Source of the DNA: a virus | Taxonomy: Duplodnaviria > Heunggongvirae > Uroviricota > Caudoviricetes | Virus record (IMG/VR): IMGVR_UViG_3300037067_008629 | Coordinates: 22,078 to 86,077 of that record | Direction: 5' to 3' (one strand) | DNA: 64,000 nucleotides | Part shown: positions 1-64,000 of the stretch, piece by piece | Layout: each line of letters starts with the position of its first letter | Numbering within the stretch: the stretch's first letter is position 1 | Program-made: the position numbers and the translations under genes | The notes under the pieces: model-generated | What the model was told of the DNA's origin: nothing | Database searches by the model: none | Seen by the model: the letters and a program-made list of their open reading frames with translations, nothing else

Positions 1-278
1 TCATAATACATTAACTTATCTATAACCATAGTTTTTAAACTTCCAACAGTCCAAAAAAATTGTCCTGGAGGACCACCACAAAATTGAATGGGATTTACAT
101 GCTCAGCCAACAAATGTTCAAGTCCCCTACAATAATCCCATACTGAAATGGTATAGTTTCCACCTGGAGCACAAATAATAATCTTTTCTTGATCGCAATC
201 TAATTCAAGAAGTAAATCTCTCGCTGCTTCGACTGTTATATCCTCACAGTACTTTTCATACTCGGCTAGTGTTCTCAT
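1..278 (-). CDS. GGPP-motif small protein, paralog 1 (C-terminus cut by window edge)
   Basis: Minus-strand ATG at 278 overlaps the stop of the next gene (ATGA). Translation reads MRTLAEYEKYCEDITVEAARDLL...NPIQFCGGPPGQFFWTVGSLKTMVIDKL. It shares the F-x-GGPP...(W/Y)-x-G-(T/S)-L motif with the next five genes. Confidence 0.5.
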   Translation of the reverse strand, partial: MRTLAEYEKYCEDITVEAARDLLLELDCDQEKIIICAPGGNYTISVWDYCRGLEHLLAEHVNPIQFCGGPPGQFFWTVGSLKTMVIDKLMYY

Positions 279-604
279 GCTGTCTGTCCCGCTAATTTTA
301 GAATCTTAGCCACAGTTTTCTTATCACCTTTTATATAGGCAAACATAAAATGATCTAAAAACATAGTGAACAAATTTCCATCCCACCAACGACCTACTGG
401 ACCACCAAAGAACCGTAACTCTACTGCTTTAGCTGGCCATAATCCTACAACATCCATATTATCATATAGATCAGCTAGTGCAAAACATGTACCGTCTACG
501 TATACTCTGGCCTGGGATGCTCCAAAGGTCCAACAAAGTCCATCTAAAGCATCTATGGCTGTCATATCTCCAAATAGATTTTCAAGCTGTTTGAAGTTTA
601 TCAT
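275..604 (-). CDS. GGPP-motif small protein, paralog 2
   Basis: 109-aa ORF. The motif is RFFGGPVGRWWDGNLFTMFLDH. It is one of a tandem array of about 110-aa paralogs. Confidence 0.55.
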   Translation of the reverse strand: MINFKQLENLFGDMTAIDALDGLCWTFGASQARVYVDGTCFALADLYDNMDVVGLWPAKAVELRFFGGPVGRWWDGNLFTMFLDHFMFAYIKGDKKTVAKILKLAGQTA

Positions 605-920
605 CTATCACCATATCAGTATAGTACCCTTTAGTTGACCAAGCGTGAAGAACCAAATCACAGACCCAAGTTAATAGAGTTCCACGATAAAATTGTCGCT
701 TATCGGGCGGACCACCCCAGAATTCAATAGGAGAAATTTCTTCTGCACTGATTCGATCTGCGCCAGGTAACTTTAAGATATTCTTAGCACAACTCTTACG
801 ATCAGTAAGAATATACGTAAAGAGGGTAGCCCCCTCATTAAATTCATTACAGACCAATTCGGCGGCCTCTTTAGCTGTTAGGCCATCTAGCTCTCGACGC
901 AATTTATCGTCAATCTTCAT
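582..920 (-). CDS. GGPP-motif small protein, paralog 3
   Basis: 112-aa ORF. The motif is EFWGGPPDKRQFYRGTLLTWVCD. Confidence 0.55.
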   Translation of the reverse strand: MKIDDKLRRELDGLTAKEAAELVCNEFNEGATLFTYILTDRKSCAKNILKLPGADRISAEEISPIEFWGGPPDKRQFYRGTLLTWVCDLVLHAWSTKGYYTDMVIDDKLQTA

Positions 921-971
921 ACTCTATTATACCATAAATAATCACAAAGTCAAATTCCCTTGATTCCAATA

Positions 972-1337
972 TTACGTAGCATCAAATACTCTCTTTATTT
1001 TAGATTGAATAGCAGAGTATCCATCAGTTAGAATATAATTGGCTATATGATCTAACAAAAAGGTCCAAACAGTTCCATTATACCAAGCACCACGTCCTAA
1101 AGGACCACCCACGAAGCGAATCTTAACATTGTGTGTATGAACTAGTGATGAGTAATGTGACACAAGTGTTTTGATTGTTGCTTGCTTTCCTTGCCATACA
1201 AAATCTTCATTCTCGCAACCAATCGCTTTACAAATAGCATAAGCTTCATCAATATCAATTGGTTTATACCGAGATAAAATAAAACTCGCAGCCCTTAATG
1301 GGTGCCTACAAGCAATAGTTTGTAAAGATGTCCCCAT
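972..1337 (-). CDS. GGPP-motif small protein, paralog 4
   Basis: 121-aa ORF. The motif is RFVGGPLGRGAWYNGTVWTFLLDH. Confidence 0.55.
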   Translation of the reverse strand: MGTSLQTIACRHPLRAASFILSRYKPIDIDEAYAICKAIGCENEDFVWQGKQATIKTLVSHYSSLVHTHNVKIRFVGGPLGRGAWYNGTVWTFLLDHIANYILTDGYSAIQSKIKRVFDAT

Positions 1338-1690
1338 TATAATTCAACATTTAAAAAACGGGCCAAAAGATTCTGGTTTCCTTCAACATAAGCATTTAAA
1401 ATTTTATCAATAATTAAAGTCAATAAAGTGCCATCGTACCAAGCAATTTTATTTGGTGGGCCGCCACTGAACTTAAGTGGCCCAACCTCCCTTGCAAGTA
1501 GGTATTCAATTCCAGGAAAATCTTTCGCCAACTTTTCTGGCATCGTATGAAGTCCATTTAATACTATCAAGTTGCGACTAGCATTAAAAGTATAATGCAA
1601 ATAGTTGATTACACGCATCGCCTTAATATTCTGCAACCGCATCATTAATTGGGCCTGCATTTCAGTCTCTTTAATAATATCTACAACCAT
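1337..1690 (-). CDS. GGPP-motif small protein, paralog 6 (internal start of track ORF 1337..2032)
   Basis: The C-terminal ~110 aa of the 231-aa track ORF carry KFSGGPPNKIAWYDGTLLTLIIDK. Upstream of about 1700 that frame overlaps paralog 5, which occupies another frame. The real start is probably the Met at 1690 (or 1660), giving a ~110-aa product like its neighbours. Confidence 0.45.
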   Translation of the reverse strand: MVVDIIKETEMQAQLMMRLQNIKAMRVINYLHYTFNASRNLIVLNGLHTMPEKLAKDFPGIEYLLAREVGPLKFSGGPPNKIAWYDGTLLTLIIDKILNAYVEGNQNLLARFLNVEL

Positions 1691-2025
1691 ACGTGTATCT
1701 TTTCCTGCTCCGGAATCCCCAGTACTCGACTCAGTTGTTTCACTGAATGCTGGCATAAATAATCGTAAATCCGGTCTAACAATAGTGTCTGTAAATTTCC
1801 CTTGTAGTACCCCAGTTTGTTGGGTGGGCCACCCCAAAAAGTGAAACGGGAAGTTTTGTTCGCTGGTAGCCAAGCCACATCGTCCATTTTCACCCAATCT
1901 TTGATGTAAACAATTTGACCCTGGAGATACACAAAAATTTCGATATGACCGAGTGCGCTTAGGATATTGTAGCATTTTGGAGCGCTTATCTCTTCTAGTT
2001 TTTCTAAAATATGCTCTGGAACCAT
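1681..2025 (-). CDS. GGPP-motif small protein, paralog 5
   Basis: 114-aa ORF. The motif is FTFWGGPPNKLGYYKGNLQTLLLDR. Confidence 0.55.
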   Translation of the reverse strand: MVPEHILEKLEEISAPKCYNILSALGHIEIFVYLQGQIVYIKDWVKMDDVAWLPANKTSRFTFWGGPPNKLGYYKGNLQTLLLDRIYDYLCQHSVKQLSRVLGIPEQEKIHVWL

Positions 2026-2028
2026 TAT

Positions 2029-2439
2029 TCATTTAGCTAAAGATTTTAATTCTTCAATCATTGTGACTCGCAGACCATTAAGTTCTGGAGTAATTGTTTT
2101 CCATTCTTCATTCTTAAGACGAAACTGTGAAACACTCATCCATTTATTACAAAACGCAGATAGTTCGGTTTCGGAAACACTAAGATTATCTGCTACCCAA
2201 CGTTCTGGGCAGGTTAATTCGCAGTGTGCAAAAAATGCTTTGCATCCTTCTTTTAACCATCTTTGATATTCAGGAGTACCTTGTAACGAAGTTCCTAGTA
2301 AATTTGCTAGACGGCGAGCAATTAAGGTTCTACTTGGTTCTGAAATATCACCTTTTAATTCTGCAACAAATTCCGCAAGATTAGCTAATCTAAGCATTAT
2401 CACTCCAATTATACTGATCATAAAATGATGAAGTACCAC
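2029..2439 (-). CDS. hypothetical protein
   Basis: 136-aa ORF packed tightly against its neighbours. I recognise no motif. Confidence 0.4.
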   Translation of the reverse strand: MVLHHFMISIIGVIMLRLANLAEFVAELKGDISEPSRTLIARRLANLLGTSLQGTPEYQRWLKEGCKAFFAHCELTCPERWVADNLSVSETELSAFCNKWMSVSQFRLKNEEWKTITPELNGLRVTMIEELKSLAK

Positions 2440-3352
2440 ACTCTGTATTCCCGGCCATTGTTAAAATAGCACTTCTTGGACAACGACTAAATGTTCGATA
2501 ACCACAAAGATGTGCAAAGGCACGCGAGCCAGGAGTACCGGGTTGTTTGTTTATAAACTTGGCAAGCTTGCGTCGTAATCCCCGTTTTAATAAATGATTT
2601 CGATGCTTCTTAAGAGGTTGATCATCATATACCCAGTGTGGCTTAGTCCAAGGACCTCGGACAACAAGCGTCTTCAGATAGTCTAATACCTTATTATTGC
2701 CACCACGACGTACATATTCTTCCGAGACATAAATTCCATAACGAATTAATGCTTGTTCATAACCACGCCAAACTTCGGCCCCATCTTGATGTTCGTCAGA
2801 GTATTTAAGATACTTTAAAATTCGTAGTACCGCAATCTGTGCGGCCTTTAATTCAGGAGTATCTAAGCAACCAGCACATTTCTGAAAACTATGGTATGGA
2901 ATAAACACTTGATATTGTCTATTACGCATCTGACGATCAGATGCTGGTCCCAATAAACTTCGATCAGGTTCTGCCGTCCATGAATTCCGACCAGTCACTG
3001 CCTGTGTGGTCGTAAAACCCTGGGATGCAGACCAGTTAACAGGCCGGTGCTCTGGTCTTCCACCATATAATGCAAGGTAGATATCTCGTGCGGATCGTTG
3101 ATCTGAATCATCACTAAAACCGATACCTGGATTCTGTAACTGATAATATGTCCCTATTGGCTGGGCTACATCAAGTCCAGGGCGCATATCATTTTCAGGA
3201 ACCATTACAGTAAGTTCAGGAACTCCTTGTGCAAACGAGTTACGGACCTGATGTTCCCATGTATCTCGGTAATCAGATGATAAACCTTGATACCAGTTGT
3301 AGATTGCCGGATAAGACCGCAAATATTCTTGAAAAGTTACAGGTCTAGGCAT
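2390..3352 (-). CDS. hypothetical protein
   Basis: 320-aa ORF. I recognise no family signature. Confidence 0.45.
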   Translation of the reverse strand: MPRPVTFQEYLRSYPAIYNWYQGLSSDYRDTWEHQVRNSFAQGVPELTVMVPENDMRPGLDVAQPIGTYYQLQNPGIGFSDDSDQRSARDIYLALYGGRPEHRPVNWSASQGFTTTQAVTGRNSWTAEPDRSLLGPASDRQMRNRQYQVFIPYHSFQKCAGCLDTPELKAAQIAVLRILKYLKYSDEHQDGAEVWRGYEQALIRYGIYVSEEYVRRGGNNKVLDYLKTLVVRGPWTKPHWVYDDQPLKKHRNHLLKRGLRRKLAKFINKQPGTPGSRAFAHLCGYRTFSRCPRSAILTMAGNTECGTSSFYDQYNWSDNA

Positions 3353-3645
3353 TATACTCTCACCATAGAATAGAGGGGAAGGGAAGCATCACGAGGATAC
3401 GATCTCATTGGATTATGATTTTCCCCTGATCTTGTTCGATTAATTAATCTAAATAAACCATTATCAGAGCTAATTAAAAGTTCAACTGTCTCAATTCCGT
3501 CGTCGTCAATTTCACTTGTTTCAATATAAGTTGTCCCACTTTTAAGTTCAAGGACTTTAAAAGTTTTATTCACATCTATTTGTTTCACTATATACACGGC
3601 TACTAGATCGTGCAACCTCTGTCGAGTAGATTCTAAAGTCATCAT
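3352..3645 (-). CDS. hypothetical protein
   Basis: 97-aa ORF with start-stop coupling to both neighbours. Confidence 0.4.
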   Translation of the reverse strand: MMTLESTRQRLHDLVAVYIVKQIDVNKTFKVLELKSGTTYIETSEIDDDGIETVELLISSDNGLFRLINRTRSGENHNPMRSYPRDASLPLYSMVRV

Positions 3646-4145
3646 ATTTCATTCCTTTGTAGTGGACGACTACGAAGCCGGAGATAAGTAATCATTGATT
3701 CATTATCTCTTGGTTTCTTTATAACTGGTAATTCAGTTTCTGGGCAATCAAGAATCGTAGCACCATGAGCTTTTAGCAATTCGACAACCCACCACTCATT
3801 TGCTGTATGTATGTCTCCACATTTGCATGCACCAGATAAAACATCACAGTTTTCATGCCCCGTAACTTTAAGCCAGTATCTTGGAATATAAACTTTCCCA
3901 TTTTTTATTTGCAGATTAATCGTTTCAATCGTTGCACCATAGTATGATAAAGCCTCTTGTACAAATCCATCAGTTTCTTGATGAACACCACCACAGGCAC
4001 AAGGTCCAACTAACATATCACATCGAGTACGGTATCGGGCTGTTCCGTCAACCATACGCTTCTCGAAATGCTTAGGATAGGGGACAAATCCGCTATCTGG
4101 TCGGCGTTTAAGAATTTGATCTGGCATACTGTAAGTATACACCAT
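3642..4145 (-). CDS. hypothetical protein with duplicated Cys/His motif
   Basis: Two copies of C-x-x-L-x-G-x-C-x-C-G-x-x-H: GPCACGGVHQ and GACKCGDIHT. This looks like a putative metal-binding module. Confidence 0.4.
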   Translation of the reverse strand: MVYTYSMPDQILKRRPDSGFVPYPKHFEKRMVDGTARYRTRCDMLVGPCACGGVHQETDGFVQEALSYYGATIETINLQIKNGKVYIPRYWLKVTGHENCDVLSGACKCGDIHTANEWWVVELLKAHGATILDCPETELPVIKKPRDNESMITYLRLRSRPLQRNEI

Positions 4146-4196
4146 AAGGCATGGTTGTCAAATTAAATATTTAAGATTGCTGTAAAGCTATATAAA

Positions 4197-4409
4197 TTAA
4201 CGATTTATGGCCCTAAACTTAAAAGTGTAATTCTTAAATTTATAGTTGGCAAAACGTCTTTGAATGGCTTCTAAAGCTTGATCTCGCGCTTTTTCAGTCT
4301 CATACCAGGAATCAGATGCCCAATTATTACTAAAATTGGACCAAGATTCAATGCCAAAACGTTTCTTTTTAGACTTTTTCTTGTATCGGAGTTCTTCGGG
4401 GTCTCTCAT
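4197..4409 (-). CDS. small basic hypothetical protein
   Basis: 70 aa and Lys-rich (YKKKSKKKRFG). Confidence 0.3.
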   Translation of the reverse strand: MRDPEELRYKKKSKKKRFGIESWSNFSNNWASDSWYETEKARDQALEAIQRRFANYKFKNYTFKFRAINR

Positions 4410-5401
4410 CTAACCCTCACAAACGAGCAACATTTGCTAAAATCTTTCAGGCTACTACATCCAACGTAGGTGCAGGCTGATCGAAGGCCGCCAGCTATTT
4501 CCAATAAGATAAGATTTACTGGACCCTTGCTTGGCACTATGGAACATCGTCCCTCAGATGCTGCATACTCTGGGATGCCACCATAATACTTTTCTTGTGC
4601 TTCTTGGCTTGACATCCCGTAGACTTTTAAACCATCTTCAGTCCATGTGCCTTCACATTCTATAGCTCCTGCAACCATCCCACCAAGCATTACAAAATCG
4701 GCTCCCGCTCCAAAACACTTGGCAATATCTCCAGAGGTCTGACAACCCCCATCAGCCATGACTAATCCGCCAAGCCCGTGAGCAGCGTCCGCTGATTCTA
4801 TAACAGCACTCAGCTGTGGATAGCCGACTCCTGTTACTTTTCTAGTCTCACAAAACCGCCCAGGGCCTATTCCCACCTTAACTACATCAGCACCAGCGAG
4901 AATCAATTCTTGGGTCATTTCTGGAACTGCAACATTTCCAGCAACAAGCATACAATCAGGATATAATTCGCGTAGCTTCTGTACCTTTTGAACAAAATAT
5001 TTTGTATGGCCATTCGCAGCGTCCAGACAAATTCTTGGTAGCGGATGACCTAATTGAGTTATAAGTTCTTCAAGTTTATTTAAATCTTCATCTTTGAGTC
5101 CTAGAGTATAGAATAAATAATCTGTATAAGAAGATGCAAATATTTTTTTAAGATTCTCTAAACTATAAAACTTATGTAGAGCACAGCAAGCTTTTAGTTG
5201 CCAGAGTTCTTTTGCAATTCCACAGCATCCCGTGACATCCATGTTGGAAGCACAAATTGGAAGGCAAGTGAATGTCTTCTTAGAATGAAGTAGCTTAAAT
5301 GTTCTAACTAACTCAACACTCTTACGACTGGGAGCATCGCTCCGTTTAGGTCGGATCAAAACATCATCAAAATCGAGTTTAATTCCCTCTTCAATTCTCA
5401 T
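4406..5401 (-). CDS. guaC: GMP reductase (IMPDH/GMPR family)
   Basis: [39 protein letters not shown]...[10 protein letters not shown] is a near-verbatim match to the E. coli GuaC active-site region (GIGPGSVCTTR...[22 protein letters not shown]), including the catalytic Cys. The 331-aa length has no CBS insert, which favours GMP reductase over IMPDH. Confidence 0.8.
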   Translation of the reverse strand: [331 protein letters not shown]

Positions 5402-5651
5402 AATTACCTTTTAATAAAAAGCCAATAATAAATAGTATACCGCTTAGTGGGATTGTAAAAAATAGAAGCCATGGCATCATACACATGTCATAAAGAATAC
5501 CACCAATATCTACATTAACAACCTCTGGCCCTCGTGCAGTTAAATGTACGCCCAGTGATCCGGCAATAGTACAAGCTAGCCAGCAACTTGCCACTGGTCC
5601 CAGTATGCCAAGAATCGCTAATACTATGCAAATAGTCCCAATCTTTTTCAT
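5391..5651 (-). CDS. small membrane protein
   Basis: 86 aa with two to three hydrophobic helices. Confidence 0.4.
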   Translation of the reverse strand: MKKIGTICIVLAILGILGPVASCWLACTIAGSLGVHLTARGPEVVNVDIGGILYDMCMMPWLLFFTIPLSGILFIIGFLLKGNYEN

Positions 5652-6061
5652 TCATCACTCCAGGGGAAGTTTAACCATAAAGGTGGTTTTTCTTGTAGAT
5701 AGTAAGTTGGCTTATAACTGCCTTCTTTCCAAAATAAAACTGCTGTGTCATGTTTACCAAAATGCTTTTCGCAAGTCTGCATCGTGTAACCGCCATCAAT
5801 TAAATCATCAACAATTAAGCAAGGTCCTTCAGGCAACTGACCTTCAATAATCGGAATTTCGCGTGGTGTATGGCCATTATAATGGCTAATTCGTATCTCT
5901 GCATGAGGAATCTCTAACTTCGCAGCTAATGGCTTGGAAATGTGCAATCCACCATTAGCAATTCCAACAACATGCTGGTATCTTGATTTATGTGGCAAGA
6001 TTAAACTTGCCAGATAGGCGATCATTATATCAACTTGCCAAGATTGTAGATTTAAGAACAT
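5648..6061 (-). CDS. gpt: xanthine-guanine phosphoribosyltransferase-like (type I PRTase)
   Basis: The PRPP-binding motif is CLIVDDLIDGGYT. Length and layout resemble E. coli Gpt (VVGIANGGL...; C-terminal WLNFPW against WIEQPW). Confidence 0.65.
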   Translation of the reverse strand: MFLNLQSWQVDIMIAYLASLILPHKSRYQHVVGIANGGLHISKPLAAKLEIPHAEIRISHYNGHTPREIPIIEGQLPEGPCLIVDDLIDGGYTMQTCEKHFGKHDTAVLFWKEGSYKPTYYLQEKPPLWLNFPWSDE

Positions 6062-7113
6062 TAATCTACTCCAAATCTTTTGCGGGTATCATTAAGAGCG
6101 GCATTAGCTTCCGTCGTGGTATTAAAAGCCCCTAAAGTATATTTTCTACCTTGAATTTTAATCTCGGCAATATATTTTCCTCGTTGTTTATGGTACCAAA
6201 CACCTTTTATTCCAGTAGAACTATTTGTCTGGGCCCCACGATTATGCAAATTTCTTGATTTTGTGACAATTCGTAAATTGTCTCTGCGATTATCCAATGG
6301 GTCTTGATTTACATGGTCAATCGTCAAATTTGATTTTGCATTAGGGACTTCTAGTCCCATTCGTTGAATAATTTCTTGGTGCATATAGATTGTTTTAGTT
6401 TTTCCCTTAATTCGAGTCTTACGCATGGCTCGATAAACCTTACTCTGTGGCGTAACACACCAGCACCACTGGTTTAAATGCCGCCAATCTTCTGGACTTA
6501 TTTTTGCTTCAAATGATGGTGCCACTTTAATTGTATCAAGGTCATAAACCATTCCATAATCAAAGAATTTCCATCTATTATAAGTTTCGACCGAAGAATC
6601 ATATGCTACACTTCTTAGATAAGTATATAATTCTTTCCACTTGGAGAAAATCATTTGATGTGGAATAGTTGCCAGCAACCAATCTGGAGCCTCGGCCTTA
6701 CCCTGTTCACAATGCACCAAAATTGGCTTCCCCTCAGTATTAGCTCTAAATACCTCATTCCATGTCCCCACGGAGTAGGCATTAAAATCAATATGACAAA
6801 TAATAAAATCTGAAACATCGACCATTCTTAGATCAATATCTTTAATCGGCTGCATCATTTGCGTAGCCGTATCAAAGTGTCCTGCCCGTTTTTCAATTGA
6901 GCGTAGTTTCCGATGCTCAGAATCTTCGATACCTTCTGCAATCGGCTTCTGTATTGGGTCCATCCAAATAATACCTAAATCTTTCAAATCATGTTTGATT
7001 CGCTGTCGCCAGACTACTCCTCCATCCTTAACAAAATCCATCGGCCCAGCTAAATAACATCGGTTATAAAATAGCCTATTCATGTAATAACTCCGCCCAT
7101 TGTGAGGAACCAA
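6061..7113 (-). CDS. nucleoside 2-deoxyribosyltransferase/DNPH1-like domain fused in frame to an HNH-AP2 endonuclease domain
   Basis: The N-terminal half carries YLAGPMDF and GTWNEVFRANTEGKPILV, the PF05014-type signature with its catalytic Glu. The C-terminal roughly 150 aa carry an HNH motif (LTIDHVNQDPLDNRRDNLRIVTKSRNLH) followed by an AP2 domain (IKGVWYHKQRGKYIAEIKIQGRKYTLGAFNTTTEANAA). No stop codon separates the two parts. Confidence 0.6.
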   Translation of the reverse strand: MVPHNGRSYYMNRLFYNRCYLAGPMDFVKDGGVVWRQRIKHDLKDLGIIWMDPIQKPIAEGIEDSEHRKLRSIEKRAGHFDTATQMMQPIKDIDLRMVDVSDFIICHIDFNAYSVGTWNEVFRANTEGKPILVHCEQGKAEAPDWLLATIPHQMIFSKWKELYTYLRSVAYDSSVETYNRWKFFDYGMVYDLDTIKVAPSFEAKISPEDWRHLNQWCWCVTPQSKVYRAMRKTRIKGKTKTIYMHQEIIQRMGLEVPNAKSNLTIDHVNQDPLDNRRDNLRIVTKSRNLHNRGAQTNSSTGIKGVWYHKQRGKYIAEIKIQGRKYTLGAFNTTTEANAALNDTRKRFGVD

Positions 7114-7798
7114 TACGAGTACAACCGAGGTCTAAGTAATTTGCTACGTCATCATAAGAATGTATACCCCCGCTAGCTTTAATTTTTACATTAGTTCCTT
7201 CTAAAGCTTTTTTCATAGTTAAGATATCTTGTACACTTGCCCCACGAGTACCAAAACCAGTGGATGTTTTTACATAGTCTGCACCAGCATCGGCAGCTAT
7301 GAGACATGCTTGGGTAATCTGGTCTGGAGTTAAATAACAAGTTTCCAGAATTACTTTGAGAATTATTTCCTTACTTAACCAATCTATGCTAGCCCGAGTC
7401 TCATAAATATCATCGTGTACATAGTCCACGTCACCATTTAGGAGGGCTGCATAATTCATTACCATATCTATTTCAATAGCACCAGCTTTAATAGCTAATT
7501 GTGCTTCTTCACTTTTAGTAAAAGAATCATTACACCCAAGTGGAAATCCAACTACAGTTGAAATAGGCACTCGAAATCCAGCGGCCCAATAAATATAGCA
7601 CGGATGCACACAAACTGAAGCGAAGCCATTGGCTTTCGCCAGTAAACAAGCTTTTTGCACATCATGTGGGCTTGTAGTTGGCTTTAAAACCGCATAATCC
7701 AATGCAGCCGCTATTTGCTCATTAGAATACATAAGACTCCAATTGTTCAGATATTGAATTTCCAAGGTACAGTAATACCTGGCTGAGAAGCCAAGCAA
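7076..7798 (-). CDS. deoC: deoxyribose-phosphate aldolase
   Basis: DeoC-like TIM barrel with VKIKASGGIHSYDDV, ADYVKTSTGF and the conserved Lys positions. Length is 240 aa. Confidence 0.75.
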   Translation of the reverse strand: MLGFSARYYCTLEIQYLNNWSLMYSNEQIAAALDYAVLKPTTSPHDVQKACLLAKANGFASVCVHPCYIYWAAGFRVPISTVVGFPLGCNDSFTKSEEAQLAIKAGAIEIDMVMNYAALLNGDVDYVHDDIYETRASIDWLSKEIILKVILETCYLTPDQITQACLIAADAGADYVKTSTGFGTRGASVQDILTMKKALEGTNVKIKASGGIHSYDDVANYLDLGCTRIGSSQWAELLHE

Positions 7799-7852
7799 TA
7801 AATAATGTTATCCCACAGACTACAAAAAATAAAACCAGTTGGCTTAAAACTT

Positions 7853-8578
7853 TCATGTCTTGACCTTATTCTTTGATCCCTTTGGACGACCCCGTTTCTT
7901 TATAGCTAAAGTGGCTGTTTTTAAAACATCCACGGTATCATCATAAGCTTGTGGTTCTTCACGCTTTTGCTTACCTCGCGGCTTACCCTTATCAGAACGC
8001 TGCTTACGTTTCTTAAGGGGTTGACCCATAGCAAGTTCAACTGCTTGCAATAACGGCTCTTCTGGCTCTTCTGGCTCTTCTGGCTCTTCTGGCTCTTCTA
8101 CTTCTAAGTCTACATCTGGCTCCGAATCAAAATATTCAATATCGTCTTCTTCGTCCTTAAACTTTTGCACATGACAATCCATCAATACAGCGAGAATACC
8201 TCGATCTAGTTTACCATACGCCCACTTTGGGATGTCCATAGGTTTACGACCAAAGATGGCTTTTAGTCCACGCATAGTTGGACACTGTAATGCCTTCTCC
8301 CAGTCCTTATAATGTTTTTCGCAAGCTTCCAAAGCTTTCTTCATAGTCTTGAATAATTTACGACGTGGTTCAACAAATGCCCACATATCTGTCTTCCCAT
8401 CTTCAAAGTTTCCAGGAACACAGCAAAAGACTGTGGCTTGAAATCCAGGTGGTACCCGAACTCCAAATACCATTCGTCGCCATGTAATCCTATACTTTGA
8501 CTTTGAAATCCAGTCCTTACGCAACTTAGCACTAAGTTTATCTTTATTAAATCTGTTGGTGCGTTTAAATTCCATCAT
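7853..8578 (-). CDS. acidic-repeat, AT-hook-containing protein
   Basis: (EEP)n acidic repeat encoded by a 9-bp tandem repeat. The C-terminal KKRGRPKGSKNK is a canonical AT-hook (GRP core), and the C-terminus is Lys/Arg-rich. Confidence 0.5.
   Translation of the reverse strand: MMEFKRTNRFNKDKLSAKLRKDWISKSKYRITWRRMVFGVRVPPGFQATVFCCVPGNFEDGKTDMWAFVEPRRKLFKTMKKALEACEKHYKDWEKALQCPTMRGLKAIFGRKPMDIPKWAYGKLDRGILAVLMDCHVQKFKDEEDDIEYFDSEPDVDLEVEEPEEPEEPEEPEEPLLQAVELAMGQPLKKRKQRSDKGKPRGKQKREEPQAYDDTVDVLKTATLAIKKRGRPKGSKNKVKT
8055..8099. repeat. perfect 9-bp tandem repeat (ggctcttct)x5, in frame within CDS 7853..8578
   Basis: Read directly: ggctcttct repeated five times at 8055-8099. It encodes (EEP)5 on the minus strand. 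Confidence 0.9.
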
Positions 8579-8843
8579 TTTTCTTTGACTTCTTCTTTTT
8601 CTTTAGAAAAGGGGCATCGTCTCGAAATTGAGCTTTGACTGGCATAATCTTATGCCCCTTCATACCCCGATTATGTCGTGGATGCGCGGGGGAATAAAAT
8701 ATGTGTACTGCTGGGGCTGGAAAATGTCGCAGTACATCTAGTTTCTTGCATTTAGGGCAAGCAACAGGCTCGGGATCGTGGAAAAGAATAACATCACTAA
8801 ATACGTGCCCACATTCTTGGCAAGTAAAGTTATAATTTGGCAT
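8565..8843 (-). CDS. FmdB-family zinc-ribbon protein with a basic tail
   Basis: MPNYNFTCQECGHVF...CPKCK is the FmdB-type CxxC...CxxC ribbon. The C-terminus is KKKKKSKKND. Confidence 0.55.
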   Translation of the reverse strand: MPNYNFTCQECGHVFSDVILFHDPEPVACPKCKKLDVLRHFPAPAVHIFYSPAHPRHNRGMKGHKIMPVKAQFRDDAPFLKKKKKSKKNDGI

Positions 8844-8845
8844 AA

Positions 8846-9265
8846 TTAAGCCCCTGTTTTAATAACAACACAACGATTGGGATGCTGAAGTTTGACTACT
8901 CGATTATCACTATTCGTCCCATGTAATTTAAATACAGGGGTGGCCGCTCTGATAATCTCAATGTGACTGATAACCATATGCTGTAGCCACATATCTGAGC
9001 CTTGCCGTACTGGATAAACAACTGTGTAGCCAGTCTTAATAACATTGCCCGCATAGTCTCTTGGCTCTAAAATTTCGCCCATAATTAAATCCTCTTCACT
9101 CATGCTATGGAACTCAAATATTGTATTAGAACTGCCACATCTTAAACACTCTTCGGGTGGATGATGCTGTCTTTTTGAAGACGCCCAAATTAATCCACAT
9201 TCTTGGCATCTTCCATCACCATATTGCCAACCTATTTCATCGAACATGACTTCGTACAATTTCAA
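8846..9265 (-). CDS. zinc-ribbon hypothetical protein
   Basis: CQECG...CLRCG forms a four-Cys cluster. Length is 139 aa. Confidence 0.4.
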   Translation of the reverse strand: MKLYEVMFDEIGWQYGDGRCQECGLIWASSKRQHHPPEECLRCGSSNTIFEFHSMSEEDLIMGEILEPRDYAGNVIKTGYTVVYPVRQGSDMWLQHMVISHIEIIRAATPVFKLHGTNSDNRVVKLQHPNRCVVIKTGA

Positions 9266-9395
9266 CTAAATCTTCTAGTTCATCACTTGGTATTGGCAGC
9301 CCAGTACCACCATAGAAAAACACATCTTTCCATAAATCATAGTCAAGGGCCTCAACTATTTCACTAAGCATAACTACAATTTGATCGTCAGTCAT
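9237..9395 (-). CDS. small acidic hypothetical protein (not in ORF track)
   Basis: 52-codon ORF reading MTDDQIVVMLSEIVEALDYDLWKDVFFYGGTGLPIPSDELEDLVEIVRSHVR. Its ATG overlaps the methyltransferase stop (ATGA), and it overlaps the start of 8846..9265. Confidence 0.3.
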   Translation of the reverse strand: MTDDQIVVMLSEIVEALDYDLWKDVFFYGGTGLPIPSDELEDLVEIVRSHVR

Positions 9396-10156
9396 ACATT
9401 CTCCCATAGATTATCTTTAACTTGAATCAAACCATTCTCTTCTGCAATATGCTCGCAGTAATTTCGATCTATTTCAATTGACATACAACCTACATTGAGA
9501 CGTTTACAGACTCTCATTACAGTTCCAGTGCCACTACAAGCGTCAATCACTGCATCTTGTGTGCCGCAACTAAGTTTAATACATCGCTCCACCAGTGTCT
9601 CCCCTAGCTGGGTGGGATGCCATGCTCGTCGTTGCTTTGAGTTGCCAGTAACTCTTGGAACATCGAAGACATCGCCTGGGACCCTCCCACGGGCGTCTGC
9701 TCGCTTGTCTCCGTGCTCTTGACGCCAGGAAGGTACTCGAATAGCATCAGGATACAACTCAACGCCAGGATGCATCAAGCGAACTAATGGACGATGATTA
9801 TTTCCTAGATCATGTTGATTATGTTGCCCGAAGGTGAACGTCTGGACGCAAGCTTTAGCCAATAGTTGCTTATCTGCAACAAGCTTAGTTACAAAAGACC
9901 CCATATCAAATGTCCACTTGGCATTGTACGAGAACCATGTGATATCAGCAACCGTAGTTGACAGCCGTAGAACATATTCTAACCAAATTAAATATTCTTC
10001 AGTTGATCGTTTATCATCATATTCGCCATATTTTAGGCCGATGGCATCTGGCGGGTCCATGAATAGCATACGCCAACGAGGCTTTAACTCTCTAAGTACA
10101 CTTTCAATAGGCGAACAGACTAGACTATATTTACTCATCTGTATATTATGACACAA
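9392..10156 (-). CDS. DNA methyltransferase (beta-class N6-adenine/N4-cytosine)
   Basis: The motif IV-like MDPPD lies N-terminal to the motif I VIDACSGTGTV, which is the beta-class permutation. That order is typical of ParB-associated phage methyltransferases. Confidence 0.6.
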   Translation of the reverse strand: MCHNIQMSKYSLVCSPIESVLRELKPRWRMLFMDPPDAIGLKYGEYDDKRSTEEYLIWLEYVLRLSTTVADITWFSYNAKWTFDMGSFVTKLVADKQLLAKACVQTFTFGQHNQHDLGNNHRPLVRLMHPGVELYPDAIRVPSWRQEHGDKRADARGRVPGDVFDVPRVTGNSKQRRAWHPTQLGETLVERCIKLSCGTQDAVIDACSGTGTVMRVCKRLNVGCMSIEIDRNYCEHIAEENGLIQVKDNLWENV

Positions 10157-11405
10157 AAATGGGACTTGTCAAGGCGGATATTGGATCATCACGATATTTT
10201 AAAAGATGCCCCTGAAGAGTGGCCATACTCCACTCATTTGGTGTTCCACGCTCAGAGAATTGTTTTGCTACTTCAGGAAGTGCTGGAAAGAATCGGAGAA
10301 ATAGTTTTTTCATTTGATCTCTGGATGCATTTGCCAATTCCAGACTTAAATCCACACGCCCCGGACGAATTAAAGCTGGATCAAGAGTTTCAATATGATT
10401 TGTTGTCATAAATAGAATTCGACCTTCACTGGCCATAACACCATCTATTGCATTCAATAATCCAGAGAAAGTTACACTTTCCTTATCATCAGCTTTTTTA
10501 CGTTGAAGGAATACACAATCAATGTCTTCAATAAGTATCATGCTATTAGTTGGAATCGACGACATTAATTCTAATAAACCCTCATTACTTAAAGAATGTG
10601 AACTCAGATTCAATGTATAGATATCAAACTGAAGTGTTGAGGCTAATGCAATAACCAAGGAACTCTTACCATTTCCAGGTGCCCCATGTAATAAATAACC
10701 GCGTCGGTATGGAATACCACGATCATTATACCAACTTTCAGATTTTTGAAACAAGCAAATATCTTCTAAAATTCGATCAGACAATCCATCAGCTAGAATC
10801 ACTGATTCCATTGGCCGTGGTAGTCGTTTACCTACAGCAATCCAACTTCCATAGTCGTGGGATGCAATAGTTACTCTTGCATCTAGTGGTGGGTGATAGA
10901 CTTGACGAGCTTCTTCCAGTAAATCTAATACAATTTGTTTGTTGCGACTGAATAATGTAAAGTTAAATGTCTCATAAAATCCCAGCGCTCCGGCTCCGTT
11001 ACCACCCCCCTTGTCACTACCTTCTCGACGATCTCGACGTAACACTACCAAACGATGACGATAGAAGAAAAAATGCAGCCCTGGAGCTGGGGATAAAATA
11101 ACTTGTGGCTTTTTTAAATTTGAGTCACCAATATCATTAGTTTCATGTCGTTGCCGTTTAGTTTGAACAGTCCATAACCGACATCGCCGTTGATAAGGAT
11201 GTTGGGCTAACCATACATTTAACCACTTAAAAGCTTCATCACGATCTGGCACATCTACAACTGTTATAAGGCGTCGTTTTGTCCAGTCCCAAATATGATT
11301 AGGAACCCGACGTAAATAGGCAAATACTACACCTACAACTGCCAATAAAGCTCCCCCACTTAGGAACTGATTGCTAGACAATTGGTCTATTAATGATTGC
11401 CACAT
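10146..11405 (-). CDS. BCS1-like AAA+ ATPase with N-terminal transmembrane segment
   Basis: N-terminal hydrophobic helix (GGALLAVVGVVFAYL). Walker A is GYLLHGAPGNGKSS and Walker B is ILIEDIDCVF. The layout resembles BCS1 (membrane anchor plus a single AAA module). Confidence 0.6.
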   Translation of the reverse strand: MWQSLIDQLSSNQFLSGGALLAVVGVVFAYLRRVPNHIWDWTKRRLITVVDVPDRDEAFKWLNVWLAQHPYQRRCRLWTVQTKRQRHETNDIGDSNLKKPQVILSPAPGLHFFFYRHRLVVLRRDRREGSDKGGGNGAGALGFYETFNFTLFSRNKQIVLDLLEEARQVYHPPLDARVTIASHDYGSWIAVGKRLPRPMESVILADGLSDRILEDICLFQKSESWYNDRGIPYRRGYLLHGAPGNGKSSLVIALASTLQFDIYTLNLSSHSLSNEGLLELMSSIPTNSMILIEDIDCVFLQRKKADDKESVTFSGLLNAIDGVMASEGRILFMTTNHIETLDPALIRPGRVDLSLELANASRDQMKKLFLRFFPALPEVAKQFSERGTPNEWSMATLQGHLLKYRDDPISALTSPIFVS

Positions 11406-11498
11406 AATTCCACCCTACAAATAATGTTTACACTTTGGACATTGATAAACTATATCATCATCTGGTTCTAATGTCCATGGTTCAATATTACTCCAGTA

Positions 11499-11738
11499 TC
11501 AATTCGTATTATTAGCATCTTGTAATTCCTTTGGATTGTGCCTAGTTAACACTAAATTAATAACTGGTACTAATTCTCCAATTTGAAGTTCATTATCACC
11601 AACGTATCCAAGTGTCCAAGCAACTTGTTCAGCTGGTTGATTTTCAAGCACATTTGCTAACATTTCAAACATTTTGACAATCTCCACACCAGAGATATTA
11701 ATCTGAGCAAGTCGTTCTAAGGCTTTGGCATTAATCAC
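11499..11738 (-). CDS. hypothetical protein
   Basis: 79-aa ORF. Confidence 0.35.
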   Translation of the reverse strand: MINAKALERLAQINISGVEIVKMFEMLANVLENQPAEQVAWTLGYVGDNELQIGELVPVINLVLTRHNPKELQDANNTN

Positions 11739-12070
11739 AATATTTCCTTTTCAATTTTAAGGTCTTTTGGTAATAGACATCGTTGCGACAGCTTAAATTC
11801 TTTTTTAATTGCCGCCTTAACTTGAGACTTAGTATGACATACAATAATACCAGATTGATCTCCAAGAGTCCATTTCCAAGTTGATGGAATTTTTGGAGGT
11901 AAATAACCCTTCGATTTTAGATATTTTTTTGCTAATCTATCCCACACAAGTCGTCTCTCAGCTTTAGTAGGAGTTCGTGGGATAACTTGATGTAAATTAA
12001 AAAATTCTATCCGAGAGAGTCGGAGTGTTGTTGTTCTAACATTACCCATATGTAATTGTCTCCGATACAT
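11735..12070 (-). CDS. hypothetical protein
   Basis: 111-aa basic ORF. Confidence 0.35.
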   Translation of the reverse strand: MYRRQLHMGNVRTTTLRLSRIEFFNLHQVIPRTPTKAERRLVWDRLAKKYLKSKGYLPPKIPSTWKWTLGDQSGIIVCHTKSQVKAAIKKEFKLSQRCLLPKDLKIEKEIL

Positions 12071-12515
12071 ATTTACTAAAACAAATTAAATCCTCTGGAA
12101 CCCCACAAAAAACTGTGGCATTTGATTCCAATTTTTCTGCACAAAATCCACGTCTACGTAACCAACCACTAACATCAATTGGCTTTCCAGGGCAGCATAA
12201 ACTTTCTGGAATTTTTATCTTAATAACTTTTTTCCCTAGCTGAATAAGTGTATTTTCGACCATACATAAAAGTTTGGACCCAATTCCAAAATTACGGTAG
12301 GCAGGTTTTACTCCTAGTCTAACGACAATAGTTCCTTCCCACATAATAAATCCTGCTGGAATACCTTGAATTGTCCCAATCATAATACTATATTTAGAAT
12401 TATCCAGATAAATACGCCACTCATCCAGTGAAATATTATCCTCAAAACATTTTAAATCAATATCTAATAAATGATTTAATTCACCACGTAGTGGTTTTCT
12501 AATGTTTGTAATCAT
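12042..12515 (-). CDS. GNAT-family N-acetyltransferase
   Basis: RNFGIGSKLL is the acetyl-CoA binding motif (Q/R-x-x-G-x-G/A). Length is 157 aa. Confidence 0.55.
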   Translation of the reverse strand: MITNIRKPLRGELNHLLDIDLKCFEDNISLDEWRIYLDNSKYSIMIGTIQGIPAGFIMWEGTIVVRLGVKPAYRNFGIGSKLLCMVENTLIQLGKKVIKIKIPESLCCPGKPIDVSGWLRRRGFCAEKLESNATVFCGVPEDLICFSKYVSETITYG

Positions 12516-13510
12516 CCTTTGTACCCTCGTGACCTCCCTAATTCATTTAAATACTGTTGAGTTGCATCTGTACTATGTGACATTAAAGCTTGCTGCTCTA
12601 ATACTGCACATCTATTTTTACTTTCATCAATTGTCATATCACTAAAGATATGGCCATTCGTAATAGCAGACCAACATTCATTAAGTTTATGTAATAAATT
12701 TTGCTGATGAACTGTAGAAATTCGGGCACGGTGATTTGCGACTCGTAATAAAGGCCGTTCGAGCCCAATTGGCTTTGCAACTATTTGGTCAATACAAACC
12801 ACTACATCCTGATTACCAACAGGCTCTCCAAGCATCCATGAATAGATAGCTAATTGATTAGACCAATCTTCATTTGCATCTTCCAGCCAACCAGAATGAA
12901 TCTCAACACCTTTCCATACAATAGGGTTATAATCTTTATGAGACTGGCCTGTACCACGGGTAGCTTTTGCGATACTAACATCCCAACAATCACGTACAAG
13001 TCGATAATTTTTGCATGGGCTGGTGGGTGATTTGGAACAATATCCATTAATCTTCCAATCAAGAATAACATGTGCTCCTGAGGCATGTATAAATCGTAAG
13101 TCTGGTTTGCCTAACAAAGGAACTTCATTAATAGTACCTGTTGCTGTGAATTCAAATTGTGGCGATTGTTTACTTTGTTGTAACAATGCTAATAATTCAT
13201 CGTAGGCTCCACATTTTTTGTAGCTTTCAAAAACATAGAGGCCATTTTCTCGTGCCCAATCCCTATTATGCTCTTCCACTTGGTTTGTAAACAATGTATC
13301 AAATTCAAATCTCGGGTCATTACCTTTTCCGAAAAGAGTTTCATGCATGGCCGATTTTACGTAGGCATCAAAAGAACTACCTATTGACATATAGATAGCC
13401 TGCGGTGGTCGTGGAGCACGAACCTCACTTAAATGTTGTAGATAATACTCATCCCGATCAGAAGTCCAAAGCGCAAGCTGACTCGGAGAAAGATATGCTG
13501 GGATTCTCAT
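12512..13510 (-). CDS. PD-(D/E)XK RecB/Cas4-family nuclease
   Basis: GKPDLRF...ILDWKING gives the D...(D/E)xK core, followed by the QSHKDY (QxxxY) motif typical of RecB-family nucleases. Confidence 0.5.
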   Translation of the reverse strand: MRIPAYLSPSQLALWTSDRDEYYLQHLSEVRAPRPPQAIYMSIGSSFDAYVKSAMHETLFGKGNDPRFEFDTLFTNQVEEHNRDWARENGLYVFESYKKCGAYDELLALLQQSKQSPQFEFTATGTINEVPLLGKPDLRFIHASGAHVILDWKINGYCSKSPTSPCKNYRLVRDCWDVSIAKATRGTGQSHKDYNPIVWKGVEIHSGWLEDANEDWSNQLAIYSWMLGEPVGNQDVVVCIDQIVAKPIGLERPLLRVANHRARISTVHQQNLLHKLNECWSAITNGHIFSDMTIDESKNRCAVLEQQALMSHSTDATQQYLNELGRSRGYKG

Positions 13511-13794
13511 AGTAGCCTCTCAATCAAAAAAGTCATAAGACTGCCAACTAGAATACCTAAGCCAACCCACCAAAACTTCGGTTGTTTTGATTTTTGTATT
13601 GGTCTCACCGATAAATAGAAGGCATATAAAATATACCAAGTACCATATGTTGGATGTGACCACAAGCTCTTATAGGCTAATTTGATCCATCCTTTGCTAT
13701 ACAAAAAATTTTGTATATCCATACAATATAAATTTTCTTGTTTAATCCTCTGTCCATGTTCGCATGTATCGTGCGTCTTTTGGTATGGCGTCAT
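13507..13794 (-). CDS. small membrane protein
   Basis: 95 aa with a C-terminal hydrophobic helix. Confidence 0.35.
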   Translation of the reverse strand: MTPYQKTHDTCEHGQRIKQENLYCMDIQNFLYSKGWIKLAYKSLWSHPTYGTWYILYAFYLSVRPIQKSKQPKFWWVGLGILVGSLMTFLIERLL

Positions 13795-14842
13795 CAGATA
13801 GCTCCCTATATTTAAAGGTGACTACTTGACCATGTGTGAAATATTTACCTTCAATCCAGCTAGGTGTATCACTACCAGGATTTTCAATTGCCCAGTTACG
13901 AGCTTTTTGGTTTGAGAATTTACGTTCCTCGTCAGTAAGCCCAGCTAATTCTAATCTCTTACCTTTAAAATCTAAGATTAAAGCACCAATTTTTCCAAGT
14001 AATTTAGAACCTTTATCCGTTTTTCTACCAGATGTAAATCCGATAACAGTTCCTTCTGCGTCAGAATAGGGCTTATACTTTAAAACTCCATAAGAACGAG
14101 TTGGCGTCCAAATACTGTCCGGTCGTCGTAACACTACTCCTTCTCCACCATTTGCAACTATTTTCTCCAATTCATGCTCGACCACAGCTTGTGCATTAAT
14201 TTCAGGTAGCCGTCGTTGCCGTAAAAGATAAATTTGTCCTTCGGATGGAAGTGCTTCATTTAATATAATTAACACATCTTCAAAAGTTGTTCCAAAAGGT
14301 AGAAATCTATAGTCCTGTAACAAACTATCAGGTTGTTTATTTAACCAACGACGAACTACATCTAACGACATATTTAATTTCATGTTGGCATTATTGATGA
14401 TTCCATCTGCAAAAATACTCTCAAATGGTGGGCTATCAATAATAGCAAATTCAATCTGTTCCCAGTCTTTTGTTGGAACATCACACGCACATATTGAGCG
14501 ACATAATTGAAAAGTACCTGGACCAGCCCAAAGTTCACCATCCAATGGTAAACATGGTAGTTGATTCAACCACCAATCTGGAGCAATAATAGGGTTGCCA
14601 TACCGTGACCACAGCCCAGTTGAAAAGGGTTTAATTTTTGCTTTTTTCCCACCAGTTTTTGGATTGGTGATATTTGCCCATGGTATCTGATCCGTTGATA
14701 AGCCACGACTAATACCACCATCCCAGAAACAACGAGTACCATCGAGTTTCTCAGACACATAGCATCCAGAGATATCATGTTTCTCTGGAATATACTTATG
14801 TGCCAACATTAAAAATTCACGTTTATTTGATACTCGTACCAT
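13742..14842 (-). CDS. ATP-dependent DNA ligase
   Basis: Motif I is KxDGxR (VSEKLDGTRCF). Length is 366 aa, typical of a minimal phage ligase. Confidence 0.75.
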   Translation of the reverse strand: MVRVSNKREFLMLAHKYIPEKHDISGCYVSEKLDGTRCFWDGGISRGLSTDQIPWANITNPKTGGKKAKIKPFSTGLWSRYGNPIIAPDWWLNQLPCLPLDGELWAGPGTFQLCRSICACDVPTKDWEQIEFAIIDSPPFESIFADGIINNANMKLNMSLDVVRRWLNKQPDSLLQDYRFLPFGTTFEDVLIILNEALPSEGQIYLLRQRRLPEINAQAVVEHELEKIVANGGEGVVLRRPDSIWTPTRSYGVLKYKPYSDAEGTVIGFTSGRKTDKGSKLLGKIGALILDFKGKRLELAGLTDEERKFSNQKARNWAIENPGSDTPSWIEGKYFTHGQVVTFKYRELSDDAIPKDARYMRTWTED

Positions 14843-14852
14843 AATTAATTCC

Positions 14853-15017
14853 TTAACAAGAGCGTAAATTGTCTAGGTCAAATTCATAAGTATCATTGAG
14901 AATTTGTTGGCAACGTGGGCAAGTTGGACATGTTGTAGTTGCCACTAGGTATCCAAAATTAAATCCACTTACTACCAAAAGTATCCCTAAAAATAAACCA
15001 ATTACAAAATTTCTCAT
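14853..15017 (-). CDS. small membrane protein with CxxC..C (not in ORF track)
   Basis: ORF reading MRNFVIGLFLGILLVVSGF...CPTCPRCQQ. Its ATG overlaps the upstream stop (ATGA). Confidence 0.3.
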   Translation of the reverse strand: MRNFVIGLFLGILLVVSGFNFGYLVATTTCPTCPRCQQILNDTYEFDLDNLRSC

Positions 15018-15490
15018 GGTTGCTCCTTCTTAAGTTTTTCTATTTCAGTAATCTTATCAGCAAGCTCTTCTTTTACTCTTAATAGCGCATTATTTAAAGT
15101 TTTTAGTTCCTGTGTTTTAGCGTCGAGTTCCGCTTGTAGTTTGGAGTTATCATCAACTAAAGTCTTAATTTGCGTTGCGGCTGTTTCAAGTGCAGTTTCT
15201 AATAATACGCTTTGTTGGCGTACTACTGCTAACTCTTCGGTGTATTTATTTAAATTCCCTTCAAGCATAGAAACTCGATTCGCTTGAGATACTATTATAT
15301 CTTGTAAACTAGCTGTGAAACAAATTCTCTCCGTAGTTGTATTGAGTTTCTGGACTTCTCGGCAATTATCCTTAGTGATATTTTTACAAAATTCTAATTC
15401 TTGCCGAATTTGGTAGTTATCTTCTAACACAAAAAAGCCACTTGTCAACACTGCGATTAATACCGCCCACAAACTTGTTGTCTTAAACAT
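15014..15490 (-). CDS. secreted or membrane-anchored coiled-coil protein
   Basis: N-terminal signal/TM helix (LWAVLIAVLTSGFFVL) followed by a long heptad-like coiled coil. Confidence 0.4.
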   Translation of the reverse strand: MFKTTSLWAVLIAVLTSGFFVLEDNYQIRQELEFCKNITKDNCREVQKLNTTTERICFTASLQDIIVSQANRVSMLEGNLNKYTEELAVVRQQSVLLETALETAATQIKTLVDDNSKLQAELDAKTQELKTLNNALLRVKEELADKITEIEKLKKEQP

Positions 15491-16034
15491 TTCTTTCTCC
15501 TTGACTATTAAATGATCCGCACATTGTATACCCGCTATTCCATGGGCGTGGAACTAAAATTGTTTGCCCACCATAGGCTCTAAATTCACCAAGATTTTTA
15601 TCATAATCATCAATTAATAATGCACTTGGTTTAGCACATAGCCATTTATGTGGACCAATTAAAAACTGACGATGAAGCCAACGTGGCATATTTGTATAAA
15701 TCCATTCCAATTTTCCAGCTAAACAATCTGGATCAATGACAGGAGATGTTAAAAGAAATACATTATTTCTTCCCACACATTGAGCACATAAATCTGGCAG
15801 CCAATTACATTCAAGGGTCTTAGGCATTGTGGCCCAGAAATTTCGATCTAATCGCTTCCAAAAATCATTATCCGATATCGGTTCGGGTAGTAATGTATTG
15901 CAATTTTTTACAATATCATAGTTGCCAGGAAGTGGATATTTAACAATAGTTCGCTGAGTCACCTTACTCAAAGCATCAAAAGGCATCATATTTAAGACGC
16001 CATCAATATCTATATAAATTACTTCAAGATTCAT
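15483..16034 (-). CDS. HAD-superfamily phosphatase (5'(3')-deoxyribonucleotidase-like)
   Basis: HAD motif I is IYIDIDGVLN, motif II is LLTSP, and motif IV is LLIDDYD. Confidence 0.55.
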   Translation of the reverse strand: MNLEVIYIDIDGVLNMMPFDALSKVTQRTIVKYPLPGNYDIVKNCNTLLPEPISDNDFWKRLDRNFWATMPKTLECNWLPDLCAQCVGRNNVFLLTSPVIDPDCLAGKLEWIYTNMPRWLHRQFLIGPHKWLCAKPSALLIDDYDKNLGEFRAYGGQTILVPRPWNSGYTMCGSFNSQGERNV

Positions 16035-16635
16035 CAGTAAACCTTTTTAGTAATGTTTTACGAATACGTGATACATCGCATGGATTTAAATTCAGTTTCT
16101 GAGCAATCTCTTTGTTATTGTGACCAGCAATTCGTAAACGAATAAATTCTTGTTCAAAATCTGTGTAAGCGGTATCTTGCAAGCATTCCAATAATTCAGA
16201 GCCGTTGGCGGGAGTCGATATAGTATTCATACAGATATATTGCTGAGTAATATTAGCATAATATCGACGTTCAATCGGACCGTATGACAATAAAGTATCC
16301 AGATAATCAAAACATCTAAATTTTAAAGAGACAGAAGTATAATGCACTAAATTTTTAATTGGTTTTTGATTAGCTATTTTGTCGATTTGTTCTACCAACC
16401 ACTCAATAAGATAACTAATCAAACCATCAACTTCATTTCTTAACCGCGACTCTTTATATAATATTTTTCCTAATCGAGTCTTTATGTATGCAAGTAATTG
16501 ATAAAGTAATTCTTCTCTTGCCTCAATACTACCATTTTGAACTGCTTTTACTAGCTCAGGAATTTTTTTGCTGTCAAATGGCTCTAATTTATCAAGTACT
16601 GGATGGTCAAATGTCCAGAAACCGGGTTTCGTCAT
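16024..16635 (-). CDS. sigma-70-family (ECF-like) sigma factor, putative
   Basis: The C-terminal region-4-like HTH is EFIRLRIAGHNNKEIAQKLNLNPCDVSRIRKTL. The N-terminal AREELLYQLLAYI resembles region 2. Confidence 0.45.
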   Translation of the reverse strand: MTKPGFWTFDHPVLDKLEPFDSKKIPELVKAVQNGSIEAREELLYQLLAYIKTRLGKILYKESRLRNEVDGLISYLIEWLVEQIDKIANQKPIKNLVHYTSVSLKFRCFDYLDTLLSYGPIERRYYANITQQYICMNTISTPANGSELLECLQDTAYTDFEQEFIRLRIAGHNNKEIAQKLNLNPCDVSRIRKTLLKRFTDES

Positions 16636-17122
16636 AGCCGACCTCCGTAAGAATCCAAAGTGTATGTGGATTGAAATTATTTTTTAAACTATTTTCAAAG
16701 GTATAAGATCGGCCGCTTGGGTCATAAATTAATTCGCCATCCCATGCAACAGCGTGCCCCATTTTTACTCCATTTACTCGAAGTCCCTCAAGAACACCAC
16801 GTTTTGTAGTGGTTAAGTAATGCATAAAACGTGCCAAATTAGCATCATCTGAAGCACCAAAACGCACTGGAAAAACCTCAGCACCAACTGCATAAGTCAT
16901 TGCTGGAAAGAGTTCAATTGGCATACAAGTAAAACCCAACTTCCAAGCTACATCAATGCATTCTTGCAGATGAAAACCTCTACGTTTCGACTGATCTTTA
17001 TATGGTCTGGCGTTTCCATCATGCCCTAATAGAGCTATAAAGTATTGAAATGATACATTACAAGCCATTGAGAAGCTTGCTGGTAAGCATGACCATTTGT
17101 TGCTGGTGGGAATTGTAAACAT
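16607..17122 (-). CDS. papain-fold cysteine peptidase-like protein (NlpC/P60 or C39-like)
   Basis: Candidate nucleophile Cys in WSCLPASFSMA and a downstream His in GHAVAWDG. Could be an endolysin or a processing peptidase. Confidence 0.3.
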   Translation of the reverse strand: MFTIPTSNKWSCLPASFSMACNVSFQYFIALLGHDGNARPYKDQSKRRGFHLQECIDVAWKLGFTCMPIELFPAMTYAVGAEVFPVRFGASDDANLARFMHYLTTTKRGVLEGLRVNGVKMGHAVAWDGELIYDPSGRSYTFENSLKNNFNPHTLWILTEVGYDETRFLDI

Positions 17123-17133
17123 ATGATGCCTTT

Positions 17134-17310
17134 TTACAACTCTGGGGTTGTCTTGGTTGCTCTGGCGACCGCCAATCCTTGTTTTATTGCTAATTTTTTA
17201 GCTCTTAGACGGCTGGCCGCATTCCCGGCTTTATATGTATATTTCTTTCCTGTAGTTCCCCACTGGTAGGCTGGACGCCCACCTTGGCCTGTAGTACGAT
17301 GCACTGGCAT
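17134..17310 (-). CDS. small basic protein (not in ORF track)
   Basis: 58 aa reading MPVHRTTGQGGRPAYQWGTTGKKYTYKAGNAASRLRAKKLAIKQG. A GGAGGA Shine-Dalgarno sits 6 nt upstream of the ATG. Confidence 0.4.
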   Translation of the reverse strand: MPVHRTTGQGGRPAYQWGTTGKKYTYKAGNAASRLRAKKLAIKQGLAVARATKTTPEL

Positions 17311-17311
17311 T

Positions 17312-17704
17312 TTAATCCTCCAATTCTTTTAAAATTTCATCTAATTCTTCAACATTTAAACAATCTTTTTGTTTTAGATAGTCCCAAAGATTAGGTTCTT
17401 TGAATAACCTGTCATACTGTTCTTCGGAAGCTTCTGTAAGAATCCAAATTCCACAGCCGTTTGCCATAAGTACTGGAAACTTCCATTTTTGAGCTTTGGT
17501 AAATCTAAAACTATCTTCGTATTTTATTTCTATAAAACGCAATCCAAACTTTTTATGGCAAGCAAATAAATCTGGCAACCCAGATTGAAAAGCACCGCCA
17601 ACAAGCCGCTCTACATGCCAGCCACGTTCTCGCAAGAATTTAGCTACTTCACCTTGTATTCCATACTCGGGACCATGTTTATCCCGTAACTTGGGCTTGT
17701 CCAT
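17312..17704 (-). CDS. VRR-NUC domain nuclease
   Basis: GLPDLFACHKKFGLRFIEIKY matches the VRR-NUC G-x-PD-L...E-h-K PD-(D/E)XK signature. Confidence 0.5.
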   Translation of the reverse strand: MDKPKLRDKHGPEYGIQGEVAKFLRERGWHVERLVGGAFQSGLPDLFACHKKFGLRFIEIKYEDSFRFTKAQKWKFPVLMANGCGIWILTEASEEQYDRLFKEPNLWDYLKQKDCLNVEELDEILKELED

Positions 17705-18059
17705 AAATATCTCTTAAACATTGAAGTCCTAATAATACGCAAGCCTCACGGCCCTCAGGAATCGTAATTCCAACTAAATCAAACATTTTTTGATTTGTGA
17801 ATGTTGCTATATCGTCTAATGATTTTCCTCGAAAATATTCAACTAACATAGCTGCTGAACACTGGCTGATACAGCAACCACGACCGCAATATTCAAGCTG
17901 TTTAATAATATTGGCTTCAACAATTGCATCAATATCAATAACATCTTTACAAACTTCATTCATACAGGTTGCTGTGAAAGAAGGATTCGAGATTCTCCGA
18001 GCTAAAGCTGGGTCGAAATATCTTAATAGTCGCTCTGTATAAATTTCTTCTCGGCTCAT
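17679..18059 (-). CDS. IscU/NifU-like Fe-S cluster scaffold homolog
   Basis: YCGRGCCISQCSAAMLVEYFRGKSLDDI parallels IscU FGCGSAIASSSLVTEWVKGKSLDEA. An upstream Cys (TATCMNEVCKDV) parallels the IscU Cys in GAPACGDV. Confidence 0.5.
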   Translation of the reverse strand: MSREEIYTERLLRYFDPALARRISNPSFTATCMNEVCKDVIDIDAIVEANIIKQLEYCGRGCCISQCSAAMLVEYFRGKSLDDIATFTNQKMFDLVGITIPEGREACVLLGLQCLRDIYGQAQVTG

Positions 18060-18256
18060 ATCTTAAACCACCAACAGAGAGTCGAAGTAACACTTGTCGC
18101 AATAGTCATAAAGAAAATAAGTCCAGGCCAGACACTACCAAAAAAGAGGGAGACTTTACTCTTATCTTCGGCTGCATGGGGTAAATTTAGAAGCATGTTA
18201 AATATACCCAATTCTGTAAGTACTAAAATTACAGAAATAATCGCAATCATTCCCAT
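18056..18256 (-). CDS. small two-TM membrane protein (holin-like size)
   Basis: 66 aa with two hydrophobic helices. Confidence 0.35.
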   Translation of the reverse strand: MGMIAIISVILVLTELGIFNMLLNLPHAAEDKSKVSLFFGSVWPGLIFFMTIATSVTSTLCWWFKI

Positions 18257-18423
18257 GTCTTTTCACCTTCTAGCAAATTAATGCCCTTTTCTTCTGAAAG
18301 CTGAACCAGCTTACGTAAGAGTCCGCCACGAGATTCAGTCTGCCACTCGACAATTTTCTGTTGTGAGGCTAAGGCGCGAACTTGGACTAAAGTCAAGGTA
18401 TTTAGTTGATCTAATGTGTTCAT
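18247..18423 (-). CDS. small hypothetical protein (not in ORF track)
   Basis: 58-codon ORF reading MNTLDQLNTLTLVQVRALASQQKIVEWQTESRGG. It is bracketed by ATGA overlaps with both neighbours. Track ORF 18335..18619 in another frame is probably spurious. Confidence 0.35.
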   Translation of the reverse strand: MNTLDQLNTLTLVQVRALASQQKIVEWQTESRGGLLRKLVQLSEEKGINLLEGEKTWE

Positions 18424-18737
18424 AATGTGTACTCCACTTCCAGGGTATTGGCAAAAATTGCAGCATATTTAAGTAGTATCCAAGTTTGTTTATCTTCATC
18501 TTCAGAGGTATTGGGTATTTGTATGATTCCACCTTTGAATATATCATCAGCATACAATCCTGGTAATGTAAATAAATAACCAATTTCAACTCGCCAAGGA
18601 TCAGTGTATGTAATTTCAATACGTTGTCCTGGACGAACAGAAGACCAGTCTCCGATTAATTTCTCTTTAGGGAATGGTGTACCATCGTCTACCGAATGGA
18701 TGACTAATGCAACCAGTGTATTTAATTTTTCAAGCAT
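18420..18737 (-). CDS. hypothetical protein
   Basis: 105-aa ORF. Confidence 0.4.
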   Translation of the reverse strand: MLEKLNTLVALVIHSVDDGTPFPKEKLIGDWSSVRPGQRIEITYTDPWRVEIGYLFTLPGLYADDIFKGGIIQIPNTSEDEDKQTWILLKYAAIFANTLEVEYTL

Positions 18738-18763
18738 TATTTCTCCCGTATGATAATAGAATA

Positions 18764-19339
18764 CTAAATATCAATGTGTGACCATCGAGTTCGATTTAAA
18801 ACTTGAGTAATTGCTGGGGTGCAACAATTAAATTTAGTAGCAATTTGTCGGTGAAATAACCCAAGATTACGAAGTCTAAAAATTTCTGGGATATCAATTG
18901 GTCTTAGTTTTCTATACTTTGATTGTCCACCCTTTGCTTCTTCGTGACGAATATCAATATAACAATTTTGAGGACTATAGTGTCCTAAATCCCGTTTTCT
19001 GTGTACCCACAAACCTTGACGCCAATTATTGGACACTGCCCACTGTTTAAAATTTAAATATGATCTCCACGATATACAACATCCATGTTTGCTGCCCTTA
19101 ATTCGAGTCCATACATCATAAAGAGCACTCCTACTATCACCGTGTCTTCTATTCCCACAACTATTACATCCTTGACTGGCTTTAGTTTTAAGATGATTTG
19201 CTTGTATTGTCTTTGTTTTACCACAAGTACATAAACAATCACAATAGGTTCGACCATTTTGTCGAAACGTAGTTAATACTTTCCACTTACCAAATTGCAT
19301 TCCAGTTAAATCTTGTAAAGTAGGCATTATTTTTTCCAT
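18764..19339 (-). CDS. Cys-rich zinc-finger protein (HNH-like endonuclease family common in phages)
   Basis: GMQFGKWKVL...YCDCLCTCGKTKTI...CNSCGNRRHG is a pattern I associate with phage zinc-ribbon/HNH-like proteins. It sits immediately next to the DNA polymerase gene. Confidence 0.35.
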   Translation of the reverse strand: MEKIMPTLQDLTGMQFGKWKVLTTFRQNGRTYCDCLCTCGKTKTIQANHLKTKASQGCNSCGNRRHGDSRSALYDVWTRIKGSKHGCCISWRSYLNFKQWAVSNNWRQGLWVHRKRDLGHYSPQNCYIDIRHEEAKGGQSKYRKLRPIDIPEIFRLRNLGLFHRQIATKFNCCTPAITQVLNRTRWSHIDI

Positions 19340-21693
19340 GTAATATGCAATGTTTTAGAACCCGCTTTCTTTTCGGCCCAATTATTCATTGCTAATTGCC
19401 ATTTAAGTCCAATTAATGGAACCTGTGGTCTAAAGGATTCAACTGCGTGTTGTACTGTATCCGCAACAGTATCAATTACATTTGGATGCGTGACGCATAA
19501 AATCTCATCGTGGATATTCATGGGGGCAACTAATAAAGGTCCCACACCTACAGGCTGCAAATCCCATACTTTCCGTTGAACGGCTTTAGTAATTTGAGCA
19601 CCAGGAGACTGAATTAAGTGATTATTAGCCGCTCGCATATCCGCAGCTTGAATCTGGAATGCAGCACCAAATAAAGCCGACTGTACAGCACCACCAGCTG
19701 TTTGAACTCGATCTCGACGTGTCACTTTAACAGGGCAGGCGCGCCAGGCTTTTGGTGGTTGATTAGCTAGTTTAAATAATTCTTTACAAATCTTATTTTC
19801 AAGTGTAAAATATCGTCTAAAACCTAAAAATGTCTCACAATAATCAGACGGGTCTTTCCAAACAACTTGTGTGCCTAAACCTCCAGGTTGTCGCATTGAG
19901 CAAAAATTATCAAAAATTCTCATTCTCGCTTTTCCAATACCTGGATACTTAGCACACCATTTGTCATAAGCTTTCTTTGCTTGATCTAATGGGATTGACA
20001 ATTTTTGATTCCAAGTATTAAAATCTCCACCATATAAGAAGCCGAACATGCCAGATTTAGCCCGAGAATACAAATCCAGATCAGTGCCCTTTGATGCATT
20101 AATTTCTTCGTATGTTTTTCCATATAATTCCATGCCTAATAAAGAGTGGACACTTTTACCTTCAACAAGCGTTTGACGAAGATATTCATCATCAAACACG
20201 GCATCGGCGAGGGTTACTTCAAACGCATCAAAGTCACCACCACATAATTGATAGCCATCCCAAGTTAAAGGAAACATTCGACGAACAGTATCAGTCTTCT
20301 TGATGCCTTGTGCGTTCAAACCATCACCACCTGACATACGTGATGATAAAGCACCAATAACCTTAAAACTGGCATGAAAACGTTTAGCCTTTAGAAGCTT
20401 TGCATATAATTCAATTTCTTTAGATGCTGCCTTAATATCCAGTAGTTCAGTTGCTCGAATGGCTGCTGGATGTTTGCCTACTTGTAACTTACCACTATTA
20501 TTGCAGCGTAGACAACCCTCACCTAAACACTTGGTACACTCCTCTTCTTCAGTAATATACCAAGAGGCAACAGTTTCTAAGTTAGCTTTTCGAGTGCTTT
20601 CTTCAATAATAACGGCTTCGATTTCATCCATGGTTTCCATCAAATATCGACGAACTGAAGCTGGCTTATTAATATTAATTGGAGAACTAGCAACCTTGAT
20701 AATAGCTGCTTGCATCAGTTGTTCAAGTCCTGGGCGATCATATTCAAAGCCATGCCAACGCACCACAGGTACCATACATGCTAAAATACTATCATCATCA
20801 TTTGGTTCAGGTTCTCCGAAAAACTTATATAATCCCCGAGTATAGACAATATCATCATGAGCATACTCGCGCGCGTGTTCATTCTCATGCCAATGACGAA
20901 TATGCTCATGTATTAAGGCAGGCCAAGCCATCCCTACAAGTTTTCCTTCAGTATCATAGCATTCCCAATCAGGAGCCGAGGCAACTGCTGTAGCATACGG
21001 TGCATAACCTAATTCAAAAGGCCGCCAACTAGAATCTAGTTCAATATCGGCATAGTGATGTTTAGGCGGTGTTTTCATCGCATATTCTGCTAAGAATTTC
21101 AAGCCACCGGCTGCATTAAACTTTAATACCACATCTTTGAAGTCTGGATTTACTATACCCTTCTTCGAGGTAATATCAAGTACCTTCCATTTAGGAGCAG
21201 ACTTATCAACCGTCTTCGCAAAATAGATTCCGTCCAATTCAATCTTCCGTTCTAACTCTTGAGCTAAGGCATATGCAAGGGCTGTGGGGACTCTCTTGAT
21301 GCGTATATCCTCACGGGCCATTAACGACTGGAAGGGACCCTTGCGTGAGTGGAGAAGTAAATCCATGGCTCCAGCGGGCTTTACACAAGGACCATCAATA
21401 CCCTTGGGTTCGGCCTGAGCAATCTCTTCGATATGTTGCTCTGGAATCCAGTCTGGTGGTAATAAACTCCAAATAGTGTAGATTTTGGCTATATGAAACA
21501 TATCGAAAGCCAAATTGAAACCGACTACAGTGTGCTCACAAATCCACTCAATAAGAGCTAAAGTCTCACTAACAGGATGCTTCCAGACTTCATAAAGCGT
21601 AATATTTCCCTCTTCAACAGCGTATTGCAATAGCACCATCATGCTATGCAAGCCGCAAGTTTCAGAGTCAAGATATAATTTAGGTGGATTCAT
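19327..21693 (-). CDS. family A DNA polymerase with 3'-5' exonuclease
   Basis: Exo I is DSETCGL. Pol motif A is DFDAFEVTLAD, motif B is RAKSGMFGFLYGG (R-x-x-x-K...F-G-x-x-Y-G), and motif C is NIHDEIL. Confidence 0.8.
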   Translation of the reverse strand: MNPPKLYLDSETCGLHSMMVLLQYAVEEGNITLYEVWKHPVSETLALIEWICEHTVVGFNLAFDMFHIAKIYTIWSLLPPDWIPEQHIEEIAQAEPKGIDGPCVKPAGAMDLLLHSRKGPFQSLMAREDIRIKRVPTALAYALAQELERKIELDGIYFAKTVDKSAPKWKVLDITSKKGIVNPDFKDVVLKFNAAGGLKFLAEYAMKTPPKHHYADIELDSSWRPFELGYAPYATAVASAPDWECYDTEGKLVGMAWPALIHEHIRHWHENEHAREYAHDDIVYTRGLYKFFGEPEPNDDDSILACMVPVVRWHGFEYDRPGLEQLMQAAIIKVASSPININKPASVRRYLMETMDEIEAVIIEESTRKANLETVASWYITEEEECTKCLGEGCLRCNNSGKLQVGKHPAAIRATELLDIKAASKEIELYAKLLKAKRFHASFKVIGALSSRMSGGDGLNAQGIKKTDTVRRMFPLTWDGYQLCGGDFDAFEVTLADAVFDDEYLRQTLVEGKSVHSLLGMELYGKTYEEINASKGTDLDLYSRAKSGMFGFLYGGDFNTWNQKLSIPLDQAKKAYDKWCAKYPGIGKARMRIFDNFCSMRQPGGLGTQVVWKDPSDYCETFLGFRRYFTLENKICKELFKLANQPPKAWRACPVKVTRRDRVQTAGGAVQSALFGAAFQIQAADMRAANNHLIQSPGAQITKAVQRKVWDLQPVGVGPLLVAPMNIHDEILCVTHPNVIDTVADTVQHAVESFRPQVPLIGLKWQLAMNNWAEKKAGSKTLHITWKK

Positions 21694-22085
21694 TATTCGC
21701 CTATAAGTTTCGCTTCAGTATGAGGCCACATTTCATACGACCAACATGGCCCACGTAAACTAACTGATTTAACTAATCCTGTGACATAACGGCCATGACG
21801 GTGTAGATCAATAATAAGATGTCGGTTGCGAACTATAAGTCCTGCAAATAAAGTACCGTTTTCGTCAATAGAACCCGCTATTTGACATTTATATTGGCCC
21901 GAAATAGCTTCTGTATTACTACTCGAAACATATAATGTTCTTTTTTTGAATACAAATTCAAAAACATGTTTTGTAGTTTCGACAAAAATAGTAGTGCCAA
22001 CAGGCAACTTAGCTGGTTCCACCACTCCTTCTAGCCTTACACTTTCGAGTTCTTCTTCGCTTGGATACATGTTTTCTTGTCGCAT
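21693..22085 (-). CDS. hypothetical protein
   Basis: 130-aa ORF. Confidence 0.35.
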   Translation of the reverse strand: MRQENMYPSEEELESVRLEGVVEPAKLPVGTTIFVETTKHVFEFVFKKRTLYVSSSNTEAISGQYKCQIAGSIDENGTLFAGLIVRNRHLIIDLHRHGRYVTGLVKSVSLRGPCWSYEMWPHTEAKLIGE

Positions 22086-22932
22086 GAGTCTTATCCTCTA
22101 GTATAAGTTGGACACTCTTCTCTGTCAATCGTTTTTCTACTAAATTATCAATATAGGCGTGAATTTCTTCAGGAGACATCTGGCCCAATGTATATAATAG
22201 TACTTTCGTAGCCAATCCCGCTAGTCTACGTTCAATCAAATAGAGCATCAATTCTTTGATATCATCTGTTTTGGGTTTTAGAAAAATTCGCTTTCTTCTA
22301 TAACCCTCTTTATTCCGAATAATTGATCGGCCTTCTTTTCGAGCTTCAATAATTTGTTGGACTAAATGATTCCTATTCATAGCAGAAGTGGAATGGGCCA
22401 GTTTAATATCTTCAGATGTAAATAATCCTATGGCAGCTGCTTGTTGAGCTTCTTCTGGTAAGTCTAAGAGCATCCTACGAACTTTAACCCACATTGAACC
22501 ACGATTTAATGCACGACCAATTGCGATAATAGGTGTGTCTTTTTGAAATGCTAAAGCAATAGCTTTAGCTTCTTCCAATATATTTAAATCTTTACGTTCC
22601 AAATTTTCAGTGAAATTAAGAATCCTTGCTGTCTCTTCAGTTAAATCTGTTCGCACAGTAGCAAGGATAGTTGGTTGCCGTAACAAAGTGGTACAAGTAA
22701 AGAATCTTCGGTACCCAGCAACCAGCAAGAATTGATAACCCTCAGGCAGGTTTTCTCTCGGCCAAACAATCACTGGGATTTGTAAGCCATGATCTTTTAT
22801 ACTTGACGCAAGATCAACTAATTTTGTTGGCTGTATTCTCCCACGACAATTCCATTCTTCATCCGCATAAATAAGTGATGGATCAACATGATAGGTAATA
22901 TGTGTATTAGCAGTTTCCATTTGGTGCTCCAA
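22009..22932 (-). CDS. ParB-like nuclease (ParB/Srx) domain protein
   Basis: Only a general ParB N-terminal-like pattern in the first ~100 aa, with a helical rest. The start may be downstream of the track start. Confidence 0.45.
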   Translation of the reverse strand: MEHQMETANTHITYHVDPSLIYADEEWNCRGRIQPTKLVDLASSIKDHGLQIPVIVWPRENLPEGYQFLLVAGYRRFFTCTTLLRQPTILATVRTDLTEETARILNFTENLERKDLNILEEAKAIALAFQKDTPIIAIGRALNRGSMWVKVRRMLLDLPEEAQQAAAIGLFTSEDIKLAHSTSAMNRNHLVQQIIEARKEGRSIIRNKEGYRRKRIFLKPKTDDIKELMLYLIERRLAGLATKVLLYTLGQMSPEEIHAYIDNLVEKRLTEKSVQLILEDKTHATRKHVSKRRRTRKCKARRSGGTS

Positions 22933-23848
22933 ACATAGCTACAATTTCTTTATGATCTGGATCACTCGGGCGTGTGGCTTTATAAATTAGTCTCTCAGGA
23001 GTATCTGCTATCATAAAAAGCCGTTCCTTTTCACGCTTAGCATCCAAGATATTTATTCTCACCTTTATTATATGTGTCAAACACGGGACCGAGACGATTG
23101 TGTGCAGACTAAAGAAACCTGTATGCTTGTCAATAATGGCTGACCAACCTTCATAGCCCAACAACTTATCTATTTTCTCTCGTAAACGTCCTTTAGTATC
23201 TGTGATATAACTTAAATCCAGATCATAAGTCATACCAAGTGCAGGAACAATTTCATCTGGTAGTGGTAATTGTTTAGGTAAACCTTGTGCAGCTAATGAA
23301 CAAATATATGCTTGTTTTGAATAAATAAATGATTTATAACTAGCTGTTTTTAATCGCTCATAAAAAACTTCTGGGCTAACATCTTCCCGTGGTATATCTA
23401 ATTCCACGAACTTGCGACATTTAACAGGACCCGTTAATAAGGTTCCACTATCATTAGTAATATTATATTCAAATTGATCTGGGTCAATACCAACGAGTTT
23501 AATTAAGAGTATATAGTTACCAAAATACTTAACTGACCTTAGAGAGGCACACATGTGCGCTTTATCTATTTCAATCTCCCAATCCAACAGACCCATCATC
23601 ATACTAACAATGATACGTAAAGCTTCTGGATGTTCATTCTTTTTTATAATATAAACAAACATAGCATCATAATCTGATGCTACTGCTGTTTTTGTATAAA
23701 ATTCATCTGGCATTGGGAACAAGCGTGGCAATTCCTTTACCAACTTCTGGTAAACTGCCATATCTGCATTCAGATTTAAACGCTCTTCTTGAGCCGATTC
23801 ACCAAGACTCAACAGAAGATCATTGATTGTCTTCCGCATCTTCCACAT
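22907..23848 (-). CDS. hypothetical protein
   Basis: 313-aa ORF. Confidence 0.4.
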   Translation of the reverse strand: MWKMRKTINDLLLSLGESAQEERLNLNADMAVYQKLVKELPRLFPMPDEFYTKTAVASDYDAMFVYIIKKNEHPEALRIIVSMMMGLLDWEIEIDKAHMCASLRSVKYFGNYILLIKLVGIDPDQFEYNITNDSGTLLTGPVKCRKFVELDIPREDVSPEVFYERLKTASYKSFIYSKQAYICSLAAQGLPKQLPLPDEIVPALGMTYDLDLSYITDTKGRLREKIDKLLGYEGWSAIIDKHTGFFSLHTIVSVPCLTHIIKVRINILDAKREKERLFMIADTPERLIYKATRPSDPDHKEIVAMFGAPNGNC

Positions 23849-24075
23849 CCTCTGTTTCTCGTTCTAGCCAATCCACTGCCATAATAAAGTCGATTATTTG
23901 CATATGAACTCCTCATATTAATTTTCCCCGCTGATTCGCACTGCTGGCTCAGCGGTCGGCCTTTTTATAGGTTTTACTGCCATGGTCTAGTAAAACCAAA
24001 TCCAGAGTTGAAGAATATTCTCCGTTTATAAAAGGCTATCTTAGACGTGAGTTTTATTCCTTTTCTCTGGGTTAG

Positions 24076-24149
24076 CTCCAAGGGCAGGACTCGAACCTGC
24101 AACCCGACGGTTAACAGCCGTCTGCTCTACCGGATTGAGCTACCTCGGA
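24076..24149 (-). tRNA. tRNA-Asn (anticodon GUU)
   Basis: Folded by hand from the minus strand: acceptor TCCGAGG/CCTTGGA, D-arm GCTC-AATCCGGTA-GAGC, anticodon stem GACGG/CCGTC with loop CTGTTAA, T-arm GCAGG-TTCGAGT-CCTGC. Length is 74 nt and CCA is not encoded. Confidence 0.8.
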
Positions 24150-24677
24150 TTACCCTTTCCACGATACTGGGCATGGTACCACAATCTCCCCGTTCTTAAT
24201 AAGACCTAAAACTTTAATATCTTCATCTGATTCTATTAAATCTCGGTTGTTTGCAAACCAATCAATTATAGGGATTAGTTCTGGATAAGTTTTTTCAGCC
24301 CTATCTTTACAAATCTCTACGTCAGTGTCGATTATCTGCATGTATCTAGTCCACAAAACATCTTGTGAACATTTAAAATCATCACGGTTTTTTCTCTTCA
24401 GAGAGGTTGCATCAAGAATAACTACCTTATGTCCAGCAAGAAATAATGATCTCACCATTGTACGTGCAGTGGCCCAAATTTCGTGCTCAATTGGTCCCCA
24501 CCATCGCATACCAGTTTTAGCAAGCCGGATAGCATCAGGGCAAACAATTGGATATCCTTGTGCTAGTGCCCAAGTAGATTTACCAGAACGTGGCAAACCT
24601 ACCATCATCACTAACATATTGTCCTTGCTATTTGGATTATATATCCCAACATCACAACTTCTATCGGCTAGTATCAT
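24150..24677 (-). CDS. polynucleotide 5'-kinase (T4 Pnk kinase-domain-like P-loop protein)
   Basis: Walker A MMVGLPRSGKSTWA closely matches T4 Pnk GCPGSGKSTWA. Length is 175 aa. It sits directly beside tRNA-Asn and a phosphoesterase and RNA ligase lie just upstream. Confidence 0.55.
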   Translation of the reverse strand: MILADRSCDVGIYNPNSKDNMLVMMVGLPRSGKSTWALAQGYPIVCPDAIRLAKTGMRWWGPIEHEIWATARTMVRSLFLAGHKVVILDATSLKRKNRDDFKCSQDVLWTRYMQIIDTDVEICKDRAEKTYPELIPIIDWFANNRDLIESDEDIKVLGLIKNGEIVVPCPVSWKG

Positions 24678-24846
24678 TTTTCAACCAACTCTATTACCAA
24701 GGTATTAGTCAATTCTTTTTTACTATTACTAACTTCACAAGAATAAATTAAATCAATATCGTCATAGTATCTATCATCATACACAAATACTTTAACAGGC
24801 ATGTCGCTAGAGTATTCTTGTAGCTTTAAAATTAATTCACTAACTG
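24674..24846 (-). CDS. small hypothetical protein (not in ORF track)
   Basis: 57-codon ORF reading [31 protein letters not shown]. Its stop overlaps the kinase start (ATGA). Confidence 0.3.
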
Positions 24847-26142
24847 TCATATTCCAACCTCGTCCATTAATGCAATTTTATAACGTTGTGGACCTTTTTG
24901 TTCGTCATCAGTTTTAAGACTAACAGGTAAACGCCAAGTTATACCATACTTGGAATTTATTCCATGCACAAGTTGCTTAGGTTCCGAATAGCCACTAAAT
25001 GCATTGTAACTATAGGCATCAGTAGCAACCCAAGCTCCATTCACCAGTAACTCGCCATCTATATCGGTAAGAGTAGTTGGTCGGTGGAAGTGGCCGCAGC
25101 AGTAATAACGTATATGCGTATTCATTGCTTGATTCAAAGCCATGATACGTCGCTGACGGCGTTCCATTCCATACCACGGAATTCCCATAGTTGATTTGAT
25201 ATCGTCGCCATGGAAGCACTGAAACCCAACTCCTCCAATATCAATATTGATACTAAATGAATCTGGAATAACAAAATTAATATTCTTAATATCTCGGCAG
25301 TGCATACGAGCGGTTTCGGCAACCAAATAATCCCAATTGTCATGGGCACCATGGTAGTCCTTTTTAATCGAACGTCTTCCATGGTTTCCAGGAACATAAA
25401 CTACATTTACTGTCTCAAAGTATGGTGCCAAATCCCGATACATTAAGGAATGGAGTTCACCGATAGCAAATGAATTCTTGAACATATTCCTAAAATATGA
25501 TCGCTGATTGGCATTATGAATTTCGCCACTCGTATGATCCCCATATGCAAGGACAGTCAGTGTAGGAAATACAAACTGAGGTGCTAGCGTCTGTTGTGTC
25601 CACTTTAATACTGTATCGACATAATGTTCAGCCCGCCGCATACTAATTGGAAAATTGTACCTTTCCAAACCACCACATTCAGATGGATTTACAATCTGGT
25701 CATGGTGCCCATCACTAATATGCATAACTAGATGTTCTTCAATATGCTGGTCCTTTATAAGTTTACGTTCAATTGGCGGGACAGTCTTTAATCCAGACAT
25801 TGGAACGACAATACGTTCCATTTCTTCAACAACCGTCTTAAATAGACCATGTGTCTTAGTCATAGCCTTCACTTGTCGTTGCTTCACATTCCGTTCATCC
25901 TTTAGATGCATTACTTCCGCTTCTAAAGTTAAGACTCGATCATCCGGATCAAGATTTTTTAATTGACCCCCGCTCTTCTTCTGTGGAACTGCAATATCCA
26001 CTTGCGACCAAGCTCGTCCAGTCGCAATATCAGAAATTAAGGATCGACTGACTTTGAATCTTTGAGCAATTTGAGGCTGGGTCAAAGTTCCATTAATAAG
26101 TAATTCCTTGATACTTCTTACTTTTTTAGGATTTAATTTCAT
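24847..26142 (-). CDS. calcineurin-like metallophosphoesterase with N-terminal HTH
   Basis: Metallophosphatase motifs are present in order: HISDGHHD (DxH), [15 protein letters not shown] (GNH), CFHGDD and CGHFHRP (GHxH). The N-terminus has an HTH ([24 protein letters not shown]). Confidence 0.6.
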
Positions 26143-26280
26143 TTAGATTTCCTTAAATATTGTTGTGCAATTTTTAATAATTTTATGTTGTCTTTAAAGG
26201 CCCCTAGACCAATATTACACTTTTCGCATAACAACCCCCTAATCTCTCCTGTTTGATGATCGTGATCCACGGATAATGCT

Positions 26281-26499
26281 TTATTTAAATTGGCGGCGTT
26301 GTGCTGGATGCTTTTTGTATGATTGTTGGGCAGCTTTCTGTGAACACTCTTTACACCACCAATCCAATCCGTCTTTCCTTGCCGTATTTTTATAAAATAA
26401 ACAAATACGTTTACGTTTTCTACAGTGTTTACAATACTTGGTTTTTATTCCAGTGGTTAATTTAATGGAAGTCACTACGTCTAATCTCCAAATAATCAA
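26281..26499 (-). CDS. small zinc-ribbon protein
   Basis: CKHC...CKEC (CxxC...CxxC) in a 72-aa basic protein. Confidence 0.35.
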
Positions 26500-27561
26500 C
26501 CGACACTGCTTTTAGAATTAATCGACCACCGAGAATCGGACTAAAAGTTTCGGTCAAAGGGGTAATCACGACACCTTCACGACCTTTAAAAGCTGATCGC
26601 ATATGTACCTTATCACCAATAATAGTGTCTCCATCCACAAGTTGTTCTACCACTTCATAATCAAATGGCCCAGTATATAGTAGAGGAACTAATGGGATAC
26701 AAAAACGAGTAGTATAATAGACAATTTGATCCCAGTTTAAGTAAGTACCATCGACTGAAATATCAAATAATGCATAACCATCGGCACCAAATCTACCGTA
26801 GTCCATAAATTGGACCTTGGAACCATAAATTTCTCCGAATGCAATCACATTCTTTCCACCATCAGAGATACACCGAAGCATATCCTTCATATTGGATGTA
26901 AGTGGATTCCAATAAATAGACGGATGCTCCAGCTTATCAAGAGACTTCATTGAACATTTATGTGACCCACACATAAATTCATTGTCAATTAATCCAACAC
27001 GCGAATTAGTACCGTGAATTTTTTCGGTTAAACGCACTGGCGTTCCAAGTGGAATTGCATTCCGATACTTAGAATTTCGATAATTTTGAATATCTGTATA
27101 GATGTGAATCGGGGATCATTCTTGGCATTATCTCCAACTCTAAACCATTCTGGTTCTGGTGGTTCATATTTAACACCATGAAAACGATCCGTAAGATCAG
27201 TTCCAGCTTCCACATCTACTTTAATTGTGTCACAGATATCACGCCTCTGTGCAGGCACCAAGAACCCAAATGAAGCTGCCCCACGTAAACGAATAGCACC
27301 TACTCGACACCTAGATTTTTCAGAATCTCCCGGATAAACTGCATCTTTGAGATAATTCTCAACTCCGAGTTGTACAGCTACTTTAGGGGGTATGAGTATG
27401 TCTGGTGGGAAGTGGGCAACAACATCGCCCACTTGATACTTACCTTTTGTTTCACAAGTTTGATAGGCACCAATCTTAACAATTTCTAATTTATCTGCAT
27501 TAATGTGTGGATAAATGGCATCAACTTTAACAGCCAAAATACTCAAATCACTCATGCGCAT
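26462..27561 (-). CDS. Rnl2-like RNA ligase with N-terminal tRNA-binding-like OB domain, interrupted by a frameshift at the C4 run 27112-27115
   Basis: Downstream frame: DIQNYRNSKYRNAIPLGTPVRLTEKIHGTN aligns to the T4 Rnl2 N-terminus [33 protein letters not shown], with motif I KIHGTN. Motif III is AFGEIYGSKVQ and motif IV is EGVVITPL. Upstream frame 27028..27561: ILAVKVDAIYPHINADKLEIVKIG resembles the Myf/EMAP tRNA-binding OB domain. The two frames join if one C is added to the cccc run (minus strand) at 27112-27115. Confidence 0.6.
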
Positions 27562-29147
27562 CCTCCAATTAATTTATCAATAGCATTAACAAAATCTTCA
27601 ACTCGATCCCCACCAACAAGATGCTCGAAATCAATGGTGTTGGCTTTCTGTACCATTGCCTCTAAGCTAGTGTTGTCTAAAATCAACATTTTAGCCACTT
27701 CAGTATACTGCTGGTAACTAGTAGTAACTAATTCATCCATACCAGCCCTACGTAGCAAATAAGATGCCGCTCGATTAAACCATTGAGTACCTTCTAACGT
27801 AACTACTGGGCGACCACACCAGAGAGATTCCAGTATTGTATTATAGCCTCCAAAAGGATAGCTGTCAACTGAAAAATGACAATTTGCCAGAACTTCCATG
27901 TACTTCTCATATGGTAAGTTAGGCACTATCGTTATATTCTTTCCAAAATACTCTAGCATTGACATACGTACAGGTATTGATGCTTGATATCTATGGATTG
28001 GATGCCCTGGCATAAAAACTAAATGTGCCCCTACTGCTTGAAGTTCCTTTAAACATTGAAACATTGGTATATTATATTTGATTGCGCTCCAAGGCACTGC
28101 GACTCTAATTTGATCTGAAAGTGATGCTTTTACTTTAATTGTAGGCAAAACCGGTAATACACCGCTTCCTGGAAGTAGTATTAAGTTTTCAGAATAATTC
28201 TTTTTCCAATCTAATACTTCAACTGATTTTCCAGACAGAAAATAATCAATTTGATTACCCCTACCGGATACAGGATGACCATGGCAAGCAACCTGCACCG
28301 GTGCTAGCCTCATATTGGATAGATAAATAGACTCTGCTGTTAATCCAATATCTAAAAATAAAGCCATACCAAAAGTTGTAGTTTGAATCTCTGATAAATC
28401 TAATCCCCGATCACTTACAGATACTTGTGCAACATTTTTAAAAATAGATAAATCCGCTGTCGCATCAATTGGGCCTAAATGAACCAGTGTGAGTTTATAT
28501 TTTTCAGCTAAAGCATAGACAAGTTTTCCTATTGACTTCGCTACAACATGAGTTGGTTTCCAATTACTGGTGACAATAGCAATATGTTTAAGATTGGGCA
28601 CATTATCTGGTGTTGGTAATGTAAAACTCTTATTAAATTGTCTCTTTACTTTTTGGGCGGTATTTGATGAAAAATAATCCGACCAAAAATAAGCCTGCGT
28701 ACTTTGAGGGAGAAATACACAACGTGGATGAATATTTTTATAATGAGATTCAATATTTTTCTGAAGATTAGTATCTGTACAACCAATAATTGGCAAAATA
28801 TATTGAGCAAACCATAAAGATGCTAAATTTCTATCATGTTTAAAAAATTGTCGTGAATCCATGCTGTCTCTATTTCGTCCTGTATAGAGAAACATTTGTT
28901 TCACTGGATCATCAAATAAATTGAGCCACTGATCCGTTGTTTTATATGGAGTGACTGCAACTATATTTGCATAAATATGACTATAAGTTAGTAGCTGATA
29001 AGCCTCATCTTTGGGTACATCCTGGTCTTTAAGAATCTCTAAAACACCATCGGCTGCTTGAATAAACATCCCAAGAATCTGGCCATCAAGTTTATTGATA
29101 CCAACACGAGCAAATGGATCAAGTATAGCCTGTATCTGTTCAATCAT
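27552..29147 (-). CDS. GT41-family (O-GlcNAc transferase-like) glycosyltransferase, paralog A
   Basis: DSYPFGGYNTILESLWCGRPVVTLEGTQWFNRAASYLLRRAG matches the OGT C-terminal catalytic signature ([38 protein letters not shown]). MRLAPVQVACHGHPVSGRGNQIDYFLSG parallels [27 protein letters not shown]. No TPR region is obvious. Confidence 0.6.
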   Translation of the reverse strand: MIEQIQAILDPFARVGINKLDGQILGMFIQAADGVLEILKDQDVPKDEAYQLLTYSHIYANIVAVTPYKTTDQWLNLFDDPVKQMFLYTGRNRDSMDSRQFFKHDRNLASLWFAQYILPIIGCTDTNLQKNIESHYKNIHPRCVFLPQSTQAYFWSDYFSSNTAQKVKRQFNKSFTLPTPDNVPNLKHIAIVTSNWKPTHVVAKSIGKLVYALAEKYKLTLVHLGPIDATADLSIFKNVAQVSVSDRGLDLSEIQTTTFGMALFLDIGLTAESIYLSNMRLAPVQVACHGHPVSGRGNQIDYFLSGKSVEVLDWKKNYSENLILLPGSGVLPVLPTIKVKASLSDQIRVAVPWSAIKYNIPMFQCLKELQAVGAHLVFMPGHPIHRYQASIPVRMSMLEYFGKNITIVPNLPYEKYMEVLANCHFSVDSYPFGGYNTILESLWCGRPVVTLEGTQWFNRAASYLLRRAGMDELVTTSYQQYTEVAKMLILDNTSLEAMVQKANTIDFEHLVGGDRVEDFVNAIDKLIGGCA

Positions 29148-30901
29148 TGAATAATAACTGGAGTCTTATTAGGTAGTGGATGATTTGCGATAATATAGTC
29201 GATTGCTTTAACAAAATATTGAGGTTCATCAGTATCCAACAATAAGTTCTTTAAACGATTAACATCAACTAATTTATCTCTTTCTTCTTTAAGAACTTGT
29301 GGATTATCCAAGAGTGCTAAAATTTGTTCTTCGCACATTTCAATACTTGTGGTGGATAAATCTACTCCAACCCGTCTCGCCAAAGCTGTTGACGCCCTAT
29401 TATAGAACTTATCACCTTCAATAGTCACAACAGGGCATCCAGCAAAGAACGAGTCTACAATAGTATTATAGCCACCAAATGGATATGAATCAACAGTCAG
29501 ACTTCCTTGTTCCACCTTAGCGAGATAATCCTGATATTCAAGATTAGGATAAATCGAAACCTGGCCACCAAAGAGTTCTTGTAGTTCTCGACACATAATT
29601 GGAAAATTATTATAGCGAGTACATGTCCATGATGGGAAAAATTGATAGTGTATCTTTAATTTAGATTTTTGTTGAACATTTCTTAGCATCTTCAACATCG
29701 GCCAATTAATTTTAGCTGTTGTCCAGCAACAGTTAATATAAATTATATCTGTAGCCTCTGGATAACGACGTGTATATTTAGGATCAACTGGATGCGCACC
29801 CAATCCTGGAATCAAAATTAGATGCTCACTATAATTATCTTGAGCTAATTCAATTTTTTCAGAGTCAATCCCACCAATAAAATAGTCTACAAATGAACCA
29901 TATGTGCTTACAGGATGTCCATAACCACAAACCATAATAGGAGCAAGTCTTGTATTTGCAAGAAAAACAGATTCGTCTGTCATTCCAATATCAGGAAAGT
30001 ATGCCAATTCAAAATCATTTTTCTTAATAGCAGTTAAATCATGTTTCTCCATTCCAGCATGAACCTGAACAACTTGTTTAAATAGAGACCTATCTATTCT
30101 ATCCATTTGTGCTTTACTTGAACAGACTAGAGTTAAGTCATACTTTTGTGCCAGAGCTGCGATCTGAGGATAACTACTTTTATAAACTGCCGTAACTGGA
30201 ACCCATTTATCTGTGATGATAGCTAGGCTTCCTTTTCGAGGCACACTAGTTATTTTATGCAAGTTAGAAAATTTCTTAACTTGTTGATTGCACCATTCTT
30301 TAATGGGTCGCTCATTAATACCTGAATATGAACATTGAAAATACATAGGTTGAACACGACTATCAGGTAAATCAAGTTCTGGTAAAAATTCAACTAGGTG
30401 TTTAATCATATTTTTAGTTAAAAATTCAGACGTGCCTCCAGGAGGGGCAGTAGAAAAATTATTCCACCATAAAGTTGCTAGTTTAGGATTGGGCGTAACT
30501 AGTGCTTTAGTATTAATTCCAATATCATTTCTACACGTATACAGAAATAATAATTTTGCATAATTTCCTTCTTGGTATATTAATGCTCTTAGTACACCAT
30601 CAGTAGTGCGATGGCCAGATATTGCCACTAGATTGGCAAATAAATGATTAATACCGATAAACAATGGAATCCAGTTGTCTGGGAATCTGAAATCTTCTTG
30701 CAGCATTAAAAAGAAAACAAACTCCACAAAAGAATCTATTCGCTTTATATCTTCTTTTCCAAAAGAAGCATAATTAACATCATTGCAATGCTTTAGTATT
30801 GCAAATATATCTTGACAAAGCTTATCGTATCTCTTCTGTGTATATAGTGTCAAAGCATACCGAGTATCAAAAGCCGGAAAATTAGTAATTGATGTATTCA
30901 C
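29144..30901 (-). CDS. GT41-family (O-GlcNAc transferase-like) glycosyltransferase, paralog B
   Basis: DSYPFGGYNTIVDSFFAGCPVVTIEGDKFYNRASTALARRVG and RLAPIMVCGYGHPVSTYGSFVDYFIGG carry the same OGT catalytic-domain signatures and are clearly paralogous to 27552..29147. Confidence 0.6.
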   Translation of the reverse strand: MNTSITNFPAFDTRYALTLYTQKRYDKLCQDIFAILKHCNDVNYASFGKEDIKRIDSFVEFVFFLMLQEDFRFPDNWIPLFIGINHLFANLVAISGHRTTDGVLRALIYQEGNYAKLLFLYTCRNDIGINTKALVTPNPKLATLWWNNFSTAPPGGTSEFLTKNMIKHLVEFLPELDLPDSRVQPMYFQCSYSGINERPIKEWCNQQVKKFSNLHKITSVPRKGSLAIITDKWVPVTAVYKSSYPQIAALAQKYDLTLVCSSKAQMDRIDRSLFKQVVQVHAGMEKHDLTAIKKNDFELAYFPDIGMTDESVFLANTRLAPIMVCGYGHPVSTYGSFVDYFIGGIDSEKIELAQDNYSEHLILIPGLGAHPVDPKYTRRYPEATDIIYINCCWTTAKINWPMLKMLRNVQQKSKLKIHYQFFPSWTCTRYNNFPIMCRELQELFGGQVSIYPNLEYQDYLAKVEQGSLTVDSYPFGGYNTIVDSFFAGCPVVTIEGDKFYNRASTALARRVGVDLSTTSIEMCEEQILALLDNPQVLKEERDKLVDVNRLKNLLLDTDEPQYFVKAIDYIIANHPLPNKTPVIIQ

Positions 30902-32060
30902 AAAGTATCCCTTCCTGTAAAATTAGAAGTTTTCGGTATTTGATTCCACGATATTCAATATCTAGTTTAATATCTTTAGCCCGCCACGGTGTTGTAATAA
31001 CAATAATTGGATCAATAAGAGTATTTAGTATATCCGGTGACTGAATTTCTTGACCTGTTCCAGGAACAAACTTACCAACTTTATGTACATCTGAATCAAC
31101 CACCAACGGATAATTAACACTATCAATCCCATAACTGTTTAAAAAGGCCGCACTTTTACCAGTCCCACCCCAAAAAACTAGCGTCTTACCCTGCTGCCTT
31201 ATTTCTTCTAATTGTCTTCTAACCGTACTAATAGAATCTTTAGCACCGATACCAAAGGCTTTAGCTGTGTCATTATAAAACTGTAATGGCACACTATTAG
31301 GTGTGAAAAAACCAGCAAGTACTTCGTTACCGTAGTATCTATTTATATCAAGGGTTGAGTATCCAGACTGAGTAAAGAGTGTCTGAAAACTGTTTGAAGT
31401 AAAATTAGATACATGCTCGTATAAAAAGTCAGAAATTCGGCCCAACGCTAATGAGTTATCAAAGCACGGAACTTCGACCAAAACAATTGGTGATAAATTA
31501 TATCTACTACACCAGTAGGCTATTTCAGATAAAAATTCTCTCGGCCTATCCATATGTTCAATAACATGTCGGCATACAAGTAAAGATGGTCTAAATCGAG
31601 CTAAATCACGCTCTGGAATAAAATAATCTCTAAAGACCGAAAAATTTTTAACTTGGTCGCCTTCGATTCCTGGCTCATAACCAATACAAGAAGCAGTGGG
31701 TACAGTACCGAGCAGACGGGTGAAAAATTGTCCATCACCACATCCGATATCAATTGCTATGCCATTTATCCAACGTTCCTTGTATGTATGGAGTTTATTG
31801 ACTAATATTTGCATATGAGTCTGCCACTCTGGTCCGCTATTATACATCAAATTAGAATCTTCAGCATAGGGGACTTGTGCATAATTAAAATTTGCATTAA
31901 AAACATGTCCACAGAATGAGCACATGTGAAAATTCATAGGAAACCTGAGCGCATTCTGTGCCATAGCGGCCGATCTTGGTAAATTTAGAGCGGCCAATGG
32001 TTGAGGGCCTGGATCAAAGATTTTCTGGGTTAATCTGCTACCACATACTATACATCTCAT
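30882..32060 (-). CDS. SAM-dependent sugar C-methyltransferase-like (zinc-ribbon + class I MTase + C-terminal domain)
   Basis: The N-terminal CIVCGSRLTQKIFDPGPQPLAALNL matches the zinc-binding N-domain of sugar C3-methyltransferases (TylCIII/NovU type). Motif I is IAIDIGCGDGQF. The ~390-aa size fits that family. Confidence 0.55.
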   Translation of the reverse strand: MRCIVCGSRLTQKIFDPGPQPLAALNLPRSAAMAQNALRFPMNFHMCSFCGHVFNANFNYAQVPYAEDSNLMYNSGPEWQTHMQILVNKLHTYKERWINGIAIDIGCGDGQFFTRLLGTVPTASCIGYEPGIEGDQVKNFSVFRDYFIPERDLARFRPSLLVCRHVIEHMDRPREFLSEIAYWCSRYNLSPIVLVEVPCFDNSLALGRISDFLYEHVSNFTSNSFQTLFTQSGYSTLDINRYYGNEVLAGFFTPNSVPLQFYNDTAKAFGIGAKDSISTVRRQLEEIRQQGKTLVFWGGTGKSAAFLNSYGIDSVNYPLVVDSDVHKVGKFVPGTGQEIQSPDILNTLIDPIIVITTPWRAKDIKLDIEYRGIKYRKLLILQEGILCEYINY

Positions 32061-32626
32061 GCTCTATCTACCTTATAAGGACATTCTTGACAAGTCTCTT
32101 CACGTAGTATTAAAACTTTGTTTCCATTTCTTGTGCAGTTTAAAAAATAACGTTCACAGCCACAAGATTGGGCTGGTTTCTTTTCAAATTCAATATGGAT
32201 ACAAAAGGGTTTTTCTGGTATCAAAATCCAAGCATCACTACTCTGGGGATTATTTGATTTTCGCTTGTATCCAACTGGTACTGGTGGCGGTTCCCAATCT
32301 GTCTCTGCTTTAGTATAAACAATAGTCCCATCTTTTAAAAGCTGGGGTTTTCGGACTGGGATAGGTTGAGGTACTGTCTTAACTTCAGTTACTGGTAGTA
32401 TTTGTAAATTTTGGTCTAATTCCTGGCAAGCTAAACATATTTCGCTTGTGACAATTTTTTGTTTGTATAATTCTGGGTGCTTAATTAATTCAGAGGGAGG
32501 TAATAATTGCAACTGCGCTAATAATGGTTTACAGTATAGTATTTCAGGACTATTAGCCCTGGCCCTATAAATTATTCGCCTGCTACAGATTGGCAAATTA
32601 GCAATAATCTTCGTGTCGGTTGTCAT
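32057..32626 (-). CDS. Cys-rich domain protein (paralogous to 43024..43341)
   Basis: EPPPVPVGYKRKSNNPQSSDAWILIPEKPFC...SCGCERYF against EPPPLVEGYQRKSNNPKNSDAWVLIPIWTTCC...GCRCVTFY in the other copy. Confidence 0.45.
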   Translation of the reverse strand: MTTDTKIIANLPICSRRIIYRARANSPEILYCKPLLAQLQLLPPSELIKHPELYKQKIVTSEICLACQELDQNLQILPVTEVKTVPQPIPVRKPQLLKDGTIVYTKAETDWEPPPVPVGYKRKSNNPQSSDAWILIPEKPFCIHIEFEKKPAQSCGCERYFLNCTRNGNKVLILREETCQECPYKVDRA

Positions 32627-34205
32627 ATTTAGGATGATTTTCAGGACTAAACCAGTTTTGATGCTCGTCGTAAAATTCAGTTTGTTGAGTCGTATAATCC
32701 TTACCTATCCGAGTCTGAACGGCTTTGTAAGATAAAGTATACTCTAAGTATGTTGAAGGTACATACAAAGTATCAACTACACCACTGTAAATAAATGCAC
32801 ACCATGCATGCTCATAGCATCCTCTCAGGCCACCACAAACTTCGTCTTCTAAATCTCCCCCAGTCCAGTACCAAGTTAAAGTTTCAGGAGCACCCCAGGA
32901 ACATGGTTCGGTACAAGTTGGTGGTGCTGCGTCACAACGATGAATTGATGTACGATCAAAAGTTCTAACAGTTTGGTCTATTAATAAATCATCTGCTTGA
33001 TCGTAGGATAAAAATGGAGTACCATTAGGACTTAAACTAATCGTCAATCTGGTTGTTCTGTCAAAAGCAGAGTCATATTTATCAATATAAATTGAAGGCC
33101 GTAGTCCACAACCTTGATGATTAGTATATTTAAGACATCCTTTACTATTATAAGTACAGTCTGTCATATATGATGGCAGCGCTGCTTCACATAGACAGTC
33201 GTCAGTATTAGCATAAGCCCTAGATAACTCTGCTATTGTACTATCAGACTTAGGGTTGAACCATTTCCACCAATTAAATTGCAGACCATAAATAAGGGGC
33301 AATGCCCATTGCATTCCTTGCCACTCAGCAGGTAAACGAGTTTGAAGTAAGACACAAGCGGCCATGTTTTCGGCTGCATCATTATCGCAGGCTGTTCTAG
33401 CTGGTTCTATTTTATTAAATTCAGTAAGATACTCATCATGCTTAGTATCAATGATATTTTGTTGGTCTTGAGCCTGGCTTCCCAAGTCACAAATCTGGAT
33501 TCTCAAAGCTTCGCATTGTGGAATATCTTCTTCTGCTGGTGCAGTGTCACAATCTAAACTAAGGTACTCAGCGATAGCAGCATCAAGTTGTGGTAAAATA
33601 TCTTCATCTAAAGTTGCTTGTTCCTTAGCCAACTGACAAGCTTTTTGTTGTGTAGCATTAACAGCTTGAATAAATTCGTATTGTTTTTGACGGGCTGTTG
33701 TATACGTATCGCAGATTTTATTCCAACTAGTAACATTTGTTCCCTCCAGTGGCGGATACCAAACTCCTGTATAAGTATCAGTAAACCAATCCATTCCAAT
33801 ACAATAGTAACACACGCCACCAGATACTATACCACAATGCTCTTCTGTACAACATGCGTCTATAGTGGTCCAGCCAACTCGTTCTGTCGCCACATCCACT
33901 TCGACTGGTGTACACTCTTCACAATCACACCACATGTCCGAAATTTGTTCTTCAATTTCGTCGATAATTTCATAGTGCCAAATTTCAAGGTCTTCTGTAA
34001 ATGAAATATCAGGACAAGACTCAATCATCTTATTACGAACCTCAGTAACATCATCCTGAGCCCAAAGATGAGGGTCTTCTACTTCTTCTAATGGATCAAT
34101 GGGCGTACATCCTTCGGGAGGATTAGCCAATTTGTCATTGATATCCTGTATCAATTTATTCCATTGGTCAATACTAAATGGCCCTGAATCATAGTAGCTG
34201 CTCAT
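32598..34205 (-). CDS. large Cys-rich hypothetical protein
   Basis: 535 aa, more than 35 Cys and acidic. I recognise no enzymatic motif. Confidence 0.45.
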   Translation of the reverse strand: MSSYYDSGPFSIDQWNKLIQDINDKLANPPEGCTPIDPLEEVEDPHLWAQDDVTEVRNKMIESCPDISFTEDLEIWHYEIIDEIEEQISDMWCDCEECTPVEVDVATERVGWTTIDACCTEEHCGIVSGGVCYYCIGMDWFTDTYTGVWYPPLEGTNVTSWNKICDTYTTARQKQYEFIQAVNATQQKACQLAKEQATLDEDILPQLDAAIAEYLSLDCDTAPAEEDIPQCEALRIQICDLGSQAQDQQNIIDTKHDEYLTEFNKIEPARTACDNDAAENMAACVLLQTRLPAEWQGMQWALPLIYGLQFNWWKWFNPKSDSTIAELSRAYANTDDCLCEAALPSYMTDCTYNSKGCLKYTNHQGCGLRPSIYIDKYDSAFDRTTRLTISLSPNGTPFLSYDQADDLLIDQTVRTFDRTSIHRCDAAPPTCTEPCSWGAPETLTWYWTGGDLEDEVCGGLRGCYEHAWCAFIYSGVVDTLYVPSTYLEYTLSYKAVQTRIGKDYTTQQTEFYDEHQNWFSPENHPKYDNRHEDYC

Positions 34206-34735
34206 ATTAGTCTCTCCATAACTTCATCAAGACTAATAGGACGCCATTCTCCGATAAGATTGAAAATATTATCCACACTCACATCAATTGATCTTCGATT
34301 AGGAAACCATTGATTAAGTTGATTTTCCATAGACCCATGGCAATGCCCATATAGATGTATTCCGCCGTGATGTAGAGCGTCCCAAGATATCATAGGATAA
34401 TGCAGCATATGAATCTTCTGTCCATTGAACTTCTTACATAGCATATCCTGGAAAGTTGAACAATGCTGTCGAAGACTACTACTATCGTGGTTTCCACGCA
34501 CTATATGAAGCTGTTTAACTTTTAGCCTTTGTCGGTAATGACCAGCTTTACTTGCTGACCAACAAAAGTCTCCAAGATGATAAAGTATATCATCTGGCCG
34601 AACAACTTGATTAATATTATCAATTAACTGTGCGTCCATTTCTTCAAGATACTCAAATGCATTTAAGCGCGCAGATTGATGCAGCAAAATGCCCGTATGT
34701 CCGAAGTGCGTATCTGAAGTGAACCAAACTGTCAT
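34202..34735 (-). CDS. metallophosphoesterase (YfcE/MPP-like)
   Basis: VWFTSDTHFGH (DxH), LGDFCW (GD) and VRGNHD (GNHD). Length is 177 aa. Confidence 0.6.
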   Translation of the reverse strand: MTVWFTSDTHFGHTGILLHQSARLNAFEYLEEMDAQLIDNINQVVRPDDILYHLGDFCWSASKAGHYRQRLKVKQLHIVRGNHDSSSLRQHCSTFQDMLCKKFNGQKIHMLHYPMISWDALHHGGIHLYGHCHGSMENQLNQWFPNRRSIDVSVDNIFNLIGEWRPISLDEVMERLI

Positions 34736-35304
34736 TTATCTGAATCCCAAATAACTTTTACATTTTCTGATTTGTAGATATCTTCTGGTAGGATATAATC
34801 TCCAAAACTAAAATACCATTTTAGTTTTCTCTCAATATCACAAGCAAGTATCAATTCAGAACAATATAAGGTAAGCTGATCGGGCTGAAATTGAAAATCG
34901 TAAGAGGTCCCAACCAATGACTTACACTTTTTAATTACTCTTTTTATATACTCTTTATCCCAATCATAACATTCTAATAAAACTACTCGATCTGATGTAT
35001 GGCATATATCAAAAAATGTACTTTTTGTATACCCTAGATGAGTCATTTCTCCTACTTCATAAATAGTTCCTTTTCCCACACACAGAGAGGCATGATCCAA
35101 ATCTCCAGGTGTCAAAAAAGATGAAATTCGTGACTCATCTGTAGACAAAATAATTTGCCCTGGTTTTAATAACTTGTATCCTTCTCGATACTTTTTTCCA
35201 GTTAAACGAGTATGATTACAAGAAATCCGAACCCAGGATAGAATATCTCGTACTATCCAAAGATAGATTCTTGTTGTCATACACCATTTTAATAGAGTTC
35301 GCAT
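34732..35304 (-). CDS. permuted papain-fold peptidase, YiiX/DUF830-like
   Basis: GDLDHASLCVGKGTIYEVGE (His-first) and a C-terminal YCSELILA nucleophile Cys, which is the permuted NlpC/P60 layout. Confidence 0.4.
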   Translation of the reverse strand: MRTLLKWCMTTRIYLWIVRDILSWVRISCNHTRLTGKKYREGYKLLKPGQIILSTDESRISSFLTPGDLDHASLCVGKGTIYEVGEMTHLGYTKSTFFDICHTSDRVVLLECYDWDKEYIKRVIKKCKSLVGTSYDFQFQPDQLTLYCSELILACDIERKLKWYFSFGDYILPEDIYKSENVKVIWDSDK

Positions 35305-36027
35305 TTATAGCCCTAGTAAAGATTTAATAAGGTTCCATAACCAAAGCCAAAAACTATTTGCAGGTTCTGGTTCTACTGGTGTAATTGGAGTCTCGTGACG
35401 ACCAATAAGAAATGCAGCCTCACCATCCTCAGTTAGCAATTTCTTCATATCAGCAAAACTAATCTTAAAGTCACCGTTCTTGCCCCAGCCAAGACCCCAG
35501 CTATTATGTCCAACAAGATATTCCTCTTCAACATTAATACCTTTAACTAACCAACAATGACCACCTTCATTATAACCAGTCACATGCACAAATCCATTCT
35601 CATCTGTCTCAGACATTCCACTATACCAACTAGTACCAACAATCGCTGGCCCTTCATTTGAGATACCATTTAGAAAAGTCTCAAAATCAAAGGACCAATT
35701 ATAAGCATCGCACCAACCTGCATTCTTTAATGCTTTTAAACCAGCTAGTACGCTGGTTCCTTCATAATTCTCACCTGGAAATTCATCAAGTTTTTGAGCT
35801 TCTTTATAGATGTTACGACAGTAGTTATAATCGACTGAAGCTACTTCAACAGGTGCGGCAACTAATTCATGGCCACAGCCAAAACCAACACATGAACCTT
35901 CATTACCTTGATCCAAATGTTTCTTGCAATCCCAAGTTCTGGTCTGAAGTAGATATAACTTCAGAAGTAGTGGATACTTACGACTTCTTTCATCAAATTG
36001 AATATGGCGTCCAAATTGTCTAGGCAT
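35305..36027 (-). CDS. papain-family (C1) cysteine peptidase
   Basis: QGNEGSCVGFG is the Q...C-containing motif (CGSCWAF-like). GHCWLVKG and GHNSWGLGWGKNGDF carry the His and the NSWG...WG...G motif. Confidence 0.55.
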   Translation of the reverse strand: MPRQFGRHIQFDERSRKYPLLLKLYLLQTRTWDCKKHLDQGNEGSCVGFGCGHELVAAPVEVASVDYNYCRNIYKEAQKLDEFPGENYEGTSVLAGLKALKNAGWCDAYNWSFDFETFLNGISNEGPAIVGTSWYSGMSETDENGFVHVTGYNEGGHCWLVKGINVEEEYLVGHNSWGLGWGKNGDFKISFADMKKLLTEDGEAAFLIGRHETPITPVEPEPANSFWLWLWNLIKSLLGL

Positions 36028-36406
36028 TTATTTTCTCCAATGTAGCTTTCCAGGTATCAGTAAAATAATATTGAATTCTGCGGACTATCTTCTTAGATGT
36101 TAGGAGCCATTTAGCAGTTTCGCCCCTTGAATTTTCAGTTTCATAGGGAACTGTGCCCGGATATTTTTTAGCGTGTAACTCTTCAATTGCTTCTCGAATA
36201 GCTTCATTTAGTGTATGGTGAATGCTGCGCGAAAACATTTGGATTTCAAATGGTGGATGATTTGTATCTTCTTTCCTTAAATAATAACCAATATGCCTTG
36301 AAATATCTACCAGTGTGATACCATCAAGGTCATCAATATTAATAGAAATTGGTACAGTCAATGTCAAATTACATTTAGTCATAATACGTGGTTTAAATAT
36401 TGTCAT
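36020..36406 (-). CDS. hypothetical protein
   Basis: 128-aa ORF. Confidence 0.35.
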   Translation of the reverse strand: MTIFKPRIMTKCNLTLTVPISINIDDLDGITLVDISRHIGYYLRKEDTNHPPFEIQMFSRSIHHTLNEAIREAIEELHAKKYPGTVPYETENSRGETAKWLLTSKKIVRRIQYYFTDTWKATLEKINA

Positions 36407-36611
36407 TTTTACCCCAGGTAAAATTTAGCCAAAGACGTTCATGGTAATAATAAAAGATTATCTTAACAATAAGACAAGTAATTGATAGTGAAATACTCGA
36501 TGTAATACAACTTGTAAATAAATAAGCAACACCTACTGTAATAAACGTAGAAATAGACTCCCACGTAATAGCTTTTACTAACGATCGTTGTCGGCTAGTC
36601 TTTGTCTTCAT
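36393..36611 (-). CDS. small membrane protein
   Basis: 72 aa with two hydrophobic helices. Confidence 0.35.
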   Translation of the reverse strand: MKTKTSRQRSLVKAITWESISTFITVGVAYLFTSCITSSISLSITCLIVKIIFYYYHERLWLNFTWGKNDNI

Positions 36612-38589
36612 CTATATCTTCAAAACATTGAGTAAATTCACCCATAGACATTAATTCCAAACGACGATTCTCTTTTAAAATTTCAAGTACACGCAGATCA
36701 GTTGGAAGATGAATTAAATCTACAATAGTTGCACCCTTATTCTCATCCATCCCAATTCTATGAATACGATCCTCACTTTGTGAACGCGCTTCAGGGTTAT
36801 AGTCGTTCGAGTAATAACAGATAGTTCGTGATTCAACTAAAGTTAAAGATAAACCACCGCTTTTTGGATGGGCGACAAATACTACTCGTGGATGATTTAC
36901 TAAATCAGCCCAGTAATCCAACGGTGCTTCATTTATAATTCCGTCCTTAGTGCGAACTTGCCAGCCACGGCCATCAACACGTACAACATCCCATTCTTGT
37001 TTTAAACAAATAGCAGTCACTTTATCAATTGAACCAGTAAATCCCGCAAATACAACTAATCTACCAGTCTCTTCGTTTTCTTCTAACAAAGAAATAAGTG
37101 CCTCTTCTTTTGGACAGGGAACTTCTTTTACAGTTCGCTCTAATTTATCAACCTGACCTGTACCATTACATGAAGCACATGGAAAGTCTTGTTTTTCTAA
37201 AGTTTTAACATACTCTGGGTCAAGCATATCTATCATAGTAAATGCACGATCCGAATCTTCTGGATCAACCCAATAGGATGTAATACAGGTGCCATCACAA
37301 ACTGGGCAAGTTTCTTTTCCAACTACCTTATTACGATATTGAAAACCATCACTTAATTCACGCAACCACGTTAATCCAGTAATAGTATTTGGGGCTGCTT
37401 GAAGAAGTGATTGAGCAACACGTAGTGTTGATGGCTTAGGGGGACATTGAATAATCCGATATCGCTTATCAGGGAGATCAATACAATCTTTCTTATGTTT
37501 AATGACAGCAAGTCCTTTTAATCGTTTATATAAAAAAGCCACTTCGTTTTTACATGGCTTAAAATCATGCACATCTGCATCAGCCTTTAGATACTCATTT
37601 GTCGCATCAAGTAAATGAGTATGTTTACCGTCTTCCGCCAATTCTCCACATATATCACATTTTCGTTCATCATCTTTCCAAGTAACAAGCTTATGAAATG
37701 ATGTACCACCTAATCCCTCTTCTTTACGGTGTATACCAAGTCTAAATTCAAAAGAATTTCGACTACCTTCACGAAGATATCCAGGCCAAGTAATCTCTGC
37801 TTGACTCCACCAATCAGCGGGTGATTTAGGGGATGGAGTTCCTGACATAAGAATTACATAACCTTCAAATCCCCAGTCATTCCTAACGCCGTCCGCTAAT
37901 GCTTGGGCAGCCATTGTTCGCTTTGCTGTTGGATTCTTTAGCCGACTAGATTCATCAAATATTACACCGTGCGGAGCCTTTTGAGAACTATCCCAAGTAG
38001 ACATACGTTTGACTAGACCTTCATAAGTCATAATCTCAATGTTAAGTCTATCCGAAATACCCCACTTTTTAAATTCACGTTCAATCGCATACAGGCCAGA
38101 TTTGGGACCAATCCACCACCAATTCTGCTTTCCAGATTGTTCCATCAATTCAATCGCTGAAAGTGTTTTACCAGTTCCCATTTCAGCGCCCCATACCTGA
38201 TAGTGGAATGTTAATCCCAAATCAGTCATGTCTTTTTGATGGGTCATCAAAGGACGTGTATATTCAAAATGCTGAAGCGGTCGATCAAACCAAGCGTAAA
38301 CATCTTCGCCCAATAATAACCGTAGTTGAAACCAATTCCTAAAACAATTTGATGCTGTCCAAATCTTACGTGGCGGATCATCGTATCCATGCCACCTAGC
38401 ACCTTTCATTGATTTTATTTCGTCCTTTAATTCAAAAGGAGATTTTAAAAATTCAATGTTGACAGGTGTTACTAGAATCTGGCCGGGCTTTTTAATTAAG
38501 GTACCCGACTTAGTTTCAACAAGAAACTTAATATCAAGTGGTTGATTTAATGGAACTGCATCAAACATAGAAACCTCATTAAGGACCAA
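36595..38589 (-). CDS. SNF2-family helicase/ATPase with Cys-rich insertion
   Basis: Motif I is GAEMGTGKT and motif II is VIFDESSRLKN (DEAH-box-like, SNF2-type). C-terminal helicase motifs are present, with CxxC clusters (CDICG, CPVCDGTC, CASCNGTG) inserted. Confidence 0.6.
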   Translation of the reverse strand: MVLNEVSMFDAVPLNQPLDIKFLVETKSGTLIKKPGQILVTPVNIEFLKSPFELKDEIKSMKGARWHGYDDPPRKIWTASNCFRNWFQLRLLLGEDVYAWFDRPLQHFEYTRPLMTHQKDMTDLGLTFHYQVWGAEMGTGKTLSAIELMEQSGKQNWWWIGPKSGLYAIEREFKKWGISDRLNIEIMTYEGLVKRMSTWDSSQKAPHGVIFDESSRLKNPTAKRTMAAQALADGVRNDWGFEGYVILMSGTPSPKSPADWWSQAEITWPGYLREGSRNSFEFRLGIHRKEEGLGGTSFHKLVTWKDDERKCDICGELAEDGKHTHLLDATNEYLKADADVHDFKPCKNEVAFLYKRLKGLAVIKHKKDCIDLPDKRYRIIQCPPKPSTLRVAQSLLQAAPNTITGLTWLRELSDGFQYRNKVVGKETCPVCDGTCITSYWVDPEDSDRAFTMIDMLDPEYVKTLEKQDFPCASCNGTGQVDKLERTVKEVPCPKEEALISLLEENEETGRLVVFAGFTGSIDKVTAICLKQEWDVVRVDGRGWQVRTKDGIINEAPLDYWADLVNHPRVVFVAHPKSGGLSLTLVESRTICYYSNDYNPEARSQSEDRIHRIGMDENKGATIVDLIHLPTDLRVLEILKENRRLELMSMGEFTQCFEDIDEDKD

Positions 38590-38749
38590 TATATGTATTA
38601 GGAGCTAATAACTGAATTATTGCATCTAAGTCAGTATAACCAAAACCACATGTACTGACCATTAAATCCTCAAACGTGTCAGTATAAACAGCACAAAAAG
38701 CATCACCATCTTTAAATACAGAAATATTCATAGCATCTTTAGGTATCAT
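38579..38749 (-). CDS. small hypothetical protein (track start is TTG; the ATG at 38749 is the likelier start)
   Basis: The track ORF begins with TTG. The in-frame ATG (MIPKDAM...) overlaps the upstream stop (ATGA). Confidence 0.3.
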   Translation of the reverse strand: MIPKDAMNISVFKDGDAFCAVYTDTFEDLMVSTCGFGYTDLDAIIQLLAPNTYIGP

Positions 38750-38904
38750 ACATCCTCCCAAGAATCATCATCATCATAAATATCACCATAATATTCATAT
38801 TCTTCCTCATCATACTCATCGTCCATTAAATCAGCCTCAAAATCAAAATCAAAATCATCGTTGTCAAAAGCATCTCCGTCAAATTCAAACTTATTGTAAC
38901 TCAT
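38746..38904 (-). CDS. very acidic small protein (not in ORF track)
   Basis: 52 codons reading MSYNKFEFDGDAFDNDDFDFDFEADLMDDEYDEEEYEYYGDIYDDDDSWEDV. GGAGGA sits 7 nt upstream of the ATG. It is coupled to both neighbours. Confidence 0.45.
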   Translation of the reverse strand: MSYNKFEFDGDAFDNDDFDFDFEADLMDDEYDEEEYEYYGDIYDDDDSWEDV

Positions 38905-38907
38905 TAC

Positions 38908-39423
38908 TTATTCCTCCAACGTAAAAGTACCATCAGAAAGTAATTTTTTATGCTTAATAAAAAATGCTTCTGCTAAACCTAAGTTACAAAATTGTGTATA
39001 GATTTTACCATATACTCTACGAATAAATTCAGGTTGTTCTGTTCGGCAACCCCTTATAACTGCTGTTCTCCAAGCTAATAATGATCCAGTTGCAATAACT
39101 GATTGTATCCCACGGAGTTTAGTAGTAGTTAGTGCAAATGGCATACCACCCAATACTTCCAATAGTAGATTCATATCAACATCTTCTGCTGCAAAAAGGC
39201 AACCATAATGTAGCAAATTATAAACATCACGATTTGCTTTAACATTGGCTGTGGCCTTTTTATCTCTAAAACCAGCCAGACACGCAATTAAGTGTTGCTG
39301 ATTTTTTAATCCTGATGCATCTGCGGCCCTAGAGGGGGAGTAGCCTAGCATTTCATTTGCTAATGTTAGAAATGCTGGTGTATTCATACTAGGAATCAAA
39401 AGTAGTAAGGCATCAGCGTTCAC
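38908..39423 (-). CDS. hypothetical protein
   Basis: 171-aa ORF. Confidence 0.4.
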   Translation of the reverse strand: MNADALLLLIPSMNTPAFLTLANEMLGYSPSRAADASGLKNQQHLIACLAGFRDKKATANVKANRDVYNLLHYGCLFAAEDVDMNLLLEVLGGMPFALTTTKLRGIQSVIATGSLLAWRTAVIRGCRTEQPEFIRRVYGKIYTQFCNLGLAEAFFIKHKKLLSDGTFTLEE

Positions 39424-39761
39424 GCTAATTTGCCTCCATGACGGTATGAGCGTGTCTTATTATATTCTAATTTTAATCTAAGAGCTTCTTCCAAAGGAAT
39501 GTTAAACTTGCCACAAGTATCGGCTACTCGAATCAAAAGATCAGCAAACTCCACAGCGATCCCTTCCGGCTTGTCATCCAAATTGTATACCATACTATAT
39601 TTGTCCAAACCGTGCTTTCGATACTCCTCCATTACTTCGGCTAATTCTGTTACCATTAACATTAACTTTTCGCCAAAATTAATTTCTTTATCCCACCAAC
39701 CTTTTTCTAAGGCTGTAGTATAAGATTGTTGAATTAATTCTTGTATTGTCATGGATACCAT
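39420..39761 (-). CDS. mazG: MazG-like nucleotide pyrophosphohydrolase
   Basis: All-alpha NTP-PPase acidic motifs: MLMVTELAEVMEE and GIAVEFADLLIRVAD. Length is 113 aa. Confidence 0.55.
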   Translation of the reverse strand: MVSMTIQELIQQSYTTALEKGWWDKEINFGEKLMLMVTELAEVMEEYRKHGLDKYSMVYNLDDKPEGIAVEFADLLIRVADTCGKFNIPLEEALRLKLEYNKTRSYRHGGKLA

Positions 39762-40225
39762 ACCTTTCCATCAAATAGATTTTGGCAATAACCTAGTTTT
39801 CCATACCACCAAGTATATGTCACACCACTGGCTTCAAAAATCTTCTTAGCCAACTCAGTATCTTCTCGCCAACGGTCTGGTGTCATTTCCAAAGCATTCC
39901 CATGGCAGACTACCTCTTTAATACCTGAAAGAACAATCGCACGAGCACAATCACAACAAGCAGCCCATGGACAATACATGGTAGCACCTTCTAAAGATAC
40001 TCCCTCTTTTGCTGCCTTAAAAATTGCGTCTCGTTCCGCGTGTTCAATAATTTTGTACTTTAATGCTCTGTCTGTTAAATCAAAATTATCTAAACCAGGA
40101 GGTAGGTGATTCCAGCCCATAAACATATGAGATTGGGTTAAGATAATGGCTCCAACCTTCGTACTAGGGTCAGGGCTATAAAGATGTGCAATTCGATATG
40201 CAGATCGTAAATTATTCTTGTTCAT
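39749..40225 (-). CDS. dCMP deaminase
   Basis: HAERDAI is the zinc-binding H-A-E motif and YCPWAACCDCARAIVLSGI is the PCxxC motif. Confidence 0.75.
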   Translation of the reverse strand: MNKNNLRSAYRIAHLYSPDPSTKVGAIILTQSHMFMGWNHLPPGLDNFDLTDRALKYKIIEHAERDAIFKAAKEGVSLEGATMYCPWAACCDCARAIVLSGIKEVVCHGNALEMTPDRWREDTELAKKIFEASGVTYTWWYGKLGYCQNLFDGKVWYP

Positions 40226-40272
40226 TATTTAGATTTCCTGGACCAAATCCAGCTTGATGTTGTCATAATTTA

Positions 40273-40345
40273 GGCCACCAGAAGGAATTGAACCCTCAAC
40301 ATTCGCAGTACAGGTGCGATGCTCTGCCAATTGAGCTATGGTGGC
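40273..40345 (-). tRNA. tRNA-Thr (anticodon UGU), with C at position 33
   Basis: Hand-folded: acceptor GCCACCA/TGGTGGC, D-arm GCTC-AATTGGCA-GAGC, anticodon stem TCGCA/TGCGA with loop CCTGTAC, T-arm GAGGG-TTCAATT-CCTTC. Length is 73 nt. Position 33 is C rather than U. Confidence 0.65.
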
Positions 40346-40351
40346 TTCTCC

Positions 40352-40855
40352 TTATTCAGTAGTAAACTTAATAGTCTGTGACATGAGGCATCCACGATCA
40401 CTACATGGATACACAGTTACTGCCCCCGTTATAACTAATGGTTCATTAGAGTTTAATGAACTAACATTCAATGTCCATTCGACTTGTCCAGAAAGTGTCT
40501 CAATATCAAGTCCTGGCAAAAAATCATAGTGTATAATAACTGGTTTAGGAGTTTCAGTCCACTTAGCCTCTCGATCAACCATTGCCCCAGGACCTAGTTC
40601 AATCCTAGTGGGTTGAGGTCCCCCACTTTTTTGATTAATGGAGTAGATGTGGCAACCTTTTGGAATAGTTGCAACTATTTTTAATTGATACTCACTCGAA
40701 GTAAGTGGCACTAAAGCAGCCTGTACTTCTACTTGTGGCACAGTTGACCTAACCGTCTTGGGAATTTCAGGTGTTGAGACAAACAGTGGTGCAATACAAA
40801 TCCATACTATCATGCTTGTTAATAGTCCCAAGCCTATAATCAAAGATTTACTCAT
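40352..40855 (-). CDS. secreted/lipoprotein-like protein (track start TTG at 40867; ATG at 40855 likelier)
   Basis: Signal-peptide-like N-terminus (MSKSLIIGLGLLTSMIVWICIAP) with a Cys near the cleavage region. Confidence 0.4.
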   Translation of the reverse strand: MSKSLIIGLGLLTSMIVWICIAPLFVSTPEIPKTVRSTVPQVEVQAALVPLTSSEYQLKIVATIPKGCHIYSINQKSGGPQPTRIELGPGAMVDREAKWTETPKPVIIHYDFLPGLDIETLSGQVEWTLNVSSLNSNEPLVITGAVTVYPCSDRGCLMSQTIKFTTE

Positions 40856-40856
40856 A

Positions 40857-41025
40857 TTAAGCTCCAAAAATAAACCGCTAAATTATAAGGCCAACAAGCA
40901 ATTAGTACTAAATCATTGCCTGTAATAGTATTATCTGAAGCAATTGCAATATTAACAGCAATTCCAAATAATGCTACACAACCACCAAGCCAAAAGGCTA
41001 AACTATGGGTTAATAATTTTTTCAT
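40857..41025 (-). CDS. small membrane protein (not in ORF track)
   Basis: 56 aa reading MKKLLTHSLAFWLGGCVALFGIAVNIAIAS. Its start overlaps the upstream stop (TAATG). Confidence 0.3.
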
Positions 41026-41231
41026 TACTTACCTCGCATCTTATCAATAAACGCAACTATATAACCAATAACAGCTTTTACAGCTGGTGCTGCAATCTCA
41101 TAAATATCACTTGCAGCATAAACTGGCCAGACAAGTGTATTCGTAATAGCTGGAATACTAATTGTCCCAGCAGCCCGCAAATTTAAAAGGTTAACCAAAA
41201 CTCCACCCGCATAAATATATACTAAACTCAT
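41025..41231 (-). CDS. small membrane protein
   Basis: 68 aa and hydrophobic. Confidence 0.35.
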   Translation of the reverse strand: MSLVYIYAGGVLVNLLNLRAAGTISIPAITNTLVWPVYAASDIYEIAAPAVKAVIGYIVAFIDKMRGK

Positions 41232-41255
41232 AACAATTCTCCTATAAAATTAGAA

Positions 41256-41288
41256 GTGGGAGAGCCATTACGGTCATGGCTCTCCCAC
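41256..41288 (-). terminator. rho-independent terminator (minus strand) downstream of 41299..42033
   Basis: Perfect 13-bp GC-rich stem gtgggagagccat / atggctctcccac with a 7-nt loop. On the minus strand it is followed by uucuaauuuuau. Confidence 0.55.
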
Positions 41289-41298
41289 TAAAGTGAGA

Positions 41299-42033
41299 CT
41301 ACCGATCACGCTTCTTAGGGGCATTTGCCTCTTCTACTTTTTCAATCTCTGTATTCTTCAAAGCCATAAACTTGTTAATTTCTTCTACAATAACTTCCGT
41401 GGGTGGAAGATTTGTAACTGGCGTGGAACATGAAACACATACTGGAACATGCCAGCCATATGTTGGTTTCTTGATATACTTAACCTTCAAGGTACAAGGT
41501 TCTGGAGCCGTTCCAACAGGGCGGTTTAGACGTAGAGAGAGTTGTTCAGCGTCAGCTGCCGACTTGGGAAGATAGGCACCAATCTTAGGTGCTTCTTTTC
41601 GCGTCGAACTAGTGCCACAGAAAAACTCATAAAACTGACCTGAACCACGTTCAAAAACCAAAAATGTTGGACCATACATACAACCCGAATTAGGCTGGTC
41701 GCCCAACTCTTTAATAACCTTAAATGCTTCGCTTGTCGGATCGTAGTTAGTAACAATACTGTCACGATCCCTCATATCTAAAGCCTTTACTCGACAACAC
41801 ACTGGCAGAATGTCAATTTCATTTCCCAAATCCTGAATGACATCATCACCACGAGGTACACCATAATGACCGGGCGCAATCAATCCATTATCAATAGCAG
41901 CACCCTTGGTGTATAGCTGAAGTCGATCTAAAAATGAACCACTCTTTGCAACCGCCTGGAAAATCTCACTATTTACACTTAAGCCAGTCGTTGGTAGCTG
42001 ATTCAAATTTACAGGTGTTAATTCATTACTCAT
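41299..42033 (-). CDS. hypothetical protein
   Basis: 244-aa ORF. Confidence 0.4.
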   Translation of the reverse strand: MSNELTPVNLNQLPTTGLSVNSEIFQAVAKSGSFLDRLQLYTKGAAIDNGLIAPGHYGVPRGDDVIQDLGNEIDILPVCCRVKALDMRDRDSIVTNYDPTSEAFKVIKELGDQPNSGCMYGPTFLVFERGSGQFYEFFCGTSSTRKEAPKIGAYLPKSAADAEQLSLRLNRPVGTAPEPCTLKVKYIKKPTYGWHVPVCVSCSTPVTNLPPTEVIVEEINKFMALKNTEIEKVEEANAPKKRDR

Positions 42034-42056
42034 AGTTCAAAACCTCCAAAATAAAA

Positions 42057-43031
42057 TTAATCTTCAATTAACGAAATTCTCCAATCATCACTTAAACCTA
42101 ATTCTTTTTGACTCTTTAATATAGCACGTCTTTTTCTCCTTTCAATTAACTGTGTTTCCATTTTGTCTAATTTTTTCTGCTGTTTTGCAGCATGTTGCTT
42201 TACACTATCAGTATCCAAGTGCAAAACCCATGCCAAAGCCTGTCTCCAAACATTTAATGGTGATAATTCTGCATCTGTTTGAAGAGAGCTAAGAATAACT
42301 GAACCACTAATAGGTTTTTCAAATTCACTTTTTATCTGTCTTAGATTACGAAGATGCGGCTGCGGAGTTTGATTTAATATAAAAAACTTTTCAGCTTTAC
42401 CTTTAAATGCTTGCTCCCAATAATCTTTCATCATTCCATTACATATTCTTGCCGCATCTTTTCCACTCATGCAAAGCGCTTTAGGTAAAAATTCTTCCTG
42501 CATCTTTTGAGGTAAACAACACATAGCATATGCAGCAACCAAGGAAAGATTACCGGCGTCTAACTCCCGTTTAGCTGAATCACATAACCGAGTTAATTTT
42601 AATGTTGATCGTATCCAACCTGGATTTTTATTAATTCTAACAGAAAGTGCTTCAAAAGTCAAGTCTGAATCGGCAGCAAATAATCTTTTTAAGTGCATTG
42701 CAAATTCAGCACGTTTTGTAGGAGGACGTTGCATATTTTCTTCAATCTGCATAATTAAAGCTTCTTCGTCAGATGCAGATACAAGAACACAGGGGATTTT
42801 TGTTAGTCCAATGTCTTGAGCACAAGAAAATCTATACATACCAGCAACAATTTCATACTTTCCCTCAAAGCGAATAGATTGTCGAACAGTAATGGCACTT
42901 ATAATGCCGTGGGTCGCAATAGAATCACGAAGTTCCATATAGTCTAACGTGCGGCGATCCACTACTCTCAGCATGAGATATGGAGTAACTATTTGATCTA
43001 TATTAAGATTAAGACTTAAATTTTCAGGCAT
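42057..43031 (-). CDS. ParB-like nuclease domain protein
   Basis: N-terminal ParB/Srx-like region (GIISAITVRQ...YEIVAGMYRF), with a helical rest. Confidence 0.45.
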   Translation of the reverse strand: MPENLSLNLNIDQIVTPYLMLRVVDRRTLDYMELRDSIATHGIISAITVRQSIRFEGKYEIVAGMYRFSCAQDIGLTKIPCVLVSASDEEALIMQIEENMQRPPTKRAEFAMHLKRLFAADSDLTFEALSVRINKNPGWIRSTLKLTRLCDSAKRELDAGNLSLVAAYAMCCLPQKMQEEFLPKALCMSGKDAARICNGMMKDYWEQAFKGKAEKFFILNQTPQPHLRNLRQIKSEFEKPISGSVILSSLQTDAELSPLNVWRQALAWVLHLDTDSVKQHAAKQQKKLDKMETQLIERRKRRAILKSQKELGLSDDWRISLIED

Positions 43032-43341
43032 GGGGAGTACAAAATTTACATGAAGAACATAAATTTAAATTAACAATAACATCTTTTCCAATTTCTTTAT
43101 TAGTACAAATATGATAAAATGTAACACACCGACACCCTTCTTTTGGTATTTGTACTCTACTCCTAAAACAACAAGTTGTCCAAATAGGAATTAAAACCCA
43201 CGCATCTGAATTTTTAGGATTATTTGATTTACGCTGATAACCTTCTACTAATGGTGGGGGTTCCCACCCTCTTTTTGGGTATATTAATGTTCCATTATCT
43301 AATATATGTGGTTTATTATATTTTTTAAAACTCATACACAT
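43024..43341 (-). CDS. Cys-rich domain protein (paralog of the C-terminal part of 32057..32626)
   Basis: Shared block EPPP-x-V-x-GY-x-RKSNNP-x-x-SDAW-x-LIP followed by a Cys cluster. It is the first gene of the leftward operon leaving the 43.3-43.7 kb control region. Confidence 0.45.
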   Translation of the reverse strand: MCMSFKKYNKPHILDNGTLIYPKRGWEPPPLVEGYQRKSNNPKNSDAWVLIPIWTTCCFRSRVQIPKEGCRCVTFYHICTNKEIGKDVIVNLNLCSSCKFCTPHA

Positions 43342-43356
43342 TTACCTCTAGTATTA

Positions 43357-43699
43357 TTGCAGTCGAAGCAGCGCCGAAATTTCAAAGTTAGCGCCGATTT
43401 CTAAAAATTAAGCCCCGTAACTATCACTAATTATATCAGCATTTTTTAAATCAAAGACCACAAACAAGTTACATCAATAGTTGTCAAAGTGCGTTGTATC
43501 GAGAAAATAAACTTTTTAAAGGCGAGAAATTGAGATAAAAAATAATATACATTCGCTAGGAGAAAAAAGTTTTTTGCCCACAACGCACTTTGACAACTAT
43601 TGACGTAACTTGTACTATCGCCAATATTTAGACAAAATCGGAAGTGATTTTAAGTTAATAAGTAAGATTTTTGCAATTTCGGCGCTAGTTTGACTGCAA
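43357..43699. promoter_or_regulatory. divergent control region with nested long inverted repeats (putative operator/origin)
   Basis: Inner repeat: 43465-43497 caagttacatcaatagttgtcaaagtgcgttgt is inverted at 43579-43611 with 32 of 33 matches, around an 81-bp AT-rich spacer. Outer repeat: 43357-43382 attgcagtcgaagcagcgccgaaatt is inverted at 43674-43699 with 23 of 26 matches. Confidence 0.6.
43590..43618 (+). promoter_or_regulatory. sigma-70-like promoter for the rightward replication operon
   Basis: TTGACA (43590-43595), a 17-nt spacer, then TACTAT (43613-43618). The -35 box lies inside the right arm of the 33-bp inverted repeat, about 110 nt upstream of the primase ATG. Confidence 0.45.
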
Positions 43700-43735
43700 T
43701 ATAGATTAGAGAGCTTATTTAATTTGGAGATTATT

Positions 43736-46483
43736 ATGTCAAATCCTAAACCCTCAACTGTTATTCATGCTTGTCTAACACAAGATAACGGTCTGAGGCA
43801 TAATGAACAAAGAATTGCAAATTGGTACAACCATGAAATGGAAGTCCAAATTATGGTTGCACAAGGTGCAGGGGAATCTGTCGAAGGTAAATTAGGTGTT
43901 TATACTGACGGGTTAAATACATGGTATAATTTACGTATACCTAAGAACGCTAATACTGATCCAATTGATAATGACTATGAAATAAAATATGCTTTAGAAC
44001 AACATGCTGAAGCTGTTGGTATGACAGGATGGAATTGGAAAAAGCGGTGCTCTGTTAGAGTTGGTTTTGATTTTGATTCTATTACATGCCATGCAAAGGG
44101 GGTTGGGGTTAGTGACGAGCAACTAAATGAAATTCGGGATAAACTGATGGAAGTTCCCGAAGCATTGGTGTTGCGTAGTACTAGTGGCACAGGCTTGCAT
44201 TTATATTTGGAATTTGATCCAGATAACCTACCAGTTACATTGAATCATACTGAACATGCAGCAATGGCTATTGCATGTCTGAAGGTTATATCACATCGCG
44301 TTGGTTTTGATTTTCAAGCTGGTGTGGATGTTGGTGGTGGCAATATGTGGATTTGGCACCAAAAAATGACTCCTGAAAATCGTGGGTTAACTATTCTAAA
44401 AGACAATATTCATTCAGATGGTACACGCGCATATATGGCTGTACCTGAGAATTGGAAATTATATATGGATGTGGCCACACGAAAAAGACAGAAAATTAAA
44501 ATAGAAGGAGTACCAGATGATGAGCAAGATGCAGTATCAGATAAAGCTGCTGCCCAAAAGGCAATCCCCTTAACTGATACACATAAACAAATTATCACTG
44601 GACTCCAACAGGTTTGCCCAAATTTCTCGACTGTTTGGATTCCAGACCATCATTTATTGCAAACGCATACCTGTGCTTTAAAACTTTATTTTAATCACTG
44701 TGAAAATACTGGTAATTCTCTCATTGGTGTTTTTAATACTCTAAGTGAGGGACGTGATCCTAGTAAACCAAATTGTTTTTGTTTCCCATTAGCAAATGGT
44801 GGCTTTAGAGTTGTGAGATTTGGAAAGGGGACTAAAGAACATGATTCCTGGCAAATGGATCGTGGAGGTTGGTCTTATACTTACTATAATCAAGCAATGA
44901 ACTTTTTTCGTGCCGCCACCGCGTATGAAGGTCTTGAAGATGATAGGTCAGGATTCACCTTCACTGACGCTGATTCAGCTATTAGCGCTGTACAAGCAAT
45001 GGGACATCAAATTGAGATACCCGATGAATTAGCTGATCGAGCAGTTACCCTACGTCCGCACAAAGGTGGCAAATTACTAGTAGAAATTGAAAGTATAAAA
45101 ACTGACAAAGAACTTGAAATTATAGGTTGGATTAAGAAAAGTAGAAAATGGATTAAGGTTTACAACATTAAGATACTAGAAGACCCTAATACTACAATTG
45201 ACTTTGAAGATGTTGATAATAATGTACGTGCTGTAATTACTACAGACCATTTATTATCTGGTTGGCATTTAAGACATGAACAAGGTATGTGGATGCAACT
45301 TGGAAAAGATGATGCAAGATCAAAGTTAAAGTCTATTGGATATGAAACTACTACAGAGGCTATACTTGGACAAGTGATTTCAAAAGCATGGATTCGTGTA
45401 AATTTACCATTTCGAGAAGAATATCCTGGAAATCGTCAATGGAATCTAAATGCGGCACAGTTACGTTTCGATCCTGCTACAGATATTGATAATGACGGGG
45501 AGTCATTGCACCCACATTGGGATATGATATTGACACATATTGGAAGAGAATTAGATGAATATCTTCCTGAATTGCCTTGGGCTAAACGTAATGGTATTCG
45601 TACAGGTAAGGACTATTTGACTTTATGGATAGCTTGTATGATAAGAGAACCATTTGAACCACTACCATATTTATTTTTATATGGTCTTGAAGAGACTGGT
45701 AAATCTATTCTACATGAAGCAATTTCTCTTTTAATGACAAAAGGAGTAATGCGTGCAGATACAGCTTTAACCAATCAAAGTGATTTTAATGGTGAATTAG
45801 ATGGTGCTATTCTATGCGTAGTTGAAGAAAAAAATATTACTAAAGCAGGAACGTCTGTTCGGAATAAAATTAAAGACTGGGTAACTTCTCCGACTATCTC
45901 TATACATGCAAAACATAAGCAAGTATGCCAACAACGTAATTCAACACATTGGATTCAATGCTCTAATGATAAAAGTAGTTGCCCTATTTTTACAGGTGAC
46001 ACTAGAATAACTATGATTAATGTGGCAGAATTAATGCCAGGGTCAGAAGTACCAAAACTAGTGTTACTTTCTAAACTCGAAGAAGAGGCACCTTATTTTT
46101 TGGCTACAATTTTAAATGCTACACTGCCTGATTTAGAACACCGGATGCGACTACCAATAGTTGTAACCAGCAATAAAGAACAGATGGCTGATTCAAATCA
46201 AACATTATTAGAAGAATTTTTGGAAACAAAGTGTTTTTATGTTCCTGGATCATGTGTTCTTTTTACAGATTTTTATAATGAATTTATGGCAACTATTCCA
46301 GATAAAGATAAACAATCAGAATGGGATAGACAAAAGATTCAAGGAGCTTTGCCAGGAAAATATCCCTCGGGATTTTATACGGGAAATGCTAGGTATATTG
46401 GTAATATTTCTTTTGTACCAACTGAAGCCCAGCCATTTACTTTTATATGTAGAGATAAAAAGCTAGTAATTAAAGAGACTTGA
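43736..46483 (+). CDS. primase-polymerase (AEP) / SF3 helicase replication protein
   Basis: AEP motifs VGFDFDS (DxD) and STSGTGLHLYLEF (sGxGxH). C-terminal SF3/D5-like helicase with Walker A GLEETGKS and Walker B ILCVVEEK. The track start at 43724 is a TTG; the ATG at 43736 has a GGAGA upstream. Confidence 0.65.
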   Translation: MSNPKPSTVIHACLTQDNGLRHNEQRIANWYNHEMEVQIMVAQGAGESVEGKLGVYTDGLNTWYNLRIPKNANTDPIDNDYEIKYALEQHAEAVGMTGWNWKKRCSVRVGFDFDSITCHAKGVGVSDEQLNEIRDKLMEVPEALVLRSTSGTGLHLYLEFDPDNLPVTLNHTEHAAMAIACLKVISHRVGFDFQAGVDVGGGNMWIWHQKMTPENRGLTILKDNIHSDGTRAYMAVPENWKLYMDVATRKRQKIKIEGVPDDEQDAVSDKAAAQKAIPLTDTHKQIITGLQQVCPNFSTVWIPDHHLLQTHTCALKLYFNHCENTGNSLIGVFNTLSEGRDPSKPNCFCFPLANGGFRVVRFGKGTKEHDSWQMDRGGWSYTYYNQAMNFFRAATAYEGLEDDRSGFTFTDADSAISAVQAMGHQIEIPDELADRAVTLRPHKGGKLLVEIESIKTDKELEIIGWIKKSRKWIKVYNIKILEDPNTTIDFEDVDNNVRAVITTDHLLSGWHLRHEQGMWMQLGKDDARSKLKSIGYETTTEAILGQVISKAWIRVNLPFREEYPGNRQWNLNAAQLRFDPATDIDNDGESLHPHWDMILTHIGRELDEYLPELPWAKRNGIRTGKDYLTLWIACMIREPFEPLPYLFLYGLEETGKSILHEAISLLMTKGVMRADTALTNQSDFNGELDGAILCVVEEKNITKAGTSVRNKIKDWVTSPTISIHAKHKQVCQQRNSTHWIQCSNDKSSCPIFTGDTRITMINVAELMPGSEVPKLVLLSKLEEEAPYFLATILNATLPDLEHRMRLPIVVTSNKEQMADSNQTLLEEFLETKCFYVPGSCVLFTDFYNEFMATIPDKDKQSEWDRQKIQGALPGKYPSGFYTGNARYIGNISFVPTEAQPFTFICRDKKLVIKET

Positions 46484-46698
46484 GGTTAGATATGGACAAC
46501 ATAATAAGAGTCTATAGGTATTCGGATCAGTATAAAGACCGTGCATACCCTGTGGCTGACATTAGGATATCAGGTCCAATTTGTGGTAATCCTGTCAAAT
46601 TTGCGCGAAAACATGGTGGAGATTTTATTGAAGTGCTTTCGCTCGAAGATATGGATGTAGATGATTTAGCAACATTTGAAATAATAAATGGTATGTAA
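46480..46698 (+). CDS. hypothetical protein
   Basis: 72-aa ORF coupled to the primase stop. Confidence 0.35.
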   Translation: MRLDMDNIIRVYRYSDQYKDRAYPVADIRISGPICGNPVKFARKHGGDFIEVLSLEDMDVDDLATFEIINGM

Positions 46699-46733
46699 AT
46701 TGCAGTAATTCAAGTTAGATTAAGGAGTATTAT

Positions 46734-47246
46734 ATGCTAAAAAAACCAGATTATGATCATTTTAAAGATTCCGGTGCTCGCTCACAATTTAATACTGGAG
46801 CAGTTCGGGATGCTCAAGGAGGGAAGGGTAGAATGGATTTGTTACCATTTAGAGCAATTTTTGAAGTTGCAAAAGTTTTAGAGGGTGGGGCAAAAAAATA
46901 TGACTCCCGTAACTGGGAAAAGGGTATCCCTCTATCTAGGTATGCAGATAGCGGTTTAAGACATATGGGTAAATATTTACGGGGGGATCGAGATGAGCCA
47001 CACGATGCTATGGCTTGTTGGAATTTTCTTTGTTTAATTGAAACTCGAATGCGTATTGAAGAGGGGTTATTACCAGCAGAATTAAATGATTTACCTTGGA
47101 ATCCTCTTGAACTTTTAGATAATCCATTAAATATTGAACCTACTGACCCAAATAGTGAATTAGTCAAGCCTGAACGACGTAAATCATACCAAAAAACTAT
47201 TAAAGGGTCCAAAAGAAAGTGTACAACGACGAAAAACAAAAAATAA
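46734..47246 (+). CDS. hypothetical protein (possibly nucleotide pyrophosphohydrolase-like)
   Basis: 170 aa. The EVAKVLEGGAKKYDSRNWEKG region has a weak resemblance to all-alpha NTP-PPase families. I could not confirm this. Confidence 0.3.
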   Translation: MLKKPDYDHFKDSGARSQFNTGAVRDAQGGKGRMDLLPFRAIFEVAKVLEGGAKKYDSRNWEKGIPLSRYADSGLRHMGKYLRGDRDEPHDAMACWNFLCLIETRMRIEEGLLPAELNDLPWNPLELLDNPLNIEPTDPNSELVKPERRKSYQKTIKGSKRKCTTTKNKK

Positions 47247-47457
47247 GAAAATTAATTGCAGGCTCGCATGCTGATTTTCTTAGTTTTTTGATCTCATTAC
47301 CTAATCCTATTGTTGTAGGAAATGAATATCCACGTACAAAAATACTACAGGCGTTTAATAGGTGGGCTAAAAGTAGAAATTTTGACACAGATGATGCTAC
47401 TATAGCAAATTGGAGAGAAGTCTGTAGCAATGGCCAGATGAAGAAAAGGGATTAATA

Positions 47458-48075
47458 ATGCCTACATACCATACAGGTTTAGCACATCTTAACGGTAATA
47501 TAATGTGTGCGATTGATGTTGAGACAACAGGCCGAATGGCGGGATACCATGAAATTATTCAAATTGCTGTGCAGCCTCTAGATTCAATGCTAGAGCCCAT
47601 GAAAGATATTAGGCCATTCTATACTACAATCGCACCTGAATACCCAGAGCGAGCTGAAGGGGAAGCGCAAGCAGTCCATGGTTTAAATTTGCAAGAACTA
47701 AAGGAAACTTCGTTAGACCAATGGCGTGTGGCCGATTTATTTGATGAGTGGCTAGAAGGATTAAATTTACCTTATAGAAAATCACTTGTACCATTAGCTC
47801 ATAATTGGGCTTTTGAAGCTGGATTTTTGAAATCATGGCTAGGTATAGATAGTATGAATGAGATTTTTCATCCACACCCACGAGATTCAATGTTATTAGC
47901 TATTTCTATCAATGATAGATCAGTAATGCAGGGTGAATTACCTATATACCCCTCAGTATCATTGACGGCAATGTGTAAACAATTAGGAATACAAGTAATA
48001 CATGCCCACGATGCTTTATCAGATGCATTAGCAGAAGCTAAAGTATATCAAACTCTTTTAAGATTATCACTATGA
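47458..48075 (+). CDS. DnaQ-like 3'-5' exonuclease (DEDDh)
   Basis: Exo I is CAIDVETTG, Exo II is HNWAFEAGFL, and Exo III is HAHDALSDA. Confidence 0.65.
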   Translation: MPTYHTGLAHLNGNIMCAIDVETTGRMAGYHEIIQIAVQPLDSMLEPMKDIRPFYTTIAPEYPERAEGEAQAVHGLNLQELKETSLDQWRVADLFDEWLEGLNLPYRKSLVPLAHNWAFEAGFLKSWLGIDSMNEIFHPHPRDSMLLAISINDRSVMQGELPIYPSVSLTAMCKQLGIQVIHAHDALSDALAEAKVYQTLLRLSL

Positions 48076-48254
48076 AACGATATCAAATATCTGTGTTTAG
48101 AACAACACAAACAGGTGATATTTTAATCACCTGTATAAAAGCTAGTTGGCTCCCGGATGATAATGAGAAATTTGCTTGGGAACTTGGAGGAGATCGGCTT
48201 GAGATTATTGAGATTGAATCCCCCATATCTATTAATATCCCTCCGCAGAATTAA
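48072..48254 (+). CDS. small hypothetical protein
   Basis: 60-aa ORF. It is the last plus-strand gene and converges with 48232..48792. Confidence 0.3.
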   Translation: MKRYQISVFRTTQTGDILITCIKASWLPDDNEKFAWELGGDRLEIIEIESPISINIPPQN

Positions 48255-48792
48255 GACACGGGGGTTTTTCTGCTCCCATGAGTTTATATATGCGACAAGG
48301 AGCAAAGTCTGTAAAACAGCATCTTTGAACATAGATTCCATATTGTCGTAGTTGTTTACGACAAGCCTGAGTTAGTTCTTCTTCTACCTTGTCAGTTAAA
48401 TGCTGCAACAAGTCGCTTAAATTCCATTTTGTGATGACGCTGACTATCGCGGCTCCTGAAATGTCATTAACTGTTGTACCAACATCCCAGTTACGCTCGC
48501 CAATCGCCTGCATAACATCCTTGACTGAAAAAACAATCAAGGCTCCAGCTACAACTTGTTGCTTATCACTTGTCACTAATGCTTGATTAGGAAGATTATT
48601 AGTTTGTCTCGCAGTGACAATCACTTCCCACTCAGTTGTTAGTGGCCATATCCAATGCCAGCCTGGGCCCATTTTTTTAACATATCGACCCCATCTCCAT
48701 TTTACACCACCATGAGTAGCTCTAATAATAATAGGATGTGGTATAAATTTAAGTAATGCATTAAAAATATCTGAGAGCCATGAAAAATCCAT
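48232..48792 (-). CDS. SPFH/band-7-like domain protein
   Basis: The central region (IIRATHGGVKWRWGRY...VVAGALIVFSVKDVMQAI) resembles the prohibitin/stomatin fold. No database check was possible. Confidence 0.35.
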   Translation of the reverse strand: MDFSWLSDIFNALLKFIPHPIIIRATHGGVKWRWGRYVKKMGPGWHWIWPLTTEWEVIVTARQTNNLPNQALVTSDKQQVVAGALIVFSVKDVMQAIGERNWDVGTTVNDISGAAIVSVITKWNLSDLLQHLTDKVEEELTQACRKQLRQYGIYVQRCCFTDFAPCRIYKLMGAEKPPCLNSAEGY

Positions 48793-48802
48793 AAAATATC
48801 CT

Positions 48803-49297
48803 TTAGCTAGATTTTAACCAAGCTGTTCCAGCACCCCATATATCGCCAGCCTCATCAAATTGAAAATCAAATTCTTTATCAGGGTGGGCATCACTCCAAA
48901 TCCAAATATCACTTTTTAGACACAACCTGTTATTATTAGTATCAAAATGTAAGAGGTCACTTAGGTAAGCAATGGCCTCTTCACTTGCATTTATACTATC
49001 GCGGACCTTAGTTTTACTTAAATCTAATACAAGTCCATCACCTACCAAAGGTATAGTTTTAACCCCTGGATAAGGCGTTTGGACGGGGGCTTGTATTGGT
49101 GAGTTTATTGGATTGGGTGTCGAGATAACCTCACCGCTTCTATTTACATTTCCAATGGTTTTTGCTATAAAATTAACATCAGATGGATGTCTATCTCCTG
49201 TGTCATGGTTACGAATATCGACTGTTTTTTTTCGTGAGACACTAGAATTTCCAGTCGATAAAAATTGATCCTCAGGTCCTAAAGTATCTACTATCAT
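48803..49297 (-). CDS. tail/virion structural protein, putative
   Basis: Last gene of the tail module, position-based call. Confidence 0.3.
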   Translation of the reverse strand: MIVDTLGPEDQFLSTGNSSVSRKKTVDIRNHDTGDRHPSDVNFIAKTIGNVNRSGEVISTPNPINSPIQAPVQTPYPGVKTIPLVGDGLVLDLSKTKVRDSINASEEAIAYLSDLLHFDTNNNRLCLKSDIWIWSDAHPDKEFDFQFDEAGDIWGAGTAWLKSS

Positions 49298-51588
49298 AAT
49301 GGTAGGTCTCCAATTGCATCTTCACCTATCCAAGCACCACCAGAGTGGCCCCAATGCACTTCATAATCAGTAGGGTATATCCATTCAGATGAAACATCTG
49401 CTGGCCAAGCAAAATCATAAGGGGTTAAAGTACCAAATTTAATCGGCAACCAGCATTCAAGATCAATTAATTGATCGGTTGAATTAAAATTTGCTTTTTT
49501 AACAATACCTTTTACTGGTCCTGTAGCAATATAACTTTTTTCAAAATTTAATGTGATACAGTCTAGAGTTTCAATATTTAATTTATGAAGAAAGGTTCTT
49601 AGATTAATTTGTTTCCAAGTATTTGATTTTCGGATTAACCAAAATGTAGCCGCTTTTAAAATAATATCTGGCTGATTATAAATATAAAATTCCGTAGTTT
49701 CTTCGTGTACACCATAATACCCAACATTATGTCTTAGTATAAGTCGATTAAGTTTATCATGAGCATAAGAAATTCTCCACTCAATAACCATTTTGGTCAC
49801 TAAATCTTCTGTAGCTGACCCACTGACAGAAATGCTATTAACTTCTACATCACTTTCAACTAATATATTACTTGACTCTGGTTCTTCGGCTAAATAAGTT
49901 AAATAAAATATACCATTTATTAATCTGAGACTGCAACGAGCTTGGAAGGCTATCTCCTGTAAAACTGTTATGACATTTTTACGATCAAGTATAGCAAAAT
50001 TAGCGGGAAAGGGTTCTAATCGAATACGTACATGATCAAAAGAAGTTGAATCAATAGCAAATTCTGTATAGGTATCAATGATGTATTCTAAAATATCAAC
50101 AACATTCGGTCCAACAGTTGATTCAAAGGTAACATAAATGTCATCACCCCAGTTTTGACCACCAATGGTGCTCAAAGTCTTATAAAAAACAACTTGAACA
50201 GCAGTAATTGAACCATATACTTTAGTTTCAGTATAGTAGTAGTTTGTCGGAACATCTACTAAATGTTTTACACCATTAAAGGTTTTAAATGCTTTTACTG
50301 ATAATACAGTTCCAGGAACAATACTAACAATATATGTTATAGGCTCGTTACCATATAGTGTAACAGATGATCCAGCATCGGCCCAAAAATGTTTGGGAGA
50401 AACAGGTGCGGCTTGAGAAACAGATACTCCAGCTGAATAAATTGTACCCTCTGTACGAATATAACATTGATCTCCAAAATCTCCTTTGCCACATGGTACT
50501 CTTGAGTAAAAATTAAATTCGCCGCCTGGACCAGGAGCAGTTGCACCACTAGCCTGTGCTTCTGCTACTTCATTATTGTATGCTGCTAAATTTTCAGGGT
50601 GATTTCGACTCACAATCGTAAATAAATCATCATTTACTCCCACAGTATTACCAAAATATCCTGTAAATAATCCACCATTAATATCAAGTGTAATCATATT
50701 ACGTGGAAAATCTTGTCCACCCAAAATACGAACAGGATTGGTTCCCAAACCTAGACTCAGAACCTCTGCAATTCTATCAGCCGCAGCTTGATTTTGTGAA
50801 GAAACAGAATCTGCTATGCCTTCTAATGCAGTGTTTATTGAAGCATCTAATTGTGATCGTTGGTCATTATATTTCTCATACTCATTATCATCCGTACCAA
50901 GCCAACAACTAGCAACAAGGCTAACGTGTCCTTTTTGAATCTGTTGTATTGCTAGACCACTAGTATCTGCCTCAATCGGTGGGTTATAAAATGTACTGCC
51001 ACTAAGAATTCCTAGACCAGCAAGAGACGTACCATGTGTTGCACTTCCTATTGCCACACATGGTACATCGAGCGGCGTACCAAAACAAGAGGGCCAAGCC
51101 TGTCCAATTAATTCAACTGGAATATAAGGAAATTGACCCTCTTCGGGAGAGAAACCAAACTCTTTATCCTCAATTTGGGATACAATAGAAAAACTAACTG
51201 TTTGTTCACCTTCATTCCATATAATTGGTGAATTTATTTTGCCACAAAATAGTAAAAACTTGTCTGTTAGTGCCAAGCCCTCAAACCATTGCCAAACACG
51301 TACATCACGCTTATGGATATCAGTCGAGTCTAAAATGGCTTTTAATGTACCGTCTGTATCATCAAATGTTATTTGAATTTCTTGTGAATCATTATTATCA
51401 GTAATAGCCACTACATCATCTAAGTCACTTAGTTCTAAGATTTTTCCCTTAACTCCTCCGACAATATCTCTATCAGCGTATGATTGCCAACCACCATCAC
51501 GAATCCATTGTATCTCAACAATAACAACAGGCTCATTACCAAGACGTGTTTGTAATTTTGCTAAGGCTGAAGTAGATAAAGTTCTCAT
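49294..51588 (-). CDS. large tail tip/fiber-like structural protein
   Basis: 764 aa, Gly/Ser/Thr-rich, lying downstream of the tape-measure and baseplate-like genes. Confidence 0.4.
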   Translation of the reverse strand: MRTLSTSALAKLQTRLGNEPVVIVEIQWIRDGGWQSYADRDIVGGVKGKILELSDLDDVVAITDNNDSQEIQITFDDTDGTLKAILDSTDIHKRDVRVWQWFEGLALTDKFLLFCGKINSPIIWNEGEQTVSFSIVSQIEDKEFGFSPEEGQFPYIPVELIGQAWPSCFGTPLDVPCVAIGSATHGTSLAGLGILSGSTFYNPPIEADTSGLAIQQIQKGHVSLVASCWLGTDDNEYEKYNDQRSQLDASINTALEGIADSVSSQNQAAADRIAEVLSLGLGTNPVRILGGQDFPRNMITLDINGGLFTGYFGNTVGVNDDLFTIVSRNHPENLAAYNNEVAEAQASGATAPGPGGEFNFYSRVPCGKGDFGDQCYIRTEGTIYSAGVSVSQAAPVSPKHFWADAGSSVTLYGNEPITYIVSIVPGTVLSVKAFKTFNGVKHLVDVPTNYYYTETKVYGSITAVQVVFYKTLSTIGGQNWGDDIYVTFESTVGPNVVDILEYIIDTYTEFAIDSTSFDHVRIRLEPFPANFAILDRKNVITVLQEIAFQARCSLRLINGIFYLTYLAEEPESSNILVESDVEVNSISVSGSATEDLVTKMVIEWRISYAHDKLNRLILRHNVGYYGVHEETTEFYIYNQPDIILKAATFWLIRKSNTWKQINLRTFLHKLNIETLDCITLNFEKSYIATGPVKGIVKKANFNSTDQLIDLECWLPIKFGTLTPYDFAWPADVSSEWIYPTDYEVHWGHSGGAWIGEDAIGDLPL

Positions 51589-51971
51589 ACTAATATACCT
51601 TCAAATTCAAGGTCCACAGCCACCAATTCATTTCCACCACCTGGAGTTCCACGTTTAGATGTATTAAATTCTACTGGATTACTTGTAATATAACCTGTCC
51701 ATGTTCTATTTAGATGGTCCACTATTTTAATTTGTTGGGATATATACATTAATAAAAATCTATTTAATTCAATAGATTTTAAGCGAGTCATAGTAAAAGA
51801 CATCAATAATTTTCTACGCAAACCTTTTGTCTTTACATAAGTATATAAAGTACCATCCATTGCACGCTTGGGATTCATTTCAATAGCTAGAGATTCACTG
51901 TCGCCAAATTTAGGATTAGGTAAATAGATACGACAGTCAGCAGCTGGCCATGGGGCTGTAATTTCAAACAT
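51585..51971 (-). CDS. tail structural protein, putative
   Basis: 128 aa, coupled within the tail operon. Confidence 0.3.
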   Translation of the reverse strand: MFEITAPWPAADCRIYLPNPKFGDSESLAIEMNPKRAMDGTLYTYVKTKGLRRKLLMSFTMTRLKSIELNRFLLMYISQQIKIVDHLNRTWTGYITSNPVEFNTSKRGTPGGGNELVAVDLEFEGILV

Positions 51972-53725
51972 TAAACCAACTCATATTCAAGTGTTTGGGT
52001 TAGCCAAGTTGGAGAGTCAAAATTGTTAGATCGAACAGACTGTTGTGATGCAGTGTCTATAAATGTCATGTCATTTGTATTTCTACCTCTAGTTATAGAC
52101 CGTGTGATTTCAAAATCCAAATTAATGGATAGATTTTCTCGACTATTACGAACTAATGTCTCATTTGGTGTCATAGTGATGACTCGCCACCAATTCCCTT
52201 CCCAATCTATTAGACCAATTTCTTGTCCAAGCGTAGTATAGACAAAAGTTAATAATGCTTGTCCTTCTACTTCAGTTAATCCAGAAAAACTAAGAACAAG
52301 TTGTTCATTTTTTGGCCACATTGGATCAGACCAGACAATTAAAGTACCACCACGAGTTTCACGTTTAATTCTTTGAAATTCAAGTCTATTACGATTACCT
52401 AAATCTGGTCCACGTAAAGTTATGGTAGTAGTTGGAGATATCCAAGGATAGAATAAAGTAACGCCAGCAGCATTGGCATCAAGAATCGGGATATTCTTTA
52501 AAAAGTTTTGTGGTGCATTTGGATCAGTTGTTCCACCAGTAAATGGGGCATAATCACACAATGAAAATATATCTTTTGTAGCAAAGAAAGAAGAAATAAA
52601 TTCTAGTTCATTAGAAGTAGATAAATTAAGAATTTTATTTAAAGTCGCTTCGCTATTTAGTTCGATTTCTGTACCTGGAAATGTATATTTTGTGTCTGCA
52701 TATGCAGTAAAACTAAGGGTAGAATTAGCATCAGCATAAATTGGTACAGGGATGATGGTAGCAAATGCTATATTATTTGTTGCATTTACATCAATCGCCC
52801 CTACTTTTAAAAGTGCTTTCTTTGCTGTCTGCGATGTCCAGACTGGAGATATTGCAGATCGACCGATTATTTTTTCTACTGTAGCAGAATCTTGTAATCC
52901 CGCTACAACATTAATTTCGTATCCATTTGCGTCATAGCCAACTGTATCCCACTGAACTTCAGTTTCAGCATTTAAGTTCCAAGGTCGAGTTACATACTCT
53001 GCATCTTCTAATTCAAGTTCATTGTCAACAACTAAACTTTTAGCACTATTGTATGGAGATTGGGTAAAGGCAAGTGTTTGTGCAACCGCAATTTTGATTG
53101 GATTTACGCGAACTGTTTGTACCAAAGTAACAGGTTGCAAAAATGACGCTACTGTGATTCCTTTTTCAAGTGTCTGACTTAATGTTAATATGTTTCCAAC
53201 TATTTTATATATATTACCCGTTGCTATACCTGTAAAATCAATTTCACTAGTTATAGCACGTACCTTCTCCTGTAAATCCGCAAATTGTGAAAATTCAATT
53301 ATGTTTGAACTAGCTAAATTTCGATCGCCACCCAAACTAATAATTTGTGTAAAATCAATATTAGAAGTCGCTGATTCTTGGTATAATTCAGGGATTCTAA
53401 TTGAACTTTCAAATGTAATATCTGATGTTACAGTTAGCCATTTAGGGCCAATATACGAAGCGACTGTGGTAAAAGCTACTGGTTGATCTCCATCTATAGA
53501 ATGGGGATATCCACCTAATGCCATAGCGAATGCAATAGTTTGTGTAACGTACAACCGATTTGGCGTCTGTGCAATGGTAGTAAAATCTAAACTATTATCC
53601 GCATCTGCAAGAAGAATAGCTTCAGGCGCAGCCAAGACCTCAATATATTGGTCAGTCACTCTAAGAGTGCCACCATTACCTGGGCCTAGAACTTCGATTA
53701 GTTGATTTGTAGCTCTTAATGCCAT
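51971..53725 (-). CDS. tail-associated structural protein (Tal/baseplate-like), putative
   Basis: 584 aa, positioned two genes after the tape-measure protein. Confidence 0.35.
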   Translation of the reverse strand: MALRATNQLIEVLGPGNGGTLRVTDQYIEVLAAPEAILLADADNSLDFTTIAQTPNRLYVTQTIAFAMALGGYPHSIDGDQPVAFTTVASYIGPKWLTVTSDITFESSIRIPELYQESATSNIDFTQIISLGGDRNLASSNIIEFSQFADLQEKVRAITSEIDFTGIATGNIYKIVGNILTLSQTLEKGITVASFLQPVTLVQTVRVNPIKIAVAQTLAFTQSPYNSAKSLVVDNELELEDAEYVTRPWNLNAETEVQWDTVGYDANGYEINVVAGLQDSATVEKIIGRSAISPVWTSQTAKKALLKVGAIDVNATNNIAFATIIPVPIYADANSTLSFTAYADTKYTFPGTEIELNSEATLNKILNLSTSNELEFISSFFATKDIFSLCDYAPFTGGTTDPNAPQNFLKNIPILDANAAGVTLFYPWISPTTTITLRGPDLGNRNRLEFQRIKRETRGGTLIVWSDPMWPKNEQLVLSFSGLTEVEGQALLTFVYTTLGQEIGLIDWEGNWWRVITMTPNETLVRNSRENLSINLDFEITRSITRGRNTNDMTFIDTASQQSVRSNNFDSPTWLTQTLEYELV

Positions 53726-53726
53726 A

Positions 53727-54767
53727 CTAGTTTACTTTAATTCCAAATTCTGAGGAATCAATATTAGCAATTGTCCATGCATTACCAGTCGGATCAGTTT
53801 CCATCAAGCGTATTTTGGTAACATAATTTGTTGTTCCCAGAACAGCGGCTGAACTATCACTTTCAGTAGCACCTAATTTTGCTACTGTTACTAAACTAAA
53901 ACTATTTGCGTCAGTCTCTCGGCACACTGTATTGATTTGAAGTCCTTTTATACTATCTGCTAAGTCTGCTATTGCATCATAGGTATATAAATCTTTTGTA
54001 GTTGAGACTGCGCTTTCAACATACCCAGTATCATCATCACAGATATTTTCGTTTACTAAATCAAAGTTTTCAGCCCCAGCACTTCTTGTCCAAGCATTAG
54101 CCACTGTATCTCCATCAGGTCGAATTGCTATTACTCGCATGTTTCCTAGAAAATCATTATTTACGGCACCTGATCCGTCTAAACAGTATAGATCGTCGAA
54201 AGTAATTGCATAAGAACTTGATGCAGAAGAAGACACTCTAAATCTATCGTGATAAGCATTTGTCCCAGCTTGCGTATCAACACCACTATCACTGGCAACA
54301 TTTATTCCTCCTACTCGTAATTCATAACTACCTGTTGTATTATTACAAGTGACTTTAAATTCAATATAATACCAAGTGTCAGCAACAACCGCTAAACCTA
54401 CAGTAGTTTCTAATAATGTTAGACTTCTATATATCGAAATCTCACCACCAGCTGTAAGTTTTAGACTCATACCAAATGTTTCGCCATTGTATAAACTTAG
54501 AAATGTAGTGCTCCCCAAAGCCTTAAATTTTATAGCAAACCCAACAATTATTGTAGCATCAGTTGTCAGCGCGGGTGATTGTACATAGGAACCTGTATAA
54601 TCTAGTTGAAGACTATAACCACCCAAACGGCCAGTTTCAATGTTCCAATTTGATTCCTGCCCGTCTGTAGTATATTTTCTTGCTACAATTCCAGCAGGAG
54701 ACGGAGCATTGCCTGCACTAGTCCCAAAGCCTTCACAACCTTCGATCCAAAGTAAAGCCATAATCAA
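53727..54767 (-). CDS. tail structural protein, putative
   Basis: 346 aa, Thr/Ser-rich and beta-rich. Confidence 0.35.
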   Translation of the reverse strand: MIMALLWIEGCEGFGTSAGNAPSPAGIVARKYTTDGQESNWNIETGRLGGYSLQLDYTGSYVQSPALTTDATIIVGFAIKFKALGSTTFLSLYNGETFGMSLKLTAGGEISIYRSLTLLETTVGLAVVADTWYYIEFKVTCNNTTGSYELRVGGINVASDSGVDTQAGTNAYHDRFRVSSSASSSYAITFDDLYCLDGSGAVNNDFLGNMRVIAIRPDGDTVANAWTRSAGAENFDLVNENICDDDTGYVESAVSTTKDLYTYDAIADLADSIKGLQINTVCRETDANSFSLVTVAKLGATESDSSAAVLGTTNYVTKIRLMETDPTGNAWTIANIDSSEFGIKVN

Positions 54768-54818
54768 ACTCCTAAAATAGCTAAGGGGCTCATAACGAGC
54801 CCCTTAGATGCATTAACA

Positions 54819-55451
54819 TTAAGTTACTGCCAGGGCACTGACGGTATAAGTCACCTTGAGTTGGTCCCCGATTAAAACGGCTACATCACCACTTGTAAAC
54901 AACGCTGTGGCCCATAGCGTGTTGCCAGAAGCGGTATGATCACTCTTTGTCTGAGCATTGGCACCACCTACTACAAAAATACCTTTGACAGTACCATTTG
55001 CAGTAATATCAAAAACAGCAGCATTTGCATTGGTGATAGCTTTACCTGATGCTGAATCAGGAGCCCATTCTGGACGAGTTGTGGTTGAATCACCATTATT
55101 ACCGTCCGTATAATCAGTAAACCAATCCCAACCATTGCCAGCTTGATTTAAGTTATCATAATTATCATTTTCAGATAAAGCTGCATAACCAGTAAGATTG
55201 ATAAGATCAATATACCAATTAGCGATAGCGGCAACACCATTAAACATTACATCGAATAGCTTATTCTTGCCTTCGATAGTAATACCATTGTGACCACAAT
55301 ACTCATTAATTCTCCGACCCTTGCGAATGTGTTCAACACGGTAGTTACCTTGAAGAAGACATTGACTCAGGGGTGTGGATTTTGGACTGCGGGTCACTTC
55401 AACAGTCGCGTTCTGCTGAAACGATACAGGATTCATAAAATCCTCCTTCAA
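54819..55451 (-). CDS. distal tail protein-like, putative
   Basis: 210 aa, immediately after the tape-measure gene (the usual Dit position). Confidence 0.35.
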   Translation of the reverse strand: MKEDFMNPVSFQQNATVEVTRSPKSTPLSQCLLQGNYRVEHIRKGRRINEYCGHNGITIEGKNKLFDVMFNGVAAIANWYIDLINLTGYAALSENDNYDNLNQAGNGWDWFTDYTDGNNGDSTTTRPEWAPDSASGKAITNANAAVFDITANGTVKGIFVVGGANAQTKSDHTASGNTLWATALFTSGDVAVLIGDQLKVTYTVSALAVT

Positions 55452-58400
55452 CTATAGTTTACTAGTTCCGCGCCGCACTTCACGCCGAAGAGCAGTCGCA
55501 ATTTCTCTCGCAGTTTGTCTGGTAGACGAACTACCATTGACCGACACATTGATGTCACCAACATTCGTAACGGCTCCACCATCTTGACGATATACTGGTT
55601 TAACACCAGCGTTCATGGCCACAAGTTGCGAGAAGAAACTTCTTGTGGCTCGCGCATTTACCACGAATTCACCTGGTGATAACATGGCTGGGATCGTGTC
55701 TGTCCCATGTGATTTGAAAACATTTCCACCACCAGCAAAACGCATAGCACCACCGCGTGCTTGATTGATAGCTGGATTTGATATCTGTGCATTTTTGATG
55801 CGTTCCTGGGCATTTGCTACTCTTTCAGCATTACTAGCTTGAAGTGCATATGCAGTAGCCGTCATTTGTGCATTAGTATTAATTATAGGCGCATTCTGAG
55901 CAATTGATGCAACATTCTCTGCTGTACCACCAGTAAGTGTGACTGGTATTACAATACCAGCACCAAAGGTTGTACGAGCCAAGTTAATTTGTTGAGTTAA
56001 TTTATCAAGTTGGGCTTTTGCTTCAAGATCAGGTGATCCAGCAATTTTGCCATAAAATTGTTGTGAAATCTGTTGAATTGCATCACGAGCAGCCTGCACA
56101 GTATTTTGATCCACTAAAAGTGAATTTTGTAATGGATGTTTTGCTGCAAGTAAATCAAAATTTTCTAAAGCTTTTTGGCTTTGGCTTAGAGTTTGTTGGA
56201 ATGCTTGTAGATTATTTGGATCAACTTTACCAATACTCTTAACTGCCAAAAGCATACTATTGTATGCTTGAGCTAGAGCATTTGTGTTAGTTGTTTGTTT
56301 GGAAAGAACTGCTATATTAGGTAGAACATTACCAAATGGTTCGGCTATTCTAGTAGAAACAATTCCCTGTAATTTTTTAATTTCACCATTAAAAGCTTCA
56401 ACCTTAGGTGTTAAAGTAGCCATTTCGTCAGTCTTAGCAGCAACCCGATTCATTAAATCAAAAAATGGGCTATATTTATCAAGTTCTGGAAATGCAATAT
56501 GAACCTCTTTAGGGATAGCTTTAAAAGCTCCCATAAGCTTATTTAACCCTTGTTGATAATCGAATGTTACTTGGGTTCGCATATCGGGGAGTTTCTTCCC
56601 CATCGCATTTAAATCTTTTTGCAGATTAGCTACACCTAAAAATGCAGATAAATTGACTGATTTATCCTTACTCATTAGATTGATTAGATTAGTCCAAGCA
56701 ATTTGAGCTTTCTGGAAATCCTTCGTCATATCCTCTTCAGTTTTGGGCTTACCTGTAGGAGTAAATTGGGTAAATCCCTTAAGGATATCCTGCACAGCAG
56801 TTTTCATATCCGTTAATTTTTGTTCTTCAAGTTTAAGATTCTTTGCAGCTTCGATACCAGCTTGTCGGATAGCATTAATTCTATTTATATCAACCTGAGT
56901 CATTGCTTGTGCAATTTGTAATTCTTGTCCTCGTGTTCTCGCCAAAAGACCTCTGTTATTTTGTTCTTGACTAGCACTAGATGACGCCGCCGAAGCAAAT
57001 GCAGCTGCGTCAGATAACGCTTCTTTAATAGCGGCAAATTCTTCAGGTTGTGTTGCTTTACCAAGAGCCCCCATAGCAGCATTTAATTGATCTTGTGATC
57101 TGTTCATTTGTGCATAGGCTTTATGCACATTATCCATGCTATCCAAACGGAATCCAAATTCCTTGTCCGCAAGAGCTTGTGAACTCTTAGTATAATCTTT
57201 CATAGCGTCAGTCATTGCTTGTCCGCCATTCTCAGCGGTTTGTTGCAATTTCTTTACTAATCGCTCCTGGGTACTAATAATATTTCCCAGTTCACCCTTT
57301 AAGGTTGAAACGCTATTTTTATTGGTCTGAGCAATATCGTCTGTAATTTTAGAGTGAACTTTTTGGAGTTCGGTTAATGCACTTATGGTGGAGTCTTTTA
57401 TTGATTTATTGGTATCAATAGTACTTTGAACTCTTTTTAAATTTTCTTTATCAATCTCTTCTGAATACTTCTTTTCCTGCTCTAATAAAGCTGCGTGCAT
57501 AGTACGAGCCTTAAGAGGTATATTTAATAAATCAGCAATCAATGGTGCCAGAAGTTTGCCAGCTTCCCAACTTAACCAAAGCGCACCAATGGCAGGTATA
57601 GCACGACCTAACCCCATTAAAGCAACTTTGCAAGCATTAATACTCCAAAGCCATTGACCAAAGAGTTGAATAGATGGAGCCACTGCGGCTACCACTGCAC
57701 CAGAAAATACAAATAATCCTGGAACTCCTAATCCAGACAAAGAATTAGTTAGTTTTTCCACTACACCTAATATACTATTTAGTACAGGTAGAATCGACTG
57801 CCCTAATTTTGTAAAATTAACAGTAATCTGATTAACTAACTGGGCAAATCTTTGTCCAGGAGTTTCAGCTACCATCTTGTATACACTATCAGCTAAAGCT
57901 TCATTAGCTTCTTTAACCTTTAATGTATCAGCGACAGCCTCTTTATAATTTTCGCCTAAAATTGATACAGCACCCGTTAAGGCACGAAGATTTGTAAAGG
58001 CTTTAGCTAATTCAGAATTACTCCCCTTCGTCTCAGTTTCCAATGCTTTTAACATTGGAAGTAATCCACCAAATTTACTGATCGCCTGTTCAACAGTTTC
58101 TACGCCCCATTTTTCAGCATAGATTGCTTTTAGTGCTTCAGTTGGTTTTAAAGTTTGAGAAAGAATGGCTCGCATTTGAGTTACCGCTGTTGTAAATTTA
58201 ACACCCTGACGAGTCATGGTAGAAACTGGACCTAATACTTCTTCCAATGAAACTCCGAGTTCTTTAGCAATCGAAGCAACTCGACCAATTGTATCTTTCA
58301 TTTCACTAAATTGAAAACGACCAATTTCCATGGCTCTAAACAATTTACCTGAAACATCACCTGCACTATCTGCTCCCAATTTAAATCCATTTATAGCCAC

Positions 58401-59081
58401 AGTTAATGTATCAACAGCATCGGTAGTTGACGAACCTGTTGCGACAGCTACTTTCATAGCTTGCTCTAAAACTTGCATTGATTGAGCAGCGTTACCTACT
58501 TGATTTTGCAATGTTAAGTAATACCCCGCCCCAACATCTGCTAATGGTCGCGCGAACAGCCGTGAAAGTCGAATTAAATCAGATTCAATCTGATCTATAT
58601 TTGCGCCTTTGCCAGCGACAGTTTGGATCATACCTAATTGACGACTAAAAGCAGCACCTGACGATACACCTTCTTTAAATGCTTGCCCAAGAGCATTAAC
58701 ACCAGAAAGAATATAACGAAACTGCATAATTCGGAGTAATGTTCTAAATGAAACAGTTAATCGTTGATTACCTTGTTGCATCTGGTTAGCGGCGTTTTTA
58801 TGTTTGTCTGAAAGATTTTTTAAATTATTACCTAATTGAGCAACAGGCGCTGCAGTTCCTGAACCCATATCAGTAACTGTCTGAGTAGTTTGATTAACTG
58901 ACTTTTGCAAACTATTAAGCGCTTTGGTTGCATTTGCACCAGCAGAATTCCAACTACGCAGTTCTCCACCAGTAGTAGCAAGAATAGTATTAAGAGAGCC
59001 TAAAGCGTCTCTAAGACTATTAATAGTGGCAATTGCTCCACCCGCATCAAATCCTAACCTTTGTACAATATCTTCAGCCAT
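55452..59081 (-). CDS. tail tape-measure protein
   Basis: 1209 aa and Ala/Gln-rich with long coiled-coil stretches. It has internal hydrophobic segments (GLFVFSGAVVAAVAPSIQLFGQWLW). It follows the chaperone frameshift pair. Confidence 0.75.
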   Translation of the reverse strand: MAEDIVQRLGFDAGGAIATINSLRDALGSLNTILATTGGELRSWNSAGANATKALNSLQKSVNQTTQTVTDMGSGTAAPVAQLGNNLKNLSDKHKNAANQMQQGNQRLTVSFRTLLRIMQFRYILSGVNALGQAFKEGVSSGAAFSRQLGMIQTVAGKGANIDQIESDLIRLSRLFARPLADVGAGYYLTLQNQVGNAAQSMQVLEQAMKVAVATGSSTTDAVDTLTVAINGFKLGADSAGDVSGKLFRAMEIGRFQFSEMKDTIGRVASIAKELGVSLEEVLGPVSTMTRQGVKFTTAVTQMRAILSQTLKPTEALKAIYAEKWGVETVEQAISKFGGLLPMLKALETETKGSNSELAKAFTNLRALTGAVSILGENYKEAVADTLKVKEANEALADSVYKMVAETPGQRFAQLVNQITVNFTKLGQSILPVLNSILGVVEKLTNSLSGLGVPGLFVFSGAVVAAVAPSIQLFGQWLWSINACKVALMGLGRAIPAIGALWLSWEAGKLLAPLIADLLNIPLKARTMHAALLEQEKKYSEEIDKENLKRVQSTIDTNKSIKDSTISALTELQKVHSKITDDIAQTNKNSVSTLKGELGNIISTQERLVKKLQQTAENGGQAMTDAMKDYTKSSQALADKEFGFRLDSMDNVHKAYAQMNRSQDQLNAAMGALGKATQPEEFAAIKEALSDAAAFASAASSSASQEQNNRGLLARTRGQELQIAQAMTQVDINRINAIRQAGIEAAKNLKLEEQKLTDMKTAVQDILKGFTQFTPTGKPKTEEDMTKDFQKAQIAWTNLINLMSKDKSVNLSAFLGVANLQKDLNAMGKKLPDMRTQVTFDYQQGLNKLMGAFKAIPKEVHIAFPELDKYSPFFDLMNRVAAKTDEMATLTPKVEAFNGEIKKLQGIVSTRIAEPFGNVLPNIAVLSKQTTNTNALAQAYNSMLLAVKSIGKVDPNNLQAFQQTLSQSQKALENFDLLAAKHPLQNSLLVDQNTVQAARDAIQQISQQFYGKIAGSPDLEAKAQLDKLTQQINLARTTFGAGIVIPVTLTGGTAENVASIAQNAPIINTNAQMTATAYALQASNAERVANAQERIKNAQISNPAINQARGGAMRFAGGGNVFKSHGTDTIPAMLSPGEFVVNARATRSFFSQLVAMNAGVKPVYRQDGGAVTNVGDINVSVNGSSSTRQTAREIATALRREVRRGTSKL

Positions 59082-59082
59082 A

Positions 59083-59589
59083 TTATTTTACCGTATGTGT
59101 TTTAATAGTTATAGCCAATACAGGAGACGGCAATCGAACTGAATTTGCATATTGTTTAAATTCTTCCGCAGCGACCTCTGGAAAATTATAGGGTCCAGGC
59201 TGCCGTAATTTAGCAAATAATCTACCTTCTTCTGGATTAGCATTTGCATTATGGAGATTATTATAGCATAGGTGCCAAAGATCAGTAGTATACTCAAGTA
59301 CATAAGCTCCATCATAAATAGTTTTTCTCGCACTACTATGGGCTTTACCGTAACTAGGTCCCGACATCCATGGAATACCGCCTCCTACTCCAATTGAATA
59401 ACCAATTGTGGCTGCAAGTTTTAAGAATGTTCCATGAGACGCACCTGACCATACTGGAATCCGAGACAATGCAGCGTTCATCCATATAATAGCCCCCTGA
59501 GTCAACGCTGCATTTAACTCTTGGTCTAGTAAGCGTTTCCATACTGTAGGAGATAAATGCAGCGTTTTGTAATCAAAGGTGAATCGCAT
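59083..59589 (-). CDS. hypothetical protein between the chaperone GT extension and the tape-measure gene
   Basis: 168-aa ORF. Its ATG follows the TAA of the -1 frame extension directly. Confidence 0.4.
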   Translation of the reverse strand: MRFTFDYKTLHLSPTVWKRLLDQELNAALTQGAIIWMNAALSRIPVWSGASHGTFLKLAATIGYSIGVGGGIPWMSGPSYGKAHSSARKTIYDGAYVLEYTTDLWHLCYNNLHNANANPEEGRLFAKLRQPGPYNFPEVAAEEFKQYANSVRLPSPVLAITIKTHTVK

Positions 59590-59841
59590 TTAAGATTTTC
59601 CAGGTTTAGTTGTAAATGCGCCAGTCATTTTCATTTCTTCATAATCACGAAGTTGTTCATAAGCTATAATTAAAGCCTGTGTCCAAACATCGCAATCTTC
59701 CCAAGAATCCTTAACTCCAGGAGGTTTAATTCTTAACCGTTCACAGGCTTTCCAGACTGTGTATTCTCCGGTTCGATATTTTGGCCAGAGGATTCTTTTT
59801 GCGCCTGAACCTGACCATGTAGAAAAACCTTGCGCGCCTGT
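59590..59841 (-). CDS. -1 frame extension of the tail assembly chaperone (gpGT-like T segment)
   Basis: The -1 frame relative to 59733..60323 is open from 59841 to a TAA at 59590-59592. It overlaps the last 35 codons of the chaperone ORF. Candidate slippery stretches in the overlap are gcgCAAAAAGaa (59795-59801) and aagGTTTTTCta (59822-59828). Confidence 0.5.
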   Translation of the reverse strand, partial: TGAQGFSTWSGSGAKRILWPKYRTGEYTVWKACERLRIKPPGVKDSWEDCDVWTQALIIAYEQLRDYEEMKMTGAFTTKPGKS

Positions 59842-60323
59842 TCAAGTTTTGATTCATCAAGTGAATTAGCTTGCATAACACATTGAACAATACGATTAAT
59901 TTCAATAGTAGTTAAGCCAGCCTTCTTAAAATCTTGTACATAATTTACCCATGTACGTGGATTATCAACTTGAACTGTATCCCATTCAATTTCGCTTGGC
60001 TCCAGAGATTTCACAACTAAATAAGCAATTCGCTTTTCATTGTGATTTTGCAGGATTTGTCGATAATTTTCATCCTCAGGCATTGGAACATAACCATCTT
60101 TAGTTAATTTCCCCGGTGCCTTTGGCTCTGGACATAGAGCTTCAAACTCATCAAGATTAATAGCCTGTGCTCGAATTACAAGAGTCTGTTCCCCACGAGG
60201 AAGAACCAATAATTCTTGAGTTGGACCCTCAACTGTTACACCACCGATTCTCATAATAACTCTCCCATAAACCTTACAAGGTAACTTCTGTAGCTGGATT
60301 GTAAGTGATCCAGCTACAGTCAT
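59733..60323 (-). CDS. tail assembly chaperone (gpG-like)
   Basis: 196-aa acidic protein between the major tail genes and the tape-measure gene, with a downstream overlapping -1 frame. Confidence 0.55.
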   Translation of the reverse strand: MTVAGSLTIQLQKLPCKVYGRVIMRIGGVTVEGPTQELLVLPRGEQTLVIRAQAINLDEFEALCPEPKAPGKLTKDGYVPMPEDENYRQILQNHNEKRIAYLVVKSLEPSEIEWDTVQVDNPRTWVNYVQDFKKAGLTTIEINRIVQCVMQANSLDESKLEQARKVFLHGQVQAQKESSGQNIEPENTQSGKPVNG

Positions 60324-60328
60324 TTAAA

Positions 60329-60790
60329 TTAACTACGGGTTACTGTTGCTTCCGTTGCATTACATTTTCCAGAAACTGAAATTGTTGCATCTTGAAGATT
60401 AAATTCAAGATCATCGTAGCGAAATTCTGGTAAAATTGTAGTTTCATCCTGAGAAGTGCCACATGGCACATCATGTTGAACTTCAATATCTACACAATAA
60501 GGTTCACATAGATCGTCAGACGTACTAACCCATTCTGATGCATTACCCTTATTTTTAAGTGCATCTACAGGTGTAATAGCTTCGCTAGTACCTGTAGTAA
60601 TATGTTCATATACGAACTCCAACTCAACTTCGAGAGGTTGCTCGTCACCTTCTTTAACAGCGTCAAGAATACCACGATCAAGTAGATATTCATATTCCTT
60701 TGATTCTGTAAAGGTTAAATTACCTTCACCAACCTTAATCTCAATCTGCTGAGGTAAGAAATTAAGTGTGTCTCCTTTTTCAGGAACATT
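60329..60790. repeat. direct repeat (~460 bp, ~90% identity) with 61779..62240: duplicated C-terminal domain of the major tail paralogs
   Basis: Compare 60326-60440 ttaactacgggttactgttgcttccgttgcattacattttccagaaactgaaattgttgc with 61776-61890 ttaacgacgggttactgttgcttccgttgcgttacattttccagaaactgaaatcgttgc. The similarity continues for roughly 450 bp. The 5' 60 bp of the two genes are also repeated. Confidence 0.8.
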
Positions 60791-61714
60791 AGTTAGTCCC
60801 CAGGCAGGTGTGAAAACAATATTTGTCGTTGGGCTGGTAGATACAGGTGTTCGTGCTGTTACTGTATGAATAGTTGTATGCCCGGCTGTTGAAGGAGTAA
60901 ATCGTGCCCCAACTGGGACTAAATCAGTATATGTCGTATTTAACACTACTGTTGAAATATTGACATCAGTATCTGTGTTTGCGGGCTCTGCTAAACCACC
61001 AGCTGACGCCACTGTCGTATCATCAACAATACCATCACCAGCGCCTTCGTCAGCAATAGACCAATCAGCACACTGTGCAGGGCCAACTCCCCACATTGTC
61101 ACCACATCAGACGCAATATTTGCACCAGTTGTATGAATAGTGAAAGTGTTTGGTGAAAATGTCACGCCAGCGGCTACAACATCAACACCATTTGCAGCTG
61201 CAACATTTGCTGTGTCATCATCAGCTAACAACCAAACACCACTACCATCGCCTTCAATAGCACACGACCATTGTGGCCAAGTTGGATTAGCAACCAATGC
61301 TGCATCAAAGGCTGTTTTCATTGCGGACCCATTTGAGACGGCTGTATTAAACTCAAGTGTAAAAGTATCTGTATTCACATCGTACAAAATTGCTTCTGCA
61401 CCATTACTATTTGCCTCGAATATACAACCATTATAAACGTCATCCTTAGCGGGGGATGTAAAAATAAGATCGCCATTTGCAGCATTAATAGGAAGTGTTG
61501 CATCTGCATTAGCACCTGCGTTAACATCTGCTACTGATGTAAAATTCCAGCTATTCCATTCAACACCCTCATCTAATGCAGTAAAGGTTAGATCACTATT
61601 CACTGCATTACTATTAAGAACCGCCATAGCAACTGCACCCTCAGTAATAAGAGCCGTTCCGCTCAAGCCATCCTTAATACGAATCGTGCAATCACGTAAT
61701 TCGATTCTTGCCAT
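60329..61714 (-). CDS. major tail protein paralog, long form, with shared C-terminal domain
   Basis: 461 aa. The first 20 aa (MARIELRDCTIRIKDGLSGTA) and the last ~150 aa are nearly identical to 61779..62513. The middle ~220 aa is a Thr/Ala/Asn-rich insertion. Confidence 0.5.
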   Translation of the reverse strand: MARIELRDCTIRIKDGLSGTALITEGAVAMAVLNSNAVNSDLTFTALDEGVEWNSWNFTSVADVNAGANADATLPINAANGDLIFTSPAKDDVYNGCIFEANSNGAEAILYDVNTDTFTLEFNTAVSNGSAMKTAFDAALVANPTWPQWSCAIEGDGSGVWLLADDDTANVAAANGVDVVAAGVTFSPNTFTIHTTGANIASDVVTMWGVGPAQCADWSIADEGAGDGIVDDTTVASAGGLAEPANTDTDVNISTVVLNTTYTDLVPVGARFTPSTAGHTTIHTVTARTPVSTSPTTNIVFTPAWGLTNVPEKGDTLNFLPQQIEIKVGEGNLTFTESKEYEYLLDRGILDAVKEGDEQPLEVELEFVYEHITTGTSEAITPVDALKNKGNASEWVSTSDDLCEPYCVDIEVQHDVPCGTSQDETTILPEFRYDDLEFNLQDATISVSGKCNATEATVTRS

Positions 61715-61742
61715 TTTAATCTCCAGTTTTATATTAAAGAAA

Positions 61743-61770
61743 TCTGACTGGCTGGTTAAAGCCAGTCAGA
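61743..61770 (-). terminator. rho-independent terminator (minus strand) between the two major-tail paralogs
   Basis: Perfect 10-bp stem tctgactggc / gccagtcaga with loop tggttaaa. On the minus strand it is followed by uuucuuuaauauaaaa, just after the stop of 61779..62513 and before the GGAG RBS of the next gene. Confidence 0.55.
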
Positions 61771-61778
61771 TATTAGAT

Positions 61779-62513
61779 TTAACGACGGGTTACTGTTGCT
61801 TCCGTTGCGTTACATTTTCCAGAAACTGAAATCGTTGCGTCTTGAAGATTAAATTCAAGGTCGTCATAACGGAATTCTGGTAAAAGTGTTAACTCATCCT
61901 GAGAAGTTCCACATGGAACATCGTGTTCAATTTCAATGTCTACACAATAGGGTTCGCACAAATCATCAGATGAACTTACCCATTCAGCAGCACTACCTTT
62001 ATTCTTAAAAGCATCTACTGGTGTGATAGATTCACTAGTACCTGTAGTAATATGCTCATAAACGAACTCCAACTCGACTTCGAGAGGTTGTTCGTCGCCT
62101 TCTTTAACAGCGTCAAGAATACCACGATCAAGTAAATATTCATATTCTTTTGATTCTGTAAAGGTTAGATTACCTTCACCAATCTTGACTTCAATTTGCT
62201 GCGGTAAGAAGGTAATAACATCAGCATTTGCTGGCGCATTTGCCACCCAAGCTGGTGTAAAGGTAACATTTGTTGTAGGACTAGCATTTGCTGGTGTTCG
62301 TGCAGTCACAGTATGAACCACTGTATGGTTTGCTGTATTAACTGTAAATCGAGCACCAACTGGAACTAGATCAACATCTGTTGTATTAAGAACGGCAACG
62401 TCGATATCTACATCAACATCATTCACAGTGATTACTGCTTGATTAATAGTTGCAGTGCCACTGAGGCCATCTTTAATACGAATCGTGCAGTCACGCAATT
62501 CGATTCTAGCCAT
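61779..62513 (-). CDS. major tail protein, putative (short paralog)
   Basis: 244 aa and beta-rich. It sits upstream of the chaperone/tape-measure genes and is followed by an attenuating terminator. Confidence 0.5.
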   Translation of the reverse strand: MARIELRDCTIRIKDGLSGTATINQAVITVNDVDVDIDVAVLNTTDVDLVPVGARFTVNTANHTVVHTVTARTPANASPTTNVTFTPAWVANAPANADVITFLPQQIEVKIGEGNLTFTESKEYEYLLDRGILDAVKEGDEQPLEVELEFVYEHITTGTSESITPVDAFKNKGSAAEWVSSSDDLCEPYCVDIEIEHDVPCGTSQDELTLLPEFRYDDLEFNLQDATISVSGKCNATEATVTRR

Positions 62514-62569
62514 ATTTTATACCTCCAAAAAAGTTTGTTAATTATTGCCCAGTTTACGTCTGGTAACGA

Positions 62570-63052
62570 TTACTCTGAAAAGAGTTCCATTTTGAGACGC
62601 CCATCTACCTCTGATTGACGAACACGATCTACACGACTAATTTGTCCAAAGTGAATCACTCGATTTGAGTTATTTCTCCCTTGTCTAGGTATAAGACATC
62701 CGATCCACGCTTGATCGTCCCCCTCTTCACTTCCATACCTGAACACATTTATTGGCCCTTCCATCGCGGTTTGAATTACTCCACACCACGTTGTAATATC
62801 ATAGGCTTGCTTAGCACCCATAATCTCGGTCAATAATATATTGATGTCTACGTTCAAAATGTAATAATTGTGACTTGGTTCTGTAATAAAAGGACCATTA
62901 ATACGCAGTTCTGCGTGATTGTAATGTATTTTTTCTGGCTCCCGCTCATCCACACCTTCGGTTAAAAGTGGTAGAGTTAATATATCAGTTACTGTTTTAA
63001 AATAATCAGCAACCGAAGACATAATCCACCTAGACCAATTAGGATTTAACAT
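62570..63052 (-). CDS. head-tail joining / tail completion protein, putative
   Basis: 160 aa, position-based call. Confidence 0.35.
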   Translation of the reverse strand: MLNPNWSRWIMSSVADYFKTVTDILTLPLLTEGVDEREPEKIHYNHAELRINGPFITEPSHNYYILNVDINILLTEIMGAKQAYDITTWCGVIQTAMEGPINVFRYGSEEGDDQAWIGCLIPRQGRNNSNRVIHFGQISRVDRVRQSEVDGRLKMELFSE

Positions 63053-63530
63053 TGTTACTCACTTGTGTGAATGCTGGTTCGCTTGAAATTTCTACATCAA
63101 TAATGGCAGGACCAATAACCCTCTTAGCTGTAATTGTCCAACCAGTATGTTGTTCTAATTCTTCGATGATTTTTAGATTATATCTATAATTTTCAAACTC
63201 AATCCAATCATCATTTTGAATTATGTAACCCTTAGGTAAATCGCGTGAATCAATAATAAAAATTCTTGTATTTGTATCATATGATCCACCATAGGTAAAT
63301 TCTTTATTTGCGACTAAAACAGTTTGGACAACTTCTCGTTGTACTCTAGTTGGAAGTACAATACAACGATGAATAGTAATACTAGTTGAATTAAGTTCTT
63401 TAATCCCAGTTTTATAATCGGTGTCTGCTTTAGTTAATTTATGAAGTTTTACAGTACTCCCAAAACCACGTTTTAAAGCATACAAAGCTTGTCGAATACG
63501 TCGATTTAAACTATGATTTATTACTACCAT
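63039..63530 (-). CDS. head-tail connector/adaptor protein, putative
   Basis: 163 aa, position-based call. Confidence 0.35.
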   Translation of the reverse strand: MVVINHSLNRRIRQALYALKRGFGSTVKLHKLTKADTDYKTGIKELNSTSITIHRCIVLPTRVQREVVQTVLVANKEFTYGGSYDTNTRIFIIDSRDLPKGYIIQNDDWIEFENYRYNLKIIEELEQHTGWTITAKRVIGPAIIDVEISSEPAFTQVSNNVKS

Positions 63531-63539
63531 ACCACTAAT

Positions 63540-63848
63540 CTACTTTATATTTAGGTCTTGTGGATCATCACATTCTTGACCTATCATTTTTGGACAAACT
63601 CTCGCTAACCGTTCAATTATATGACCAATCCATCTTAAACATTCTGAACTTTGAGTTAAAACTGCAGTAGTCTTTTCGATCAAATCTTTTAACGTTTTCT
63701 TCTGGTATTCTTCTAATTTTTCAACTCTACGAGTTAAACGTAGTTCACGTTGCCAATCTCTCCACACAAAAAAAATGATAATAGCAACAAGTGGACCAAA
63801 ATTCTTTACAATATCTACCATTGGAAAGTCCATGTATACCTCCGTCAT
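63540..63848 (-). CDS. small protein with N-terminal hydrophobic helix
   Basis: 102 aa. FGPLVAIIIFFVW is a TM-like segment, followed by a charged helical remainder. Confidence 0.35.
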   Translation of the reverse strand: MTEVYMDFPMVDIVKNFGPLVAIIIFFVWRDWQRELRLTRRVEKLEEYQKKTLKDLIEKTTAVLTQSSECLRWIGHIIERLARVCPKMIGQECDDPQDLNIK

Positions 63849-63849
63849 C

Positions 63850-63888
63850 TATTGAAAGAAGGCCCGGAGACTCTTAGGAGTCTCCGGG
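63850..63888 (-). terminator. rho-independent terminator (minus strand)
   Basis: Perfect 11-bp stem cccggagactc / gagtctccggg with loop ttag. On the minus strand it is followed by ccuucuuuc. It separates genes beyond 63.9 kb (probably capsid genes) from the tail module. Confidence 0.5.
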
Positions 63889-64000
63889 ACGTTTCAATCA
63901 ATGTTTAGCCAAGCAAAACACAACCGAGGTCGGTGTCAAGTGTAGCAACACCCGCCAATAGGTCCATCGTTACGATAGTACCCTGTGTGGTGATGTCATA

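What the first reader, a model, noticed from the sequence alone, without database searches (positions are those of the whole stretch)
27028..27130. Frameshift splitting the RNA ligase at a C4 homopolymer
The OB-domain ORF (27028..27561) and the ligase ORF (26462..27037) sit in different frames. The ligase frame is already open 26 codons upstream of its annotated start, and that stretch encodes a segment aligning to the T4 Rnl2 N-terminus (IQNYRNSKY against LENHYNSKF). Adding one C to the cccc run at 27112-27115 (minus strand) fuses them into ...GDNAKNDPPIHIYTDIQNYRNSKY...KIHGTN. The cause is a sequencing error, a pseudogenizing mutation, or a recoding event.
Basis: seen in the sequence. Interest (0 to 1): 0.55.

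Follow-up and report, generated by a model that had tools for sequence, protein, structure and literature searches.

The report
One-base deletion splits phage RNA ligase

Summary
The split is real in the sequence as given. On the minus strand, an OB-domain ORF (27028..27555/27561) and a nucleotidyltransferase ORF (26462..27037) lie one frame apart. Together they match the Rnl5 RNA ligase family end to end.

The break is not at the C4 run, which is at 27111-27114, not 27112-27115. Relatives read ...DPRFHIYTDIQNYRNSKY.... The window reads DPRF in the first frame and HIYTDIQ... in the second. DNA alignment shows one base missing at 27105/27106 (window CGATT-CAC, closest relative CGATTCCAT).

- **Relatives:** the four closest phage contigs and 116 of the 120 listed homologs have one uninterrupted ORF of about 353 aa.
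- **Other frameshifts:** across roughly 45 kb of window coding DNA checked against relatives, the only other gene that changes frame is the decayed endonuclease gene next door.
- **Selection:** both halves show strong purifying selection (dN/dS about 0.05). No near-invariant residue is altered.
- **Recoding signals:** there is no slippery heptamer and no RNA structure (z -0.65), and the site is not conserved in relatives.

Verdict: a non-programmed one-base deletion. Whether it is a genuine recent mutation (about 0.47) or an artefact (about 0.40) cannot be settled without reads. Interest is low.

The parts
27106..27555 (-). 5' part of the ligase gene (frame 0). It encodes the OB-fold N domain plus linker, from ATG 27555 through the Phe codon TTC 27108-27106 of the conserved DPRF motif.
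   Evidence: Pfam PF21189 OB domain. TIGR02306 profile positions 7-127. Collinear with intact orthologs up to DPRF. The ATGA overlap with the upstream stop is read.
27104..27108 (-). Site of the one-base deletion. The window reads TTCAC where relatives read TTCCAT or TTTCAT (Phe-His). Base 27106 serves both as the last base of Phe (frame 0) and the first base of His (frame -1).
   Evidence: DNA alignment A2 shows a 1-nt gap here. tblastn high-scoring alignments switch frame at 27106. It is the only uncompensated indel not divisible by 3 in a 10-kb alignment with L007.
26462..27106 (-). 3' part of the ligase gene (frame -1). It encodes the NTase domain from His (CAC 27106-27104) to the stop. 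The motif I lysine of KIHGTN is at 27022-27020.
   Evidence: Pfam PF09414. TIGR02306 positions 163-339. 93% aa identity to L001. Aligns to NgrRnl through K170, E227, E312 and K326.
27111..27114 (-). It is not the lesion. It forms the Pro codon plus the first base of the Arg codon in ...D-P-R-F....
   Evidence: Coordinates. The run reads CCAC in L001 and GCGC in L002.
27028..27105 (-). Out-of-frame tail of the first ORF as written: 25 junk codons (TSIQIFKIIEILSIGMQFHLERQCV) plus TAA at 27030-27028.
   Evidence: Translation. The same DNA encodes the conserved HIYTDIQNYRNSKY... segment in the other frame.
27035..27037 (-). GTG, the first canonical start codon in the ligase frame. It is a conserved internal Val codon in relatives, not a new start. 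It sits 5 nt upstream of the frame-0 TAA.
   Evidence: L001 has GTG and L002 has GTA at the same Val position. Only a weak GGA lies upstream (read).
27230..27262 (-). 33-nt in-frame insertion (LVPAQRRDICD) in a loop of the OB domain. It is specific to this genome.
   Evidence: Absent from 15 aligned homologs and from L001/L002 DNA. Single copy in the window. No exact copy in IMG/VR.

Best explanation
[quoted passage not shown] It sits in a replication and repair module.

In the sequence as given, one base is missing between the Phe and His codons of the conserved DPRFH motif (TTC-CAC -> TTCAC, 27105/27106). This is exactly where the NTase domain begins.

Translation as written gives the OB domain plus linker with a 25-residue junk tail. 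At best it also gives a 191-aa NTase fragment from an internal Val (GTG) codon. [quoted passage not shown] As written, the gene is therefore expected to be inactive or severely crippled. That last step is inferred.

The interruption is a plain, non-programmed one-base deletion that happened very recently or exists only in the record. I put a genuine recent mutation at about 0.47 and an artefact at about 0.40. The confidence given here is for 'plain one-base deletion at 27105/27106, not recoding, not a functional split'.
For: **Family and collinearity**
- The repaired protein matches TIGR02306 positions 7-339 of 341 in one stretch, 137.6 bits, against 65 and 59 bits for the halves.
- It also matches PF21189 plus PF09414.
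- The family profile matches NgrRnl residues 14-338 of 340, E 2e-10.
- An AlphaFold model of the 83%-identical ortholog P0001 has pLDDT 92.5 and matches NgrRnl structures at TM 0.72-0.77.

**Position of the lesion**
- Orthologs read DPRFH.
- The DNA alignment shows a 1-nt gap at CGATT-CAC.
- tblastn switches frame at 27106.
- It is the only uncompensated indel not divisible by 3 in 10 kb aligned to L007.

**Relatives are intact**
- L001 and L002 translate without interruption, and L007 carries the intact allele at the junction. L003 is uninterrupted apart from an intein.
- Of the 120 listed homologs, 116 are single chains of 337-385 aa. Two carry inteins and two are cut by contig ends.

**No decay**
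- dN/dS against L001 is 0.035 for the OB part and 0.064 for the NTase part.
- On the window's own branch, 74 codons changed synonymously and 14 non-synonymously.
- There are zero deviations at near-invariant columns in a 114-sequence alignment.
- In the 72 nt between the lesion and the GTG, 3 of 4 differences from L001 are synonymous in the ligase frame.

**No recoding signals**
- No X XXY YYZ heptamer lies in the overlap (read).
- The RNA fold z-score is -0.65.
- There is no Rfam hit.

**Importance of the missing parts**
- NgrRnl lacking its N domain keeps 4% of nick-sealing activity (PMC4408790).
- The R149A mutant keeps 15% (PMC7261155).
Against: - Reads are not available, so a real mutation cannot be separated from an artefact.
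- No second copy of this genome was found in IMG/VR, JGI metagenomes, GTDB genomes or the gene-position index, so the allele could not be checked independently.
- The GTG lies 5 nt upstream of the frame-0 stop, so termination-reinitiation could yield some truncated NTase. Its inactivity is inferred from other Rnl5 enzymes, not shown.
- The repaired protein scores below the NCBIfam equivalog cut-off (137.6 against 151.15).
Confidence: 0.87

Rival explanations
1. Sub-case of the best explanation: the missing base is only in the record, through a base-calling, consensus or assembly error. The phage really encodes an intact 364-aa Rnl5 ligase.
For: - The gene is otherwise pristine, with no altered near-invariant residue and strong purifying selection on the window's own branch.
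- Every close relative is intact.
- One indel in 64 kb is within what metagenome assemblies produce (general knowledge, not measured here).
Against: - No other conserved gene changes frame in about 45 kb of coding DNA compared with relatives, so the assembly is not error-prone.
- The lesion is in a 2-base run (CC, or TT/TTT), not a long homopolymer where indel errors concentrate.
- The locus shows real decay next door, the endonuclease VII remnant.
Confidence: 0.4
2. Functional two-piece ligase. The OB module and an NTase fragment are made as separate polypeptides, the second by termination-reinitiation at GTG 27037, which overlaps the TAA at 27028-27030. They work together in trans.
For: - The GTG start and the TAA stop overlap (GTGCGTTTAA), the geometry of translational coupling.
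- Both halves are under purifying selection.
- A natural fission/fusion polymorphism of another gene exists in this phage group, at 48803-51588.
Against: - The GTG is the ancestral internal Val codon. The GGA upstream is also present in L001, so nothing has adapted to the split.
- The 26 codons lost from the NTase are still conserved in the ligase frame, 23/24 aa identical to L001 with mostly synonymous differences. This is not expected if they had become a junk tail.
- Those codons include invariant Tyr and Thr residues and the Arg149-equivalent region (PMC7261155).
- No homolog shows such a split.
Confidence: 0.06
3. Programmed recoding: a -1 ribosomal frameshift, or transcriptional slippage at the C4 run, restores a full-length ligase.
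For: - A -1 shift is the direction needed.
- A shift right after the Phe codon, re-reading C27106, would regenerate the exact ancestral DPRF-H sequence (read).
Against: - There is no X XXY YYZ slippery heptamer. tRNA-Phe on UUC would have to re-pair with AUU, and tRNA-Pro on CCC with UCC (read).
- No downstream structure beyond shuffled controls, z -0.65, and no Rfam match.
- A 4-nt run is too short for RNA polymerase slippage (established knowledge).
- The run is not conserved, reading CCAC in L001.
- A shift at the C run would replace the nearly invariant Phe.
- A +1 slip on CCC-C leads to a stop after 13 codons.
- All relatives encode the protein in one frame.
Confidence: 0.03

Closest known systems
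Rnl5 family nick-sealing RNA ligases: Deinococcus radiodurans DraRnl and Naegleria gruberi NgrRnl (PDB 5COT; PMC4408790, PMC7261155)
   Same: - Same two-domain order: N-terminal OB domain, then NTase, with no C-terminal appendage.
- Full-length collinear match to TIGR02306 and to NgrRnl residues 14-338.
- Motif I Lys, motif III Glu, motif IV Glu and motif V Lys all align.
- The ortholog model superposes on NgrRnl at TM 0.72-0.77.
   Different: - Only about 22% identical to NgrRnl.
- Scores below the NCBIfam equivalog cut-off.
- Carries an extra 11-aa loop insertion.
- The reading frame is broken at the OB/NTase boundary in this window.
- No activity was tested.
Phage-encoded Rnl5 homologs, for example in Caulobacter phage CcrColossus, Sinorhizobium phage phiM12 and Pseudomonas phages, annotated 'RNA ligase'
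   Same: Same family in phage genomes. 142 phage records match, and 127 of them cover at least 80% of the query in one piece. Phage homologs are also noted in PMC4408790.
   Different: - At most 31% identity.
- The window's phage lineage has no cultured relative.
- Most of these matches (127 of 142 records) cover at least 80% of the query in a single piece.
T4 RNA ligase 2 (Rnl2; PDB 2HVQ, 1S68)
   Same: The NTase domain is homologous. T4 Rnl2 residues 2-174 align from the point of the frame switch onward (fold match).
   Different: - Rnl2 has a C-terminal domain and no N-terminal OB domain.
- TIGR02307 scores 20 bits against a cut-off of 197.
- This gene is not a member of Rnl2.
Programmed -1 frameshift genes (dnaX; phage tail chaperone G/GT type)
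   Same: Two overlapping ORFs one frame apart, with the downstream one in the -1 frame.
   Different: There is no slippery heptamer, no stimulatory structure and no conservation of the arrangement in relatives.

Membership tests
Rnl5 RNA ligase (DraRnl/NgrRnl) | N-terminal OB-fold domain followed by a C-terminal NTase domain, with no C-terminal appendage | tested here: met
   PF21189 plus PF09414 in that order. TIGR02306 positions 7-339 of 341 in one stretch for the repaired ORF. NgrRnl residues 14-338 of 340. The ortholog model matches 5COT and the 6VT* entries at TM 0.72-0.77.
Rnl5 RNA ligase (DraRnl/NgrRnl) | Catalytic motifs: motif I Lys nucleophile (NgrRnl K170), motif III Glu (E227), motif IV Glu (E312), motif V Lys (K326) | tested here: met
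   In the profile alignment to NgrRnl, the K of tEKihG aligns with K170, the E of GEI with E227, the E of REG with E312 and the K of lKavS with K326. The window residues KIHGTN, GEIYG, REGVV and LKAVS are all present. There are no deviations at near-invariant columns.
Rnl5 RNA ligase (DraRnl/NgrRnl) | Score above the curated NCBIfam TIGR02306 equivalog cut-off (151.15 bits) | tested here: not met
   137.6 bits for the repaired protein, and 65.1 and 59 bits for the halves. It is a divergent phage branch. JGI names the homologs 'RNA ligase (TIGR02306 family)'.
Rnl5 RNA ligase (DraRnl/NgrRnl) | Both domains on one polypeptide (needed for adenylylation and nick sealing) | tested here: not met
   The frame is broken at 27105/27106 in the window as given. 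This feature is met in all close relatives. NgrRnl without its N domain keeps 4% activity (PMC4408790).
Rnl5 RNA ligase (DraRnl/NgrRnl) | ATP-dependent sealing of 3'-OH(RNA)/5'-PO4 nicks through a lysyl-AMP intermediate | not testable with these tools
   This is biochemistry and would need recombinant repaired and as-written proteins.
Rnl2 RNA ligase (T4 Rnl2) | NTase domain plus the signature C-terminal domain, with a full-length match to TIGR02307 | tested here: not met
   TIGR02307 scores 20-22 bits against a cut-off of 197, covering the NTase part only. PDB 2HVQ matches only residues 2-174.
Programmed -1 ribosomal frameshift | Slippery heptamer X XXY YYZ in the ORF overlap | tested here: not met
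   The frame-0 codons from 27115 to 27028 were read and contain no such heptamer. Re-pairing at CCC->UCC or UUC->AUU is imperfect.
Programmed -1 ribosomal frameshift | Downstream stimulatory hairpin or pseudoknot | tested here: not met
   The fold of 27125-26990 gives -24.3 kcal/mol, z -0.65, and 43 of 200 shuffles fold at least as well. No Rfam match.
Programmed -1 ribosomal frameshift | Conservation of the two-frame arrangement in relatives | tested here: not met
   The ligase ORFs of L001, L002 and L003 read in one frame and L007 carries the intact allele. So do 116 of 120 homologs.
Transcriptional slippage | Long homopolymer (about 8 nt or more) at the shift site, conserved | tested here: not met
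   The run is 4 C's and reads CCAC in the closest relative.

The most novel reading that the evidence does not exclude
The deletion is real and tolerated because the ligase still works in one of two ways. Either it works as a naturally split Rnl5, with the OB module and a truncated NTase made by termination-reinitiation at the GTG/TAA overlap and assembling in trans. Or a low-level -1 shift right after the UUC Phe codon regenerates the exact ancestral DPRF-H protein. Either case would be a new way of expressing a two-domain ligase.
Probability: 0.05. Interest if true: 0.5.

Novelty: new member of a known kind. Interest (0 to 1): 0.12.

Why it matters
It matters mainly for annotation. The two ORFs should be annotated as one Rnl5-type RNA ligase gene with a frameshift at 27105/27106, or corrected if reads show an error. 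They should not be annotated as an 'OB protein' plus a short 'RNA ligase'.

If the deletion is real, this phage has just lost the sealing step of a likely RNA-repair set. That set would be the ligase together with the neighbouring polynucleotide-kinase-like and phosphoesterase genes. The loss would show that the function is dispensable in its current host. Neither outcome changes what is known about RNA ligases or about recoding.

Tried and rejected
1. **Independent copy of this genome.** None was found, so the deletion allele could not be verified.
   - Exact-product look-ups for the 191-, 177-, 175- and 431-aa proteins returned nothing.
   - A pattern accepting both alleles found only intact alleles in IMG/VR and JGI metagenomes, and nothing in GTDB genomes.
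   - blastn against GenBank phages found nothing.
2. **DNA of the best protein hit, P0001.** It is not on record. IMG/VR relatives were used instead.
Rejected because orthologs keep Arg-Phe in frame 0 and the run is not conserved.
4. **Frameshift-stimulating structure or a known RNA family.** Nothing above background.
5. **Long-standing pseudogene.** Rejected because of low dN/dS and intact conserved residues.
6. **Error-prone assembly.** Rejected as a general property. No other conserved gene changes frame in about 45 kb compared with relatives.
   - One apparent second split, at 49.3 kb, turned out to be a natural two-gene arrangement with an ATGA overlap that is shared with relative L019.
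7. **The 33-nt OB-domain insertion as a repeat or mobile element.** It is single-copy in the window and absent from IMG/VR, and remains unexplained.
8. **Intein co-conversion as the cause of the 56-nt identical tract next to the lesion.** Not supported, because identity is low at the intein insertion site itself.
9. **phmmer of the single sequence against PDB.** It gave only noise. The family profile was needed.

Full report
**What is in the sequence**

On the minus strand, ORF 27028..27561 (177 aa) and ORF 26462..27037 (191 aa, GTG start) overlap by 10 nt and lie one frame apart. The downstream frame is open back to a TGA at 27118-27116, which is 26 codons before the GTG. The likely true start of the first ORF is the second ATG, at 27555. 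It overlaps the stop of the upstream gene as ATGA, follows a GGAGGA, and matches the MSD/MSE start of all homologs.

**What the gene is**

- The first ORF carries the PF21189 OB domain and the second carries PF09414 RNA_ligase.
- Joined, they match NCBIfam TIGR02306 (RNA_lig_DRB0094, the Deinococcus DraRnl family) over positions 7-339 of 341 in one stretch. The score is 137.6 bits, against 65 and 59 bits for the halves, though it is below the 151-bit equivalog cut-off.
- A profile of the close homologs matches Naegleria gruberi RNA ligase (NgrRnl, PDB 5COT), the structural exemplar of Rnl5, over residues 14-338 of 340 (E 2e-10). It matches T4 Rnl2 only over the NTase domain, residues 2-174, starting at profile position 138.
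- An AlphaFold model of the 83%-identical ortholog P0001 has pLDDT 92.5. It superposes on the NgrRnl structures at TM 0.72-0.77, with T4 Rnl2 next.
- The enzyme is therefore an Rnl5-type ligase, with an N-terminal OB domain followed by an NTase domain. It is not Rnl2.

**Where the frame really breaks**

More than 1,100 homologs were found. Of the 120 listed, 116 are single chains of 337-385 aa, two carry inteins and two are cut by contig ends.

The protein alignment shows that orthologs read ...DPRFH(I/V)YTDIQNYRNS.... The window reads N-D-P-R-F in the first frame and H-I-Y-T-D-I-Q in the second. The switch therefore falls between Phe and His, not in the Pro codon.

The DNA alignment with the closest relatives confirms this:

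| Sequence | Bases at the junction |
|---|---|
| window | CCCCGATT-CACATC |
| L001 | CCACGATTCCATATC |
| L002 | GCGCGTTTTCATTCT |

- One base is missing at 27105/27106.
- The 'C4 run' is not a homopolymer in the nearest relative.
- tblastn with relatives' proteins changes frame at 27106.
- In a 10-kb alignment with L007, this is the only uncompensated indel whose length is not a multiple of three.
- The right repair gives DPRFH and a 364-aa protein.

**Relatives**

The window belongs to an uncultured phage lineage. It has no DNA match and only remote protein matches in GenBank phages. IMG/VR contigs from metagenome 3300037067 and one JGI contig are syntenic at about 81% DNA identity.

- L001/L007 and L002 have an uninterrupted 353-354-aa ligase.
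- L003 has the same gene with an intein inside motif I.
- No contig carrying the deletion allele, and no second copy of this genome, was found in any collection.

**Is it decay, error or design?**

*Decay.* There is none beyond the single base.
- dN/dS against L001 is 0.035 for the OB part and 0.064 for the NTase part.
- On the window's own branch, 74 codons changed synonymously and 14 non-synonymously.
- The repaired protein deviates at none of the near-invariant columns of a 114-sequence alignment.
- The 72 nt between the lesion and the GTG still evolve as ligase-frame coding sequence.

*Error.* The assembly is not frameshift-prone.
- Across about 32 kb plus 20 kb of partly overlapping window coding DNA covered by relatives' proteins, only the ligase and the adjacent endonuclease VII remnant change frame. 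The remnant has a real internal deletion of about 75 aa.
- The lesion is in a two-base run, not a long homopolymer.

*Design.* There is no support for it.
- No X XXY YYZ heptamer lies in the overlap.
- tRNA re-pairing would be imperfect at CCC->UCC or UUC->AUU (read).
- The RNA fold is no better than shuffles, z -0.65, and there is no Rfam match.
- Four C's are too few for polymerase slippage.
- No relative shares the arrangement.

*Functional split.* A split through reinitiation at the GTG is geometrically possible, because the GTG lies 5 nt before the TAA. However, the GTG is the ancestral internal Val codon with no new ribosome-binding site. The product would also lack about 26 conserved residues of the NTase domain, including invariant Tyr and Thr residues and the region aligned with NgrRnl Arg149. 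The R149A mutant keeps 15% nick sealing (PMC7261155). NgrRnl without its N domain keeps 4% (PMC4408790).

**Conclusion**

This is a plain one-base deletion in an otherwise intact phage Rnl5 ligase gene (confidence 0.87 against recoding or a functional split).

| Reading | Probability |
|---|---|
| Genuine, very recent knockout | about 0.47 |
| Consensus or assembly error | about 0.40 |
| Functional split | about 0.06 |
| Programmed recoding | about 0.03 |

The first two cannot be separated without reads. The case for a genuine knockout rests on the low error rate elsewhere, the non-homopolymer context and the real decay next door. The case for an artefact rests on the gene being otherwise pristine.

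**Context**

The gene sits in a replication and repair block:
- family A DNA polymerase, 19327-21693
- ParB-like protein
- AAA_33 / polynucleotide-kinase-like protein, 24150-24677
- metallophosphoesterase-type exonuclease, 24847-26142
- the endonuclease remnant and the ligase
- two GT41-like glycosyltransferase paralogs
- a methyltransferase
- an SNF2 helicase

The kinase-like and phosphoesterase neighbours would fit an RNA 'heal and seal' set. This is inference only.

**Novelty and interest**

This is a new, damaged member of a known enzyme family in an uncultured phage. The value of the finding is in correct annotation, and interest is low.

Noticed in passing
L003 6552-8678 (IMGVR_UViG_3300037067_017894); also proteins P0008 and P0120: The orthologous ligase in a close relative carries an intein of about 350 aa (Cys1 ... 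VVTHN|S, with a LAGLIDADG-like endonuclease part). It is inserted inside motif I between Gly and Thr/Ser of K-x-H-G-T-N, next to the catalytic lysine. Two database homologs of about 505 aa also carry the PF14890 intein domain.
   Followed up: partly
window 26139-26499 (- strand): This is the remnant of an endonuclease VII / HNH-type gene that looks like a homing endonuclease. The gene is intact (182-185 aa, PF02945) in L002 and L004 at the same place. The window keeps residues ~6-56 and ~137-183 in two different frames and has lost about 75 aa in between. L001, L003 and L007 lack the gene altogether.
   Followed up: partly
window 27230-27262 (- strand): A 33-nt in-frame insertion (LVPAQRRDICD) lies in a loop of the ligase OB domain. 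It is absent from all aligned homologs and relatives, is more GC-rich than its surroundings, and contains a CACAGA...TCTGTG inverted repeat. It is single-copy in the window, has no exact match in IMG/VR, and its origin is unknown.
   Followed up: partly
window 27048-27103 (- strand): The longest exact DNA match between the window and L001/L007 in a 10-kb alignment at 81% identity is 56 nt (the next longest is 40). It starts 2 nt after the deletion site. It may only reflect conserved residues with AT-biased two-fold codons. Identity is not raised at the intein insertion site, so co-conversion is not indicated.
   Followed up: partly
window 48803-51588 (- strand): A 764-aa gene (49294-51588) and a 164-aa gene (48803-49297, joined by an ATGA overlap) form one continuous ORF of about 940-970 aa in relatives L018 and L020. 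They are split in the same way in L019. This is a natural gene fission/fusion polymorphism with a replaced linker, not a frameshift. The function of the protein was not examined.
   Followed up: partly
window 24150-26142 (- strand): An AAA_33 / polynucleotide-kinase-like protein (175 aa) and a 431-aa metallophosphoesterase-type 'exonuclease' with an N-terminal HTH-like segment lie just downstream of the ligase. Together with the ligase they could form an RNA end-healing and sealing set. This was not tested.
   Followed up: no
window 27552-30901 (- strand): Two adjacent paralogous proteins of about 530-590 aa, about 35% identical to each other, have weak matches to the GT41 (O-GlcNAc-transferase-like) glycosyltransferase family. 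A C-methyltransferase-like gene follows at 30882-32060. This may be a DNA or protein modification module.
   Followed up: no
window 34800-34822 (- strand) against L007: A 4-nt gap and a 1-nt gap lie within 15 nt in the window/L007 alignment. The net change is 3 nt, so this is a short compensated frame excursion or an alignment artefact in a 177-190-aa gene. tblastn shows a single frame there.
   Followed up: no

What the first reader, a model, noticed from the sequence alone, without database searches (positions are those of the whole stretch)
27552..34205. Glycosylation module: two OGT-like GT41 glycosyltransferases, a sugar C-methyltransferase-like enzyme and Cys-rich proteins
Two adjacent paralogs carry the hallmark catalytic-domain signatures of GT41 O-GlcNAc transferases but lack an obvious TPR array. 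They are followed by an enzyme with the zinc-ribbon, class I MTase and C-terminal domain layout of deoxysugar C-methyltransferases, and then by a 189-aa and a 535-aa Cys-rich protein. GT41 enzymes glycosylate proteins on Ser/Thr. A phage-encoded pair suggests O-glycosylation of virion proteins (the tail proteins here are Thr/Ser-rich) or of host targets, possibly with a methylated sugar. Either would be an unusual phage protein-modification system.
Basis: partly seen in the sequence, partly recalled or inferred. Interest (0 to 1): 0.7.

Follow-up and report, generated by a model that had tools for sequence, protein, structure and literature searches.

The report
Phage methyltransferase plus HMW1C-like glycosyltransferase cassette
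An uncultivated phage carries a conserved gene pair, a sugar C-methyltransferase-like enzyme and a TPR-less GT41 glycosyltransferase (duplicated here), whose closest cellular relatives sit beside flagellin genes, so it is probably a phage-borne protein-glycosylation system of a type not yet described in viruses.

Summary
Five tightly packed minus-strand ORFs sit at the stated coordinates. Two are GT41 paralogs without TPRs. One has the three-domain layout of TylC3/TcaB9 sugar C-methyltransferases. Two are Cys-rich proteins of unknown function.

The interpretation needs three corrections.

1. The glycosyltransferases (GTs) are not OGT-like. They have the architecture of HMW1C-type N-glycosyltransferases, an all-alpha N-domain plus a GT-B domain (profile E=8e-51; model TM 0.8 to AaNGT/ApNGT). 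They keep the UDP-binding residues. They lack the Arg177/Asp215 pair that reads the N-X-S/T sequon, so acceptor chemistry is open.

2. The functional unit is the methyltransferase-GT pair. It is adjacent in all 26 related viral loci, with GT identity down to 32%. The second GT occurs in only a few lineages. The Cys-rich pair is a separate cassette that sits elsewhere in a syntenic relative.

3. In Planctomycetota chromosomes the same pair lies in flagellin loci (flagellin-MT-GT, MT-GT-FliD-FliS). The cellular counterpart is therefore most likely a flagellin glycosylation system.

The target in the phage is unknown; virion or host proteins are the leading candidates. No phage GT41 system turned up in the literature or in GenBank phages. 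I rate it a new variant of a known kind, of moderate to high interest.

The parts
30882..32060 (-). MTase (392 aa) with the TylC3/TcaB9/KijD1 three-domain layout: a 4-Cys zinc ribbon (C3, C6, C47, C50), a class I SAM methyltransferase domain and a C-terminal Methyltransf_14 domain. It is the first gene of the conserved MT-GT pair and overlaps the GT-B start by 20 nt.
   Evidence: Pfam PF08421, PF13489 and PF08484. PDB hit TylC3 4rv9 at E=3e-10 with the single sequence. With family profile A3: TylC3 2.6e-29, KijD1 4.6e-22, TcaB9 9e-22, all full length. Invariant across 15 family members: the four Cys, H165, E168, H169 and Y214-E215-H216, which aligns with the Glu-His of TylC3 'HEH' and KijD1 'DEH'.
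29144..30901 (-). GT-B (585 aa), the primary GT41 glycosyltransferase with HMW1C/NGT architecture: an all-alpha N-domain (about residues 1-215) plus a GT-B catalytic domain. It is the second gene of the conserved pair.
   Evidence: NCBIfam NF049992 NGTferase E=5e-36, far below the equivalog cut-off. PDB hits AaNGT 8p0q at 1.8e-29 and ApNGT 3q3e at 8.5e-28. Profile A1 against AaNGT gives 8e-51 over positions 55-555. The AF2 model has pLDDT 87.7; Foldseek finds AaNGT/ApNGT at TM 0.79-0.81 and OGTs at 0.5-0.6. Conserved: G328-H329, K397, N479 and D483, equivalent to AaNGT G369-H370, K440, N520 and D524. Not conserved: H214-D215 becomes Q184-P185 and H276-S277 becomes T237-A238.
27552..29147 (-). 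GT-A (531 aa), a diverged paralog of GT-B (34% identity) with a shorter N-domain. The catalytic Lys, Gly-His and Asn are retained and D483 is replaced by Glu. A second GT is found only in some lineages.
   Evidence: Pfam PF13844 E=1e-10. NCBIfam NGTferase 3.9e-22. PDB AaNGT 1.7e-17. Alignment A1 and key residues. In the NJ tree GT-A and the second copies of L001, L002, L006 and L011 form a separate deep clade. Second GTs occur only in L001, L002, L006, L011/L027 and L022/L023.
32057..32626 (-). Cys189 (189 aa, 10 Cys), function unknown. It lies next to the MT-GT pair in this clade only. Its C-terminal module recurs elsewhere in relatives.
   Evidence: No Pfam, PHROG, NCBIfam or PADLOC hit. Homologues lie directly upstream of MT only in L001, L002, L006 and L011. 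In L007-L012, L029 and L030 the C-terminal module lies 7-9 kb away. In L056 it follows the Cys535 homologue in three tandem copies.
32598..34205 (-). Cys535 (535 aa, 29 Cys, net charge about -60), function unknown. Together with Cys189 it forms a two-gene cassette that can be separated from MT-GT.
   Evidence: Only 10 homologues among 5.8 billion proteins. In the syntenic relative L056 the cassette follows the primase and RNase T genes on the opposite strand, not MT-GT. The AF2 model has pLDDT 71.5, with a long helical hairpin (156-286) and a beta domain. No PDB fold match was found (best E=0.04, TM below 0.2).
27840..27868 (-). A perfect sigma-70 consensus (TTGACA-17-TATAAT) inside the 3' end of GT-A. 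It may be the promoter of the downstream RNA ligase gene, which would put a transcription-unit boundary just after the GTs.
   Evidence: It is the only 12/12 match in 16 kb. The scan as a whole found no more sites than shuffled sequence, so this is a consensus match only.

Best explanation
The core is a self-contained two-gene cassette. The first gene is an NDP-sugar C-methyltransferase-like enzyme of the TylC3/TcaB9 type. The second is a soluble GT41 glycosyltransferase with HMW1C/NGT architecture. The likely mechanism runs as follows. The MTase uses SAM to methylate a nucleotide-activated sugar taken from host metabolism. By analogy with its solved relatives this would be an NDP-4-keto-6-deoxyhexose. 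The GT binds the nucleotide sugar through its conserved Lys397, Gly-His328/329, Asn479 and Asp483. It then transfers the sugar in the cytoplasm to a protein acceptor held by its fast-evolving all-alpha N-domain. In this phage clade a second, diverged GT (GT-A) either extends the glycan or serves a second acceptor. The cellular counterparts of the pair are flagellin-locus genes in Planctomycetota, so the ancestral job is most likely flagellin glycosylation. In the phage the acceptor is most likely a phage structural protein such as the Thr-rich tail-region paralogs, or else a host protein. The acceptor motif is not the canonical N-X-S/T. The two Cys-rich proteins are neighbours, not components. 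Shown here: family and fold, conserved nucleotide-binding residues, the invariant MT-GT pairing, and the flagellin-locus context of the cellular homologues. Inferred: donor sugar, order of reactions, linkage type and the phage target.
For: GT family and fold. The profile matches AaNGT at E=8e-51 over both domains and the model reaches TM 0.79-0.81. Nucleotide-binding residues across 51 family members, mapped onto the AaNGT residues described in PMC10507012: K440-equivalent 51/51, G369 51/51, H370 50/51, N520 46/51, D524 as D or E 51/51. MTase: with full-length matches to TylC3, KijD1 and TcaB9, the Zn-ribbon cysteines and an invariant Glu-His. Pairing: in all 26 IMG/VR loci, plus L004/L005 and the mis-binned phage contig L030, the MTase ends at or overlaps the GT start. 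GT identity falls to 32% and MT identity to 30%. The gene upstream of MT varies, so the unit is strictly two genes. Cellular context: L032 and L033 read flagellin-MT-GT. L034/L054, from a 4.2-Mb Thermoguttaceae chromosome, reads MT-GT-FliD-FliS. L035 reads flagellin-GT-(MT)-FliD-FliS. L036 to L038 read flagellin-GT. Distant Marinobacter homologues lie beside two flagellins, FliD and FliS. In the NJ tree the phage MT-linked GT clade is sister to the Planctomycetota flagellin-locus clade. Literature: GT41 enzymes fused to methyltransferase domains are predicted components of enterobacterial flagellin glycosylation islands (PMC4875605). Cluster O mycobacteriophages carry an O-methyltransferase followed by tandem GTs that modify capsid and tail tube (PMC11600133 citing Freeman 2023).
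Against: No biochemical data exist for any member of this clade. Neither the window nor the inter-gene gaps of relatives hold an NDP-sugar 4,6-dehydratase, ketoreductase or other sugar-pathway gene, so the MTase substrate is unproven. The cassette sits among replication, nucleotide and RNA-repair genes (SNF2 helicase, phosphoesterase, RNA ligase), not among late structural genes, which is not what a virion-modification role would most simply predict. No flagellin homologue is present in the window. No protein shows sequon enrichment. About half of the non-planctomycete bacterial homologues have no flagellar gene within 8 kb, so the family has other acceptors too.
Confidence: 0.6

Rival explanations
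1. Canonical NGT: the two GTs are orthologues of HMW1C/ApNGT and attach glucose from UDP-Glc to Asn in N-X-S/T sequons of a phage or host protein.
For: The best solved relatives and the best NCBIfam model are NGTs. The two-domain architecture is the same and the UDP-contacting residues are conserved.
Against: The residues that AaNGT needs to read Ser/Thr at +2 are not conserved. R177A and D215A are inactive (PMC10507012). Here H214-D215 becomes Q-P in GT-B and T-Q in GT-A, and across the family the position is P, G, H, A, Q or V. The R177 position is Ala/Pro. The sugar contacts His276/Ser277 become Thr-Ala in GT-B. NF049992 scores are 79 and 125 bits against a cut-off of 1000. No adhesin or two-partner-secretion partner is present. 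No window ORF shows N-X-S/T enrichment (maximum z 2.8 among 63 ORFs). The obligatory MTase partner has no counterpart in NGT systems.
Confidence: 0.1
2. Host flagellin (or other host filament) remodelling: the phage cassette keeps the ancestral acceptor. It glycosylates host flagellin during infection, for example to stop flagellotropic phages or progeny virions from adsorbing to infected cells.
For: The closest cellular clade lies in flagellin loci. The cassette sits in the early/replication region, not the late region.
Against: The all-alpha acceptor domain is the most diverged part, 23-31% identical to the planctomycete enzymes against 43-55% for the N-lobe. The cassette holds a fixed, syntenic position across very divergent phages, unlike typical accessory exclusion genes. 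The host is unknown, and the phage GC of 37% seems low for Planctomycetota (my own knowledge, not tested). The benefit to a lytic phage is unclear.
Confidence: 0.15
3. Nucleic-acid or small-molecule modification: the GT-B enzyme has been recruited to glycosylate phage DNA bases or RNA, or a non-protein acceptor. The MTase would then act on that substrate or on the sugar.
For: The genomic setting is among DNA/RNA enzymes: SNF2 helicase, phosphoesterase, RNA ligase, DNA polymerase, dCMP deaminase, deoxyribosyltransferase and a dGTP diphosphohydrolase-like protein. Phage DNA glycosyltransferases are also GT-B fold (general knowledge; see also bioRxiv 10.1101/2023.12.21.572611, listed).
Against: The whole NGT peptide-binding architecture, including the all-alpha domain, is retained. 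Cellular orthologues sit next to flagellin, a protein substrate. The window has no hydroxymethylase, TET or 5-hmC/5-hmU pathway gene. The MTase is of the sugar type, not a base methyltransferase.
Confidence: 0.12
4. Five-gene module: the Cys-rich proteins are substrates or subunits of the glycosylation machinery.
For: In the window clade they are translationally coupled to the MTase and conserved there (L001, L002, L006). L011/L027, which also carry a second GT, have a mini-version in the same slot, made of the Cys535 N-terminal 76 aa plus a Cys189-like C-terminus.
Against: Most phages with MT-GT have no Cys535 homologue nearby. In L056 the Cys535+Cys189 cassette is at a different locus and on the other strand. 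The gene upstream of MT belongs to at least seven unrelated families among relatives. The planctomycete MT-GT loci have no homologue.
Confidence: 0.1

Closest known systems
HMW1C-type cytoplasmic N-glycosyltransferases (H. influenzae HMW1C, ApNGT 3Q3E, AaNGT 8P0O/8P0Q; CAZy GT41)
   Same: They are soluble and metal-independent. They share the two-domain architecture (all-alpha N-domain plus GT-B, no TPR), with model TM about 0.8. The UDP-contacting Lys, Gly-His, Asn and Asp are conserved.
   Different: Sequence identity is only about 19-25%. The Arg177/Asp215 sequon readers and the His276/Ser277 sugar contacts are not conserved. There is no adhesin partner. The phage enzymes always pair with a C-methyltransferase-like enzyme. 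They are encoded by phages and, in cells, in flagellin loci.
GT41 enzymes of flagellin glycosylation islands (Enterobacteriaceae; De Maayer & Cowan 2016, PMC4875605)
   Same: A GT41 glycosyltransferase is coupled to a methyltransferase function in a flagellin locus. That is the arrangement found here for the planctomycete orthologues: flagellin-MT-GT-FliD-FliS.
   Different: In enterobacteria the MT is a domain fused to the GT and is annotated only as a generic AdoMet MTase. Those enzymes are predictions without biochemistry, and I did not test homology to them directly. The window's cassette is in a phage with no flagellin gene.
TylC3, TcaB9 and KijD1 NDP-sugar 3-C-methyltransferases
   Same: They share the Zn-ribbon, SAM-MTase and C-terminal domain layout, a full-length alignment (E down to 2.6e-29), and conserved His and Glu-His active-site residues.
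   Different: Identity is low. The window's MTase is not embedded in a deoxysugar pathway, with no 4,6-dehydratase, aminotransferase or ketoreductase nearby. Its partner is a protein-type GT rather than a natural-product GT.
Mycobacteriophage virion glycosylation (Che8, Corndog and cluster O phages; Freeman et al. 2023, as cited in PMC11600133)
   Same: Both are phage-encoded methyltransferase genes followed by tandem glycosyltransferase genes. In the mycobacteriophages these enzymes modify capsid and tail-tube proteins.
   Different: In the mycobacteriophages the MT is an O-methyltransferase. The GT families are not reported as GT41, and I could not compare them directly. There is no sequence relationship to GenBank phages (tblastn of GT-B against 50,697 phage records found nothing).
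FlmG flagellin glycosyltransferases (Caulobacter, Brevundimonas)
   Same: The logic is the same: an N-terminal helical domain binds the acceptor and a C-terminal GT-B domain selects the donor. FlmG acts on flagellin in the cytoplasm (bioRxiv 10.1101/2022.03.25.485807).
   Different: FlmG uses a TPR N-domain and transfers nonulosonic acids. It did not appear among sequence or fold matches.
Eukaryotic and bacterial OGT and SPINDLY (GT41)
   Same: They share the catalytic C-lobe and the catalytic Lys.
   Different: The window's GTs have no TPR superhelix. Matches are restricted to the catalytic lobe (E about 1e-13, TM 0.5-0.6).

Membership tests
CAZy GT41 / Pfam PF13844 Glyco_transf_41 | Significant match to the family model | tested here: met
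   GT-A scores 41 bits against a gathering score of 25. GT-B alone scores 20.6 bits, below it. Most GT-B homologues carry a precomputed PF13844 hit, and the family profile hits only GT41 structures.
HMW1C-like NGT | Two-domain architecture: all-alpha N-domain (AAD) plus GT-B, with no TPR | tested here: met
   Profile positions 55-555 align to AaNGT residues 66-598. The AF2 model reaches TM 0.79-0.81 to 8p0q, 8j30 and 3q3e over about 615-640 aligned columns. There is no TPR hit.
HMW1C-like NGT | UDP/pyrophosphate-binding residues (AaNGT Gly369-His370, Thr437/Lys440, Asn520, Asp524) | tested here: met
   They correspond to G328-H329, T394/K397, N479 and D483 in GT-B. The Lys is invariant in 51/51 family members. 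GT-A has Glu in place of Asp.
HMW1C-like NGT | AAD dyad Arg177/Asp215 (plus His214) that reads Ser/Thr at +2 of N-X-S/T; R177A and D215A are inactive | tested here: not met
   'ISHDVYMHCSY' in AaNGT aligns without gaps to 'RVQPMYFQCSY' in GT-B. The family column is P, G, H, A, Q or V. The R177 position is Ala/Pro in a variable loop.
HMW1C-like NGT | NCBIfam NF049992 equivalog cut-off | tested here: not met
   Scores are 124.5 and 78.6 bits against a cut-off of 1000.
HMW1C-like NGT | Genetic linkage to a two-partner-secretion adhesin substrate, or sequon-rich acceptors | tested here: not met
   There is no adhesin or TpsB gene in the window. No N-X-S/T enrichment was found in 63 ORFs.
HMW1C-like NGT | Beta-N-glucosylation of Asn with UDP-Glc | not testable with these tools
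   This needs an enzyme assay and mass spectrometry.
OGT / SPINDLY | N-terminal TPR superhelix | tested here: not met
   There is no TPR Pfam hit. The N-domain matches the NGT AAD instead.
TylC3/TcaB9-type NDP-sugar C-methyltransferase | Zn-ribbon (4 Cys), class I SAM MTase and Methyltransf_14 C-terminal domain | tested here: met
   PF08421, PF13489 and PF08484 all hit. C3, C6, C47 and C50 are invariant. Full-length PDB alignments were obtained.
TylC3/TcaB9-type NDP-sugar C-methyltransferase | Active-site His and Glu-His | tested here: met
   H165, H169 and E215-H216 are invariant in 15 sequences. They align with 'RHVfaH' and 'HEH' of TylC3 and 'DEH' of KijD1. Equating them with TcaB9 His181, Glu224 and His225 rests on my recollection of the TcaB9 literature.
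TylC3/TcaB9-type NDP-sugar C-methyltransferase | Embedded in a pathway that supplies an NDP-4-keto sugar (4,6-dehydratase and so on) | tested here: not met
   No such gene is present among the window ORFs scanned, in the L022/L028 gaps or beside the planctomycete pair. A host supply would be required.
Flagellin glycosylation island | Location within or adjacent to flagellin, fliD and fliS genes | tested here: inconclusive
   Met for the cellular orthologues: 7 of 8 Planctomycetota loci, 2 of 2 Marinobacter loci, and FliP near L003. Not met for the phage, whose window holds no flagellar gene.
Phage virion glycosylation (mycobacteriophage type) | Cassette-dependent glycans on capsid or tail-tube proteins | not testable with these tools
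   Only the gene arrangement (MT followed by tandem GTs) is analogous. Thr-rich tail-region paralogs exist, but that is not evidence of modification.

The most novel reading that the evidence does not exclude
A large, uncultivated group of roughly 100-175 kb phages carries, at a fixed position in its replication module, a two-enzyme cassette captured from or shared with bacterial flagellin-glycosylation loci. The cassette decorates a phage or host protein with a C-methyl-branched sugar through an HMW1C-fold enzyme that does not use the N-X-S/T sequon. This would be the first viral GT41 system and a new acceptor specificity within the NGT fold. In the most striking version the target is host flagellin and the purpose is to change a phage receptor during infection.
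Probability: 0.4. Interest if true: 0.75.

Novelty: new variant of a known kind. Interest (0 to 1): 0.6.

Why it matters
Protein glycosylation by phages has been demonstrated in very few systems. None of them involves GT41 or HMW1C-fold enzymes, as far as the GenBank phage collection and the literature searches show.

This cassette is conserved across a deep phage lineage, so it is probably important for those phages. It also links three things that have been studied separately: soluble N-glycosyltransferases used in glycoengineering, flagellin glycosylation islands, and branched-sugar C-methyltransferases.

An NGT-fold enzyme with a different acceptor code and possibly a non-glucose donor would be directly useful for glycoengineering. 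It would also give a testable handle on what the uncharacterised GT41+MT genes in flagellin loci do. Finally, it defines a clear experiment on what these phages glycosylate and why.

Tried and rejected
- **GenBank phages.** Nucleotide (blastn) and protein (tblastn) searches of the region and of GT-B found nothing. The DNA polymerase is only about 25% identical to Enterococcus phage polymerases, so no cultured relative is available.
- **PHROGs and PADLOC.** No PHROG hit for either GT, the MTase or the Cys-rich proteins. PADLOC returned only two marginal partial hits, GT-A to a type II REase model (E=0.0024) and the MTase to PbeC (E=1.8e-5), which I treat as noise.
- **Sequon hypothesis.** N-X-S/T counts were compared with 300 shuffles for 63 ORFs. 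No enrichment was found (maximum z 2.8, not significant after multiple testing).
- **Flagellin in the phage.** tblastn of a planctomycete flagellin against the window found nothing.
- **Cys535.** Few homologues exist. The AF2 model is moderate. Foldseek against PDB found no credible match. Its function is unresolved. A DNA-mimic idea based on its net charge of about -60 is pure speculation.
- **Sugar-pathway genes in relatives.** The extra 6 kb between the phosphoesterase and the MTase in L022/L028 holds an M28 peptidase, ThyX, a class II RNR and an unknown gene, with no sugar genes.
- **A conserved third gene upstream of the MTase.** There is none; at least seven unrelated families occupy that slot.
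- **Promoter and terminator scan.** It found no more sites than shuffled sequence, apart from one perfect -35/-10 match.
- **L040.** This "Enterobacteriaceae" MAG contig has two tandem GTs but a very high density of overlapping ORFs. I did not interpret it further.
- **Freeman et al. 2023.** The paper could not be read; I relied on a citing paper.

Full report
**Observation.** The interval 27552-34205 holds five minus-strand ORFs exactly as described.
- GT-A: 27552-29147, 531 aa.
- GT-B: 29144-30901, 585 aa.
- MTase: 30882-32060, 392 aa.
- Cys189: 32057-32626.
- Cys535: 32598-34205.

Adjacent genes overlap by 4-29 nt. The transcription order is Cys535 > Cys189 > MT > GT-B > GT-A. The window as a whole is a tailed-phage genome fragment of about 37-38% GC, with nearly all genes on the minus strand. 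It carries two tRNAs, a tape-measure gene and a large replication and nucleotide-metabolism block. It has no close relative among 50,697 GenBank phage records.

**The glycosyltransferases.** Pfam assigns GT-A to Glyco_transf_41 above the gathering score and GT-B just below it. No TPR is found. NCBIfam's best model for both is the HMW1C-type UDP-glucose:protein N-beta-glucosyltransferase, although the scores are far below the equivalog cut-off.

Against PDB sequences the best hits are AaNGT and ApNGT (E=1.8e-29 for GT-B, 1.7e-17 for GT-A). OGT-type enzymes come well behind. A profile of 13 family members matches AaNGT at E=8e-51 across both domains. OGT, SPY and XcOGT match only the C-lobe at about 1e-13. 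An AlphaFold2 model of GT-B (pLDDT 87.7, pTM 0.87) superposes on AaNGT/ApNGT with TM 0.79-0.81 and on OGTs with 0.5-0.6. These proteins are therefore GT41 enzymes of HMW1C/NGT architecture, not OGT-like.

I used the residue roles established for AaNGT (PMC10507012).
- **Conserved.** The nucleotide-binding set is kept. Gly369-His370 corresponds to G328-H329, Lys440 to K397, Asn520 to N479 and Asp524 to D483. The Lys is invariant in 51 of 51 family members.
- **Not conserved.** The residues that make an NGT read the N-X-S/T sequon are absent. In AaNGT, R177A and D215A are inactive. His214-Asp215 aligns without gaps to Gln-Pro in GT-B and Thr-Gln in GT-A. The Arg177 position is Ala/Pro. The sugar-contacting His276-Ser277 is Thr-Ala in GT-B.

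Consistent with this, no window protein is enriched in N-X-S/T. The family shares the NGT fold and donor-binding chemistry, but membership in the NGT functional family fails on a defining feature. Whether the linkage is to Asn or to Ser/Thr cannot be told.

**The methyltransferase.** It has the zinc-ribbon, class I MTase and Methyltransf_14 domains. It aligns over its full length to TylC3, KijD1 and TcaB9, with profile E values of 2.6e-29, 4.6e-22 and 9e-22. The four zinc cysteines, two histidines in the RHVxEH motif and the Tyr-Glu-His motif are invariant in 15 homologues. The Glu-His aligns with the Glu-His of the solved C-methyltransferases. No enzyme that would make the expected NDP-4-keto sugar substrate is encoded in the window or near the pair in relatives. 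The host would have to supply it, or the substrate is something else.

**The unit.** GT-B has 209 detectable homologues, most of them from metagenomes. I recovered 26 IMG/VR loci, from contigs of up to 175 kb, with GT identity of 32-91%. In every one of them, and in L004/L005 and the mis-binned "Anaerolinea" contig L030, the MTase gene lies immediately upstream of the GT and usually overlaps it.

The surrounding synteny is also conserved: SNF2 helicase, phosphoesterase, MT-GT, RNA ligase, then a 431-aa HTH/phosphoesterase-like protein. The gene immediately upstream of the MTase belongs to at least seven unrelated families. A second GT is present only in the window clade (L001, L002, L006), L011/L027 and L022/L023. 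In an NJ tree the GT-A-type copies form their own deep clade.

The Cys535 family has only 10 members. In the syntenic relative L056 the Cys535+Cys189 cassette sits after the primase and RNase T genes on the other strand, far from where MT-GT would be. The conserved functional unit is therefore MT+GT. The Cys-rich proteins are a separable cassette of unknown function. Its AF2 model has pLDDT 71.5 and no PDB fold match.

**Cellular counterparts.** A scan of one genome per prokaryotic species found homologues mainly in Planctomycetota, with some in Proteobacteria and Cyanobacteria. The Planctomycetota gene orders are:
- L032 and L033: giant flagellin (about 1065 aa), then MT, then GT.
- L034/L054, a complete 4.2-Mb Thermoguttaceae chromosome: MT-GT (overlapping) followed by FliD and FliS.
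- L035: flagellin, GT, (MT), FliD, FliS.
- L036 to L038: flagellin, then GT.

More distant Marinobacter homologues lie beside two flagellins, FliD and FliS. L003 has FliP and CheB nearby. Seven of eight planctomycete loci are flagellin-linked, which chance cannot explain.

The phage MT-linked GT clade is sister to this planctomycete clade. The window MTase is 46-51% identical to the planctomycete MTases, which is closer than to distant phage MTases. The literature already predicts GT41 enzymes, nearly all fused to a methyltransferase domain, in enterobacterial flagellin glycosylation islands (PMC4875605). The most economical reading is that the cellular pair glycosylates flagellin and that phages share the same two-gene cassette.

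**What it does in the phage.** This step is inference. No flagellin gene is present in the window. The all-alpha N-domain forms the peptide-binding site in NGTs. It is the fastest-evolving part of the protein, 23-35% identical against 40-63% for the N-lobe. That fits changing acceptors.

A documented phage precedent has the same gene logic. Cluster O mycobacteriophages carry a methyltransferase followed by tandem GTs that modify capsid and tail tube. This phage has two Thr-rich paralogous tail-region proteins. Against a virion role, the cassette lies in the replication/RNA-repair block, not the late block. I therefore commit to cytoplasmic protein glycosylation with an MTase-modified sugar (confidence about 0.6).

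| Candidate target | Rough weight |
|---|---|
| Virion protein | 0.35 |
| Host protein, including flagellin | 0.25-0.3 |
| Non-protein target | 0.12 |

**Novelty.** No paper or GenBank phage record describing a phage GT41/HMW1C-like enzyme was found. The components belong to known families, and phage protein glycosylation is known in principle. This is therefore a new variant of a known kind, not a new category. It is still a well-supported, lineage-wide and experimentally tractable system with an unusual evolutionary link to flagellin loci.

Noticed in passing
window 26462-27561 (-), frameshift near 27108: The RNA ligase gene just downstream of GT-A is split into two overlapping ORFs in different frames: the OB-fold part at 27028-27561 and the ligase part at 26462-27037. 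Relatives L001 and L004 have a single ORF of about 355 aa. The window lacks one C ('TTCCAC' reads 'TTCAC'), a 1-nt frameshift. It could be an assembly error, a pseudogene or a programmed shift.
   Followed up: partly
window 27840-27868 (-): A perfect sigma-70 consensus (TTGACA-17-TATAAT) lies inside the 3' end of GT-A, upstream of the RNA ligase. It is the only 12/12 match in 16 kb, while the scan overall found fewer sites than shuffled sequence.
   Followed up: no
window 60329-61714 and 61779-62513 (-): Two adjacent paralogs share an identical N-terminus (MARIELRDCTIRIKDGLSGTA) and a nearly identical C-terminal stretch of about 190 aa. The longer one carries a roughly 220-aa insertion. Both have a Thr-rich tract (up to 47% S/T in 30 aa) and lie upstream of the putative chaperones and the tape measure (55452-59081). 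They may be long and short tail-tube or decoration forms and are candidate glycosylation acceptors.
   Followed up: partly
window 32598-34205 (-) and L056 10001-12650: Cys535 is extremely acidic (net charge about -60) with 29 Cys. Its model shows a 130-residue helical hairpin and it has no fold match. In L056 its homologue is followed by three tandem copies of the Cys189 C-terminal module. In L011/L027 a mini-protein joins the Cys535 N-terminal 76 aa to a Cys189-like C-terminus.
   Followed up: partly
window 4406-7798, 15483-16034, 39749-40225, 46734-47246: The window holds a rich nucleotide-salvage and modification set: a GMP reductase/IMPDH-like protein, a nucleoside 2-deoxyribosyltransferase fused to HNH and AP2 domains, a DeoC aldolase, an NT5C nucleotidase, a dCMP deaminase and a dATP/dGTP diphosphohydrolase N-domain protein (MazZ/DatZ-like). 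No PurZ was seen among the ORFs scanned. A non-canonical base in the DNA is not excluded.
   Followed up: no
window 10146-11405 (-): A BCS1-type AAA ATPase (BCS1_N, AAA and BCS1 lid domains) lies next to an N6/N4 DNA methylase (9392-10156). It is an unusual protein for a phage.
   Followed up: no
L008, L013, L021, L024, L026 (SNF2 gene, about 5-8 kb in each locus): In several relatives the SNF2 helicase gene is interrupted after about residue 140 by 0.75-1 kb of extra sequence, possibly an intein, intron or homing-endonuclease insertion. The window's gene (36595-38589) is not interrupted.
   Followed up: no
L030 (DYKV01000002.1, 'Anaerolinea sp.' MAG) and P0043 ('Candidatus Uhrbacteria' MAG): Contigs binned into bacterial MAGs carry the GT. 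L030 also shows the phage synteny (SNF2, MT-GT, RNA ligase, p431). L030 is therefore a phage contig mis-binned or associated with that MAG. The taxonomic labels of such homologues should not be read as host or cellular origin. P0043's gene context was not examined.
   Followed up: partly
L003 11903-13021; L022 1979-2878; L028 3529-4473: An M28 peptidase gene lies directly after the GT in one bacterial genome and a few kb upstream of MT-GT in two distant phages. The window instead has C92 and C1-like peptidases upstream (34732-36027). This may be coincidence.
   Followed up: no

What the first reader, a model, noticed from the sequence alone, without database searches (positions are those of the whole stretch)
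43357..43699. Nested long inverted repeats in the divergent control region (operator/origin or MITE-like element)
The only strand-switch region in 64 kb contains a near-perfect 33-bp inverted repeat (43465-43497 and 43579-43611, 32 of 33 matches) around an 81-bp AT-rich core. That sits inside a second, 26-bp inverted pair (43357-43382 and 43674-43699, 23 of 26 matches). The right inner arm carries a near-consensus TTGACA-N17-TACTAT promoter aimed at the primase-helicase gene, and the left arm carries the mirror-image -35 box. This looks like a bidirectional early promoter/operator pair, a replication origin beside the initiator gene, or a 147-bp MITE-like insertion with 33-bp terminal inverted repeats.
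Basis: seen in the sequence. Interest (0 to 1): 0.6.

Follow-up and report, generated by a model that had tools for sequence, protein, structure and literature searches.

The report
Mirror-symmetric phage replication control region
The nested inverted repeats are real and conserved, and are best read as two copies of one promoter/operator module flanking a probable replication origin, which sits just upstream of the phage's own primase-helicase initiator; this is a familiar kind of element in an uncultured phage family, not a mobile insertion.

Summary
Both inverted repeats exist: inner 43464-43497/43580-43613 (33 of 34) and outer 43355-43386/43670-43701 (28 of 32). They are the two longest local inverted repeats in the 64 kb.

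- **Conservation.** Relatives share the module ParB-like operon <- | -> primase-helicase. Fourfold-degenerate sites of the adjacent gene are only about 50% identical in the closest relatives. Yet the inner-arm cores (22 + 25 nt) and a 29-nt central block are invariant, with no compensatory changes.
- **More distant relatives (49-73% primase identity).** They carry lineage-specific iteron palindromes of up to 136-nt arms at the same place. Two lineages lack them.
- **Outer repeat.** It is a duplicated promoter-like module (TTGMAA-N18-TGCAAT, then TAGAGR) carrying an AGCGCCG box found nowhere else in the window.
- **Adjacent gene.** It encodes an AEP primase, an SF3 helicase and a C-terminal winged helix resembling the phage P4 origin-binding domain. 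That domain is its most variable part.

Best reading, by inference only: an iteron origin between twin promoters. The MITE idea is rejected. This is a new member of a known kind, of moderate interest.

The parts
42057..43031 (-). ParB/Noc/Spo0J-family protein (324 aa), second gene of the leftward operon. Candidate binder of the AGCGCCG boxes.
   Evidence: Pfam ParB_N E 7.6e-14. NCBIfam TIGR00180 parB_part scores 70 bits, above the 58.45 cut-off. Best PDB matches are Noc, ParB and Spo0J. The HTH region, residues 101-175, is 72-96% identical to the window's in the seven compared lineages other than L017, all of which keep a GCGCC-type box. It is 40-48% identical in L017, which lacks the box.
43024..43335 (-). 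Cys-rich 103-aa protein of unknown family, first gene of the leftward operon. The true start is probably the ATG at 43335 (MSFKK...).
   Evidence: ORF list and translation. No Pfam, PHROG or NCBIfam hit. Orthologues sit at the same position in all relatives. The start is inferred from the RBS spacing and from L001/L002.
43345..43386 (-). Left outer arm, a promoter/operator-like module for the leftward operon: -35 TTGAAA 43385-43380, AGCGCCG box 43370-43376 inside an 18-nt spacer, -10-like TGCAAT 43361-43356, TAGAGG (SD) 43350-43345.
   Evidence: The same layout recurs in L001, L002, L008 (TTGAAA-N18-TATAAT), L014, L015 and L003.
43390..43409 (+). Second AGCGCCG box, a tandem copy 20 nt from the first (AGCGCCGATTTCTAAAAATT).
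   Evidence: family D2. The motif GCGCCG/CGGCGC occurs 4 times in 64 kb, 3 of them here. The second copy is present in L001 and L002, and inverted in L008.
43464..43497 (.). Inner left arm. Its core 43476-43497 is invariant in three genomes. It holds two GTTGT (= ACAAC) pentamers 13 nt apart (43480, 43493) and GTTACATCAAT.
43498..43579 (+). 82-nt core, 28% GC. It holds an invariant asymmetric block 43503-43531 (GAAAATAAACTTTTTAAAGGCGAGAAATT), a variable A+T stretch 43532-43562, and a short secondary IR 43506-43517/43564-43575.
   Evidence: (I9). A T-rich run followed by GCGAG(A/G), on the primase-sense strand, also lies in the centre of L008, L017 and L019.
43580..43613 (.). Inner right arm. 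Its core 43579-43603 is invariant. It reads ACAAC-N8-ACAAC then TATTGACGTAAC.
   Evidence: ACAAC-N8-ACAACTAT is shared with the L008 arms. GTTACGTCAAT is shared with both arms of L018.
43590..43618 (+). The -35 is part of the arm; the -10 lies at the arm's end.
   Evidence: 10 of 12 matches. The -10 is not conserved in L001/L002. No TTGACA at the equivalent place in L008.
43671..43712 (+). Right outer arm, a promoter/operator-like module for the primase-helicase operon: -35 TTGCAA 43671-43676, CGGCGCT box 43680-43686 in an 18-nt spacer, -10-like TGCAAT 43695-43700, TAGAGA 43707-43712.
   Evidence: The arm is 100% complementary to its partner in L002 and 94% in L003, and decayed in L001.
43736..46483 (+). 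Primase-helicase (915 aa): AEP prim-pol domain, SF3/D5-like helicase (DUF5906), and a C-terminal winged helix (about residues 834-915). RBS GGAG at 43726-43729.

Best explanation
The 400-bp divergent intergenic region (43336-43735) is a degenerate mirror-symmetric control region of the phage replication module. It has two layers.

**Outer repeat.** Its arms are two copies of one promoter/operator module, so that the two early operons are expressed and regulated together.
- Layout: -35 TTGMAA, an 18-nt spacer carrying an AGCGCCG box, a -10-like TGCAAT, then TAGAGR.
- One copy faces the Cys-rich protein/ParB-like operon; the other faces the primase-helicase operon.
- The AGCGCCG boxes are most likely bound by the conserved ParB-family protein (inferred).

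**Inner repeat with its A+T-rich core.** This is most likely the replication origin.
- The C-terminal winged-helix domains of the adjacent AEP-SF3 primase-helicase recognise the ACAAC-containing sites in the two inverted arms.
- Two helicase rings then load in opposite orientation around the 82-bp core.
- The core melts, and the protein's own primase domain starts synthesis.

**Shown here:** the anatomy, its conservation, the arm/iteron turnover between lineages, and the domain folds.
**Inferred:** which protein binds which site, origin firing, and the transcription starts.
For: 1. **Selection on sequence.**
   - Fourfold-degenerate sites of the adjacent primase gene are 48-52% identical between the window and L001/L002.
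   - The inner-arm cores (22 + 25 nt) are nevertheless 100% invariant and the 29-nt central block is 97% invariant in all three genomes.
   - Of the 34 arm pairs, 27 never vary and none shows a compensatory change. Where the arms do vary, the pairing is lost. This fits protein recognition rather than a hairpin requirement.

2. **Same architecture with different sequence in relatives sharing the syntenic module.**

   | Locus | Arms | Distance between arms | Notes |
   |---|---|---|---|
   | L008 | 86 nt, 99% | 87 nt | extra left copy |
   | L015 | 98 nt, 95% | 99 nt | |
   | L017 | 112 nt, 97% | 230 nt | made of 13-nt tandem palindromic units |
   | L018 | 136 nt + 116 nt, 94-96% | 81-nt centre | whole 575 bp is a palindrome |
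   | L014 | eleven copies of AAACTAACT | | opposite orientation on the two sides |
   | L019 | 39 nt | 51 nt | |

   Sources. Internal tandem units are typical of iterons.

3. **The initiator.**
   - This is the same domain order as pRN1 ORF904, and (with a DnaG-type rather than AEP primase) as P4 alpha. The same two structural relatives (1dp7, 1ka8) were reported for ORF904 (PMC2777425).
   - SaPI Rep and SCCmec Cch2 bind iteron origins next to their genes through their C-terminal domains (PMC7581432).

4. **Variability of the winged helix.**
   - It is the least conserved part of the protein: 27-42% identity in residues 841-880, against 56-73% overall, in the lineages outside the window group.
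   - Its predicted recognition helix is RQKIQ in the three genomes that share identical arms, and differs in every lineage with other iterons.

5. **Outer arms.**
   - The -35/N18/-10/TAGAGR register relative to both start codons is kept across lineages. L008 has TTGAAA-N18-TATAAT on both sides.
   - GCGCCG/CGGCGC is almost confined to this region of the window.
   - The ParB HTH region stays conserved (72-96%) wherever a GCGCC-type box is kept.

6. **Whole-region symmetry.** The palindrome score of the intergenic region is far above shuffles in every lineage with repeats, for example 51 against 9.0 +/- 2.5 here and 218 against 15.2 +/- 3.6 in L018.
Against: - No experiment and no coverage data: binding, melting and firing are all inferred.
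- Two lineages with an intact primase-helicase and winged helix lack the inner repeat at this position. L003 keeps only the outer IR around 569 nt of non-repetitive DNA. L016 has a 130-bp intergenic region with three CGGCGC boxes. An origin there would have to lie elsewhere, or the inner element is accessory.
- The window has only two ACAAC sites per arm.
- The core is A+T-rich (5th percentile) but not the least stable DNA in the window.
- Gene orientation gives no support for a dominant bidirectional origin, because the rightward block is only 4.3 kb.
- Variability of a C-terminal domain can also reflect weak constraint.
- The -10-like hexamers of the outer arms are weak in some lineages (GATATC in L003). 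The leftward leader would be only about 14 nt.
Confidence: 0.5

Rival explanations
1. Purely transcriptional control element. The inner arms are arrays of binding sites for a regulator: the ParB-family protein acting like KorB, the Cys-rich 103-aa protein, or the primase-helicase as an autoregulator. The regulator represses or loops the two flanking promoters, and the element has no origin function.
For: - The element sits between two divergent promoter-like modules.
- A genuine ParB/Noc-family HTH protein is encoded next door.
- Iteron units in relatives contain dyad symmetry suited to dimeric HTH or winged-helix proteins: TTGAAATTCAA in L017 and ATCACTAAATTAGTGAT in L013/L014.
- Loss of the element in L003 and L016 without loss of either operon shows it is dispensable at this site.
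Against: - The ParB HTH region is its best-conserved part (72-96%) across lineages whose inner iterons are unrelated or absent. It follows the conserved GCGCC-type box instead.
- Arms of 86-136 nt flanking an A+T-rich centre directly beside an SF3 initiator with a P4-type origin-binding fold are the classical origin layout.
- The two functions are not exclusive; SV40 T antigen does both (textbook knowledge).
Confidence: 0.25
2. One reading: the inner arms themselves carry a back-to-back pair of early promoters. TTGACA-N17-TACTAT points rightwards and a mirror -35 points leftwards.
For: The site 43590-43618 is the best sigma-70-like match in 12 kb, 10 of 12. TTGACA is invariant in L001 and L002.
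Against: - The -10 is not kept in L001 (GCTAGA) or L002 (AGTATA) at 17-nt spacing.
- The left arm has no usable -10 in the window (TTTGTG).
- L008 keeps the arm architecture but has TTCCACAAC in place of TTGACAAC.
- Promoter-like hits are not enriched over shuffles.
- The invariance of TTGACA is explained by its lying inside the invariant arm core.
Confidence: 0.1
3. Structure-only element. The repeat works as a long RNA hairpin (an RNase III site or a small RNA) or as a DNA cruciform, without sequence-specific protein recognition.
For: Strong predicted hairpin: -39.8 kcal/mol, z = -10.2. Arms within one genome are 94-99% complementary in several relatives.
Against: - No compensatory change in 34 pairs; the cores are sequence-invariant while neutral sites are about 50% identical.
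- The arms of relatives are built from tandem short units.
- Rfam gives only sub-threshold generic miRNA-hairpin matches.
- The element lies upstream of both conserved promoter-like modules.
Confidence: 0.07
4. Passive mobile or selfish palindromic element: a MITE-like insertion with terminal inverted repeats.
For: The size (150 bp) and 34-nt terminal inverted repeats fit. The element is absent from two related lineages.
Against: - Single copy in 64 kb.
- The exact 24-mer is found in IMG/VR only at the orthologous locus of two relatives.
- The 22-mer is absent from 185,579 species genomes.
- No flanking direct duplication.
- It occupies the same locus, with homologous submotifs, across lineages down to 56% primase identity: ACAAC-N8-ACAACTAT, GTTACGTCAAT and the central GCGAG.
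- Purifying selection acts on the sequence.
Confidence: 0.04
5. Inverton: the inverted repeats are recombination sites, and the asymmetric core flips to feed one operon or the other.
For: Inverted repeats flank a conserved asymmetric core that lies between two divergent operons.
Against: - The core motif (T-rich run plus GCGAG) has the same orientation relative to the primase gene in the window, L001/L006/L010, L002, L008, L017 and L019.
- No integrase or invertase domain was found in the 50 window ORFs scanned.
Confidence: 0.04

Closest known systems
Phage P4 alpha protein with its ori and crr sites
   Same: - A multifunctional initiator with the order primase, SF3 helicase, C-terminal winged-helix origin-binding domain.
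- NCBIfam gives a sub-threshold hit to 'phage/plasmid primase, P4 family'.
- The origin is made of short repeats present in both orientations (from memory of the P4 literature).
   Different: - The primase domain here is of AEP type, whereas P4 alpha has a DnaG-type primase (PMC2777425).
- The iteron sequences are unrelated.
- Here a single compact palindromic element lies directly upstream of the gene, between twin promoters. P4 has two separated sites.
SaPI Rep/ori and SCCmec Cch2/ori (staphylococcal islands)
   Same: - Self-loading D5/SF3-type helicases recognise, through a C-terminal domain, an iteron origin placed next to their own gene.
[quoted passage not shown]
- Cch2 recognises 5-nt iterons (PMC7581432).
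   Different: - Those origins lie downstream of the gene. In Cch2 the direct repeats, not the inverted repeats, are needed for binding.
- Here the sites are in inverted arms upstream of the gene, and promoters are duplicated around them.
pRN1 ORF904 (archaeal plasmid prim-pol/helicase)
   Different: The pRN1 origin is a region downstream of the gene with a putative stem-loop, and no iterons were recognised (PMC2777425, PMC4234260). The host is archaeal.
SV40/polyomavirus core origin with large T antigen
   Same: - An SF3 helicase initiator binds pentanucleotide sites in inverted arrangement next to an A+T tract.
- It lies between divergent transcription units and also autoregulates (textbook knowledge).
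- Head-to-head double hexamers are also described for the D5-like mpox E5 protein (PMC12137749, title and abstract only).
   Different: - In SV40 the DNA-binding domain is N-terminal to the helicase.
- The sites are contiguous rather than separated by an 82-bp core.
- There is no homology of the sites.
KorB/ParB-family regulators and parS/NBS sites
   Same: - A true ParB/Noc-family protein is encoded in the operon controlled by the outer arm.
- The AGCGCCGAAAT box resembles half of a parS/NBS-type palindrome (my reading; not tested).
   Different: There is no full 16-bp palindrome, and no ParA-like partner was seen in the neighbouring genes. The boxes sit inside or beside promoter spacers.

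Membership tests
Iteron-type origin served by a self-loading SF3 primase-helicase (P4 / SaPI / pRN1 type) | The adjacent gene encodes an initiator with an SF3/D5-like helicase domain | tested here: met
   Pfam DUF5906 E 5.5e-14. A profile matches the NrS-1 helicase region at E 4.6e-10. PHROG 'DNA primase' families match.
Iteron-type origin served by a self-loading SF3 primase-helicase (P4 / SaPI / pRN1 type) | The initiator carries a sequence-specific dsDNA-binding (winged-helix) domain | tested here: met
Iteron-type origin served by a self-loading SF3 primase-helicase (P4 / SaPI / pRN1 type) | Several short repeated initiator-binding sites (iterons) | tested here: inconclusive
   The window has only two ACAAC per arm, 13 nt apart. 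Relatives have clear arrays: 9 copies of GAATTTCAA in L017, 11 of AAACTAACT in L014, 5 of CGGTGATAA in L015.
Iteron-type origin served by a self-loading SF3 primase-helicase (P4 / SaPI / pRN1 type) | An A+T-rich unwinding element next to the sites | tested here: inconclusive
   The core has 28% GC, the 5th percentile, but is not among the ten least stable 60-nt windows.
Iteron-type origin served by a self-loading SF3 primase-helicase (P4 / SaPI / pRN1 type) | Initiator binding and replication start at the site | not testable with these tools
   This needs EMSA or footprinting, marker-frequency analysis or a plasmid origin assay.
MITE / passive mobile element | Multiple dispersed copies in the genome or in related genomes | tested here: not met
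   One copy in the window. Only the orthologous loci in IMG/VR. No match in 185,579 species genomes.
MITE / passive mobile element | Target-site duplication flanking the terminal repeats | tested here: not met
   The flanks CCACAA | ... | ACTATC show no direct repeat.
   The site is present in the window. The -10 is not kept in L001/L002, and the -35 is absent at the equivalent place in L008.
Sigma-70-type promoter modules in the outer arms | -35-like and -10-like hexamers at a fixed spacing and a fixed distance to the start codon across relatives | tested here: met
   The pattern is TTGMAA-N18-(TGCAAT / TGTAAT / TATAAT / CGTAAT)-N5-6-TAGAGR on one or both sides in the window, L001, L002, L008 and L014. 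It is weaker in L003 and L015. Transcription starts were not tested.
Inverton (invertible promoter) | Both orientations of the core observed, and a site-specific recombinase present | tested here: not met
   The core has the same orientation in all assemblies that carry the motif. No recombinase domain in the 50 ORFs scanned. Raw reads were not available.
ParABS centromere | A palindromic parS site bound by ParB, with a ParA partner | tested here: not met
   A ParB-family protein is present. However, there is no 16-bp palindrome in the arms, and no ParA-like hit among the ten genes scanned around the region (41299-42033 has no family).

The most novel reading that the evidence does not exclude
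The whole intergenic region is a self-homogenising palindromic cassette in which replication initiation and ParB-type control are coupled. In this reading a ParB/Noc-family CTPase is loaded on half-parS-like AGCGCCGAAAT boxes at twin promoters. It gates the assembly of the AEP-SF3 primase-helicase on rapidly co-evolving iteron arms. The conserved central T-run plus GCGAG motif is a dedicated priming or start signal. That would be a ParB-regulated origin in a large uncultured family of apparently lytic phages, and a natural system for studying how initiator and origin specificity diverge.
Probability: 0.12. Interest if true: 0.6.

Novelty: new member of a known kind. Interest (0 to 1): 0.35.

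Why it matters
If the reading is right, it locates the origin and the early control region of a large uncultured phage family. That family has more than 850 primase-helicase homologues in metagenomes, and no relative above 28% identity among 50,697 deposited phage records.

It also gives a clear natural series for studying how initiator and origin specificities diverge and how palindromic control regions stay homogenised. In that series the iteron arms are replaced from lineage to lineage while the architecture, and a P4-like winged-helix domain, persist.

It does not change any general principle. Iteron origins beside self-loading SF3 initiators are well known.

Tried and rejected
- **blastn against deposited phages.** A 4-kb query (43000-47000) found no match in 50,697 records. 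tblastn with the primase-helicase found only the helicase core at 22-28% identity. No annotated relative was therefore available to borrow features from.
- **Rfam at a permissive threshold.** Only generic long-hairpin (plant miRNA precursor, FasX) matches, far below their gathering scores. Discarded.
- **Exact arm 22-mer in 185,579 genomes.** None found. This counts against a host-derived MITE.
- **ACAAC-N8-ACAAC elsewhere in the window** (a second site like P4 crr). None beyond the two arms; the count equals chance.
- **DNA-stability profile.** The core is not exceptional, so it is not used as positive evidence.
- **GC skew.** It simply follows gene strand and is uninformative for an origin.
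- **DnaA-box and IHF-site readings by eye.** Only an 8-of-9 DnaA-like match in the L008 arms and nothing in the window. Dropped.
- **Internal promoter TTGTCA-N16-GAAAAT in the left arm.** It is invariant only because it lies in invariant blocks, and it is absent in L008. Dropped.
- **P0019 look-up.** Returned nothing.
- **Search for recombinases.** None found in the 50 ORFs scanned.
- **L013.** Its left flank is unrelated, G+C-richer DNA joined at the leftmost iteron. I could not decide between an assembly chimera and a real junction, and did not pursue it.
Full report
**1. Observation**

- The inner inverted repeat is 43464-43497 / 43580-43613: 34 nt, 33 matches, 82 nt between the arms.
- The outer repeat is 43355-43386 / 43670-43701: 32 nt, 88% complementary.
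- The inner arm has no third copy in the window with up to three mismatches, and none arose in 100 shuffles.
- In a scan of all 64 kb the two pairs are the two longest local inverted repeats.
- As single-stranded DNA the inner element folds with z = -10.2.
- TTGACA-N17-TACTAT is at 43590-43618.

Two corrections apply. First, the region is the only divergent switch, but a convergent switch lies at 48075/48232. Second, the core (28% GC) is in the 5th percentile for its length but is not among the least stable DNA of the window.

**2. Setting**

The window is phage-like. It encodes a tape-measure protein, a family A DNA polymerase, an SNF2 helicase, a ligase and many nucleotide-metabolism genes.

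Leftwards from the region run three genes:
- a Cys-rich 103-aa protein of no known family (43024-43335; start judged from the RBS and from relatives);
- a genuine ParB/Noc/Spo0J-family protein (42057-43031; TIGR00180 scores above its cut-off; PDB matches);
- a 244-aa protein of no known family.

Rightwards run the 915-aa primase-helicase (43736-46483), a MazZ-like diphosphohydrolase and an RNase T-like exonuclease.

Structure prediction splits the large protein into three parts:
- an SF3/D5-like helicase (DUF5906; NrS-1 helicase matched by profile at E 4.6e-10);
- a C-terminal winged helix (pLDDT 83).

**3. Close relatives**

The primase-helicase brought in syntenic loci from IMG/VR, JGI metagenomes and other assemblies. 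L001 (identical to L006 and L010 in this region) and L002 have 91% protein identity.

Fourfold-degenerate sites of the gene are only 48-52% identical to the window. Even so:
- the inner-arm cores (43476-43497 and 43579-43603) are invariant in all three genomes;
- a 29-nt asymmetric block in the core (43503-43531, GAAAATAAACTTTTTAAAGGCGAGAAATT) is 97% invariant;
- the intervening intergenic DNA is 39-48% invariant.

Counted as a helix, 27 of the 34 arm pairs never vary and none shows a compensatory change. Where the outer ends of the arms differ, the pairing is simply lost. Selection therefore acts on the sequence of each arm, as expected for protein recognition, and not merely on complementarity.

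**4. Distant relatives**

The same gene module recurs down to 46% primase identity. The divergent intergenic region usually again holds a large palindrome, but with a different sequence.

| Locus | Primase identity | Repeat architecture | Source |
|---|---|---|---|
| L008 | 73% | 86-nt arms, 99% complementary, 87 nt apart, plus an extra left copy | |
| L013/L014 | 73% | about 30-nt units; eleven AAACTAACT cores in L014, mostly one orientation on the left and the other on the right | |
| L015 | 68% | 98-nt arms, 95% | |
| L017 | 56% | 112-nt arms, 97%, built from 13-nt tandem units that each contain the palindrome TTGAAATTCAA | |
| L018 | 56% | the whole 575 bp is one palindrome (136-nt and 116-nt arms, 81-nt centre) | |
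| L019 | 49% | 39-nt arms around a 51-nt centre | |

Fragments of homology survive across these lineages:
- ACAAC-N8-ACAACTAT is shared by the window and L008 arms.
- GTTACGTCAAT is shared by the window's right arm and both L018 arms.
- A T-rich run followed by GCGAG(A/G) lies in the centre, always on the primase-sense strand, in the window group, L008, L017 and L019. I noticed this motif after the fact, so it should be treated with caution.

Two lineages are exceptions. L003 keeps only the outer repeat (33 nt, 94%) around 569 nt of non-repetitive DNA. L016 has a 130-bp intergenic region with three CGGCGC boxes and no repeat.

A palindrome score of the whole intergenic region is far above shuffles wherever repeats occur. 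The 'nested' repeats of the window are best seen as the constrained remnants of one mirror-symmetric region.

**5. The outer repeat**

Aligned on the start codons, both outer arms read as follows: -35-like TTGAAA/TTGCAA, an 18-nt spacer, a -10-like hexamer, 5-6 nt, then TAGAGR.
- The -10-like hexamer is TGCAAT here, TGTAAT in L001 (left arm), TATAAT on both sides in L008, and CGTAAT on both sides in L014.
- On the left, TAGAGR is the Shine-Dalgarno sequence of the first gene (coordinates are in the parts list).
- The spacer, or in L014's right arm the DNA just upstream of the -35, carries AGCGCCG. GCGCCG/CGGCGC occurs four times in the window, three of them here.
- The left side has a second copy 20 nt away.

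The HTH region of the ParB-family protein is its best-conserved part. It is 72-96% identical to the window's in the seven compared lineages other than L017, all of which keep a GCGCC-type box. It is 40-48% identical in L017, which lacks the box. I therefore assign the outer repeat to twin promoter/operator modules, probably controlled by the ParB-like protein. The promoter layout is shown by the sequence; the binding partner and the transcription starts are inferred.

**6. The inner repeat**

The -10 is lost in L001 and L002, and the TTGACA is replaced in L008.

The facts that need explaining are these:
- sequence-invariant arm cores;
- arms made of short tandem units in relatives;
- an inverted arrangement around an A+T-rich centre;
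- rapid replacement of the arm sequence between lineages, with near-identity of the two arms within a genome;
- a position directly beside an SF3 initiator whose winged helix resembles the P4 origin-binding domain.

The winged helix is the least conserved part of the protein: 27-42% identity in residues 841-880, against 56-73% overall, in the lineages outside the window group. Its predicted recognition helix reads RQKIQ in the three genomes that share identical arms, and differs in every lineage with different iterons.

This is the pattern of an initiator and its iterons. SaPI Rep and SCCmec Cch2 bind iteron origins next to their genes through C-terminal domains (PMC7581432). P4 alpha and pRN1 ORF904 have the same domain logic (PMC2777425).

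The proposed mechanism is as follows. Winged helices bind the ACAAC-containing sites in both arms. Two helicase rings load in opposite orientation around the 82-bp core. The core melts and the AEP domain primes. All of this is inference from the SF3 paradigm, and I put it at about 0.5.

**7. Weaknesses and rivals**

Nothing here shows binding or firing.
- The two lineages without the inner repeat mean either that the origin can lie elsewhere or that the element is accessory.
- The window has only two sites per arm, and the core is not exceptionally unstable.

The main rival is a purely regulatory site array, for the ParB-like protein, the Cys-rich protein or the primase-helicase as autoregulator (0.25). 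It is not exclusive of an origin.

The other rivals are weaker:
- A structure-only hairpin is disfavoured by the lack of covariation and by the tandem units.
- A MITE is disfavoured by single-copy status, absence from IMG/VR outside the orthologous loci, absence of the exact 22-mer from 185,579 genomes, no target duplication and strong conservation.
- An inverton is disfavoured by the constant orientation of the asymmetric core in all assemblies and by the lack of a recombinase among the 50 ORFs scanned.

**8. Comparison and novelty**

The element works like the iteron origins of self-loading SF3 initiators: P4 alpha with ori/crr, SaPI Rep, Cch2, and in layout SV40.

Membership features met here:
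- an SF3 initiator next door;
- a winged-helix fold;
- repeated sites, clear in relatives and minimal in the window.

The A+T-rich element is inconclusive, and function is untestable here.

It differs from the known cases in three ways:
- the AEP primase, against the DnaG-type primase of P4;
- the position upstream of the gene rather than downstream of it;
- the mirror duplication of the flanking promoter/operator module, associated with a ParB-family protein.

I rate it a new member of a known kind, in a phage family with no cultured representative.

**9. Verdict**

The origin option is favoured, the promoter option moves to the outer arms, and the MITE option is rejected.
- Interest is 0.35. 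This is a clean and well-conserved example with a useful comparative series, but it is not surprising in kind.

Noticed in passing
window 48075-48232: A second strand switch, this one convergent, lies between the RNase T-like exonuclease gene (+) and the Band 7/SPFH gene (-). A terminator-like hairpin sits at 48111-48134.
   Followed up: partly
window 4406-7798, 15483-16034, 27552-30901, 39749-40225, 46734-47246: A dense set of nucleotide-metabolism and possible DNA-modification genes: IMPDH/GMP-reductase-like, nucleoside 2-deoxyribosyltransferase fused to HNH and AP2 domains, DeoC aldolase, NT5C nucleotidase, two GT41-like glycosyltransferases, dCMP deaminase and a MazZ-like dATP/dGTP diphosphohydrolase. 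This may point to a non-canonical base in the phage DNA. No PurZ-like gene was seen among the ORFs scanned.
   Followed up: no
window 10146-11405: A BCS1-like AAA ATPase (BCS1_N E 2.8e-32, plus AAA and lid domains) is encoded in a phage genome. This is an unusual family for a phage.
   Followed up: no
window 22009-22932: A second ParB_N/parB_part-like protein (307 aa) lies far from the control region. The genome therefore encodes two ParB-family proteins.
   Followed up: no
window 24075-24149 and 40273-40345: Two tRNA genes on the minus strand: tRNA-Asn (GTT) and tRNA-Thr (TGT).
   Followed up: no
window 61645-61717 and 62444-62516: A 73-nt direct repeat (82% identical) covers the 5' ends of two neighbouring minus-strand genes (60329-61714 and 61779-62513). 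This suggests paralogues with a shared N-terminus.
   Followed up: no
L013 1-1735 (ena:ERZ27248201 k141_5852407): In one assembly of the L014 lineage the ParB-like operon is replaced by unrelated DNA of 43-49% GC. That DNA is joined exactly at the leftmost iteron of the intergenic array. It could be an assembly chimera at a repeat, or a real recombination or integration junction.
   Followed up: partly
window 43503-43531; L008 about 2755-2785; L017 about 2215-2247; L019 about 2285-2312: An asymmetric central motif, a T-rich run followed by GCGAG(A/G), always lies on the primase-sense strand. It is kept in the centre of the palindromes of lineages whose arms are otherwise unrelated. Its role is unknown; a priming or start signal, or a host-factor site, are guesses.
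   Followed up: partly
window 43024-43335: A Cys-rich 103-aa protein is conserved as the first gene of the leftward operon in all relatives. It matches no Pfam, PHROG or NCBIfam family. It may be a zinc-binding DNA-binding protein.
   Followed up: no
window 43736-46483 and homologues: The AEP-SF3-winged-helix protein has more than 850 metagenomic homologues of about 900 aa. Some lie on Mb-sized contigs from MAGs labelled Planctomycetota and Candidatus Uhrbacteria. No relative above 28% identity exists in 50,697 deposited phage records.
   Followed up: partly
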